Positions 1 to 64,000 of a stretch of 64,000 nucleotides of DNA are shown in pieces (within the stretch, counting starts at the first letter, position 1; each line of letters opens with the position of its first letter). The notes under the pieces are model-generated. The model was not told the origin of the DNA. It ran no database searches and was given only the letters and a program-made list of their open reading frames with translations. This stretch comes from Octopus sinensis (taxonomy: Eukaryota). The position numbers were made by a program, and so were the translations under genes. The stretch is taken from NCBI RefSeq assembly GCF_006345805.1, contig NC_043003.1:88164001-88228000 (forward strand), read 5' to 3'.

Positions 1-104
1 ATATACTAGGCTCGTGGTTGGAAATAAGGTAAAGGATGACTCATCTGAGAAAATAGCATTCCTCCACTGCTCTAGGGACTAATTCTGTAGATTTTTACTC
101 CACT

Positions 105-560
105 CTAAATGCTTTGCAATGTTTGTTTTTGAAAGTAGTGGTTTTCTGATTGCAGTCTGCCCATGAAATCCGGCTTTATGCAGCTCCCGGCAAACAGATT
201 TTGTAGAAACTGGGTTCTTGAGTTGGTCATTAAGCTCTGCAGTAATTTTGGGAGCTGTACTTTTGTGATCCTTTCTAACAATTCATGTAAGAGTCTGACA
301 GTCCCTATCTGAAAGCTTTGGTTTTCTTCCGGTGTTTTGTTTTGACAAGGTTTTTCCTTCTTTGTCAAAGGCTGTCATTACTTTTGAGACAGTACTTCTT
401 GATACACCAAACATTTTAGCTCTTTTCGTTACACTAGCGCCTGCAATATGAGCACCAACAATTTGACCTCTTTGAAAGTCCGATACATCTGTCATTTTAA
501 TGAATTTTAATTACCTTTTTCTGATGATATCCAAAAAGAAACAGTAATTTTAGCAAAACA
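105..560 (-). mobile_element. Tc1-like transposase remnant (N-terminal HTH)
   Basis: MTDVSDFQRGQIVGAHIAGASVTK...VSRSTVSKVM...GRKPKLSDRD; continues in a shifted frame. Confidence 0.8.
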
Positions 561-715
561 TATTAAGCAACATTAATAATAAATCCCAAAACATAAAAAT
601 AAACAACCTTTTGACGGTTTTAGAGATATTTAAAAAATTATGATGATTTGACGCTAGGTGTTTACATTAATTGATTCAACCCCTGTATCTATATATACAC
701 ACATATAAACATGTG

Positions 716-748
<33 letters not shown>

Positions 749-867
749 ATATGTATAATGTTTCTGTGCCAGTGTCACATAAAAAACAGCATCGAGCATG
801 GTCATTGCCAGTGCAGGCTGACTGGTCCCGTGCCGATGGCACATAAAAATCTCAAAGATGAAAATTA

Positions 868-1510
868 ACTTGATATGTGTACTTAGCACTCTACTGTATG
901 GAAGTGAGACTTGGACTACACACGCCAAGCGTGTCGCCTAATATCTTTCACCTGCGCTGCCTCCGGAAAATCCTCGGCATCAAGTGGCAGCATCATGTTC
1001 CCAACAAAGATGTCCACAAGCAAGCAGGAATACCAAAGCATGTTTGCACTCCTCACACAAAAACGTATGAGATGGCTTGGACATGTTAGCCCTATGGAAG
1101 ATGGCAGAATCCCCAAGGACATACTCTACGGAGAGCTTGCTAGGGGCACTAGGTCTGTGGGAAGACTGTTCTTATGATACAAGGATGTTAGCAAAAGGGA
1201 CATGAAGGCCTGCAACATCAATATTAGCAACTGGGAAGCAGTTGCCAGCAACTGTGGAGATTGGCAATGTACCGTAAAAGAGGGAACACAAAGGAGTGAC
1301 GAGAAATGGAAAAACAAGAAAGTATGACATTACAACCAGCCAGGCAAAGTCTTCGCTACATTTGCGGCACCTGCGAGAGGAAGTGTTTGTCCAGGATAGG
1401 ATTACACAGCCACAGCAGGAGATGTATTAGGACATGAAATGTAAAAGCTGGACTAGATTATTTTATGCGCAAATCCATTGTCCCACGAGACAAAAAGGAT
1501 GCCAACAACT
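868..1510 (+). mobile_element. RTE-clade LINE 3' fragment
   Basis: HLRCLRKILGIKWQHHVP and RMRWLGHVSxMEDGRIPKDILYGEL across frameshifts. Confidence 0.85.
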
Positions 1511-1729
1511 TTATTTATATATATTTATTAATATACATTTATTAATATAAAATATATATATAAGCATGAGTATATATACACACACAAATACAAATATATG
1601 TATACACACATATGACTATATATATATATATACACACACACACCTTACCAGATTGTGCTATTAACTAAGACATGGCTTGGGCCCATACTGGCTGAGACCT
1701 ATCAAAGTGATATACATACATATATATAT

Positions 1730-2460
1730 CAGGTCATCCCATAAGTTCTCTCCGAATTTTGAATAAAGAAATATCAAGTGATCAAATGTAAAATTTAATT
1801 GAAATTTAACCATCAATGTGCTTTCCTGATTATCTATGACTTCCTTCCATCTATTTACAAGCTTTTTATACCCATCAATGTAAAACTCTTTTGGTTTCAA
1901 ACCAAAGAACTCTGAAAAGTCAATTTCGACCTCCTCCTAGCTTGCAAGTTACATCCCCCAAATGATTCTGTAAACCATGAAACAAATGCTAGTCTCAAGG
2001 AGCAAGGTCAGGAGAATAAGGTGGATGAGGAATTTTTTCCCAACCAAGCTCTTCGATCTTCTGTGATGTGATCCTTGCAGTGTGGGGTCGCACACTGTCC
2101 TAATGAAACATCACTCCTTTTCGATTCACTAAAGTGGGTCTTCTTCAAAGCCTGGACCAAACGCTGCAATTGCTGACAGTGGGATTGAGCACTGATTGTT
2201 GCATTCGGTGGTAACAATTGAAAGTGAATTTCTCCTTTGCAATCCCACCAGATAGAGAGAAGAACCTTTTTTCCATGAAGTTCCTTTCTCGGTTGTGGTT
2301 GAGTTTTTTCCTTTTACCAAGCCAGTGTTTACAACGTTTAACATTTCGATAGAAGATAAATTTTTCATCACCAGTCACAAGTCTATCCAAAAAGAGTGAA
2401 ATGAGTTCGTACAAGTCCATACTTCATAGAATTCAAACTGTAATTACTGCCAAACGCAGT
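1730..2460 (-). mobile_element. mariner (DD34D-type) transposase remnant
   Basis: LVTGDEKFIFYRNVKR and EFYIDGYKKLVNRWKEVIDNQ; many stops and frameshifts. Confidence 0.85.
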
Positions 2461-3128
2461 CCTACCCCATATTAAAATACATTTGTTTGAAATTTGAAGG
2501 TTTTTCCATTATTTTGTCCAACCCCTGTATCAGATCTACAGTTATATTCTGAGGCTCTAGCTCTATGAAGTTATCTCCATCACTTGTAAAATATATAATG
2601 ACTAAAATGACCTTACAGTTGATTAGCCCTGATCCAGCACACATGATCAAAGGTGTATTCTTTGGTTTAAGATATAGTGTATCTAAGCCTACATTACTCA
2701 ATTTGGTAAAATGAGTTCTTTGGTCCATCAGATCACCTTATACCCTTCAAATATATGTGAAAATAATCATGCTATCATGTGGAAAGATAAGCCATTACAG
2801 TTTATAGGGACACCACTTTGGGAACCTATGTGAATACAGTGAAATTATTATGTACTGAAGCGTGTCCCTAGAGCTATTGGGACATAGGGAGTACTAAAAA
2901 AGACTTGATTTAATGTTGTGTAGCTTGGACAAAACAGAGTCATGGAGACCATCCATGTCTAAACTATATCTGCAAAAGGAACCAAATTCAGCTTTACAAG
3001 CTAATGATCCATTTACCAGCATCCCAGTGCTGCCATAGCTTAAAATAGTGAACTAACTCCTACCCTCCATTACTTATTTACAGCTAGGTGGATTGCACAA
3101 CATTTTAGCCTGTGATGTTTATACTTAC

Positions 3129-3246
3129 CACTCTTTAGCATTTCTTCATTCTGTACCTCATCATCAGCAAAGTCAGAAGATAATGGCCGAGACATCAATC
3201 GGATACTGGGTCCAATAATTATAGATTTAAGATCCCCAACTTTTAC
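3129..3246 (-). CDS. EIF2B5: eIF2B epsilon exon (VKVGDLKSIIIGPSIRLMSRPLSSDFADDEVQNEEMLKS)
   Basis: ctttctttttcAG acceptor, GTAAGT donor, 118 nt, phase 0 in and phase 1 out; VxVG start and acidic DFADDE segment. Confidence 0.85.
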
Positions 3247-3884
3247 CTGAAAAAGAAAGATACAATAGTTGTCAAAATAGAAAAAAACATGGATACTTAC
3301 CCAGGAAGCAATCTTAAACTTACCACAACCATATAAAGAAAAATATTTTGCTTTACTCTATATATACAACTTAGAAAATTAAAACAAGCTAAGAAAGGGT
3401 AGCAAGTCAAGTGATTTTTCATAGGAAATGTTCAACTGGAGCGATAACTGAAAGCATTCCAACAGACTTGTTATGGGAGAATCCTGAAAATCCCCCATAT
3501 ATGACTGAAGGTGCACTAACTGATTACAATAAATAACTGAGTGAACTGTCAGGAGCACAGTTGATGGTGTTAGTTTGACTGTGAATACTGAGTATCATAC
3601 CTACATTCAAGTAGTACGGAGTGTTCTGTGTTAACATATATTTCTGCAATATGCTATTTTTAGATAACCACAACCATTTTACACCAGATGTGTATACTCA
3701 TGTCATAACATTTTTGGTGATGAGATTATTCGAAGCTCATGCTGGACCAATTTTTGCTTGAACATGCTAATTCAATTATAGCAACAACAACAGTTGTTAG
3801 AATTACAGAAATAGTAGCAACAACAACAGTTGTTGGAATTTCAGAAGCAACAGTAACTGTTGGTACAACTGATACAGAAGAAAA

Positions 3885-4735
3885 CGGAAAATACCTCTGG
3901 TTCATTTAGCCCTGACACTGTGGCAAACCTGATCGAAGAGTTCGCATATAACCCAGAGGAGGGTACTATCTTCTCTGCTTACTTTAGAAGGTATGAGGAA
4001 ATTTTTAGAAGAATGTTGTGACTGGCAAGATGAGAAAAAAACTTGAGCATGACAAATATTGCAATTACATATTACCAAAGAAACTGGGTGAAGTCTGTTT
4101 TGAAGAAATGGTGAATATGCTATGAAAGATTGTCATTGAAAAAAGCTCTTTATTTAATATGCAATGGTAATGCATGAATATTATAAAAAAGAAGATGGAG
4201 ATTTTATTACATATGTTGGAATCATTAACAGAGAATGCAAGAGATTTAAAATTAATGAACCAAAACCAGACATGTTTATGTGCTAAATTTTCATGCAAAG
4301 AAAGATGCAGAAATTCATAACCAAATTCTGACTAAATTAGAGCAGAATCAGAAGCTAGCACTACAAGAAATATCTGAGGAACTCCAGAGAATAATCAACC
4401 TAAGGCACTATACGGAACAAACTGAATTGAGAAACTGCTCTCATATACAGTTAGTGCGACTGAAAGTAAGAAATGAAAAGCAAAAAATTAACCCGTGTTT
4501 TGGATGTAGAGAATTACACTACAGATTCAACTGTCCTTATAAAAATCGAAAATGCTTCAAGTGTGGTAAGATAGGCCATAAAGAATCACACTGTAAAACC
4601 CTAGAAAATGGTTCAACAGAAAAAATCATGTAAACAGTTTATCGGTGACAAGAAATACAAACGTGACTCAAAGGAAATTTGTGTATGTAAAAATTAATAA
4701 TACAAATATAAATTTACAGTTAGATAAGGTAGTGA
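3885..4735 (+). mobile_element. Ty3/gypsy gag remnant with zinc knuckles
   Basis: CFGCRELHYRFNC and CFKCGKIGHKESHC; upstream FAYNPEEGTIFSAYFRRYEEIF. Confidence 0.75.
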
Positions 4736-6149
4736 CATTACTTTAATTATTTAATTATTTATTTGTGTAATACAATTTTACACCAGACATATATACTCAC
4801 ATTATAACATGACTGAAATTATATTTGCTAATCCACTAGTCTTTCTGTTTTGAAGAATTTATGTTTCAATAAAACAGAAAAATCCCATGGTCTCCAAAAT
4901 GGAATGTTTATATTTTTATCAGGATTTTAATGAATTCATGCTTTTACATGCATAATGAATGTATAGTTTTGTATATTCACTGTGTACCATCCATACTCCT
5001 AGTTTCTCTAGTTGCCCAACCCACTTCTATTCACCTTGCACCTTGAGGGGCATCTAGACACCTTATCACCACAATTTATCTCTTTGCAGCTCCTACTGAT
5101 CATTCTCACCCTCGCTTTGAAATGTGAGTAACCATGTAGCTCCTGCACAAGAACCTATTCTGCTCCCCACACCACTTCTGATTTCTCTTATAACTTAACC
5201 CCTAGTCCCCTAGCATAAAGCTGCCCCACATCCCTTAGGGGATCATAGTCTTGAGAGCTGCATAACGACCTCAATAATGCTGGTGACATGAAAAAAGCAT
5301 GCAGTACACACTGTAAAGTGGTTAGTGTTAAAAAGGGTATCCAGCTGTAGAAACCATGCCAAACCCAACACTGGAGCACACTGCAGTTCTTGAAGCCATC
5401 CAACCTGTGGAACATAGTCATTAATCCTTTAGCGTTCAGATTAATCTATCAAATTTAATGCTTTGTTCATGTTATTTTGAATTATTCAGGTTCAAGAGTG
5501 GTGTCCACAATATTTGATTATAACTTCGTTAATTTTTTACATACAGATTTGAAATTTTGTTGGTGGGTGCTTTATATACCACTGGTTTATAGTTACGTAA
5601 TTTTAGCTGATCTTGCTGATTAAATTTAACTTTTATGGGTATGTAAATTTAATTAACAGATGTAAAAGCAATAACATTATGGATAAATACTAAAATTGAA
5701 ATTCTTAATGCATCTTACCTGTTTGAGTTATTACTAAAATTATCCCAGATGTCAACCACCAACAATTCTGCCACTTTTCAAGATGAGGTACATTCATTTG
5801 AATTAATTAAAATACAGGTATAATCGGTACAAGGTTTTATTCTTTCTCTATATTTCACTCAAACATTTTCATTGAAAATAAAGTACAAAACTCTTTTACT
5901 AGTGAATATACAATTGGCCATGTACTCTTATACAATTTAATGAATTCATTTACATAACAATGTATCTAACAAAAAAGGCTCTTAACAGGTGAGGTAAAGG
6001 TGAATACAGGTATGTAACATACTGAAAATTAATATGTATTTTTCACTTTCACATATTATTTCTAATAAGATGAAAGGAATATATGATAATATTACTATCA
6101 AACAACAAAATATAGTTATGCCATATTTCTATTGTGAAACTGTCTAAAA

Positions 6150-6980
6150 CATATTTGTTTCCTCTGTGACAGTTTAAAAAAAAAGGGCACTTTGCAAAAC
6201 GAATGCATGAGGTTTTCAACTGATATCCTTTCGATTATTTTCGTTTTTGTAGCGAACACAGCCTACACACATTTTTCCTTCCATACATTGTTTCCACTTA
6301 ATGGAAGTCAATATTTTCTCTGTTGACATCCACCTCAGTTAATTTCTGTGCCTTCTGAAAGAAAAGTCCTCATGTAATTGAAATGCAATGTCAAGCCAGA
6401 ATTTCAAATGGTCGTAGTCCTTTGGTGGCAGAGGTACCTTGTAGCTTTCTACACAAACAATATATAAATTAACTATAGTTAGACATAATGCTGGAGATAC
6501 ATCGATCACCATACCTTATATCAGGATTCCAGTAGTTCCACAGTTGAGGAAGCTGCTTGCATTTCTGCAGTATCAGTTGGCTGCCACAGTGGATCAGGTC
6601 TTCCATGAATAGAAATTATGCGTTGAGCATATTTGTTTCCTCTGTGACAGTTTAAAAAAAAAACTTTTTGGTAAAAATAAAAATAAATAGTCCAATGGTT
6701 GAGCATTGGGAGGTAGACTGTATTGTGGACAAGTCTTTTCTGTGAAATTTAGAATTGTGGTTGATGTGGTAATCTTCAACCATGTTGCCACAGTGTTTTC
6801 AATATCATTTTCATCACTTTCATTTTTATCACTTTCATTACCAAAATCTTCCTCATCTAACAAAGATTCACAAATGTCAATATGGTTCGTCCAAAGAGAA
6901 ATCACTGTTGTTTTCATTTATATTTTGTACATCATCAAGAGTAAAACTATCGAAGTCAGAATTGCTACTTGCTGACGCCG
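6150..6980 (-). mobile_element. internally deleted piggyBac transposase remnant
   Basis: Acidic N-terminus with QPLDYLFLFLP (6594-6917); C-terminal HLKFWLDIAFQL and Cys-rich VCRLCS (about 6190-6460). Confidence 0.7.
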
Positions 6981-7957
6981 GATCATTTAAAAACTAAGAT
7001 ATACACTAACCAAGAAGTCTCAAAAATTTCACCCTATTTTTATTTGAATAATTGCTTAATGTAGCTGGAACTTGCAGACAAGAGAGACCCAGGAAGATAT
7101 ACGATGAAGTGATGAAGGCTGGCAGAGGGTTCTGAGCCTGATAGAAGAGATGACAAAGGACAAGAATCTCTGGCAATATGAGATTCTTGAAAAGACTTGC
7201 TGTCTTCAGTGAAACTGAATTTTGGAATTGTTATGTTTCGTGTTCTCCACCCATCTCATGCATTATGCTTTCCTCTCCCCCCAACTGGCTTCAGAAGATT
7301 ACCCAACCATGTCATATCTCTTTTGCATTCCTCCACTGCAACTGCATCATCATTATTATTCCTGCCTCTTGCTCCTCCACCCACTCTCTCTTCCGCATCC
7401 CTCTATCTTCCTCAACTCATGGTTCTACGTTCATCCATCCTTGCACCCTACCCAAATGGTAGTCTGCCTCCCACCCCTTCATTCTTCTTTCCATACAATC
7501 TTGCAAACCACCCACCCACTTCTACTCTGCTTGCGCCTTGTGGTGCTGCCTGGGCACCTCATTATCATTATCTGTCTCTTGCAGCTCATACTGATCATTT
7601 ACCCTCTCTCTCCCCCATATCTTCTATTAGATAACCATGTAAATTCTTCTAAAAGAACCTGATCTGCCCATGTGCCTTTTCATAGACATCTAATCCCCTA
7701 GTATGAACCTGACCTCTCCAAATTCCCCTAGAATTCATAGTCCTATGAACTGCATGGCAACCTCAATAGTGCAGGTGACATGAGAAAAAACAGCCAGTTC
7801 ATGCTGTTGTGGTTGGCACTGGGAAGGGCATTCAGCTGTAAAAACCATACCAAAGCAAACATTAGAGTATAAGGCAGTTCTTGGACATACCAGATCCACT
7901 CAAATTGTCCAACTCATGCCAACATGGAATATGGATGTTAAATGATGGTGATATATA

Positions 7958-9213
7958 CTGGGCTTTGCAAAAGACCTGTTACTCATTACAATGCTCTCAA
8001 CAAAGGACACAATAGTTTTGATGCAATTAGATATCTAAACACATTTTTATATGTTAAAACAATAAAAATGCGTTTAAATATTAATATTAATCTATGTGGT
8101 CACCCTTGGCAGTAAGCATGCGCTCCAGGTGAGACCTGAAGGCCACGCACACGTTATAGACCAAGTCCTTTCTCATGCTGGACCACACGTAGTTGATGGA
8201 GAAGTCCAGCTCATTGATGTTGCTGTGGTGGGCCTTGCCCTCGACATGCACCCACATACTGTATTCAAGGGAGTTGAAGTTGGGCAACTGCAGTCCTTCA
8301 TGTTCAACGTCAACCACTCGTCTGCAGCCTTGGGCACTATCCTGCTAAAAGACATAGTCTGCCTTCTTCATGATCTTTCTCAACCAGGGCAGGACTTTCG
8401 TGGCCAAAATGTCCCTGTAGTCAGCCGTTCTTGGACACATCAGACCCAGTCAAACTGTCCAACTCATGTAACAAGCTGTAAACCACACCAGCAGCATCTT
8501 CTTGTCATTCAAAGCCATGATGTTGAGCATCATCACAGATGCTGGGCACTTAGTTGTGGACATGTAGTGGACCTTGGAGACATCCTGGCTGAAGCTGATC
8601 ACATGGTCATTCTGCTTCTTGATGACCAGATTGACTGTGAAGGCCTTTCCATCAGAAAAAAACAAGAATTTGATTGCCACAACACTTCAAGTCATTGAGA
8701 AGGTAATGACAGCACTCCTGATGTTCACATATATGGTTGGTGAGCAGAGGCCTTTCCATGCACTTCAAGCTCTTGCCACACCCCTCCTTGATGGCCCTGG
8801 ACACTATGGCCACTGAGATGTTGTTCTCTGTGAGTACAGTCATTTTTGAGCTTCAGATCACTTTCAAAAGCCTTTCTTACAGCCAAACGGTTGACAACTT
8901 GAGGTCTGTCTGATTGAGGTCGATCTTTGAGGTCATTTTTGTTTTTGAACCTCTATTGGACTCTGTGGACAGTCATCTGGCTGACGTTGAGCCGCTTGGC
9001 AATGTTGGACTTGTTGCGGCATGCACACAAGAGAGCAGAGATCTTGATTCTTTTTGCTTCCAGCTTGATATACCTGCACACACATAATGGAAAACACGTT
9101 TTAATGACGTGCTGGAAAAGTAGAACTTTAAGTATGTTTGACAGTACTTTGTCTATCACACGTTAACCTCTGAAAAGATCAAAACCAAGTGTAACAGGAC
9201 TTTTGCAAAGCCT

Positions 9214-9215
<2 letters not shown>
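7958..9215 (-). mobile_element. Full-length decayed Tc1/mariner element, DD37D (maT)-like
   Basis: 25-bp TIRs CTGGGCTTTGCAAAAGACCTGTTAC (7958) and GTAACAGGACTTTTGCAAAGCCTGG (ends 9215), TA on the left; motifs FSDGKAFTV, KCPASVMML, NSLEYSMWVHVEGKA. Confidence 0.85.
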
Positions 9216-9255
<40 letters not shown>

Positions 9256-9363
9256 CATATACACACACACGATATGCATATACATATGTGAAAGAGTGTA
9301 TGTGTTTCTAACTAAATATTACACACGCACATAAAAGAGACTGTTAAATATTCTTCTACTTAC

Positions 9364-9509
9364 ATTCCATGAAAGAATGCTTCCTTCCTTGACAATGACA
9401 TTGTTTAGTAAAACAACACTGCTACATAAAATGGAGCTGTTGATCGAGCAGTTATCACCAACAATGATATTATCCCATAGATATGCTCCGTTAATCTGCA
9501 CATTTTTAC
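9364..9509 (-). CDS. EIF2B5: eIF2B epsilon exon, beta-helix (KNVQINGAYLWDNIIVGDNCSINSSILCSSVVLLNNVIVKEGSILSWN)
   Basis: ttattacAG acceptor, GTAAGT donor, 146 nt; YLW motif and hexapeptide repeats. Confidence 0.93.
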
Positions 9510-9696
9510 CTGTAATAAATAAATAAAATACCTATTGTTAAATATTAACAATTGCCATCATTATCATTTTTACCTTCATCCTGTTATGGCTGATAAAAGA
9601 AACACGTGAATCAATGAGAGAGCTTTTATGTGGTTGGTTAGCAAAAATCCCTCAAATTACATCCCACCATCATAATTTAACATTCACCTTGCATGA

Positions 9697-10080
9697 CAGC
9701 ATGGCAGTGTGGTTCAGAAGCTTGCTTTCCAACCACATGGCCTTGGATTCAGTCCCACTGTATGGTACCTTGCAAGTATCTTTTACTATGGCCAACCAAA
9801 ATCTTGTGAGGGATGTGGTAAACAGAAAATGGAAGAAACTTGTCATGTATGTGTATATATGTGTGTGTGTGTGTGTATGTACGTCCTTTAGTCCTGATAT
9901 CAACTGATGCTCATCTTTTCCAGTCTTGTGTGAAAAACATGTTCAGCAAAGGGGAATATTACTTTGCTTGGAAACAAGTGAGGGTTGGCAACAGCAAAGG
10001 CAGCTGACTGTAGAAAAGCTGCTTCAACAAATTCATCTAACCTGTGTAAACTTGGAATGGTGATGTTAAAATGATGATGA
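9697..10080 (+). mobile_element. tRNA-derived SINE (family A)
   Basis: tggcagtgtggttcagaagcttgc...ggattcagtcccactg head; same family at 18691, 50215 and 53818. Confidence 0.75.
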
Positions 10081-11809
10081 TCCTACAACTTGAAAAAGTT
10101 GTAGAAAAAAACTGGTTATCCGTTAAGAATATGCTATGATTAGATGGTAAAAATGTAAGATGGTCATAGCAGGAATCCCTTTGCTGAAAGGACTACTTGA
10201 TCAGAGCTAATTCAGGTAAACTTAATTTGTTGCTTGGTTTAACACCGCCTCCTGCCCCTTGCCTTTAGCAAACCCCACTCTTACAAGCACTTAGTATCCT
10301 CCTTTTTTACCTACCAATTTCAGAGCCTCTGAAAAAAGGGAGCATTGCTTTACTCCCCTGCCTAAACCATAAAAGAAGTTCAATGCCTTACAGCATAAAT
10401 AAATAAGTTCAAATCTCACTGAGCTTGATGTTATCTTTCATCCTTCTTAAGATGAATGTTGTCATTAATTTGACTGAACACTGTCAAAAAATGGGGGCCA
10501 GTGTAGGTTTTCTAAGTATCTAGCTCCCATCTCTCAAAATATTAGGGAAATTTTTGTTCATCTCCCTTTATTAATGAGAATACAAAATAGGAGTTTGTTT
10601 TCAATAATTCTTGGATAAGTTTCTTTTAAACCATTTTCATTGTATTAAACATGGCAGTTTGCCCACATCCTTTTCAATCCTGGGTTCAATCCTACTGTGT
10701 GGTACCTTTTCAATTCTGCTCACTCCATGAGAAACACTGGATTAATGGCAATGTTAGAAATTATAGTTTGTTTTAAAATTGTTGTTTTCTTTATAATGGA
10801 TTTTTTTTTCTGAGTTTTTACACTGGAACACAAGATACATTTCAGTGTGCTTGGAAGTCTGAACATTACTGTGTGTGAGTGCTTTAAACTAAGAACTTTA
10901 TTGCTATTGACATGTAAAGAACAGTAACCATCACACCAAAATTAACTCTGCATTCCTTCTTTTCACAGACCATGATTAATTCAATCAAATTTGTTATGAA
11001 TTTCTCATAGTATTAATATTACTTAAATCACAATAGAGCATTACTGAAATTATTCTATAAAGTCCAAGTAGTAATGTGCTTAATTCAGTAAATTCTTGCA
11101 GCTCAGAGTATGATTGCCCACACCTATATATTATGATGGTTTACCCCAGTACTGTTCATTTTTCTGCAAGCAAGCTTTGGAAATTTTACAATCAGTTATC
11201 TCTTTTTTCTCATAAATATGTAACTTCCACCAATTGTTGTATAATTTCTTCTCTCCCTCCCTTAGAAATAGCAGCAGCCATGCATTCTGTTGCCTATCTT
11301 AACTTCCATGCAATGTTATACATACACACAAATACATACATTGACCATTTTTCGTATGTAATCACTAAATTTGTTATGAAATTTCTCATTTAAAAATCCC
11401 AATAGAGCATTACTGAAATTACTCTATAAAGTCAGAGCAGGAGTGAGTTTAATTCAGCAGATTCTTGCAGTTCACAATATGACTGCCTATACCTTTCCAA
11501 TCCTCTTTCCCTACCATGCCTACTATCACAATTTTTTATCAGAATATATATGAATTCACTCCCTTTGCAACTCATTACCAACCACTTCTTTATGGATAAA
11601 TACAATATTTAGGGATTCTCTTTGGTCACCAATATTCATACATGCATCGGTATGTAAATTGTATATATATACATACATACACATATATGCAGGTAGTATA
11701 TAAGTACACATGTATAGATACTTATAGATATTAATCCTTGCTATGTACCCTCCCCTCTCTTCTAGTTAGCCAGAACCCTTACTCCCTTCCCTACAATCTC
11801 TACTACCAC

Positions 11810-12700
11810 TTGATTTAGACTGTCCATGTTGGCATGGGTTGGACAGTTTGACCAGGACTGGCAAGCTGAGGGGCTACACCAGACTCCAGTCTGATTTGCC
11901 ATGGTTTCTACAGCTAGATGCCCTTCCTAACGCCAACCACTTCGATAATGTAATGGGTGCTTTTACGTGCCACCAGTACGTGTGACAGTTGCGTCACACC
12001 AGTATATACCACGACTATGATTCCACTTGGCTTGAAGGGTTGTCTTCTCAAGCATGGCATAATGCCAAAGGTCCTGGTCATTTGTCATTGCCTCCGTGAG
12101 GCTCAACACTCAACGGGTGCTTTTTACATGCTGCTAGCATCAGCCACATTGTCTCCATGAGGCCCAATGCTTGAAAGGTGCTTTTTATGTGCCACTGGCA
12201 CAGATGCCAGTTGCATGACACCAGCATCAGCCATGACTACGATTTGACTTGACTTGATGGGTCTTCTCAAGCACAGCATATTGCCAAAGGTCTCAGTCAC
12301 TGGTCATTGCGTCCGTGAGACCCAACGTTTGAAGACATGCTTCACAGCCTCATCCTATGTCTTCCTAGGTCTATCTTTACCATAGGTTCTCTCCACAGTT
12401 AGAGATACACACCTTTCCCCATCCATATGCATCACATGACCATAGCAGTGCAGTCGTCTCTCTTGCACACTACATCTGATGCCTCTTATGCCCAACTTTT
12501 CTCTCAAGATGCTTACACTCTGTCACACATGCAGACATTGCACATCCAGCAAAGTATCTACTCTTCATTTAAAGTACTCAACTTTAGGGCTCCTACAATC
12601 AATGTTAGCACAATGAAAGATGAAATTACTGAAATGTTGGAGTAGAGATATGTAGCACACACGTGCCACACGCAAAAAGTAAGATGAAAGGGAATCTTAG
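11810..12700 (-). mobile_element. RTE LINE 3' end and UTR
   Basis: ctagatgcccttcctaacgccaaccac tail core plus reverse-strand RT C-terminus shared with the other RTE copies. Confidence 0.7.
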
Positions 12701-13029
12701 CAAGATTCCTCACAAGCAAAGAATTTTTTGGGTAGGCAACAGTGATGGTATGAGCAGTACCATTCAATGTGACTGTGTCAACAGCATTAAAAACATAAAC
12801 GCTAGCTGGAAATTAATAAGTAGCAGGAGTTAAAACATCAGCATAGTTTGTCCAACATGCATGCACCTGCTTATTATTACAAAACAGTGACTTAACTTTC
12901 ACCTTAAACCAAATCAATGAGTAAATCTTCGCTCAGTTGCAAACTAGAGATCACTCAATATTTTCTCAAAATTTCACTATCTCCTCACAGAAAAGTTAAA
13001 ACATTCAACTAATCTTTTCTTAACATAAC

Positions 13030-13920
13030 TTTGTTTTACCACATGTATCATTAACTTTTTAATTCTGTCTAAAAACATACCAACCTCATTGAAACAAGAC
13101 TCTTTTTGTCAGTTTTCCTAGACATTTGGTGTTGATAGCCTTTCATAACTACTTCACCAAGTTGGGATAGTACTCTCCACTGATGGTGTGGCCTTCTGAA
13201 GATAGTCAATAAACACAATGCTTTTTGCATCCCAAAAAACACTGAGGCCACTGCCTTTCATGCTGATAAAACAATCTTGGCTTTTTGTGGAGCAGGTGAG
13301 GAGGATTGTCCCTTTGTCTCTGGCTGAAAGGGATGAAGCCAACACTAATCCTGGGTTAGGAAACCAGCTGGTTCTGCCTCAAGTAATGTCAGATTTTTCT
13401 GTGATGTGATCAGCCTGGTGTGCATTTGATCAGGAGTTAGAAGACATGGCGACCATTAAGCAGAGCATTTGTCATGCCAAGTTTGTTGTGCAGAATATTC
13501 TGAACACCATCACAGGATATGCTAATAGCATTGGCTATTTGATTTATAGTCAATTGCCTGTCATCCATCGCCATGTGGTGAACACGATCCATGTTTTCCT
13601 TAGTGGTGGCAGTTGCAGGACATCCAAAACTTGGGTCATCTACAAGACTCTCTCTTCACCTCCTAAATTCAGCTACCCACTTTTGCACTTTTGATAAAGC
13701 TGGAGTGTCATCCTCTAATGTAACAACCATGTCAGCACATATGCCCTTGGGGTCTAAACCCTTTTTCTGCAGATATTTAATAAGACCATGGTGCTGAATT
13801 TTGTCTATTTTCAAGAAAAAGTTGCTACTAGTTAATACTGAAGTGTTCTCTGAGCAGTCAGAAGTCAGTTTACCTGAGAAGAATATTTGAAATTAATGCG
13901 TGCAAGATTTCACAGCTCTA
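13030..13920 (-). mobile_element. mariner transposase remnant
   Basis: HGLIKYLQKKGLDPKGICADMV N-terminus and VFWDAKSIVFIDYLQK. Confidence 0.8.
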
Positions 13921-15233
13921 GCATCACTCCTTCATAGTCAGCCTACACTCAATATATGTGTTATTAACAGAAAACTGACTGTTATTAAAACAAATATAGC
14001 CTTTTTTAACAACTACAATTTTGACATACAATTTTGACTTTAATGTATTTTGGATGGCTATTATCTTGAATATGTAGTTTTAGAGAAAGATAAGAAATTC
14101 TTCATATCTTCCATAATTTAGTATTTTGACTTCTGCTCTAAGTGAAGAACTGTACAATTATTTTAACACATTTCTAATGGACATAATATTAGTGTTAGTG
14201 ATAACCACTTAAATTGGTTTCGAATAATTTTATAAATTTTGTAAATTTTCAATATCAGACAAACTTCAGAATTTTCTTCATACATTTGTTTTAAATATTG
14301 AGCCTGACCCAACAGACTCATACACTGATTAAAATAAGTTATTATAAAAATAAATTACTATAATAACTTTCTTTTTAGAATTGGTGGAGTATCATAGGCA
14401 GTACACACAATCATAGGGGAGTTCTAATTACAGCTCACCATTTAACCAGTCTGGTTTTTTGTTTTTCAGTGTTTGTCATATGTTTTCAAATTTATGTTTT
14501 AGAAATTCTATCATTACGAATTTTTTTGAAAACAGACAATTCATATTTGTTGGACTTTCAGAATAGCTATCCTTAGCTTACAGTTTAGACAAATTTCCTT
14601 TGCCAAGCAATAATAGAATGTTTCTTGTTTATGTTTGCTTTGTCAAAGATTAATGTTAAATTGAAGAGTTATTTGTAAGACATGAAAAAGAAATATGAAA
14701 TTTGATTTCGTTTTAAGCAACACTATTGATGGTAGGTTGTCATTGCTGCTTCATCAATTTATTGTAAAAGTTATACCTAGCGTGTTTGCAATGCACTCTA
14801 TAATCCACAGGCAACCTCTGGTTGTAAGGGACTGAAACTTGCATAGGAGGAAGAATTAACTGTTAGTGCAAAGGAAGTGGAGTGGGGAGTAATATGTACT
14901 GATTATACTCCCAAGCAATTACAGCTGTCAAGTAATCTGTAGATAGAGAAGTGACAGGGTGGGTTTAAAGAGAATGAGATATGTGAAAGGTTTGATAAGG
15001 CAGAATAAAGAAGCATTTAGGATATTATTTCCATGCTCATATAAAGGCAGTAATCTCTTCTGCATACATCTCAACTCAGTTATACTTTTCCTTCCACATA
15101 ACATGGCAAATTCAGTATGAGCAGCTATTAAAAATCACTAAGAAAAAAAAAAAGGGAAAAGATTTTAAATGTTTTCCATGTATTATGCATATTAATATAG
15201 AGGTAAGTAAAGAAAAGCATTTTTTTTACTTAC

Positions 15234-15334
15234 CAATTTTACAGTTGTTGCCAATAACAGAATCTGTAATCACAGAACCACTTTCAATAGTTGTGCCTTT
15301 TCCAACCAAAACATTTTGTATAAGCTTGCAACCA
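15234..15334 (-). CDS. EIF2B5: eIF2B epsilon exon, beta-helix (GCKLIQNVLVGKGTTIESGSVITDSVIGNNCKIG)
   Basis: ggcAG acceptor, GTAAGT donor, 101 nt; hexapeptide repeats. Confidence 0.93.
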
Positions 15335-16749
15335 CTGCCATATACAGACACATAAATAAAAAAAGAAAAACATTTATTGATGAAAAAAGAGCAAAAGCTT
15401 CTATGGGAGAGTGTATATTGTTACAAATTGACTGACAAAATATCAGTTCAACATAGTGTTAAATATTTAAATTTTCAAGTAGTAGTAGTAGTAATAATAA
15501 TGATGATGATGATAATATGAGGTCCTTGTTGTGACTTGACAAATGACTAAAGACTCCAGTGCATTTTATCTACACTGGAATAATAATAATGGCTTCAAGC
15601 TTTTAGGGGAGGCGAAGTTGATTACATCAATCACAGTACTTGACTGGTGCTTTTTTTATTGACTCAGAAAGGATGAAAGGCAAAGTTGACCTTGGTGGAA
15701 TTTGAATACTAATGTAAAGATGGGTGAAATACCACTAAACCTGCCAGCTTGCTACTTTAATAATAAATTTTTCTGCTTTAGAAATGCTGCTAAACATATT
15801 TGTTTGGCCTGCTAATGATTCTACTAGGTCACTACCTTAATAATTAATGGTTTCTAATTTAGGCACAAGGCCAGCAACTTTTAGGAGATAGGTTAGTTAG
15901 CACTACATTGACCCCGGTACTTCAGCAGTACTTATTTCAGTCTATAAAACTCAGCTGAGAGTATTGTTCTCACATTTAGGATGGTGCTGTTGCATGACAG
16001 AAATCCTAACTGCAAGCAGAAGAGAGCAACTCAGCTGATTGACACAGTCATTCATAGATATGCTGTCTTCTCTCTTTGCCTTCTTTGCTCATCAGAACTG
16101 ACTGAACTCCTGTCACTTTTATTTAGACATTTTCATTTCACTCACCTCTCCACTAGCCCTTCAAGACCACCCCAGGAGCTGCAACAATCACTACACCTAA
16201 TCCATCTTTTCTAAAATGTTAACCATCTTGATTTCCATCCCAGTTCATTCTTTCCCATTTACAAAGTTTTAAAAGGAACATAATCTCACAAGTTTAGGAG
16301 GGCCTGTCCCTTCCTGCAGACCCAGCAAAAATTAAAAACAAAAACAGTTTAATCTTTGAGGAAAATGTGAAACAAGACAGGTTTAAAAGTTGGAAAACAA
16401 AACTGAGTTATTCAGTTTTGCATTTTGGTATCACCAAAAAATGAATATTTTCTAAAAGTTTTAGGCATGGACCTTGATAGGTAAAGGAATGATACAACAA
16501 ACTATCTAAAAATAACATATACTTGATATTTCGCTCAGTTCGTCATCCTCCAGAGTATATCTCTCCAGAACTTCAAACCTATTCATGTTTTCCACTGTAA
16601 ACCAACAAACTGCAATAATTCAAATAAAATATTTAATACTATAATTCAGTTATTTTAATCACTCAGCCTAAAAATGTAATGGTAGCTCATTAATTTTAGA
16701 TTTGACTATTTCATCCGAATAATTGTTACACTCTAGTGGGTGATGACAC

Positions 16750-17531
16750 AAGGGTGGTATCAAAAAGTTCCTGGACTAGTTCTGTAGAATGCCAACGCAT
16801 GGCAGCACATGGTTGCATGTGCAGTGAGAGATAGCAGTGACCTTCCTCGAACAAAAAGCCAAGAAATTTTGCATTAAACTCAGGAAGTCTGCCACAGAGA
16901 CACTGAGCATGCTTCAGCAAGCTTATGGTGATGAAGCAATGAGTTGTACGCAATGTTTCAAGTGGCACAAGTGCTTCAAAAGTGGAAGAATGGTCCTGGA
17001 ATATGATCCAGAAGATCTGTTACAAGTGTCACACCTGGAAATGTGGTATCGGCCATCAAGAATTCATCGCCTAGGGCCAGACTGTAAATCGAGAGTTTTA
17101 CTGCAATGTTTTAAAGTGTTTGAGGGAGGACATTTAACGAATGCAACTTGATCTGTGGAGTGCAAAGAATTGGATTCTTTACAATGACACTGCAGCCTCT
17201 CCCCAAGCTCTCCTCACTTGCGAGTTACTCGCCAAAGACAACATGGTATCACTTCCGCACCTGCCCTATACACCAGATTTAGCACCTGCGGACTACCATC
17301 TCTCCCCACAAGATGAAAATGCAGTTCAAAGGTTGCTGTTTTAACACCATAGTTGAGATCCAGAGCAAATTGCAGAAGTTCCTCATCTCACAGAAAATGA
17401 CTTCCAGGCAGGATTCCAAAAGTGGCAGGAATGCTGAGACCAGTGTACTGCTGCGCAAGATTACTATTTCAAAGGAGATGCTGTTAAAACTTAGGTAAAA
17501 TATTATTTTTTATTAAACATAACCAGTCCTG
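16750..17531 (+). mobile_element. internally deleted mariner element
   Basis: KFCIKLRKSATETLSMLQQAYGDEAM and HLPYTPDLAPADY; left TIR acaagggtggtatcaaaaagttcctggact; right TIR truncated at agtcctgga. Confidence 0.8.
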
Positions 17532-17575
17532 GATGGACAGAATTTAGTGTCAAGGATGTATTTAATGCAACTGAC

Positions 17576-17704
17576 CGTTCCAGAGTAACAGCAGAACATT
17601 GGTAAGTATTGTAGCGGCCATAGGAAACAAAATTATCTTTGTTTTTGGCAGGAATAAGGATGTCAGGTACCAATGGGTAGCACCATCTCTGAAGAATATC
17701 TCGA
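17576..17704 (-). CDS. EIF2B5: eIF2B epsilon exon (RDILQRWCYPLVPDILIPAKNKDNFVSYGRYNTYQCSAVTLER)
   Basis: atgttacAG acceptor, GTCAGT donor, 129 nt; DxxxRWxYPLxP motif. Confidence 0.93.
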
Positions 17705-18022
17705 CTGTAACATAAAATAATAATCATAATAATAGGTAAGTTTTCCAAATTTATGCAAAAAAAACCCACAAGTCTGTGATATGTTTTGTAAACAAAACTA
17801 TGCAAAGAGAGGCTGATTTTGAAATATTAAAATTATAGTGGCTGGAAATAAGAAAAATAAATTAAAATTTAATTTTAAGGTACATATACATCCAAAAGTG
17901 AATGGAAAAAAAGAATCTAGAAAAACTGAAAGTTACAACTGGTAAGTAACAATCTAATGGAGAAAAGGTAATAATTTGTATTAACTTGTGATATGACTAA
18001 ATCAAGGTTATATAAATCTTAA

Positions 18023-18130
18023 CCCTTTCATTACAATATTTCTAATTAAAATACACCTCTTATGTGTTTCAATTACATTCTAAAACAATTGTGAATTCAG
18101 ATTGGTTTCATAAAACAACTCTTTTTTTTT
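18023..18130. mobile_element. piggyBac terminal fragment (same end as the 22455 element)
   Basis: TTAA-CCCTTTCATTAC...aaaatacacc..ttatgtgtttcaatta, similar to 22455-22510. Confidence 0.65.
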
Positions 18131-18690
18131 ATATTTATCAACACATTTATGTGATTTTTTAAAAATACAATTTAAGAAAAGGTTCTTTAATTTCTTTGCT
18201 TATGTTCTGCACAACAATGTTTTCATACTAAATGCTTGAAAGGAAAAAGTAAAAAAAAAAAAAAAAAAAAAAATTTAATTGTTTTATTTCCTTGGAAAGA
18301 TTGTAGATAGGTTTACTATTTTTGTGAAAATAACTGAGGAAATCAGTTTTTAAATTCTTACAGCAAATTCATTTTCAAATTCATTTAAAAAAAATTATTG
18401 GAACTGTTGACAGAAACAGATATAATAATGATTCACAAGACAAATTAATCAAAACTCGTTACATATCATACAGGCAAACTAAAATTACAGGCAAATAATA
18501 AAATGAGGTCAATTTGAAAAAAAAATATATAAATCAAATTTACATACACACACACACACAATATTTCTAAAAATTCTTGGATTTCTTCCAAGTAATCTCA
18601 AATTATCTTTTTTTTGATACCTCTTTGCTTATATTCTGCATAACAATTCATTTCTGCAGTAATTACTTCGAAGGTGAAAGTCAAAAAGTC

Positions 18691-19075
18691 ACAGGCATGG
18701 CTGTGTGTTAAGAAGTTTGCTTCCCAACAACATGGTTTTGGGTTCAGTCGCACTGCATGGCACCTGGGCAAGTGTCTTTTTTACTACAACCTTGAGCTGA
18801 TCAAAGCCTTGAGTGGATTTGATAGATGGAAATTGAAAGAAGCCTGTTGTGTGTGTGTGAACGCATGTGCCTGTGTCTATGTTTGTCTCCCATTATTACT
18901 TGACAACTGGTGCTAGTGTGTTTACATCCTTGTAACTTAGTAGTTCAGCAAAAGAGACTGATTAAATATGTACCAGGCATCAAGAATAAGTACCAGGGTT
19001 TATTCATTTGACTAAATTTCTTCAAGGCAATACCCCAGCATGACTGCAGTTTAATGACTGATATGAGTAAAAGAC
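18691..19075 (+). mobile_element. tRNA-derived SINE (family A)
   Basis: ggcatggctgtgtgttaagaagtttgcttccc...gggttcagtc head; tail ccccagcatgactgcagtttaatgactga. Confidence 0.75.
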
Positions 19076-19289
19076 TATATCTTCCTAAAATTACATAAGA
19101 AAATCACCCTTTCAAATTCGTACAATGTTCAGGTACAAATTTGTTGTTTTTTATTGCTATTGGAACTGTTGCCAGAATGGTTTCACTTCTGGAAATATCT
19201 GATTTATAATCGACACATGTGCTTTTTATGTTTGCTGTAAAATCCTTTGAATTCAAACTTGCTACTTGACATAGTAAAACATTTCTGAA

Positions 19290-19545
19290 AATTGAGGTGG
19301 AAAAAAAAATCGAGAAAAAAATTCTCTAAAAGTTTGCAGTGCTCAGATATCATGCAAAATAATGTTGGATGGTGTAACTCGATTGATTACATCATGAAAT
19401 CACATGTTTTCATGAATGTAGTGAGATTTGTGCTCAAATTCTCATTTTTATATGAACAGGCCATTTCAGACAGCTACAAGTTCTATAACAACCAAAATAA
19501 TTTTCAGGCCTCTACAGGTTGGTTGGTAATGAGAAGGATACTTCC
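19290..19545 (+). mobile_element. pogo/Tigger (CENP-B-type HTH) remnant
   Basis: LYEQA...NFQASTGWL resembles the FxASxGWL motif. Confidence 0.45.
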
Positions 19546-20386
19546 CCCTATAAACATATAAAGAACAATATCAAAATGTATAACTATATGCTCTAGCAGT
19601 TGACATAAACGAGTTTTTGTTTCAATAGTTTATACGTCAGCTCATGATTTCTAGATTTCAAGGATTCAAAAGGCTTGACTCCTGTTTCAGAAACTGTAAA
19701 AAACATTAGGATAAATCTCTCTTTGGATGGGATTACAGATTACAATAGCAGTACAAGCACTCAGCTGTGCAAACCAATGAGCCCTAGAGCTGTAATGAAC
19801 TATACTGTGCTCAGAACTTACTTAGAACAGGGTGAGTTGATGAAAGCATTTCTACAAGGCTACTTAAGTAGGGTGTTGAATGCAGTTGCCAGTGCAAGGC
19901 TGTCGTTGTTGTCATCACTATCATTTAACATCTGTTTTTCCACTCTTGCTTAGGTGAGATGGAATTTGTTATGGTAGATTTTTCTACAGCAGGATCCTTC
20001 CTGTCACCTACCCTTGACTGTTCCAGGCAAGGTAATATTTTCCCATGGCCAGACATGTTGACATTTTTTTTCACAGTAAACTAGAAATGAACACCATCAC
20101 TTGTATGATGGTGATGCTCATTCACAACTATTACACGATGTCAAGACAAAGGTACATATATACACACGACAAGGTTCTTTCATTTTCCATCTACCAAATG
20201 CACCCCAAAAACTTTACATAGTTCTAGGCTATAGTGAAAGACACCAGTCGATGGTGCCATGCTGTGTGACTGATCCTAAGCCCACACAGCCACATCTGTG
20301 CCTATAGATGAGGCTGAGAGATATTTAATTACTTGCTCAGTCATTGTAAGATTAAAAGTTCAAACATGAATGTTCAAGTCACCAAC

Positions 20387-20472
20387 CTGACTGTGTCATA
20401 CATGTGAAGATTTGATACACGGACAGCATAGCTTTCTTCGGCAATGTGGATGTGTATAGAGTTTCCAGTAAT
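20387..20472 (-). CDS. EIF2B5: eIF2B epsilon exon ([29 protein letters not shown])
   Basis: tattttacAG acceptor, GTTGGT donor, 86 nt; matches human [28 protein letters not shown]. Confidence 0.93.
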
Positions 20473-20781
20473 CTGTAAAATAGTGACATAAAAAGGAAAA
20501 AGTAAACATTGAAGTAGCTTGGTCAGACAGGTAACTTTTGACATTTAGACCACTTGCAGACCTTTATCTCTTCTCCCATGGCATATGCAATATCATGAAA
20601 AATATCATATTAAAGCATGTCTCATTTAAATATTATTTTTGTAAAATTTAGATCTGATTCTATAAATTTAAGCATGTTAATTTCTTTCAATCTTCTTTCA
20701 AACTAGTTTTTAATCAAATTTTTATAATTTATTTAGTTTTAATATAAATGGCATGGATACACTGTCCTATATATATTTGCT

Positions 20782-22100
20782 AACCTTTTTGTTACCAACC
20801 TACCTGAGAGGTTTTTTTTAGCTTATGTTACCCACCCATACTAGCCCAAAATGACCTATTCATAGTTAAATGAGAATTTCAGCATAAATCTTGTTAATAC
20901 ATTCATGAATAAATGAGTTATAGTATTGGACATTCTTTTACATATCTGAGAACTGTGAATTTTTAGAGATTTTTTCCCCACATTTTTTCTACAACTATCT
21001 GGAAATTTTTAATACTGCCAAATAATAGATATCAGTTTCATATTGTCAAGCAGAGAATCAAAATTTTATGGATGACAGAAGGCATGGAGAAATCAAGCAA
21101 AATATACAGACAGCATCAAAACCACATGATGCATGGTTATGAGTCAGATATTTCGATTTCTGAGAGTGAGAACAGCTCTGGTATCAACAAAGAAAATGAA
21201 TTTGTACCTGAATGCAGTAAAAGTTCAAAAACCGTTTTCCTTAATGATTTTTTTTATAGAAGAGACAGGAACTAGTTACATTCTTTCCAAGAAGACAAAA
21301 CTATTATTTTTTCCCTCTTTGTTCAAAATGCATATAAAACATTCTACAAACCAGGGAGATACTCATCTGTCAATGGAGCTATGGTGAGTTATAAAGGTTG
21401 GGTATATCCAAAAAGTACATGCCTGGAAAACCCAGAAAATGGGGGATCAATGTTTGGAAGATTTGTGAAGTGAATACTGGCCGCTGCTGTGGGTTCAATT
21501 TTTATACGAGGTAAAAGAGATAATGTAAAACACAATATGTAGACCATATTGTGTGATATGATCTAGAAATTATCACTCCCATACCATAACCAGAGTTGTT
21601 TGACCAGTTTTTCAATTCAGTCAAACTTGTGGTGGACTTAGAAGCTGTGGCAACATATACATGCGCTATAGTGATTGCAAGTAGGAAAGGACTGCTGTTG
21701 GATATAAAAATAGCAAAATCTAAAAAAAAAAGTGCAATATCCCAATGGCAGAAAGGAAATTTGCTAGTGGCTGCATACAGAGGTAAGAAGCAAATTAATT
21801 TTGCTTCTACCTATGCATAACCACATATGAATGAAAATGGCACCCCATTTGTGAACCTTAATTACAACAGGGACATGGGTGGCGTAGAATAGCAGAATCA
21901 AATGATGAGCTATTATCAGGTTGGTAGACTGGGTAATAAATGGTGGTGATACCTGGTTTGGTACATATTAAGCATGAGTACTGTTAATGTGTTTATATTA
22001 CATATCAAATCAGGAGGGGGTTTCAGAGTGATACAACCAGCTGTAATTCCAAGGAAATGTAGCAATGTAGTTGAAGGAAGGTTGTTCATAAAATAAAAAA
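20782..22100 (+). mobile_element. decayed piggyBac (PGBD4-like) transposase
   Basis: YKPGRYSSVNGAMVSYKG, YMPGKPRKWGINVWKIC, DQFFNSV, YNRDMGGVE*QNQMMSYY, KWW. Confidence 0.85.
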
Positions 22101-22454
22101 CCATTGGGAGAAAAACTAAAGCCTACCAGAGAGACAGCCCACTGAATGTGTGTGTGTGTGTGTGTGTGCATGTGTTTAATCTTATACAATATCTTTACAA
22201 ATTTACCTTGTTTTTATTTCTTACAATTTACCTGTAATATGAGTGACACATTTTGATTAATTTCTATTGTGAATTATTATACCAACAAAGGCACCTGTTG
22301 TTTGGATTGTTTAAGTTGCTTTGGTGGTATTTTTTTCACCAAATAATTGAACTACCGAGAAGGTTTATGTGTAGCATGGCAATCTGTTTCCAATTAACCT
22401 AGGAACGGAAAATGAAATTGAAGGCTGGTTATTGTGGAGGTCATTGCACTTTAA

Positions 22455-23528
22455 CCCTTTCGTTACTATATTTCTGACCAAAATACACCCCTTATGTGTT
22501 TCAATTAATTTCTAACATAATCATATATTTAGTCTGGTTTCATTAAACAACTATAACTTTTTTATTTATCAATATATTAACGTGAATTTTGGAAGATAAT
22601 TTAATGAAATGTTCTCAACCAATTCTATACTATAATTTTTGTCACAAAGTGACTCTAATTGCAGGTAGATACAGGTAAATTCAACAAAATATAAAATTAT
22701 TAAAGTTTTGTTCAAACATCGCTATAGAAAATGGGTTATTTAGCTAATATTCAATTGGGTATACAACAAAATTTTACAATAGAATTTGTTATTCTGGGTA
22801 ACTTTCTGATACCCATAATATTTATGGCAAAATAGTCTTAATTTCATTTAAGGTTATGGGAAACCACTAACTATCCTTTCTTTCGTTTTGTTTACATTTA
22901 GCGTAACGGTTCGTTTCCGCCGTAATGATTTCAAATAGGCTTATTTGAAAAAGTAAAAAGAAATAGTCTAAGGCTTTACTCTCCTGGGAAAGTCTGTGGC
23001 TTGGTCCAGTTTCTTCAGAAAAATCACCGAAAGAAACAGTTTTTAAATTTTCACTCCATTCAGGTGCCAATTCATTTTCTTTATCGCTGTCGGAGCTCTC
23101 GGATTCACTGTTTTCACTTTCGGAAAATGAAACATCAGATTCATTATCAAATACCACGTGCTTTTTCTTTTCAGTCATAGAGTTAGATTTATGAAGGTCT
23201 TCAGTAGAAAATCCTTCGAATTCTGACTCGCTGCTTGATATAATGAAATTTGTATCCATTTTTTGTCAGAATTACAAATTTTGAAAACACAATAGGAACA
23301 AATTTCGGAAAAAAATCTCCCAAAATTCACGGAATTAAAATTACACTTCGATTTTTGTACAAAACTGTAGTTGAACTCTTTATAAAGTATAATACGTGTT
23401 TTCACGAATGTACTAAAGAGATTTGCTCTGATATTCTCATTTAAATATGAATAGGTAAATATGGGCGGCTTTGGGCGGTTTGGTCACATTAACCAAAATT
23501 TTTTTCGGGCGGTTTGGTAATGAAAGGG
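22455..23528 (-). mobile_element. non-autonomous piggyBac with both TIRs and TTAA target duplication
   Basis: TTAA(22451-54)+CCCTTTCGTTAC ... GTAATGAAAGGG+TTAA(23529-32); retains transposase N-terminus (acidic tract, KALDYFFLLF, AETNRYA). Confidence 0.9.
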
Positions 23529-25292
23529 TTAATGATCAAAGAACATTTATGTTGCAAGTGTTGCAAAGTAGAGCTACTGAAATGTTTAGGGAGTCGATTA
23601 CGGATAATATAGTTGTTTTACATGAAAGTGAAATTTCTTGTCAGAAACAGCCACATAAATGGTGTAAGGAAATTGAAGGAAGATGTTGAAACTTCCCCTC
23701 TGTGAGTTTATTTTTTTCAAAAGCAAAGGGAGCTATTTTTTCAGAGAGAAAAGCTAACAAAAGCCCCTTTCTTCTATCTTCCCACATAGCGTGCACATAA
23801 ACTAACAGCGAATGCTGCATAAAGTTAAAATGGTATGGAGCTTCCTGAAAGATACATACAGCTTTTGCTAGTGGAAGCAAAACTCTTATTTAAAGGTTGA
23901 TTCTTTGGGACGAATCATATGTGAGTGTTTAAAAAATGCTTGAATGACAATGCTAAAACCTATTTGAAACAATGGACAGTAGTCGAAATATCATAATAGA
24001 TGAGTAAATAAGCATCTTAAAGTGAAACAACAGTATCAACAAATATAAGTGAGGGAAGGGAATATCATCTTTCAACTAACTCACCTTGCCAAAGTTTAAT
24101 GCAGTTTAAATATGTAGGTTAAGATAGTTTGGTATTAGATATTCATTGTGTACAGTGTTCTTTGTTAAGTGAATCACTGTTGTAGGTCCACAGCAGAAAT
24201 AAATAGAGAAAATCCTTTCACTTTTATATAAAAAAAAGATTAAAAAAGTATGGAAGACTCAACATAAAAAACAAACTATGTCCATTTATGTCCAGTTACA
24301 CAGGAGCCCTGGGCAAAATGTTATAGTGCATGACCATCGTTGGGACATAAATAATGTATGTATAAAATTTGGTAACACATATACTGTAATTTATATATAC
24401 CAGATATATATTTTACTGTGTATTTATGTATGCATGTGGGTTTATTTCATTTAGTTGATGGTATGTGTATTTCATGTTCTAGTTTTCTTAAAAGATAAAT
24501 TCTAGTATTTCATTCTATTTTACCTTTATTGTTACACCTATCTTACATGTAAGTTCAACTGATAATCTAGTAAGGCACATAATAACAATGATGATGGCAA
24601 CTTAAAAATAGAGAACTCAGTTATTTTACTAAATCTCCTCCAAATTCATAATTTCATCATAGTTACTGCTTTTACATCTATTTTTCTTTGCTGACATGGG
24701 TTGGATGAGATATGGTATTCTATAGTTGGATGCCCTTACTAATGCCAACCCTCACTTGTTGTCAAGTAAGGTACTTTATTATTCACCACTATGTCAAACT
24801 GTCAAGCTGCAGGACGAACGTGGAGCCCAAATGGTGGTATCAATGTGAAAATGTGTAAAGACAAATGCACCACATACACACACCCTTATATATATACAGG
24901 CACACATACATATATGCATACACACACACACGTATACACACATACGCACACAAGATGCTTGTGTACAATCATCTACAGTTGCCATCAGTCAGATTTCACA
25001 TGAGCCATTGGTCAACTATATATACAAGATACTAACAAAAGTGCCACACAGCAGGAGTGAACCTAAAAGCAAATGTTTGTGAAGTGAACTTCCCAACCAC
25101 ACAGTGATGCCTGCACCTATATAATTTTATAATTAATTGAAATACATGGATAAAGAACATACATTATCATCATCATTGTTTAATGGAAAACGGACGTAAA
25201 ACGATGATGATGTATGTTCTTAGAAAAATAATGAAAAAAAGTTAATCATTCAGGAGTTGCTAAGTAAATATATGTTTGTTAGAAGTAATTAA

Positions 25293-25512
25293 CCCTTTCG
25301 TTACCAACCCGGCTGAAACCGCCACTGACTCTGAGTACAAATGTCTTGTTTTCATAAGTCTTGAATTAAAATCTTCCACCAAACCTTAGTCACAATTTAT
25401 GTTCCTAATACAAGCTTAATGATAACTAAGTTATTTTACTAAATTCTTTGTTACATTTAAAGTAATTGAAAGAAAAACAGAGCATCTCAAAATAAATATG
25501 GTAACAAAAGGG
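25293..25512. mobile_element. 220-bp piggyBac-type MITE
   Basis: TTAA+CCCTTTCGTTACC ... GGTAACAAAAGGG+TTAA; second copy at 47836-48053. Confidence 0.9.
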
Positions 25513-25548
25513 TTAAGGAAGTGGTAGAAGAGCCAATAATCAACTTAC

Positions 25549-25710
25549 CTCTTCATTGACAAGGATTCCTTTGATCAAGTCATCTCGTGTTTGGTAATCA
25601 AAATCATCTGTGAACATCTGTGGCACAAACTGGGAGCAGACAGCAATTTGGCAGTCCAATAAATTGTAGTGGATGTTTGACACTTTAGGTCTTTTCTTAC
25701 TGATAGCAGT
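25549..25710 (-). CDS. EIF2B5: eIF2B epsilon exon ([54 protein letters not shown])
   Basis: catttcAG acceptor, GTAAGT donor, 162 nt; matches human [40 protein letters not shown]. Confidence 0.95.
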
Positions 25711-26339
25711 CTGAAATGATAAGTAGTTGAAACGAATAAATAAATGATGACAATTTCTGACAGAGAAAGACTAGTAACAACAGACAGGTGGAAGCACTGG
25801 GGTTCCGAATGAAATATGATTATTAACGACAATAATTTTTTGAAATCTCTAAAATCCTCTGTTACAATAACTGTCATGTTGGCATGGAATGGACAGAACT
25901 ATTGTACATCACATGACTTAGTCTTTTAACATTTCTTTGTGTTGATCTTGAGATTTGACATCACCATTTTCTCCAAATCATCCCCTACTACAGATACTTT
26001 CAACCACTAGCATAAGGCCCTTTTCATTCTGCACATGCATTCTTATTCTGTATTTAGTCCAGTCAACCCCTACATACATTAACAAATGTATATAATGCCC
26101 ATATGCTCTTTTGTGTTACTTGTACCCTTCTTTACGTATAAACTATTCTTGATTTTTTAACTCAGAATATTAAAGGGAGGTAAAAGAAAAGTCGTTGGTT
26201 GACCTAATGAAGAATGTATAAGAAATAAAATAACAAGTGATGTGAAAGGCCCTGCCTAAATCATCATATTTTCCTTCTTCCTCACAAAAGAGAAATATCT
26301 AAAAAAAGGCTTGTCAGTCTGTCTCAAGGTCCCAACAGA

Positions 26340-29300
26340 CAAAGTGGAAAAAGCATTGCTCCAGAGGATGGCAAGGGAGATGTGCTGGAACAGCCACTCT
26401 GACTCATGGGACTCACATTTGTGGACAGCCATCTCCTTCCTCTAAAGCAGTGAGCAGGGACATGGCCTGAGGGCCAAGAGCACCAGAAGTCTCCTGCCAC
26501 AGGCTCAACCAGAGAGTGGCCAATACTTTGACAGTTTGCCCTTCTTGGCCTGACCAGTAGCAGAGTCTGACATGGTAGATGAACACATCTAGTTGCTGCT
26601 GGGAAAGGTGTCACAGCATGTGACATCCTATATGAGGGGTTGACCAACAAGGAATGGGAAAATTGCCATACCAACAGGCCTTTTACCATTCCCTTGGTCT
26701 AGCCCTGATGGTTTGAGCTGGGAAGGAAAGCCTGCAGCATTCAGGCCATGCCTTTTGATCTTGTTAAGAGTAGCATGGTATGGAAGGCGGCCAGCACTAT
26801 AATGGCAAGACAATGGGAGGAGGGTGAGGGAATCCACAGTGGATTCACAGTGGCATTTGTGATACTCACAGATCTGGAAGCCAACCCACAGAGAAACAGT
26901 GACATGGAAAAAGTTGCTATTGACCTGAGTACCAGTTGAACACTGCATGGAGCCAGGCATTGCTGTTGAATTCAGAGGTTGAGCGGAAACAGGCCAGAGA
27001 GTGTGGATCAAGTCAGCATACTAACTCATGAGATCTTGCTACACTTTTGGGGGGACTGGACATCTGAAGAAGGGAGAGAGGGATGGACATCCAGTTCAGC
27101 GGAGGCAGAGCTGGATCCATGTTGCGTAGACCACTTCATGCTCTCCGATCACAGTAGGTTCAGTTGGGTTGTGGACAAAGGACACAGCAAAAGGTCACTG
27201 ATGAGAGAAAAGCAGGCAGAGCCAATGAGACCAGAGACTGAGCCTTCTATATTTGATGGGAAAGGTGGCCTGCTGCCATCTAGTGTCATCGAACTGAATG
27301 TTGCATATCTCTTGATCAACCTAACCTGTTAGATACAGGCATTAAAATCTTTGAGGAGAGATATGTGGTTGTAACAAGGGGCACTGTGCATAGTATACAA
27401 TAACATTGGCATTGTGAAGCACTTCTTTAATAGGAAGAACGCCGGGTGGGTATCGATCACATTCAGTCTGCTTGGCAATGTTTTGAGCTGGTGAAGCCTA
27501 GACTTGAGGGTGGAGCAAATGGTAGGCAGGAAGATCAGTGAACTGAGGATAAAGATGTCTTCTTTCAAGGTCGTCTGTACGTGGTGAAGTAATGAATGCA
27601 TGTCCAAGATGGAGGCCACAAAGCCCTCTGTGTTGTAGTTGATATTCACGACCTCTGCTTTGGAAGAGTTAATCTTTAGGCTGATGCTTGCCAAAGAGAG
27701 AACTATTGATTGAAGATCGTGGAAGACACTCCCTATTGACCTGTCTATCATTGCATCATCCAGGTACCATTGAAAGGGTTGTAATGCTCTGAGCAATGCC
27801 GTCCATCCTGAAAAGAAAGAGGAAAGGGGCCCAACAGCTCATCCTGCTGAATGCCAGTCAAAGACAGTATGACCTAATCTGAAGCAAGGAGCATGCTCAG
27901 AGACCCATATGACAGCAAGTTAATAGGTAGGTGGATGGAGCAGGATGGCTGTGGCAGGCCTCAAGCAAGTGGTCACAGCACAGACAGTCAAATACATTTT
28001 TTATGTCAAACTTGATAACGAGGTGCTTGGTATTGTTTGATTTTGGCTCAGGAGGACAGTTACTGAAAAACTGTTTAGTTGCATGAATAGCTCCCTCACA
28101 TCTCCTGACCATGCTGACCCCCTACAGCACTGGCCTGAGTTCCTCACCTGGTTCAGGTTTAACAGATCTGCAGATAACCTTGGCTGTGAGCCTCTGCAGC
28201 AATGGTGCATATGCCACTATCCTTGTTCTTCAGAGAGATTAGGTGGGCTGAAAAGAAGAGGCCTCAGAAATAAGTGTCCAAGACACCATGAACGAACCTG
28301 TTAATGAGAGCCATAATTGTGTTCAGTAGGCAGTGCCCAGATTCAGCAGTAACTAGGGACAGAAAGATCTTGAGGTGGCCAGATTGGAGACCAACAAAAA
28401 CCTCTACTCCTACTGGCAGGGAAAGATCTCAGAACAGAGAGAATGTCCTTCTTGGCGGTCATGTATGGCGACTTAAGGTTGGGAGTGGGTATAGGTCAGA
28501 GGTATGTAAGTAGCTCAGGATGTTTGAGTCAAAGAGTAGTCAGGACCTCTTCAGTAGGGTAGCAGACAGGGTCATCAGAGGTAACTACTCAGACGGAAGC
28601 TGAGACATTGCCCTTGATGAATTTGATGTCTACCCGGTCTTTAAGCAGGAATCAAGGGTGTAGGACTGCAGGCGTGTGAATGAGTGCAGGGCAGCATACT
28701 CGGACACACTAGATATGGATACCTGCTTGAAGGACAAGATGTTAGTCCTGACTAGGGCTGTTGTCGACAGGCCACCTCAATCGGCAACAGTGTTGGGGAG
28801 ATCAAGGGCAAGTAGAGCAAAATAAACAGTCATTTCCAATCACTAGGTTGACTATAGTCTAAGGCTAGACCAACTAAGGATGCAAGGGTATCAGTCACCA
28901 GCACCCAGGCCACTTTTGGGATCTTATGAGGCTTCCTGGGCCAGGATGGGTGTCAGGCAGACATGCTGTCTGATCTGAAGGTGTGGTGGATGGCCACTGT
29001 TGTACTACTGAAGCAAAGAGGCAGTTGCTGCATCTATGCATTGAGAGCTCATTCAAGGCCTGTGCTTCAGGCTGATGCAAGAGCGATAATAAAGACAATC
29101 ACACCCTGAACATTTTCTGCATCTCTTTTGCCTATTGATGACAGCACATGTGCTTCAGGTAGCTCCCTGTGGGGATGTGGTGGGGTGTACAATTGGGGAC
29201 TGAAACAATGTTTGACAATGGTGGTGTCACTTTTTGGCAGGGCCAAAATATTGACTTGCATCTTGAAAATGAGTGGCGGGGATGGGGTTGTAATACTGAC

Positions 29301-29400
29301 GAGGTGATGACTGCTGGATTGAGGAAGCTGAGAATCTGAGCCGTGAAGAAATTTGTGCGAGAGAGAGAGAGAAAGAGAGATGTACAAAAATCTACTATAT
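26340..29400 (-). mobile_element. CRE-clade non-LTR retrotransposon, decayed
   Basis: EGAIHATKQF, KFDIKNVFD, WYLDDAMI; zinc finger CHCESTVD..LSC..SAGRLPYH; restriction-like endonuclease LKPSGLDQGNGKRPVG. Confidence 0.8.
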
Positions 29401-30999
29401 AAATGAGTGTGTATGTGATTATGTGTGTGTGCATGTTTAGCCCCAAAAGGCTCTGAAATGGTGTGTCCTCAAAAAAAAAATGATTTTCAAAATCTGCCTA
29501 CAAAGAGAAGGTTGTCTGCAAAATGAAGAAATATAATTTGCTTTGAAAATTAGCTCAACTTTTAGATTGACAAATCCACTCTTTGTCACCATCAGGCTTT
29601 CTCCTTTATGCCTTCCCTCTCTATATATATTTAACACACCCTTTATCACTCTATCTCTTTCTCTCTGTGTATGTATTATCTCTCATGTAATGCTTTCATT
29701 TCGTTTAAAACTTCGACTTCTAATCTTTAATAACATTTTATCATACACAAATCCTGTTTTCTGATTGGGTAAACATGATCAAATTTTAAACCTCTGTAAT
29801 ATTTTTCCAAAGTTTTTCTGGAATAAATGAATTACAAAATCAGATTCAGTGTGAAAAAGTACACCAATATGCCAAATTTGAAAATTTTCACTCAATTTCA
29901 AAATCTGTGACAGTGTCAAAATAGATCTCTCACTTTATTTGTCTATCACTTTCATTTTTCTCTTTACTCATAGTAAACTTTTTCCTCTCTATATATATTT
30001 ACCACACTCTATCTCAATCAAAGTATATCACTCAGGTTGTGTTTGTGTGTGTGTAGGGAAACAGGGATTTAAAAAAGATATGTAAAAGATAATATATTTT
30101 AGCAGCATACTTTTCTGTTAGTAAATGTTTTTTCGTACACACACACACACAAACTCGCTTAGTGCAGGATGGAGGTTAAAAATTTCAATTGTTTCTTTTT
30201 TTTTTGTCATTGCTTAAATCCCAGCAATGGACCACAGAATCAGCATTCTACAAAATGTGTTTATTGGGAGGAAAACATCAATAGGTGTCAGACTGACATA
30301 GAAAAGAGGAAAGTACCAGGTGGTTATGAAAAAATTGCTAGAAGCAACAGGAAAATCTCCCTTAAATCACACACCTTTCTGTCTGAAAATTATTTTGAAA
30401 TTATAAGTAGAAACAAATTGCAGAGTCAGACTGTCTATATTTTAGAACTATGATGAAAAATTTTTTTTTCTTTTTCAAGTTTAAGGATAATGCAAAAATT
30501 TTATAAATTTTCTTCAGTTTTGAAAATAAAAGAAGTGGGGATTGTAATGCTGATTGCTTATTTCCAAAATTTAGGGGTTTTTTTAACTTTTAAGGCTTCT
30601 GCCATAGTTTTCAAGTGCATAGTACAAAAAAAAAGCACAAAATTAGTAGAGTGGAGTAAGTGGGATTTGAAAAATTTCATAAATTTTCAAAAAATTATTT
30701 TCACAGAAAAAGTGTTTCCTGATTGTTTTAAAGTATATAGTGCAAAAAAAAATGACAAAATCGGTCTAGATGGGAAGAGTGGGAATTTATAAATTTTCAA
30801 AATCTTTTTCCATAAAAAGCAAAATACCCCACTCACTTCATTTGCAAGGATGTGGAGAAAAAAGTCTGAAAAATCCCCCATCAAAATGGAAAAAACCCAA
30901 CTTATGTGGGTGCATTATTCCAAAGGTCCCCCAAGGCATTCTATTGTGAAAATTACTTGGCAATGACAAGATACTCAGCTACTAAATAAATAAATGAGA

Positions 31000-31331
31000 T
31001 CAATGAAGGAAGAGAGACGACCTGAAATCCCCACATGTCTACGCACATAGGTACACCCTGATCTATACACACGCAGATGAGGGTCAATTCATATGAAAAA
31101 GAAAGTGAACAAAATAATATGACCACTTGCTTATTGGGAAATTAGTAAGTTCAATTTAAAAAATAATTAAAATTTTTTATTTTTAAAGATAATCAAACTA
31201 AATGTTCATCATTTTAAACCACTCAACCAATGAGTATTTCTACCAAATGTGGTGAAAATCTGTTCAGCCATTTTCCAGTAACTTTGCAAACACACAGACA
31301 AAGACAAGTGATTACAATACCCTGCAGGGTA
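31000..31331 (+). mobile_element. Helentron/DINE-like non-autonomous element 3' end
   Basis: caaatgtggtgaaaatctgttcagcc core, acacacagacaaagac microsatellite, terminal palindrome TACCCTGCAGGGTA (31318-31331) followed by an A run. Confidence 0.55.
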
Positions 31332-33241
31332 AAAAGATGTTTACTTGTTTAGAAGTATGTTTTAAAAACTGTCATTCATAAGCATTGAATCAATGTCTTT
31401 CTTTAGGCTGGTTTGACTACGAGAGAGAAATTCTTTGTCTCCTATATAAAATACACTTGTGTGTGTGTGTTCACTTTTTATGCAAAAACAGCTGGGCAAA
31501 TTGCTTTCATACTTGGAATGCATGAATAGTTTGACCTCAGATACATAATAGGGTCTTCAGTTTATTTTTTTCATTAAAAATCAATTGATATTGCTTTATA
31601 TATATATGATTCACTTCTTTAAAAAGGTTTTTCAGCGTCACTTTCTGGTATTGACATAGCAACAGCAAAATTTTCCCTTTTCATTTCTCTTACTTTCTAT
31701 TTTAATACTTTCATAAGTTTTAATTCACTATTTGCAAACAACTACGATAAATTACTGAATGAAATAAAACCATGGGAGGAGCCTTTTTGGTGCAAAAAAA
31801 AAGTTGTAAATATTTTCAGAGGAAAAGGTGTACGATTCAAAGGGGATTTGGCTGTTGTTTCTAGCACATCCCAAACTACCCTCCATTTTCACTCTTGCAT
31901 CGTCCCATATATTGATGTTTTTTTTCAATATTTTTCTCCCATTAAACACACTTTATGGAATGATGATGCCGAAGTAACGCACGTGTTGTCCATTGGTGGG
32001 ACATAAGCAACAAAAACAAAAATTTGTAATTTAAATTTTTACCCCGACCTCAATCAAGCAAAGCTCTGTGTGTGTGTGTGTGTGTGTGTGTCTAAGAAAA
32101 AACATTTTCTAACAGAAAAGTATGCTATTAAAATGAATTGTCATTTACATAGCTCTTTTATTAAATCACTGAATAAATGCCAGCAATTACCTCCTCAGGC
32201 TCTCCAACGTTTTAAATTATAAACAGAAACAATCAGAGGCTGGGAGTGAGGTTGCAAAATAATCATAATTTTTCATTTTTTTTTTTTATAGAAGAAATGT
32301 ATTTACGGGGAGAAAAATATCGAAAAACTTTAATACATTGGACAGTGAGAAAGAAACAAGGAGGGTTGCCTTAGGACATGCTAGAAACAACAGCCAAATC
32401 TCCCTTAAATCACTCACTTTTTCCTTTAAAAACATCAACAATTCTTTTAATATTTTTCTACTGAAAAGGCTCCTGCCATGGCTTTCAAGCACAAAAAAAA
32501 TTAATCAAAATTGGTCTGGAGTGGGATGATGAGGGGACAGGTTTCTACAAAAAAATTTTTCAAAGCTTTTTTTTTCATAAAAAGATACCCCTCCACATCA
32601 TTCCAAAGGTGTGTGTATGTGTGACAGGGATGAGCCATTCATACTGGTCATCCTTTTTGCTAGAAGAAGATCCGGTATGGTCTTATATGCTACACCACTG
32701 GTTTTCAATTCATATTAATCAAATTAATATTCAATTTTTCACCCTTATTATGTGTGTGTGTGTATTAGCAATTCGTATACAATTGCATCAATGACTTGAA
32801 CTTGAATAAGTGGTTTCACATAAATGGGGATACATTAAAAAGGTTTGTTGTTATTATTATTACTGTTTGACTATTGTAATCACGTTTGTTGATTCCTCAC
32901 CAAGGAAATGTTGTTGTGTTGCATTTGTTAAATAATTGTAAACCGTAACCCTCCCGCTTTCGGAGAAGGGGCTTTCGTTATTGTTTCAAAATTGAATTGT
33001 GTCCCTGTTTGGGGAACTTGACAATATTTTCACCGTCTTTACAGAAGCATTTTTGTTAAAATGCCTTCCATAGAAGAAAGTTCAAAAATGAATTTCACTG
33101 CAGCCGTACACTTCTATACAAGATCCAATTGATCGAAATTGCAAGAGACGGGCCTACAATTCCAGTCTGTTATATATTTTGAGTATTGTTATCACTAGCG
33201 ATATCAAGATATAACTTTCTATTTTGTATTTTGTGTAGATG

Positions 33242-33277
<36 letters not shown>

Positions 33278-33423
33278 TGTACATGTAATATGTACACATA
33301 TATATATATGCACATATATACATGCATAATATATCTACCCATACACACACACACACACACACATACATAGGGGCAGGTGTGGCTGTGTGGTAACAAACTA
33401 CGTTCAAAGATACTGTACTTGAT

Positions 33424-34620
33424 ATGGGCGGTAGTGCCTTGCCGGTCTATGGCCTACCTTCAACAAACCGGGAAGGCACAAACACTCTGTCTTCACATTT
33501 GCTGCGTGAGACATGTTTTAATGTTGATGAGCTTGCCGAGTACATAGCCGACAATGAGCCAAAGCTCCTTCCAGAACCCAAGTTCGCTTACAACTCCGTT
33601 GTTAATTCAGTCCGGGCCAAAACTGGGAGAATTTTTTTCCTGGACGCTCCTGAGGGCACTGGGAAAACTTTTCTCAACAAATTAATATTGGCTGAGATTA
33701 GGCGAACACAAGGCATTGCCCTAGCTGTGGAATCATTTGGAATTGCGGCTACTTTGTTGCCAGGCAGCAGGACAGCTCACTCCACTTTCAAGCTTCCGCT
33801 TGACTTAGCGAAGACTGAGACACCAACTTGCAACATCAGTAACAGCTCCGATCAGGCAGAAGTCTTCAGACGATGCAAGCTTATCGTTTGGGATGAATGC
33901 ATGATGGCCCACAGACGTGCTCTTGAGGCACTAGATAGATCTCTCAGAGACATCAAACAAGCTTCAGCTCCCATGGGAGGCATAACACTTCTTCTTTCAG
34001 GGGACTTCTGACAAACACTTCCCGTTATTCCCAAAAGGACTAGAACTGATGCAGTAAGTGCGTGTCTTAAGTCATCCACATTGTCGCCACTGGTGAAGAC
34101 TCTCAAACTTCACACCAATATGCGTGCTCATATGTGACGTAATATCACATCAGCAGTATTTTCTCACACCCTCCTTGCACTTGGCGAAGGCAAAATACCA
34201 GGGGATGAAAATGGTAATATTGCCATCGATTCCATTTGTACCATTGTTAAAACGCCTTCTGATCTCAGACATGCAGTGTTCCCAGATCTACAAGCTAATT
34301 ATCAGAATATGGATTGGATTGGCCAAAGGGCTATTCTGGCCCCGAGGAATAAAACTGCTCACCAAATTAATGATGAAATGCTAAAACTCATTCCTGGGGA
34401 TGTCTATGTATATAAGTCTATCGATACAACTCCTGACCCAGAGGACGTCATCAACTATCCAATAGAGGTACTCAATTCCTTTGAGCCCCCCGGACTACCA
34501 CCACACATTCTCAAAATTAAAGTTGGTGCCCCTATAATGCTCATTAGAAATTTTGTTCCCCCAAAACAATGCAATGGCACACGTTTGATCGTTAAGTCCT
34601 TATCTCCCACCGTAAACTTA
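33424..34620 (+). mobile_element. Helitron PIF1-like helicase remnant
   Basis: FFLDAPEGTGKT, GIAATLLPGSRTAHSTFKLPL, LIVWDEC, LLSGDF* (premature stop), RAILAPRN, GLPPHILKIKVGAPIMLIRN..CNGTRL. Confidence 0.9.
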
Positions 34621-35320
34621 TATCAATATTTGCCTGAATAATCATCATAATTCAGTGCAATCATTAACAGTACTTTCAAACAATTCAGCCCCGAGCATTG
34701 CCGGGCAATTCTGCTAGTACACTATAATGGTTATAACTACAATTGTCTCGTTTCTATCCTACATCATCATTGTCACCATTTTTAACATCCACCTTTTGTT
34801 GAGGCAGATTTTCTAAACCTGGATACCTTTTCTGTCACCAATAGTGAGAAATCAAATGGCCATCTACTGCCTAACGTTCAAGAGTATCTTATTAATCTAC
34901 CAGTTACTGTAACCAATTCCTAACTAACTAATGTTTCGGTATTCATTTGAATTTAAAGGGCTAAAAGTATGTGTGCATGGTGGTTTTTGACATGTGCAAT
35001 GGACATCACCATGATTTTGATAACCACTTTTCCAGTCATGTATAGGTCAGACAGAATTTGTTAAATCAAATTTTCTATGGCCCTTTCTGTGTCCAAACAA
35101 GGTAATATTTCATCTTAGGCAGACATGTTTTCATGGGAAATGAATGACAACACTTAGACAACAAAGCCCAGATATTATGAAATATGTAGCTATAAGGCTA
35201 TAGTAATAAACAAACAAAAAATGGTTTTAACATAGAAAATATTTAAATAAATGGATAAACAGTGTTAAATAGTTCAGTCATTCATTCTAAAGTGTGAAAG
35301 ACAAAAAAATTGCTACTTAC

Positions 35321-35489
35321 AGTTGAAATTGTAGTGGTATTGTTGACCTTTTGGTAATGTCGTACTCTTTGGGTGGAACTGTCAACAGATATAACAAAGT
35401 CATCATCAGGACTGCGGGCTGGGTGTCCTGGCTTTGCAGTTTTCATTATTAATGTCATAACAGCAAGTTTATTGGCTTCACGAGTTTTT
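35321..35489 (-). CDS. EIF2B5: eIF2B epsilon exon (KTREANKLAVMTLIMKTAKPGHPARSPDDDFVISVDSSTQRVRHYQKVNNTTTIST)
   Basis: Translated by hand (not in the ORF track); tgtttcAG acceptor, GTAAGT donor, 169 nt; matches human [39 protein letters not shown]. Confidence 0.93.
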
Positions 35490-37139
35490 CTGAAACAGTA
35501 AGATAAATTTTTCTGTTTTAGATGAATTGAAGAAAAAAAATCTTACCAGCAAATTAATCTTTACCATAATCACTGAAATAGTCACGATGAAAGATTTCAA
35601 AAATAAATTTCAAAGATTATACATTAGAAAGTATAGAAAACAGAATTATGTAGACAATAAATAACTCAGAGATATCATCTGATGAAAAATAATAACATTA
35701 CTATATTAAATGCAGGGATAATCAGAAAGCTAACTAGAAATGTTTATGCAGTGGGCTAAAAACAATATTAGTCAATGTCTAAGAGACCAACTCTTACTCC
35801 TAGAGACACTGTATGGCATCAGTTTGTAATATATGCAACATCTCTTGCTCTAGTTTGCCTGGTTAACAAAATCTTTCAATACTTAATTCACTGAATTAGT
35901 TTATTTATTACATAAAATTTTTTCAGGATCAATGTAGGTTGCAGGTATTCTACAGGCCAATCACCAGTTCACTTCACTTGTAGTCACAAGAATGATAGAA
36001 TTTCCTGTGCAACCTGTACTGAAGAAATATTACATTGGGCTTTACTTGAATTCACAGGTTTATAAATTTTTTTTGCTATATTTATAGCAAGAAAAGGGCT
36101 TCACATAGTTCCAATCTATCAAATTTGTTTGACAAAGTATTAGTGAATCTGAGGCTATGGTACAAGGCACTTGTCTAAGGTGCTGTACAAAAGCATTGAA
36201 ATCAAGGACCACATAGTTGCAAAGTGAACTTGTTAACCACACAAGCCCTGCCTGCACCCAAATTGGGGTTACAGCAGAAAAGACACCCAGCTATGAAAAG
36301 AAGACCTCCTTCACCATGTACAGGAATTAATTTACTGAAATAATCTTGTCCATAAATCAAGTGAAATAAGAACCTAATGCTGCTTCCTAAATGTTTAAAT
36401 ATCTGAGGTAATTTATTAATCCTTTAGACACCATCCTTCCTGAGACTGACGCCTGTGATACAACGCTTCTCACATAAAGTGTGCATATTTCAATAAAAGC
36501 TTTTCATTATACTTTTTATATAAAAACTTTTTCAGTCATATTCCAAGCACCAGTTTCATAAGGACAGATTCATTTTCTAAATCACTTCAAATTCTTAAGT
36601 ATTTTATAAATTACTAGAAACATGTAACCAGTGTATTTTTAGTAGAAATAATGTCACAAAAGGGATAAGACTGTAACTGGGGTGGCGAGTCTACAACCCT
36701 GTTTTTAGAAATGAAACAAATACTTTCTAATAATATTAACATCTATGCTAAAGTTTGAGCAGCTCATCAGGTGTCTTTCACCTGGATGTGAATATTCAAT
36801 TGGCACAAGGAACTTTTATTTCTAAAGTAACAGGAGTGATAATCTTCTCATCCATGTGACTACAGTGATATAAGGCAGTGCTTTAATGTCCCCTTTTCAA
36901 GGTGGTATTGAAAAGGTGTGAATTCAGCAAAATTAACTATGCCATATGTCCATATATAGGGGAATCTCATCTAAGTGGGGGCAGGGCAATGCACAATAAT
37001 GCCATCAAGAGGAAGCATTCTCTCCTGATGATCACATAAGCCTACTATTGCCTAGTACATGAACTTTTCAACTAGTAGCTTTTGTATCTGTAAGTTGTTT
37101 GCAAATTATGTGTGTGTGTGTGTGTGTATTTGACCGAGG

Positions 37140-38475
37140 ACTGGCATGCTGGGAAGCTGCACCAGGCTCCAATCTGATTTGGCAAGGTTCCTAAAGCTGG
37201 ATGCCCTTCCTAACGCCAACAATTTTAGTGTAGTGGGTATATTTTATATGCCACTGGCATGGGAACTTGTTAGGCAGCACTGGCATCCACCATGCTCGAA
37301 TGGTGCTTTTTGCATGCCACTGGCATGGGTGCTAGTCAGACAGCACTGGCATTGGCCAAGCTTGAATGGTGCTTTTTATGTGCCACTAGTACAAGTGCCA
37401 GTCAAGCAGTACAGGCATTGGCCATGACTATGATTTCATTCAATTCAACAGGTCTTTGCAAGCACGGCATATTGCATGACGATTGACAGGTGCCTTTAAA
37501 TGGGTCAATTATGTGACACTGGCATTGGCCTCAACTACGATCTCACTTGGCTTGCCAGGTTTTCTCAAGCACAGCATATCTCCAAATGTCTCAGCTGCTA
37601 GTCATTGACTCTGTGAGGCCCAACATTCAATGGTCGTGCTTCACCACCTCATCCCATGTCTTCCTGGGTCTACCTCTACCAAGGGTTCATCCACTGCTAG
37701 GGTGCGACACTTCTTTATACAGCTATCCTCATCCATACACAGCACATGACCATACAAGTGCAGTTGTTTCCCTTGCACACCACATCCGATGTTTCTGATG
37801 CTCAACTTTTCTCTCAGGGTGCTTACACTCTGTCATGTATGCACACTGACATTAAACATCCAGCAGAGCATACTAGCTTCATTTCTTTCAAGCCTATGCA
37901 TGTCCTCAGCTATCACAGCCCATGTTTCACTGCTGTGTAGCATGGCTGTTCACAGACAGGTATCATATAGTCTACCTTTCACTCTGAGTGAGAGGCCCTT
38001 TGTTACCAGCTGGGGTAGCAGCTCTCTGAACTTTGCCCAGGTAATTTTTATTCTAGCAGCTATGCTCTCAGTATCCATCCCAGCTACTGGTTTGGACACT
38101 TAGGTAACAGAAGCTATCAACTACTTCTAGATTTTTCCCCTGGCATGTGATAGAATCTGTTTTCTGTACATCTTCAGTGTTTATTGCATCTATGCATCTG
38201 CTACATACAAAAACTATCTTCCCAGTTAACCTTCTTTTGATATTACTGCACCTCTTATGTGTCCATAGCTTACACCAGGTACATCTTATGGAGTTTCTAC
38301 CTATGCCTTTTCTACAGATCAAGCAGGGCCATCTACCTGAAGGGATTTGTGATTTGTCTGCCTTCCTACTTACTAAGACTTTGGTTTTTGCTAGGTTAAC
38401 TTTAAGGCCCTTAAATTCTAGATCTTGCTTCCACACCTCAAACCTCTTCATATATACATATATACATACATACAC
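37140..38475 (-). mobile_element. RTE LINE fragments with 3' UTR (about 67-bp tandem units at 37240-37420)
   Basis: FEVWKQDLEFKGLKVNLAKTKVLVS...GRWPCLICRKG; same tail core as the other RTE copies. Confidence 0.8.
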
Positions 38476-38489
38476 ACACTCATCATTAT

Positions 38490-41310
38490 CATTATTTTAC
38501 GTCAGTTGTCCATGCTGGCATGGGTTGGATGGTTTGACTAGGGTGGCACACTGGAATACTGCACCAGACTCCAGTCTGATTGGCCATGGTTTTCTACAGC
38601 TTGATGCCTTTCCTAACACCAACCACTCTAGGTGTGTAATGGGTGCTATTTAAGTGACACTGGGGTGTGTCTATGTACCACCGGCATGGGTGCTAATTTG
38701 CGTGACACTGCTATCTGTCACAATTGCAATTTTGCTCGGCTTAATGGATCTTCTTCCCAAGCACGATATAATGGTCATTGTCTCCATGAGGCCCAACACT
38801 CAAAAGGAATTCAGCGACTTTACCTGTGAGGCTCAACACTCAGAGGTCCAACACGTGAAAAGAACTCAGCTACTTTGCCTCCATGAGGCCCAACACTCAA
38901 AAGGAACTCAACCACTTTGCTTCTGTGAAGCCCAACACTTGAAAGGAACTCTGCCACTTTGACTCTGTGAGGGCCAACATTCAAAAGATATTCATTACAT
39001 GCCACCAGCATGGGTGCACTTGGATTGGCAGGTCCTCTCAAGCACAGCACATTGCTAAAGGTCTCAGTCACCAGTCATTGATTTTGTGAGGCTCAAAGTT
39101 TGAAGGTCATGCTTCACACCTCATCCCATGTCTTCCTAGGTCTACATCTACAACAGGTTCCCTCCACAGTTAGAGATTGGCACTTCTTTACACAGCTGTC
39201 CTTGTTCATATGCATCACATGACCATACCAGCACAGTTGTCGCTCTTGCACACCACATCTGATTCCTTTTATGCCTAACTTTTCTCTCAAGATGCTTACA
39301 CTGTCGAACTGACACTGTACATCCAGCCAAGCATACTGGCTTCATTTCTCTCAAGCCTACGCATGTCATCAGATGTCACATGTTTCATTGCTGTGTGGAA
39401 TAGCTGTTTGCACACAGGCATCAAATAATATGCTTTTCACTCTGAGAGAGAGGCCCTTTGTTGCCAGTAGGTATAGGAGCTCTCTGAACTTTGCCCAGCT
39501 TAATCTTATTCTCACAACTACATTCTCAGAACATCAACGTACGCTACTAACTTGGTCACCTAGATAATGGAAGCTATCTACTACTTCTAGCTTACCCCAC
39601 TGGCAGTTGATGGAGCCTATTTTCTGCACATTTTCAGCGTTTATTGTACATGTGCACCTTCCACATACAAAACGTAGCTTTCCTGTTAACCTTCCTTTGA
39701 TGTTGCTGCACCTTTTATGTGCCCAAAGCTTAAACTGGGTGCATTTTATGGAGTTTCTGCATACACCTTTTAGACAGATTGAGCAGGGCCATCTACCTGA
39801 AGGGATTTGTGATTTGTCTACTTTCCTACTTACTATGACTTTGGTATTTGCTAAGTTAACTGCATGGCTCTTTGATTCTAGACCTTACTTCCATATCTGG
39901 GACATCTTCTCTAATTCAGGTAGTGATTCAGCTATAAGAGCAAGGTCATCAGCATAGAGGAGCTTCAACCATGATCTCCAGACGACTTCAAAAGTTCCTG
40001 TAACTCTTCTGGATGGTCTCCTTGTTTAAGTTGGTGAATGCTGCCACAATCCTTGCCTCCAGTTCATTTTTGTGTTACACAGAGTTTTGTTGGTCTCTTG
40101 CTCAACTGCGCTCCACACATAATAATCAAGGGGGTTGCAGCCAGGAGAGTTAGGTGGCCAGATGTTAGGGGAGATGTGGTCGCAGAAATATCATCTCAGC
40201 AGTGATACCCAATGGTCCAGGAGCTTTTCCAGTCTTCATTTTCTTAATTGCCTTATCTATTATACTGCTATCAACTCTGATGGCTCGTCCCTTAATTGGT
40301 TTAATATTTGAAAGATTCTCCTCCCAATCATTCTCCACATTACAACCTTTCATAATGGCATCTCCATGCATCTTTATTCTCAGAGTCACTGAGCAAAAGC
40401 ATACCATTATCCATTCGCACACATTTCTCACCTACCACATCTCTATTCTGATACATGGCTTTGCAATCCTGAACACCTCACGCTGTATAACATAGGCAAA
40501 CTTCTTACCTTCTGCTATTCCTTTTGCTATGTAAATCTCTTGCCTAGCCTCCCTTCCGGCTCCCTGATATAATGTTTTGCTTCCACTGTTTTCCCAGTCC
40601 TTTCAGGCCTGTCTCTTTGCCTTTATAGCACTGTCCACCACCTTGTTCTACCACCAAGTGACCCTCGGCCTGGCTGGGACTTTGCACCAACCACAGATTT
40701 GGTCAGTGGCACCCAATAAATTGTCCTGCAAGAACTTCCAGTTGTCCTCTAAGCTATATGTCCCTTCCTCCTCCTCTCTATCATCAGAGGCTTCCAGTAG
40801 AATGTCTCTAAACTTTTGTTGGTTTACTGGATCTTTGAGCTTCTTTTCCAGTGTGGTTTATGTCTTTGAGTTTCTCTAGCCCTCATTCTGAAGTCACTAA
40901 CTAGTAGCCTATGTTGGGGTGTACACTCATCACCTGGGAACGACTTCGCATTTATGAACATCAGCCTGTCTCACTGCCTGGTGAGGAGGTAATTAACCTG
41001 GCTTATATTCCCACCAGACTGATAAGTAATTAGGTAGCTGGCTGGCTTTCTAAATTTAGAGTTGCAGATCATGAGATCATTTGCATCACAGAATTCAAGT
41101 AGCTTTGTACCTTCCTCATTCCAGGTGCCAAAGCCATAACCACATGCACACCATGGAATCCATGGGAATGCTACGCAACATGTCCATTAAAGTCGCCGCC
41201 CACAATACCAAAATCTCTATCATTTGTCACTGAGAAAGTCTGCAAAAGGATCTTTCTCATCATCAGCCAGTCCAGCCTGTGTAGCATAGGCACAAATAAA
41301 TTGCTAATCT
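38490..41310 (-). mobile_element. Decayed RTE LINE (endonuclease to 3' UTR), with 42-bp tandem units at 38782-38990 and a nested DD37D transposase fragment at about 39987-40190
   Basis: KAIKKMKTGKAPGP, LYADDLAL, GRWPC; nested WPPNSPGCNPLDYYVWSAVE. Confidence 0.8.
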
Positions 41311-42279
41311 ATCTATGATATGTCTCAATCTAATAACCTTATCACACAGTCTGACTACCTCAATTACTTTAGCTACCCATTTTTCTGCTAAGAGCATGCA
41401 CACACCCCACTCCATCACTCCTGCCTACCCAAAAGAATTTAAACCTCTGTTTCTTATCCCTGAAGAATCTAGAAGAGGTTCCTTTCTATCTCACTTCTTG
41501 TACACCACACACATTGACATAGCAATGCTCCATTTCAACAATCTCAACAGACCTCCCCCTTCATTGAGCCAACATTGATGTTTGCAGCCCTAAAATTGTA
41601 TACTTGAGAGGGACAAGGGAAAGGTAGTTAAAAAGAAGATCTGTGTAAATGTTTGCTAGGTAATTTGTGAATTTGATTCAATGAAGTATAATTTTCTCCC
41701 TCCCATATAGCGTCCAGATTAAAGGCTAGTAAAAGTGGGGAGAACAAGTGCATGAAGTAGACATATATATCGATATACATATATACCTTGGTACAGCATC
41801 CAGATTAAGATCCAGTAAAGAGAGGAGTAAGAAGGGCATGAAAGTAGTAATATATGTCCATTTATACATACACATTATTAACCTTATATGCTAATATACA
41901 CATATACTGTATATATACATATATATATATATTTACATACAAACACTACACTGCATGGTATGAATCTTACATATTCATATGTACAAACAAACACAGACAC
42001 CTATACAACCACACATATATACACATATCCATATACCCACACATATGAACATTAATCCACATTAATATACACAGTCCACATTAATATACACAGATAGAAG
42101 TACACCCATATACCCATATATATACATATATACACACATATGAACATGCAGTCCACACAGAGATACACATGTAAATATATACATATATATCTATACATAT
42201 ACATATATACTCAAACACATACATCTACACTGACATATATACATAATGAGGTTCATGTAGGTACATTCAGGTATTTATA

Positions 42280-42995
42280 CAGTAAGCTGACAGGCACACA
42301 CACTCAAAAATACGGATACAGAGAGGGGAAACCTCAACACACAGATGAAGTTTAGGGTGTGGAAGCAAGGTTTAGAATGAAAGGGCCTTACAGTTAACCT
42401 AGCAAATACCAAAGTCATAGTAAGTAGGAAGACAGACAAATCACACATCCCTTCAGGTAGATGGCCCTGCTCAATCTGTAGAAAGGCATAGGTAGAAACT
42501 CCATAAGATGCACCCGGTGTAAGCTTTGGATACATAAGAGGTACAGCAATATCAGAGGAAGGTTAACAGGGAAACTAGCTTTTCTATGTGGAAGATGCAT
42601 AGGTACAATAAATGCTGAAATGTGCAGAAAATACTCCATCAACTGCCAGTGGATCAAATTAGAGGTAGTAGATAGCTTCCGTTATCTAGGTGACCAAGTT
42701 AGTAGCGGAAGTGGATGCTCCAAGAGCGTAGCTGTAAAAATAAGATTAAGCTGGGCAAAGTTCAGATAGCTTCTACCCCCGATAGCAAAAGAGGGCCTCT
42801 CTCATAGTAAAAGGCAGATTGTATGATACCTGTGTGTGAACAGCCATGCTACATGGCAGTGAAACATGCGTAGGTTTGAAAGAAATGAAGCTAATATGCT
42901 TCGTTGGATGTGCAATGTCAGTGTGCAAGTTCAACAACCCTGGTCAAACCAGCCAACCCATGCCAGCATGGACAACAGATGTTAGTTGATGATGA
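42280..42995 (+). mobile_element. RTE LINE 3' fragment
   Basis: FRVWKQGLE*KGLTVNLANTKV...GRWPCSICRK; ends in a (gat)n tail. Confidence 0.8.
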
Positions 42996-43299
42996 TGATA
43001 ATATTATCATATAAACTTAGGAGCATATGAAAAAATCATGCTGTTCTATTTTACATACTAACATAAAACATAGGAGAATTTGTACTAATTTATGCCACAT
43101 AATATATGAGAAATCAGCTGGTAAGGATGCTATACAGGAGAGAAAGAGTAAACTGCATTACATGAAAATAAACTAAAACTAAGATTAAAAAAACTTAGCT
43201 TCTGTTTTCACTTACTGCAATAAGAAAGTAAAACACACTATGTCTGTCACTACAGAAAGTGTTTGCAAGATGGACACTGTTTTTTTTTTTTTATTGTAC

Positions 43300-43342
43300 A
43301 TTAATATTCAAAACTTTATTATTATTATTATTAATAATAATA

Positions 43343-43417
<75 letters not shown>

Positions 43418-43465
43418 TAATAATAATAATAATAATAATAAAAATAAATAATAATAATAATAATA
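43300..43465. repeat. (AAT)n microsatellite
   Basis: Long run of aat triplets; source of the poly-N and poly-Y ORFs. Confidence 0.95.
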
Positions 43466-43703
43466 CACCCTACACTGTAAACATTCAGAACTTTTATTAT
43501 AAATATAATAAATTAACATTTCAAGTTATGTTTTATCATATAAACTTAGGAGCATATGAAAAAAATTATACTGTTCTATTCTACATACTAACATAAAACA
43601 TAGTACTTATCTAAGTTATATATACACACATACATATAAACCATATATATATATATATATATATACATAAATACACACACACACACATATACATATGTGT
43701 ATG

Positions 43704-43709
<6 letters not shown>

Positions 43710-43737
<28 letters not shown>

Positions 43738-46115
43738 TGTGTACAGTGCTCAGGTGCACTACAACTCATCTAAAGTGTATATATAATCAGGTGTAGTTTC
43801 GACGGATTTCGGGAAGCATGAGGGCCTTAAAGGATGCAGTGTCATGGCAGTCAACAACTGATGCAGGCAGTTTATTCCACGCTTCAGCAACCCTGAGCGT
43901 GAAAAAATGTTTCCGAAAGTCATGGGAGCTGTGCTGTTTTCTGACTTTGTAGGCATGTCCACGTGTGTTAGACACATGGAGATCAAAAAGGTGTTCAGTG
44001 TTGTTGTTGGTGAGGTGGTTGATAACCTTGTGGGTGTTTACCAAGTCCGTCGCTAGACGCCGGAGCTTCAGTGAATCCATGCCCAGGGAAACAAGGCGCT
44101 CAGAATATGGTAGGTGTCTGATGGAGGGTATGCGTTTGGTTGCACGTCTCTGGACAGATTCCAGGAGGTCAATGTTCTGAGCAAGATAGGGATTCCAAAC
44201 TGATGATGCGAATTCCAAGTGTGGTCGTACCATAGCTGTATACAGTTTTAAATAGATGGCTGGAGAGCGGCTAACAAAAGTCTTGCTGAGTGATGCCAAG
44301 ACACCCTCGGCCTTCTTGACAATTTTAGAGATATGCTTTGTCCAACGCAAATCACTGCTGACAGTGATGCCTAGGTCACGCTCGCAAGAGGATTTCTTGA
44401 AATCAGTGTTGTGGAGGGAGTATGTGGACGCAGGGTTTTTTCTCCCAAAATGCATGGTGGTACACTTGTCCACAGCCAGTTTCAGTTGCCAGTCTGTGAT
44501 CCATTGCTGCATTGTGTCTAGGTCTGATTGCAGGAAAGAGTTGTAGACATCAGGATCAGTCCTCTTGATTTCAAGGTACAGCTTGATGTCGTCTGCATAT
44601 TTCAATACTGTGGCATTCTTTAAATTGGCATCTATGTCATTAATGTATGCCACAAACAGGAGGGGACCAAGGACAGATCCCTGTGGTACACCCGATGACA
44701 TCTCATATGGTGTAGAGTGCTGTCCTAGAACTGTGACTACCTCCTTTCGGCTGAGGATGAAGGATTTCAACCAGTTAAAAAGGTCATCCCCCACACCCAT
44801 TGCAGAGAGTTTCACCATAAGCCTTTTGTGTGGCACAGAGTTGAAAGCCTTAGCAAAGTCAAGGTAGACAACATCCACCCATGAGCCACTGTCAGTGATC
44901 TGAGTAATGTCCTCAAGGAACTCGACAAGCTGGTCACTGCAGCTGGAGTTAGGGACAAATCCATATTGTGAGGGTCGGATGAGACTGTGAGAGCTCCAGA
45001 AGTTCCAGAGTGTTTCTCTGACACACGATTCCATCAGTTTTGCAATACAGCTAGTGAGACTGACTGGGCGATAGTTGACAGGTGATGTGCGGTCACCCTT
45101 TTTGAACAGAGGAATGACACTGGCAGTTTTCCACTGCTCCGGAGTAGCACCATTGTTGAGACAGTACTGGAAGAAAATAGAAAGCTGGTGTAAAAGGAAG
45201 TGCCTGCCACGTTTGAGAAGCAGGTATGTAACTCCATCGAGACCAGGGGAGGCATAGTTGCGCTTATTTTGAAGGTGACGTCGCAGCATTGCAGGTGTAA
45301 ATTCCATAGTTGTTATGGAGTTTGCTGTTAGTGATGGTGAAGATGGTACATTTTGACTTTCGACAGTGAATATGTTTGCATAGCACTCGGCAATGAGTTC
45401 TGCGCATTCCTTGGGGTCGTCAGTGATCTGGTTCGTGTGAGGGTTGCGAAGAGGGCCCACTGGAGAGTGAGGTCTCTGCTTTGAATGCACATATTTCCAG
45501 AAAACCTTGCTGTCAGGATTGGCTGCTATGCACTGTTCAAATTCAAGCACTTCATTTTTTGTCACTTGCTTGAGATGGTTGGAGGATTTATTCCGCTTCT
45601 TCCTGTTGGTGTCTGATTTATGCAACTTGTATTCCTGTTCAGCAGTCCGACGTTCCTTCCTGGCAAGTCGGACCGCTGAAGTTTCCCAAATTGCCCTTTT
45701 GGGGCGGTTCTTCTTTTTTGTTTACGTGGCACTGATGCTGCACATGCTGCCCATATTGAGTCCAGGATACTCTGGAGTATAGTATTCACATCTCCAGAGT
45801 TGTAGAATTCACGCCAGTTTGGGTGCTGTAGTTCAGTGTGGTACAGGTTCCAATCTGCTCTCTTCCAATCGAAGGAAGCAGATTGGAGATGGTTCAGGTG
45901 TTTGTTGCCCGCAAGAGCCAGATTGGCGATGATCATAGCATGATCAGAGTCACCTAGAGGTTCCTCCGTAGTGCAATTGATAACCGCTTCAGGAGTTGTG
46001 GTGAAGAGCAGGTCCAAGGTGTTGTCGCCTCTTGTTGGAGAGGTGACTACTTGTGACCAGTTTGAGTCCAGCACAAGCTCAACAAAATCGTTTGCACTCA
46101 ACAAAATCGTTTGCA
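43710..46115 (-). mobile_element. 5'-truncated, near-intact CR1-group LINE (C-terminal part of the AP endonuclease plus complete RT)
   Basis: 612-aa ORF 43787-45625 (YRPVSLTS, VYLDFAKAF, GVPQGSVLGP, YADD); upstream SPTRGDNTLDLLFT and SDH in another frame; 3' UTR ends in (ATT)n. Confidence 0.95.
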
Positions 46116-46760
46116 TATATGTATATACATATATACATGCACACACATCACAGTATGTTACCTGGGATTTTCATTGCATGTTTGGAATATTTTGAGGTCT
46201 TAAATTATACTTTTATGTGTCTTAGCAATACATATGCTTGGTTTTGTTTAATTCACTAATTCATTTTTCTGTAGTACAATATTATCATAAACATGTGTCA
46301 CTGTGACTAACAAGTTGATTGGAAATTATGATAGTATAATAATAATAAAAATCTTTTCTACTATAGGCACAAGGCCTGAAATTTTAGGGGAGGGGGCTAG
46401 TGAATTACATCAACCCCAAATGAATGGAAGGCAAAGTTGATCTTGACTGAATTTAACTTAAAAATGTAAAGCCAGAATAAATGCTGCTAAGCATTATCCC
46501 AAACATTACATTATATTCTTAACTAACAAGAGACAGTCAAAAATGAAAATCTGCACAAGTACCCTCATAAAATTTTCCACTGCCCACTTTGAGAAGCACT
46601 GACATAAAGAAACAGAAATAAAAGCCAAAATATAACATGAACAAAATAAAATGAATAGAAAGCAAAACATTTTTAAAACAAAATTTGTGTGTAAAAAACC
46701 CAGCAAAAACAAGAGAAAGATGAAAAAAAGATTAAAATAAAACCTGCTCCATTGACTTAC

Positions 46761-46943
46761 TTGTGAATTTGTACAATATCTGTCAGCTTCAAGTTGGCAA
46801 CAGTGTCTCCAAATAACAAAACAAAATCATTACGAATCAGTGCTCGATTGTCAATATCTCGCATTGCATCCCCAAGAGAGTAACAGCCTTTCAAGATGAC
46901 TACAGTCACAGTCAGTGAAGATTTCTTATACCAACCTGCATCT
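46761..46943 (-). CDS. EIF2B5: eIF2B epsilon exon (DAGWYKK...SLGDAMRDIDNRALIRNDFVLLFGDTVANLKLTDIVQIHK)
   Basis: tttgtttAG acceptor, GTAAGT donor, 183 nt; SLGDxxRDxD and DFxLxxGD motifs. Confidence 0.95.
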
Positions 46944-47835
46944 CTAAACAAAATAATAATAATAGTTTCAAATTTTTTGCACAAGGCCAGAAGTTTTAGT
47001 TGGATGGGGGAGGGGAGTAGTCAATACTATCCAGCCCAGTACTTGACTTAAAATAACCCCATAAAGATGAATGGCACAGCTGACTCAGTAGCATTTGAAC
47101 TCAAAATGTAAAGCTGGAAGAAATGCCACTAAGCATTTTATACAATGCACTAACAATTCTACAAACATGCTGTCTTCATAATATTCCTAATGGTAATATT
47201 GCTCCTATTTAGGCACAAGGTTAGCTATTTTGAGAGAGAAGGTTAGTCAATAACATCAACCACAGTATTTAACTGGCACTATATTATAGGTTCTCCATGA
47301 AATTTGAACACAAAAAGTAAAAAGTTAGAATAAATATCCTACAGAACTTTGTCTAGTACTCTAAAATAATTCTGCTAATCAACCACTCAAAAATAACAGC
47401 TTCTGATTTAGGCACAAGACCAATAGGAGAAGAGAGGGCAAGTTGATTACAGCTAAGTACCAGTACTAGAATGGTACTTTATTCTATTGACTCCAGAGGG
47501 ATGAAGACAAAGTTGACCACAGAAGGATTTGAATTCAAATCAAAGTGCTGGGACAAAAAATAGTAATTGTTCCTAATTTAGGCACAAAGCCAGCAATTTT
47601 GATGGGGTGGTGAATTAGCCAGTACCATTGATCCCAATGGTAACTAATAAAAATTGAAAGGCAAAACTGATCTCAGCAGAATTTGAATTAAGAATATAAA
47701 GAACTAGAACAAATACAAGGTATTTTTTATGATGCTCTGATTCTACCAGCCCGCCACCTTTAATAATGATTTCTAATTTAGGCACAAGACCAGCATTTTT
47801 TTAAGAGAAGTGTTAATCAGTACCTCAGTGCTTAA

Positions 47836-48053
47836 CCCTCTTAATACCAACCTGGCTGAAACCGACTCTGGCTTTTGTATTACAAATGTCTTGTTTTCAA
47901 AAGTTCTGAATTAAAACCTCTACCAAACCTTAGTCACAATTTATGTTCCTAACACTAGCTCAATGATAACTATTTTACTAAATTCTTTGTTACAATTAAA
48001 ATTAATTGAAAGAAACACAAAGCATCTTCACAGAAATATGGTAACAAAAGAGG
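47836..48053. mobile_element. Second copy of the 220-bp piggyBac MITE
   Basis: TTAA+CCCTCTTAATACC...ggtaacaaaagagg; internal similarity to 25293-25512. Confidence 0.85.
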
Positions 48054-50214
48054 TAATCAAAGCTTTATCATATCAAACTCGAAGAAAAGCTGACCCCAGT
48101 AAGATTTGAACTCGGGCCATAAAAAGTCAGAACAAATATTGCAACGCATTGTGTCTGATTTCATAATCCTCCCCACCATCATTTTAATGTCTGTTTTCTA
48201 TGCTTGTATGGATCAGATGGAATTTATTGGGACAGATTTTCTACAGTCCTTCCTATTGCTGATCTTCACTGTACCCAAGTAAAGTAATATTTCTCTATGG
48301 TCAGAATGTTTCCCAGGAAAACTGGAAATGAAGGTCATTGCTTGTTTGATGATGACAATGTTCATTTACATCAATTGCTTGATGTTAAGATAGGTGGACA
48401 ATACACACACATATATATATGACAGGAATCTTTCAGTTTCCATCTAGGAAATCCACTCACTAAGACTTTGATCAACTCAGGTCTCAATGCCCTAAATAAT
48501 AATGATAATAGTGATTTCAAATTTTGGAACAAGACCATCAAGCCTGAGAGAAGGGGCAAGTTGATTGTATTGACCCCAGTTTTAAACTGGTACTCTATTT
48601 ATTAACCCACAAATGATGAAAAGTAAAGTCGGAATTTGAACTCAGACTGTGAAGATAGACAAACTGCCACAAAGCACTTTGCCCGGCATGCTAATGATTC
48701 AACCAGCTCACCACCTTAATAATATTAATGATACCCTGATGCAGTACCAGGCAGTGGCTCTGAAAGTGGTAACATGTATATGTTTTGTCTTGGTAGAAAA
48801 GATGGGCTACATACAGCAAATATTCTGATCAATAGCACAGATTTGTTTGTCAGTTGCTTGACCTTAATTAGTTGCGCATGTCCCTTAGTGGCTGATGATA
48901 TATGCATCTCTGATGATGAGCAGAAATAGTGAAGGAGCATTATAGCCATGTGTTGAGAGGAATTCTTAGTAGTTTCAATAATTTCCCACTGGAAACACGG
49001 GTGTTTCATTCATCCTTAAACAACCCTTATTCAAGGACCTTTTGAGCAGATGGGCTACTTGACCTAAAGAAAATTCTAACTGGGCCCCACCTGCAATGTC
49101 ATGCACTGTTTATGTTTATATGAGATTATCATGTTGTACACACATGGTTGTGTTGCATGTGACTGGTGTACCCTTATCAGATGGGTATATTGAGTCATAT
49201 ATTTCTACCCCAGTGTCATTTTGATGGCATGCATTATTTGCTCACTCAATGACAATAATAATGTTTGCAAGAAGACTTTTAAGCAATGCAAATCAAAAGT
49301 TTGACAGAATATAAAAGGCGATACCGATAAATAAATGCCATAACCTTACATAACTTGCTTAACTTCTCACCAGCATTGCTTAAACTTCTTGAAAATGTTT
49401 ACGTCATTTACACATTACATTACATAATGCATCAAACAACTTGCAATGCTCTTTTAATAACAGTAGTTTCTGATTTAGGCACAAGGCCAGCATTTTTGAA
49501 GGGAAGGGAATTAGCTGGTAAATTTGAACTCTAGTATCTGACTGGTACTTTATTTTATCAAATCCAAAATAATGAAAGATAAAGTTGTCTTCAGCAGTAT
49601 TAATTATTTCTAACATTGGCACATTAAAATATAGTATAGTAGAGCAGTATAAGTAATATACTCAATAACAGTGACCTCCAGTGATAGACAATCACAAAAA
49701 ACATCAATGGAGATAAATCTGGTATTTTGGGCAATTTGTTATGTTTACAATATTGGTCATTGTTTAGTTTCCAAATTAGCTCAGATTGACACACCTAAGA
49801 TCAAAGGAATTCAAGCACTATTCATCTAGTCTTTGTCTAAGAAATAGTTTATCAAGGAGTATATTCTCCTGGGTACTCTTTTTAAGACGATATGATGTAA
49901 ATTGGGGGAGATTAGGTGCCTATTTCTGGCAAGTTGTGTGAAAACATAAAAACTCTCACTTAAGCACATTCAGTGTATAGTTCCAAAAATGGTTTCTCAT
50001 ACTGGTATAATTTGGAGCTGGAGTTCAGTAAACTGAATTAGTACCAGTACTCATGAAGGAAGGATGATAGATAAAAGGGACATAGGATGTAACTATCTTA
50101 GGACATTTTGACCAGCACTTCACATATTATATGAACAACCACCTCCATTTTTATGAGAATAAGAATATTTTTATGTTGGAAACGAAGATATGGTCAATAA
50201 AATCTAATATATAT

Positions 50215-50550
50215 TGCTGGCATAGTTGTGTTGTGTAGCTGAGAAGTTTGCTTTACAACGACGTGGCTTCATGTTCAGTCCCACTGCACAGCAGACCAAA
50301 TCCTTGAAAGAGGATTTAGTAGGTGGAAACTGACAGAAACACATTGTGTGTGTGTGTGTTGAGTGTGTGTGCATGGGTGTGTTCATGACCCCTTGTTTTG
50401 ACATTGAATGCTGGTTATAAAGTGGTGTCATACATTTGTAGTCTTCCATGAAAACATTTCCAGCCATTGAGGTGTTTGTGTTTGAAAGATTAGGACACAG
50501 AGAAATCTACACCAATGAATTTATCTAACCAACCCATGAAAGTATGGACA
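50215..50550 (-). mobile_element. tRNA-derived SINE (family A)
   Basis: Contains family-A head and body (gttcagtcccactgca...ggtggaaactgacagaa); head reads on plus in this copy, so orientation is uncertain. Confidence 0.55.
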
Positions 50551-50720
50551 TTAAAATGATGAAGATGCGAGAAAGTGGAGAGACTGTGATAGCTGGAGGA
50601 GGAGGATGGCCAGGTCTTTTGCAACACTCCTTGATCTAACAAATGGAATCTTCGTGGACTGATGTTATTGAGAAGGAATTTACATCAATAATAATTCCAT
50701 GCAATATATCTAATACATAC

Positions 50721-50845
50721 CGTAGGTAATCATCAATTTGGTTGAAATGGCTACTGCAAAAGACAAAGATTTCTTCAATCCCTGCTGCAGCAAGAAATTC
50801 AAGACTATACTCAATCAATGGTATATTTACTAATGGCAACAAAAC
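50721..50845 (-). CDS. EIF2B5: eIF2B epsilon exon (VLLPLVNIPLIEYSLEFLAAAGIEEIFVFCSSHFNQIDDYLR)
   Basis: ttttaacAG acceptor, GTATGT donor, 125 nt; matches human [30 protein letters not shown]. Confidence 0.95.
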
Positions 50846-51293
50846 CTGTTAAAAGACACAAAAAATAAAAAATTATGTATCATTACTAGTGTTTCTAACA
50901 CTTAAAGTATATCTCATTTATTCTTAATCAAAATGAATTTTGACACTTGACAAATGGTGTCCTTCAACTGTATAAACATTCTGTAAGATTCATGTGGGTG
51001 CGTGTGTTTGCATTTTATGCACAAAGCAGCATGAATCAGAAGAAATGGAAACATTTAAATATAAAACCTTACTGTAGGTTAAATAAGAGTTTAAACACAT
51101 TCTTTCTTATAGATGTGGGGAGTTTTCTGATGAATCATTTCATTGTTTGCTAATTACTTAGCAGGTTTACTTTGCTAATCAATAGCATAGAATGATCAGC
51201 TGCTACATAAAGATGCTGTAAATCAGATTAGTACAGTAATGCTACATTTATTCTTAAACAAGAATATTATTTAGAGTGACTTCAAAGTTTTGG

Positions 51294-53303
51294 CCAGGAG
51301 GTGTTTCGCGTTGCAAGACAGTGTGTGAGAGAGAATTGTGATGTGGTAGGAGAGAAGTGTGTTCGCATGGAAGATGGTTCACTTGCGCTAAATGAGGATG
51401 CAAAGAGAGAGGCTTGGAGATGCCACTATGAAAGGTTGCTGAATAAAGAAAATGAATGGGATAAAGAGAGTCTGCCGAATGTTGACCCAACAGAGGGACC
51501 AGCTATCAGGGTTGATAGTTCATTGGTAGTTAAGGCAATTAGAAGCATGAAAACAGGGAAAGCCCCAGGCCCATCAGGTATCACTGCAGAGATGCTCAAA
51601 ATATCTGGTAGTGTCGGCTATAGCCTAGTCACCCGTATAGTTAATCAGGTGATACATGAAGGAGTCATACCCAATGACTGGTGTAGCAGCATAATAGTCA
51701 ACTGCTACAAAGGTAAAGGTGATGCCCTAGATACAAATAATTACAGAGGTATCAAGCTGTTGGATCAGGTGATGAAGGTTACAGAGAGGGTCATAAGCCA
51801 ACTAATAAGAGAGAGAGTTAGTTTAGATGAGATGCAGTTTGGGTTCGTGCCAGGGAAAAGTACCACTGATGCTATATTCCTGGTAAGGCAGCTGCAGGAG
51901 AAATACCTAGCCAAAGATAAGCCCCTGTACCTGGCTTTTGTTGACATGGAGAAAGCCTTCGACAGGGTCCCCCCGATCCCTCATCTGGTGGTCAATGAGG
52001 AAACTAGGGATAGATGAATGGTTAGTGAGAGCTGTGCAAGCCATGTACAGGGATGCTGCTAGTAAGGTGAGGGTTGGCAACGAGTACAGTGAAGAATTCC
52101 GGGTAGAGGTAGGGGTCCACCAAGGCTCAGTCCTCAGCCCCCTCCTATTTATCATAGTCCTCCAGGCAATAACGGAGGAATTCAAGACAGGATGCCCCTG
52201 GGAGCTCCTCTATGCTGATGACCTTGCTCTAATTGCTGAGTCTCTATCAGAACTGGAGGAGAAGTTTCAGGTGTGGAAGTAAGGTTTAGAATCGAAGGGC
52301 CTTAGAGTCAATCTAGCTAAAACCAAAGTCGTAATAAGTAGGAAGGTAGACAAATCACAAACGCCTTCAGGTAGATGGCCCTGCTCGATCTGTAGAAAAG
52401 GTGTAGGTAGAAACTCTACAAGATGCACCAAGTGTAAGCTATGGACACATAAGAGGTGCAGCAATGTCAAAGGAAGGCTAACTAGGAAGATGGAATTTGG
52501 ATGTGGCAGATGCTCGGGAGCATTAACATCTGAAAAACCTGGGACAAGGTGGTGAAGCACGACCTTCAAACTTTAGGTCTCACCAAGGAAATGACTAGAG
52601 ACCGAGACCTATGGAAGTATGCTGTGCGTGAGAAGACCCAGCAAGACCAGTGAGAACAGTTAAAATCAAACCAAATCAACATCAGTGGAAATTGCAGCCG
52701 TGGTTAAGCGAACCATCCGATCGTTTGTCCGTTGCCAGCCTTGCCTGGCCCCCTTGCCGTTGGCACGTAAAAGCACCATCCGCTCGTGTCCGTTGCCAGC
52801 CTGGCCTGGGCCCTGTGCCGGTAGCACGTAAAAGCACCATCCGCTCGTGTCCATTGCCAGCCTCGCCTGGCCCCCGTGCTGGTAGCACATAAAAGCACCA
52901 TCCGTTTGTGTCCGTTGCCAGCCTCGCCTGGCCCCCGTGCCGTTGGCGTGTAAAAGCACTGTCCGCTCGTGTCCGTTGCCAGCCTCGCCTGGCCCCCGTG
53001 CCGGTAGCACGTAAAAGCACCATCCGTTCGTGTCCGTTGCCAGCCTCGCCTGGCCCCCGTGCCAGTGGCACGAAAAGACACCATCCGTTCGTGGCCGTTT
53101 GCCAGCTCTGTCTGGCACCTGTGCAGGTGGCACATAAAAAGCACCCACTACACTCACGGAGTGGTTGGCGTTAGGAAGGGCATCCAGCCGTAGAAACACT
53201 GCCAAATCTGACTGGGCCTGATGAAGCCTTCCAGCTTCACAGACCCCAGTTAAACCGTCCAACCCATGCTAGCATGGAAAACGGACGCTAGATGATGATG
53301 ATG
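51294..53303 (+). mobile_element. Young 5'-truncated RTE LINE (RT, 3' UTR, (GAT)n tail)
   Basis: NYRGIKLLD, QFGFVPGKSTTDAIF, AFVDMEKAFDRVP, GVHQGSVLSPLLF, LYADDL; one frameshift near 51975, stop at 52280, internal deletion near 52545. Confidence 0.93.
52712..53145. repeat. About 7 x 61-bp GC-rich tandem repeat in the RTE 3' UTR
   Basis: accatccg-type anchors at 52712, 52775, 52836, 52897, 52958, 53019 and 53080; no unique spacers. Confidence 0.92.
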
Positions 53304-53817
53304 ATAAGCCATCATTGTACTACAATATATTGAAGTTAACCTTGGCTGTATATAGTCTCCTGCTGACTTAAATTTTTCCTTGTGTATGTGCGTTTGAGTA
53401 GAGTGGTAACTAGGTTGTAGGGTGGGTTATGAGAGAGAGAGAGGTGTTCTGGAGAAATTGTTAGTGATAAAATTTGGGTTATGTTATTGTTTACAATTTG
53501 TTGTATGTAGAACTTTGCAAGTGTGTGTATGTTTAGGTGTGTCCCTTTCAGGTCATGGGATTGTTTTTAGTGGTTCACAAAAAGTAGGTCTAAGATATGC
53601 CAGTCTCTTCCTCTTAAGCCTCTTGATTCCTCAAGGAACATAGCACCACTTTGTGGTTTCTATAACAGGTATGTTTTTTATTAGAGAGTTGTTAGCACAA
53701 TGCTAAACCCCAACCTGGAGGGCTAGTGGAGTACTCTTAAACTGCTCTCTACCCTTTGACCTGTCTGGATTGGGTGGCCCTATAAGGAGACAAATCTCCC
53801 GTCAGCATAGCTCTTAT

Positions 53818-54190
53818 GGAGTGGCTGTGTGGTAAGTAGCTTGCTTACCAACCACATTGTTCTGGGTTCAGCCCCACTTCATGGCACCTTGAGCAAGTAT
53901 CTTCTACTAGAGCCTCAGGCAGACCAAAGCCTTCTCAGTGGGAAGCCCGTCATATATGTATATACATATATGTATGTGTGTGAGTGTGTGTGTTAGCGTG
54001 TCAGTGTTTGTCTCCCCAATGTTGTTTGACAACCAATGCTAGTCTGTTTACATCCCCGTAGCTTAGCAGTGTGCCAAAAGGGATTGATAGAATGAGGAAT
54101 AGGCTTACAAGGAATGAGTCCTCGGGTCTATTTCCTCAACTAAAGGTGGTGCTCTAGCATGGCCACAGTCAACTCAAACAAATCAGAGAA
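53818..54190 (+). mobile_element. tRNA-derived SINE (family A)
   Basis: gtggctgtgtggtaagtagcttgc...ctgggttcagcccc head; tail aaggtggtgctctagcatggccacagtc. Confidence 0.8.
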
Positions 54191-54404
54191 TAAAAGAATA
54201 TATATATATATATATAGTACAAAATTAGAGAAAGGAGAAATATACTTAAATCAGTAAAACATCAACTATCCGATGATACTCAATCCATACTTTAATACAC
54301 CATTACATATGAGTAAAGGCAATACATAAAATGAAATGAGATATACAGTAATAGTAAAAAGATAAAGAGATATAAGTAAAAAATTTTTTTCAAATATAAT
54401 ATGC

Positions 54405-54540
54405 AAATAAATCAAAACTGACAGCTGTTTCGGCAGTGAGGACAGTCATACCTCATTTAACCTATAAGCCATAAAGGCAGGTATAAATGAGGCATTAACA
54501 AGGATGCCCCACGGCCTCTTCAGAGAATTAAATTAAATTT
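54405..54540 (-). ncRNA. Type I hammerhead ribozyme candidate (Penelope-like element terminus)
   Basis: Minus strand CUGAAGA (54523-17), stem II GGCCGUGGGG/CCUCACUGCC, GAAAC-AGCU-GUC cleavage triplet (54422-20); stem I imperfect. Confidence 0.7.
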
Positions 54541-54867
54541 GTTATAATAGTGAAAAATATTATACAATCATATACATATAAATATAAAAATATAAAAAAA
54601 TAAAATATAAAAACTTATACATCATAAAGCTACACTTATATAATATACTACACATTTGTACAAAAAAGGAAAGCAAACAGAACAAAATAAAACAAAATAT
54701 ATAATAGTGTATATATTAATATCAATAAGTACCGATATTATACATATTTGGCTAGTAGTTTTTTATATATAAAAAAAAGGCTAACATATATGGAGATGGA
54801 AAATAATAAATAAATCCGTGGTATAGTTCATAAGATACTAAAGCTATAAAAGTTAATAAAAATTACT

Positions 54868-54931
<64 letters not shown>

Positions 54932-56624
54932 TATAATAAAAAAATAGATACAGTTAAGTTAGCACCAAGTCCATCCTTACAAGATCGAAATATATATATA
55001 TATATATAGTGAGAATTTACAAACAAGATGAAGACGGGTGTGTAAACAACACACAGATGTATTAGTTTAACGCTCGGAAAGTGAAAAAGTCTTTTACGTT
55101 TCGAGCCTATGCTCTTTGACAGAAAGGAACACAATATGTCTATAACCTAGCTGGTATACCCGGTAATTCCTGGAGTTACATATATTTATATATATATATA
55201 TATTATATATATATATATAATATATATATATATATATGTTCTATTGAAATGCCTTATTACTCTGATATATGAAAGCAATTTCATTATAACTGTCACAAAA
55301 GGTTCATTTTCCATGACAAAAGAATACAAAAAACTGTCAGCTAGAGGAGGGAGAGATTACTGGAGGTTTGTGACAGAGGTTGTCGGAGGTTGGCAAGAGG
55401 CAAAGATTTATTCTGCTTAGCGATGGTATCTGAGAAATGTATAACTGCTGTCATTTACAGAAAGACTATTGTTTTACTGAGGAAAGCGCTGTTGAAGTGT
55501 TAAGTGAAATTGATCAATCGAGGATCAAATCCATGCTATGCCTGCATGAAACCACTACAAATACTTAGTGGAACAAAAAATTTATCTACTGCCATGGAGA
55601 AAATGTAACTGTAAAAATGCAGAATTATCGGAGTTATAGGCATTCAAAAAAGTATGTATGTATAGAAATGTATGAATGAAGACTTTAAGGTTTAAGATTC
55701 AAATTAAGGAAGTACAATAATCATGTTTAGCAGTTCAAGACCGTGAGTAGTGAAATGCAGAATTAGGTCGGCTGTTCCCGAAACCAAATATTGATTGCTT
55801 CGCTAAAATCTGCAGGTGGTATGGGTTATTTCCCTTGGGTTGCTTAAATAAAATATTAGTAATATGTAATAGACAGAAGGATCCATTGGAGGACCCTATT
55901 ATCAATTTTTTTCAACAATCTATGTATGTCATGAGGTTTCCAGACATGATACTGTCTGCAAAAATTAAAAATAGGCAACACAGAAAATCTATATTCAAAG
56001 CAATCGAACATAGACAATAAACTTTATAGACAATTTTTATAAGATTTTTAGAGTATATACAGTAATTGGTAGTTATACAAATTATTTAATTTATAGAGTT
56101 TTGAGTATAATTTATTGTAGTTAATTTAAATTATAAATTTTATAGTATATAGTGATTATATTGTCTAATAGTGACTTTGTTCTCTTTATCTATTATAGCT
56201 AAAATATAGTCGTATTTTCCATTGATAATATTAATTCGTAATTTTCATTGATAAAAAATATTCGTAGTTTTCATTGTTAAAAGAATTTTTCCATCTATTT
56301 TATTCGATTTCTGTTAATAACATAATTCCACAAGTTTTCTTCTAAACGCTTAAAAGAGGTTTTCCGTTTTGAAATTTTAGTTAATGACAGGGTTTTTGAA
56401 AGCTAAGTAAACCTTTTCTATTCAAGATTTTTAAAGATATTTTAAGAAGTTTTATTGTATTGTATTGTATACTATATAACTACTGATTGTTAATTTGATT
56501 CTATAATTACTTAGTTGTTCATGATATGTATTTAATTATTAGATTATAACTGTACATAAGATATTACTTAGCCAATGAGATATATAGATCGTAAAATAGT
56601 TATACGGTTCTTTTAATATATATT

Positions 56625-58307
56625 TCATTTCATTTCATTTGAGTTTGAGTCCATGCTCAGGCCAAATCGAAGACTCCACCCTCAGAGTCTGGTGTGGTTG
56701 CCAGGTTGTATTCTCTGTTTAATTTTGACATGTGTAGGAGTGAGTTTGAGTCAGTTTGTGCTCGTTGTGTATATCCTGGGAGATGGGGTTCATCTCTAAT
56801 GGTGCTTAAGTATCTATCCAGCTGCAATTTGAATGATTCCACACTGCATCCTGATAGATTTCTGACATGTACCGGAATGGAGTTGAATAGTTGTGCTCCT
56901 CGAACCAACAGACTTGACTCTCGCAGGGTTTTTGCTGCCTGGCCAGCCTTTTTGTTGATTGGTGGTAGCTGGCAGCGTCTTCCGTGGCGCAGTGAGTGGT
57001 AGGTTTTGATACCAAAGTTTGGCACCTTTTGCTCTATCATTTTCCAAATGTATATAATTCAGTATCGCTCAAATCTTCTTTCTATTGAGTACATCCTCAA
57101 GGTTTTGAGTCTTTGCCAATAGTCCAGGTCTCTCGTTTCTGAGAAGTATGAGGTAAAATTTCTTTGGAGCGATAGTTGGCCCTTTGTTGTTGGTGACCAC
57201 AACTGAGAACAGTAGTCAATCCTCGGAAGTATCATACTGTTCCAGAGGGTTTTCATTGTTGAGGTATCTCTTGATTTGAAGGTGCGCAAGATCCAACCGC
57301 AGTACTTTCTTGCAGTAAGACAGACTGAGTCAAGGTGTTCTCTGAATTTTAGGCTGGTTCCCATGTGTATGCCTAAATCTTTCACATACTGTTTTTCCAT
57401 TATTTGTTGTCCTGATGGGTTTCTGTAGTTTGTTGTATTTTTCAGATCTTGATCTGTTCCGTAGCGAATTAGTTCAAACTTCTTATCATTGAACAACATG
57501 TTGTTTGTTTCCTGCCATTTATATATGGTGGTCAGGTCCTTTTGTAAGGCCTCTATATCCACCTCGTCTTTGATTTGTCTCGTGACCCTGGTGTCATCAG
57601 CAAAGGATGAGACATTGCTGGTTGTATCTTCATCTATGTCAGAGATGAGGATGAGAAACAGGATTGGGCCGAGTACTGTACCCTGAGGAACACTGCTGAT
57701 CACAGGTGATGGTGTTGAATGGGTTCCATTCACAGTGACTGTTTGAGTTCTATTTGTAAGGAACTCATGTATCCATGTACCAACTTTTCCTCCTACTCCT
57801 AGCTTTCGAAGTTTGTGACCCAGGATGCCATGATCTACCTTGTCAAATGCCTTAGCAAAGTCGAGGTAAATAACATCTGTGTCGTATTCATTCTCTAGAT
57901 TTTCTAGGATTTGGTCATGGTGTGCCAGTAGTTGGGAAAGACATGATCTACCTAACCTGAATCCATGCTGGTTGCAATTCATCAGATTGTTGGATTCCAG
58001 AAACTCAACCAGTTTTCCACGAACTATTCTTTCGAAGACCTTGATAATGTGTGATGTCAGTGAGATTGGTCGGTAGTTCTTTGGTTTTGATTTGCTGTCC
58101 CCTTTATGTATTGGAGTTATGTGTGCTTCTTTATATGTATTTGGTATTTTGCCATTCTCCATAGATTCCCTCCATATCATGTAAAGGGGTTTCAACAATT
58201 GTACCTTGCAGTTTTTAAGTATCATGGCATTGAAACCGTCAGGCCCCGCAGCCGAGTGCATGGAGAGCTTGTCTATGGCTCTTTCTATGTCTTCTGGGTT
58301 GAAATCA

Positions 58308-58309
<2 letters not shown>
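56625..58309 (-). mobile_element. 5'-truncated CR1-group LINE (RT)
   Basis: 400-aa ORF 57059-58261 (GPDG, YRPISLTS, IYLDFAKAFDKVDH, VPQGTVLGP, FADD); stop at 57059, C-terminus continues at 56657-57040; (TGAAA)n tail. Confidence 0.92.
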
Positions 58310-58346
<37 letters not shown>

Positions 58347-58352
58347 TGAAAT

Positions 58353-58402
<50 letters not shown>

Positions 58403-58562
58403 TATACATATAATATATATAATATATACATATATACATATATAATATATACATATAATACATATATAATATATATAATATATACATATAATATATATAT
58501 AATATATATATATAATATATATATATAATATATATATAATATAAATATATAATATATATATA

Positions 58563-58603
<41 letters not shown>

Positions 58604-58675
58604 ATATATATATTATATATATATATATATATAATGATGATGATGATATATATATAATATAAATATATATATATA
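58310..58675. repeat. Long imperfect (TA)n microsatellite
   Basis: About 365 nt of ta/taa runs. Confidence 0.95.
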
Positions 58676-58995
58676 AATTTGCCATCAAGATGTAGGACAA
58701 GATACTGTGATAGCCTGGGCTTCCAAGACCCACAGCTCTTCAATATCCTCCCGAATAACCTAAGAGACCTGCATGAGGTGGATGCAGATGTCTTTAAAAT
58801 AAAATTGGATCTCTTCTTGTCAGGTGTCCCAGATGAACCAGCTTCACAGCAGGAGGTGCAGATGAGGGCAGCTGCACTGAACTCTCTCATGCACCAAATG
58901 GCAATTGCTAAAAAGCATTTGTGAAGTAAAATCATGTAGCAACACCAAATGGCGGTGCTCCAGCATGACCACAGCTTGTGAGCTGAAACTAGATA
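58676..58995 (+). mobile_element. CR1-group LINE 3' tip
   Basis: LFNILPNNLRDL...FKIKLDLFLSGVPDEP; same subfamily as 59443-60320. Confidence 0.85.
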
Positions 58996-59066
58996 AAGAT
59001 ATATATATATATAAATATATATTGGAAGGTTTGGAGATGATGTACAGGTATTATATATTATAATGT

Positions 59067-59287
59067 GGTAATCAGAAGATCGGATGGTTCATATTTACAG
59101 ATATTTATTTATATATTACATTTTTTACATATATATATCATATCATTCAGATCATTAGCGCTTTCTCCCATTCTACAGTAGAATGGGAGAAAGCGGTAAT
59201 GATCTGAATGATATGATATATATATGTAAAAAATGTAATATATAAATAAATATCTGTAAATATGAACCATCCGATCTTCTGATTACC
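59067..59287. repeat. Near-perfect 221-nt palindrome (110-nt arms, centre 59177)
   Basis: Position x pairs with 118354-x; one internal mismatch seen (59158/59196). Confidence 0.95.
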
Positions 59288-59323
59288 TCATTTCTTCTAA
59301 TATAAATATATATATATATATAT

Positions 59324-59382
<59 letters not shown>

Positions 59383-59442
59383 TATATAATATATATATAA
59401 TAATAATATATAATATATATATAATAATGATATAATAATAAT

Positions 59443-60320
59443 ATGCAGTTTAATGCTGAAAAATTCCAGGCCCTGAGCTACCAGCATCCAAAACTGAATG
59501 TTAAACTTACAGGGTACACCGGTCCACAGGGAATTTCAATCCCAGAGCCTAAGTCTGTGAGGGACCTGGGTATCGACATAAGTGATGATACCTCTTTCCA
59601 AGTCCACATTACCAGGATGGCGACAAAGTGCAGACGACTGGCTGGATGGATCTTAAGAACATTCAGAACCAGAGATAAGGAAACCATGATGGTCCTCTGG
59701 CGGACATTTGTCCTCAGCCGCCTGGATTACTGCTCACAGCTATGGTCACCCACTAGTGTGAAATTAACAGAGGACCTTGAAGCAATCCAGAGAAGATTCA
59801 CAAAGAAGATCGTCTCTTTGCAACAGCTCAGCCAATAGGAAAGGTTGAAACAGCTAAGACTCTACTCCCTGGAGAGAAGACGGGAGAGGTATGCAATAAT
59901 ATATATCTGGAAGATCCTGGAAGGAATTGTGCCAAATTTTGGCATTGTAAGCTACACCAATGCTAGAATGGGACGACACTGCATAGTGCCAAAGATCCCA
60001 GCAATGCCATCACGCTTCAGGACCAGCTACTGCAACAGCCTGGGTTTCAAGAACCCAAAACTTTTTAATATTCTCCCAAAGAGTCTGAGGAACATGCACA
60101 AAGTAGATGTAGCGGTTTTTAAATCAAAGCTGGACATCTTCCTGTCGAGAGTCCCAGATGAACCTACCTCACAGCCAGAGGTGCAAATGAGGGTAGCTAT
60201 ATCAAACTCCATTCTTCACCAAGTGCCACATATTAGAGGAGGCTCTTAGTAATAACAGTGTAGCACAAAACGGTGGTGCATCAGCATGGCCGCAGCTCTG
60301 AGCTACAACAAATAAAAAAA
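59443..60320 (+). mobile_element. CR1-group LINE 3' fragment
   Basis: MQFNAEKFQ, VRDLGI, SRLDYCSQLWSP, ERRRERYAIIYIWK; one premature stop at 59836-38. Confidence 0.9.
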
Positions 60321-60331
60321 AATATATATAT

Positions 60332-60555
60332 GGAGGCGCAATGGCCCAGTGGTTAGGGCAGCGGACTTGCGGTCGGAGGATCGCGGTTTCGATTCCCAGA
60401 CCGGACGTTGTGTGTGTTTATTGAGCGAAAACACCTAAAAGCTCCACGAGGCTCCGGCAGGGGATGGTGGTGATCCCTGCTGTACTCTTTCACCACTCTA
60501 AAGGCGGTGCTCCAGCATGGCCGCAGTCAAATGACTGAAACAAGTACAAAAAAAA
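60332..60555 (+). mobile_element. Young tRNA-derived SINE (family C) with internal deletion
   Basis: A box TGGCCCAGTGGT (60342), B box GGTTTCGATTCC (60385); tail ggcggtgctccagcatggccgcagtcaaatgactgaaac. Confidence 0.85.
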
Positions 60556-60569
60556 AAAATATATATATA

Positions 60570-61870
60570 AGCCAGTATGCTCCAATGGATGTGTAATGTT
60601 GCTCGATCTGTAGAAAAGGTGTAGGTGGCAGATGCTCAGGAGAAATAAACACTGAAAATGTGCAGAGACCAACGTCTACCATGTTCCAGGGAGAAAAACT
60701 AGAAGTAGTTGATAGCTTCCGCTACCTAGGTGACCAAGTCAGTAGCGGGGGTGGGTGTGCTGAAAGTGTAACTGCTAGAGTAAGAATAGCCTGGGCAAAG
60801 TTTAGAGAGCTCTTACCCCTGCTGGTGACAAAAGGCCTCTCGCTCAGAGTAAAAGGCAGACTGTATGATGCATGTGTACGTACAGCCGTGCTACATGGTT
60901 GTGAAACATGGGCTGTGACTGCTGAGGATATGCGTAAGCTCGCAAGAAATGAAGCCAGTATGCTCCGATGGATGTGTAATGTCAGTGTTCATAATCGACA
61001 GAGTGTAAGTACCTTGAGAGAAAAGTTGAACCTAAGAAGCATCAGTTGTGGTGTGCAAGAGAGACAGCTGTGCTGGTATGGTCATGTGACGAGAATGGCT
61101 GAAGATAGTTGTGTGCAAAAGTGCTACACCCTAGCAGTTGAGGGAACCTGTGGAAGAGGTAGACCCAGGAAAACCTGGGACGAGGTGATGAAGCACGACC
61201 TTTGAACTTTAGGTCTCATCAAGAAAATGACTAGAGACCGAGACCTATGGAAGTATGCTGTGCGTGAGAAGACTCGGCAAGACTAGTGAGGCCATAACCC
61301 GTGGCCCCTAACTGGGACGTAGTCAGTCCACCTGTGCATACCTTCCTTCTTGTGACACTTGTGAAGACCTGTTGAGGCAAGTGAAAATCAAACCAAATCA
61401 AATAGATGAACATCAATGGAATTTGTATCTTTGTGGTACCAGTGCCGGTGGCACATAAGAAAACCATCCGAACGTGGCCGTAGCCAGTACCGCATCGACT
61501 GGCCTCCGTGCTGTGGGCACGTAACAAACACCATCAGATCGTGGCCGTTCACCAGCCTCGTCTGGCACCTGTGTCGGTGGCACATAAAAAACACCATCCG
61601 AGCCTGGCCGTCTGCCAGCCTCGTCTGGCACCTAAAAAACACCATCCGAGCGTGGCCGTTAGCCAGCCTCGTCTGGCACCTGTGTCGGTGGCACATAAAA
61701 TCACCCACTACACTCTCGGAGTGGTTGGCGTTAGGAAGGGCATCCAGCTGTAGAAACACTGCCAGATCTGACTGGCCTGGTGCAGCCTTCGGGCTCCCCA
61801 GACCCCAGTTGAACCGTCCAACCCATGCTAGCATGGAAAGCGGACGTTAAACAATGATGATGATGATGAT
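60570..61870 (+). mobile_element. RTE LINE 3' fragment with tandem-unit UTR and (GAT)n tail
   Basis: VDSFRYLG, RVRIAWAKFRELLPLL, LHGCETW, WYGHVTRM, GRGRPRKTW. Confidence 0.9.
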
Positions 61871-61902
61871 GATAATATATATATATAATATATATATATA
61901 AT

Positions 61903-61934
<32 letters not shown>

Positions 61935-61952
61935 ATATATAATATATATATA

Positions 61953-63330
61953 TTAAAAATGGAATACATATTAAAAATCTTACAGGTCCTTATTATTTCA
62001 TATAAGTTTTCCCCTCTAGGAAGAACGCTCGCGTGGCTGGATAAAACTTTTCATGTATAATTCACTAGTTATTATTGTCTATCGATCAGCCCCTCATCTC
62101 GTTAAAAATGGAATACATAGTTATTAATCTTACAGGCCCTTATTATTTCATATAAGCTCTCTCCTCTAGGAAGAACGCTCGCTCGCGTGGCTGGATAAAA
62201 CTTTTCATGTTAGTTAGTTAATTTGGCTCAAAAGCAAATAGCAAGGCCATGTAGGGGGACATGGAGTTAAGTACAGGGTGGTGTTCATGTAAAGAGTTCA
62301 GGCCACTTGAGGTCAAGGGAGGCTTTGAACAAAGCGGTCGTCGGCATCTTCACCATCTCGTCTGGCAGCTTGTTCCACGGATCCGCAACCCGGACGGAGA
62401 AAGCTCCTCTCCTTCGATTGAGATGAAATCATCGCAGGTAGAGCTTTTCGGAATGACCCCGCAGCCGACGCTCTGGAGCAGGAGTGAAGAACAGCTCTTT
62501 CGAGAGGTTACACTTTCCGCTTATGATGTTGTGGGCGAGAATGAGATCACCACGGCGGCGGCGTTTTTCAAGAGAAAGGTCGAGCGTCCTCAGCCTTTCT
62601 TCGTAGGACAAATTTTTGAGACCATGAACCATGCAGGTAGCCAGCTTCTGGACTCTTTCGAGATGCTGTATGTCTTTGAGGAGATAAGGAGAAGAGGCTT
62701 GAATCTCGTACTCCAATATGGGTCTCACCAGCGTGACATAGAGTGGTAGGAATATGGCTGCTGTGAGCATTCCGAATGACCGTCGAATCAAGAACAGAAT
62801 TCCACGTGCTTTGTTGGCAGCATGGACGCACTGGGCCGAAGGTGAAAAGGAGGAATCCACCAAGATACCCAGGTCCTTTACCTGATCGGTCCTCTCCAGC
62901 AGCAGACGACCCGGCTCGAAATCAAGTTGAGTTGCAGGAGGAGAGCCAACAGGCAGATGACAGCACTTTGACACGTTCAGACACAGGTCCCATTCGTTAG
63001 ACCACTTCCAAATTTGGTGGAGGCATCGACGAAGATCCTCTATATCACCGCGAGGAGCAACCAGTTTGATATCGTCGGCAAATAGAAGGGTGTGTTGCGT
63101 GAGGTCGTCGGGCAAGTCATTTATGAAGACTAAGAACAATAAGGGCCTAAGCACTGAACCTTGAGGCACGCCACTGCTCGCACTGGAGACGCACTAGTTA
63201 TTATTGTCTATCGATCAGCCCCTCATCTCGTTAAAAATGGAATACATATTTAAAATCTTACAGGTCCTTATTATTTCATATAAGTTTTCCCCTCTAGGAA
63301 GAACGCTCGCGTGGCTGGATAAAAGTTTTC
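61953..63330. repeat. About 149-bp unit in three copies (61953, 62102 and about 63193-63330); the last copy is separated from the first two by a LINE
   Basis: ttaaaaatggaatacata...ctaggaagaacgctcgcgtggctggataaaa recurs at 61953, 62102 and 63232. Confidence 0.9.
62222..63190 (-). mobile_element. 5'-truncated CR1-group LINE (third subfamily)
   Basis: ORF 62429-63169: VPQGSVLRPLLF, FADDIKL, VKDLGI, LEKRRRRGDLI. Confidence 0.9.
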
Positions 63331-63676
63331 GCGGGTCGCCCTCCTTCCCACCCCCTCCACCGATACAGGAAGGCTTGAAAAATTTCTCATCCTTCTTGTC
63401 TCCCATTTTCACTTCAGTCTTACGCTGCCCCCACCGCTACAGGAAGTCCAAAATTTTCTCATCCTTGTTCTCCCCCATGTACACTTCGCATCCCTGTTGT
63501 CTCCTATGCCCATCTGTTCCTCTTTCCATAATGGTAGGTCATTCATTGCAAGATATGCTTGGTGTAACGTACGCGGTTTGAACTTGAGTTTTATTGTTTG
63601 TCTATGAATACTGCCAAACGCGAGTTTTCTTTTCAGGTTCATGATGCTACTAGGTCCGTTGCCTCCCACTTCCTCA

Positions 63677-64000
63677 GGGTGTGTAGATATATGCTGTATT
63701 CAAGAGGTGAGGTGGAGAGGAGGTTCTGCTAGGTTCCTCACGGGTAAAGGACAGAGGTATAAAATTTTCTGGGCCGGGAATACTGAAGGAGTCGGGGGAG
63801 TGGGTATGCTTATTGCCGAAAAATGGGTAGATAAGGTTATCGAGATAGTCAGAGTATGTGACAGAATATTGAAGATTAGATTAATGCTCCATCATAGTTT
63901 AGCAACTATTATATCGGCCTATGCCCCTCAGCCAGGGTTACCCGATGGACAGAAAGACCGTTTCTATGACACCCTACTGCAGACCACCTCATTGACGAAC
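63677..64000 (+). mobile_element. RTE LINE AP-endonuclease domain, open to the window end
   Basis: Translated by hand, 108 codons without a stop: VDICCIQEVRWRG...GVGGVG...DRI...IISAYAPQ. Confidence 0.85.

Follow-up and report, generated by a model that had tools for sequence, protein, structure and literature searches.

Aspartate in the NF motif of octopus eIF2B-epsilon: an ancient and probably tolerated substitution of the cephalopod lineage

The epsilon subunit of eIF2B carries a short Asn-Phe (NF) motif that penetrates into eIF2-gamma and places Asn263 of the human protein near the opened switch 1, where Arg75 of eIF2-gamma is reported to pair electrostatically with Asp262 of eIF2B-epsilon. 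The usual description of this motif as conserved and essential rests on mutants in which Asn was changed to Lys and Phe to Leu. In yeast Gcd6, both growth and activity suffer severely from N249K or F250L, the former being lethal and leaving about 16% of exchange activity, and human N263K is in use as a catalytically inactive mutant. We have investigated a stretch of 64,000 nucleotides from Octopus sinensis (contig NC_043003.1, positions 88,164,001 to 88,228,000), hereafter the window, in which the same motif is encoded as Asp-Phe. This locus thus raises the question of whether the Asp is a genuine feature of a functional gene, where in evolution it originated and whether it signals a protein with altered properties.

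The gene containing the motif is located on the minus strand, where nine exons between 50845 and 3129, all bounded by AG/GT splice sites and separated by introns of 2.2-11.3 kb, join into an open frame of 406 residues (Table 1). Exons were located by tblastn, with a human probe that was used for this purpose only, and their boundaries were set by eye and with a script. In the annotated octopus protein P0151 (O. vulgaris CAI9726196.1, identical to O. sinensis XP_029639282.1), the same 406 residues occur without any difference at 41-446. This protein belongs to the same 90% cluster as the best match in a HMMER search of 1.84 billion cluster representatives, Octopus bimaculoides XP_052825505.1, which is 99% identical to the window protein and differs from it at four residues. 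A query of 83 residues from two exons had returned no homologues, which reflects a limitation of the word index and not absence, and the full-length query worked. With the first 367 residues aligning to human eIF2B-epsilon 66-432 at E=2e-98 (S. pombe 2e-90; S. cerevisiae 1e-78), in contrast to only 3e-18 for the paralogous gamma subunit of S. pombe, and with a W2/HEAT domain in the full-length protein, the gene clearly encodes epsilon. The beta-helix domain is recognized in residues 272-372 of the window fragment (PF25084 LbH_EIF2B, 117.6 bits at a cut-off of 54). The nucleotidyl-transferase-like domain (PF00483) stays under the cut-off in the truncated fragment (E=8.6e-4) and figures among the domains listed for the complete octopus protein. 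The latter aligns with human residues 41-718 (E=3e-148), carries the W2/HEAT catalytic domain (PF02020), which is encoded by exons outside the window, and keeps the catalytic glutamate (LILEINSLK in octopus, LVLEINSLK in human; Glu577, yeast Glu569). The nucleotidyl-transferase-like domain, the beta-helix and the W2/HEAT domain with its catalytic Glu are thus all in place, and of the Asn-Phe motif the Phe is kept with Asp replacing Asn. This replacement does not affect the assignment, because about 11% of undoubted orthologues are also devoid of the Asn. By tblastn we found neither exon 1 (residues 1-40) at 50846-64000, with human, degenerate N-terminal and O. bimaculoides probes, nor exons following residue 446 at 1-3128, with human and O. 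bimaculoides probes. As judged from these comparisons, the locus is a set of nine internal exons of a single functional eIF2B-epsilon (EIF2B5/GCD6) orthologue.

Table 1. Location of exons, motif codons and transposon-related frames in the window.
Feature	Position	Strand	Remarks
Exon A	50721..50845	-	encodes octopus residues 41-82; nucleotidyl-transferase-like domain begins
Exon B	46761..46943	-	183 nt; left out in frame by O. sinensis isoform X3 as annotated
Exon C	35321..35489	-	splice sites, protein match
Exon D (TAISKK...LVNEE)	25549..25710	-	162 nt, phase 0/0; AG acceptor, GTAAGT donor; carries motif
Asp234 codon GAT	25606..25608	-	equivalent of human Asp262
Asp235 codon GAT (octopus numbering)	25603..25605	-	position of human Asn263, yeast Asn249; alignment and P0151 match
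Phe236 codon TTT	25600..25602	-	human Phe264, conserved Phe of the NF motif
Exon E (ITGNSIHIHIAEESYAVRVSNLHMYDTV)	20387..20472	-	splice sites, protein match
Exon F	17576..17704	-	splice sites, protein match
Exon G	15234..15334	-	start of left-handed beta-helix (I-patch) domain
Exon H	9364..9509	-	beta-helix domain
Exon I (VKVGDLKS...EEMLKS)	3129..3246	-	last eIF2B-epsilon exon within the window
RVT_1 long frame	43787-46146	-	E=4e-37 (43787-45625); endonuclease-RT fragment 45562-46146
RVT_1 long frame	57059-58261	-	E=5e-30
Reverse-transcriptase fragment, weaker	51301-52017	+	
Reverse-transcriptase fragment, weaker	62429-63169	-	
PIF1-like helicase frame	33424-34011	+	E=4e-43; C-D intron, opposite strand to gene
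PIF1 2B-domain frame	34276-34641	+	E=5e-13; C-D intron

Several features of the gene and its surroundings were observed alongside. Isoform X3 of O. sinensis, as annotated (P0153, 624 residues), omits exactly exon B, an in-frame loss of 61 residues of the nucleotidyl-transferase-like domain. An older O. bimaculoides model (P0155, 425 residues) reads through the donor of exon I into the intron (…KSGKYKHYRLKYAIHLAVNK); the window contains the same read-through frame at about 3066-3129 on the minus strand, with a stop shortly after, and this extension is likely an annotation artefact or a case of intron retention. The introns are full of transposon remnants, which comprise LINE reverse transcriptases and a PIF1-type helicase. 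The reverse-transcriptase frames are LINE-type retroelements in or upstream of the eIF2B-epsilon introns, and the two PIF1-like frames are probably the remnant of a Helitron-type or Pif1-derived element that was broken by a frame change. Two acidic and serine-rich frames on the minus strand (22867-23259 and 6597-6993; …SESENSESESSDSDKENE…) resemble by eye the N-terminal parts of some transposases, with no Pfam match found for the frame at 22867-23259. Dinucleotide microsatellites (CA/TG, TA) at about 24790-25035, 33150-33410, 9160-9320 and 650-940 generate open frames of His-Thr or Tyr-Ile repeats in introns, and Rfam and tRNA scans revealed no RNA genes in the window.

The motif itself is located in exon D, where positions 25600-25605 of the plus strand read AAAATC, with the reverse complement GAT TTT encoding Asp-Phe in the context FTDDFDYQ. 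In a phmmer search of all PDB chains, this exon aligns to residues 239-281 of human eIF2B-epsilon (E about 1e-14), with N263 and F264 opposite the octopus D and F and 11 out of a run of 12 residues identical. The initial annotation, which had reported Asp-Phe in place of Asn-Phe, is exact in its coordinates, reading and human numbering, though it does not name the minus strand. Its description of well-conserved flanks is reflected in the alignment, and the literature agrees with its account of the NF motif, which corresponds to Asn263-Phe264 in human and Asn249/Phe250 in yeast, contacts eIF2-gamma and loses activity when substituted. The motif Phe, the invariant Asp that follows and the acidic residue that precedes are all intact in octopus, and the alignment of exon D to the human protein shows no burst of other changes around the motif. 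The same FTDDFDYQ is found in all four gene models of octopods (O. bimaculoides, O. vulgaris, O. sinensis and Argonauta hians). In the independent assembly of Argonauta the genomic exon reads ACT GAC GAC TTT GAT, where the Asp is encoded by GAC, synonymous to the GAT of octopus. A rough Nei-Gojobori comparison of 390 codons between Octopus and Argonauta gave a dN of 0.063 and a dS of 0.84, and their ratio of about 0.075 indicates that eIF2B-epsilon is under strong purifying selection. The suggestion of a diverging paralog is not supported by these data: the window protein is identical to the single annotated eIF2B-epsilon of O. vulgaris and O. sinensis, it aligns to its human counterpart over the full length with conservation of Glu577, and it shows the same low ratio.

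To which lineage the Asp belongs is illustrated by its distribution in animals. Of the 122 sequences covered by a named search, for which the octopus protein of full length was the query, 116 have NF and 6 have DF, and a second search seeded with a transcript cluster described below (P0002) added 71 new sequences, 69 with NF and 2 with NY. DF is thus not common across invertebrates. NF is present in the chiton Liolophura, in about 10 bivalves (several Mytilus, two Crassostrea, Saccostrea, Mizuhopecten, Sinanodonta and Potamilus) and in about 11 gastropods (Gigantopelta, Pomacea, Lymnaea, Biomphalaria, Physella, Aplysia, two Elysia, Plakobranchus, Arion and Bradybaena). It is equally found in the brachiopod Lingula, in annelids, nemerteans, arthropods, echinoderms, hemichordates, amphioxus, vertebrates, cnidarians and sponges. 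Among animals, DF occurs in three species of Octopus, in Argonauta, in the Logan transcript clusters P0002 and P0211 and in the ark clam Tegillarca granosa, the only sampled non-cephalopod mollusc that does not keep NF. In Tegillarca, the sequence is again FTDDFDYQ with a genomic GAT codon (L008 6374-6502; GCA_029721355.1 CM056604.1), the exon ends as in octopus, and the position of the intron 3' of exon D is common to Octopus, Argonauta and Tegillarca. The closest relatives of this clam, Mytilus and Crassostrea, have NF.

In a neighbour-joining tree of 31 sequences (666 columns, 300 bootstraps, calculated with our own script), Octopus and Argonauta group with P0002 and P0211 at 100% bootstrap, and Tegillarca is placed among pteriomorph bivalves, with 67% identity to Mytilus. 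The two transcript clusters share 83% identity between them and about 49% with the octopods, which are their best named matches; most simply, they would represent non-octopod cephalopods. In this sister clade, which is known from transcripts, the codon is GAT in all six assemblies examined. Since the chiton, bivalves, gastropods, brachiopod, annelids and nemerteans carry Asn, the Asp is derived in the cephalopod lineage. The most parsimonious scenario would have NF as the ancestral state of molluscs, with a replacement of Asn by Asp once on the stem of the sampled cephalopods and again in Tegillarca, and with the Asp kept since that stem while half of the protein changed. As far as can be read from these genomes and transcripts, the genomic Asp became fixed in the cephalopod lineage long ago. 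The proposal of a lineage-specific change has thus held with respect to a derived residue in cephalopods, given the Asn of other sampled molluscs save Tegillarca and the NF found through animals to sponges. The change is not unique, since Tegillarca, a yeast and protists have acquired DF or EF independently.

The independent cases emerged from a survey across eukaryotes, for which we aligned the best 150 representatives, each standing for one cluster at 50% identity. The column of Asn263 contains N in 134 of these 150, D in 6, S in 3, H and E in 2 each, and Q, G and I in 1 each, with neither K nor R in any of them. In the same representatives, the column of Phe264 shows 143 F, 6 Y and 1 C, that of Asp265 shows 149 D, and residue 262 is acidic in 149 of 150 (97 D, 52 E). 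The preservation of Asn in 89% of the 150 best representatives implies that the position is evidently under real constraint. DF is carried by the oomycete Globisporangium polare and the amoebozoan Clydonella sp., EF by the yeast Diutina rugosa, SF by Trichoderma and Ascosphaera, GF by Polychaeton and IF by Serendipita, the occurrence of S or G at this position being found in Pezizomycotina. With the exception of two pairs, identities among the carriers of Asp or Glu amount to only 30-41%, and the sequences nearest to them have NF, which implies independent origins. An acidic residue arose at this position at least seven times, in the cephalopod clade, Tegillarca, the oomycete, the amoebozoan, the yeast and two further lineages. 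Such repeated origin in organisms with a single essential eIF2B-epsilon favours tolerance.

We thus consider the cephalopod Asp to be probably a tolerated, conservative substitution of the NF motif. Asp would replace Asn isosterically and the motif would keep working, with the Phe anchor and the following Asp unchanged in octopus. The new carboxylate would adjoin Asp234, the equivalent of Asp262, within an acidic patch by which switch 1 of eIF2-gamma, the loop that bears the arginine, is kept open as GDP is released. With a carboxylate placed beside Asp262, whose partner is an arginine, Asp should therefore be compatible with the contact. We rely on Asp262 only, because residue 258 is Gln in the human PDB sequence. 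Exchange activity would in this case be retained, and the extra negative charge would suit the switch-1 contact and might even strengthen it. We infer that the lethal replacement of Asn by Lys, in turn, sets like charge against the arginine of eIF2-gamma, which fits the natural spectrum, where D, E, S, H, Q and G are found and K or R never, among the 150 best representatives. A shift in the exchange rate or in the sensitivity to phospho-eIF2 may nevertheless accompany the substitution. We found no mention of N263D, N249D or a DF variant in the literature that we searched, where Lys is the only tested substitution of the Asn.

An adaptive role was the first suggestion made for this locus. In such a scenario, the added charge would strengthen or weaken the capture of switch 1 of eIF2-gamma and confer on cephalopod eIF2B a different basal exchange rate or stress set-point, which may possibly be accompanied by a compensating change in eIF2-gamma. 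The location of the residue at a catalytically relevant contact, the presence of Asn in about 89% of the 150 best representatives and the retention of DF across a deep split, with octopods and their sister clade sharing about 49% identity, would all be in line with such retuning. However, retention is equally expected if Asp is about equivalent to Asn and reverse mutation is rare. Moreover, the same or a similar change recurs in unrelated organisms of very different physiology (clam, oomycete, amoeba, yeast), and the surroundings of the motif lack any burst of changes. The at least seven independent origins of Asp or Glu argue for tolerance instead of a retuned eIF2B or integrated stress response, and we consider adaptive retuning, which in a modest form ranks next, rather unlikely. 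The recurrence could in principle itself be a sign of selection, if in cephalopods, the clam, the oomycete, the amoebozoan and the yeast a convergent gain of charge had made the eIF2B-epsilon core bind the switch-1 arginine more tightly. If true, the tighter binding would speed up nucleotide exchange at its basal level, and the integrated stress response of cephalopods would thereby have a different threshold, a proposition that we regard as quite improbable.

It also appears very improbable that the Asp is the hard-wired product of RNA editing, with an ancestral AAT or AAC edited from A to I in coleoid mRNA and later replaced by a genomic G. The change from A to G at the first codon position is indeed the one that editing mimics, and in coleoids a replacement by G is more frequent for edited than for unedited adenines (PMC7703385), which lends the idea some plausibility. 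However, A-to-G is also an ordinary transition, Tegillarca and several protists have made the same substitution without recoding of the coleoid type, and we found no lineage that combines a genomic A with edited transcripts. The position does not qualify as a recoding site, with G in the genomes of Octopus and Argonauta and no A found within the sampled cephalopod clade. Between the transcript assemblies from the sister clade, C/T differences prevail, without an excess of A/G: five assemblies (P0002/P0156) show five C/T differences and one A/G difference in their coding sequence, which look like ordinary polymorphism. The A/G difference, at position 1552 of L001 compared to L002-L005, exchanges GGA and GAA (Gly/Glu) in an acidic linker and may be a polymorphism or an editing site. 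With G in octopod genomes, GAC in Argonauta and the same change in a clam, the hard-wired A-to-I change raised by the initial annotation is a formal possibility only. Finally, that the assembly or the base call is in error at the Asp codon, or that the gene is a pseudogene or a redundant, diverging paralog beside a copy with NF, is barely conceivable, since, although the window covers one assembly only and exon 1 and the C-terminal exons are located outside, four octopod genome annotations agree on Asp, three of them from further independent genomes that speak against the assembly error considered at the outset, the nine exons are all open with canonical splice sites, the ratio of dN to dS is 0.075 and no second octopod eIF2B-epsilon-like protein was found among the 150 best representatives or 120 named matches, where a copy of 50-90% identity may hide.

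Collectively, the Asp gives octopus a probably conservative version of a known motif, and the gene that carries it is an ordinary housekeeping gene that had been annotated before. Its relevance concerns the definition of the motif, whose Asn is replaceable in nature by Asp, Glu, Ser, His, Gln and Gly in about one in nine lineages. The requirement is thereby refined to the Phe and the flanking acidic residues and not the amide, and the Asp of an entire cephalopod clade is very old. The exchange of Asn for Asp is thus a convenient way to probe the switch-1 contact by mutagenesis, and it is by itself no sign of an altered stress response in octopus.

Human EIF2B5 (PDB 6CAJ, 6O81, 6K71) shares with the octopus protein the order of domains, an end-to-end alignment, Glu577 and the flanks of the motif. 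It differs in carrying Asn263 where octopus has Asp, and its identity over the part contained in the window is only about 44%. In yeast Gcd6, N249K and F250L affect the same motif position and define its importance for exchange activity. However, N249K introduces a long basic side chain, whereas the Asp of octopus is isosteric and acidic. The eIF2B-gamma subunit has the nucleotidyl-transferase-like and beta-helix architecture in common with the octopus protein but is non-catalytic, is devoid of a W2/HEAT domain and is by far the weaker match (3e-18 compared to 2e-98). Further parallels are found in natural variants without Asn, where the DF of Tegillarca granosa, Globisporangium polare and Clydonella sp. 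had origins separate from that of octopus, and among these the Asp of cephalopods is the sole case in the survey that spans a whole deep animal clade.
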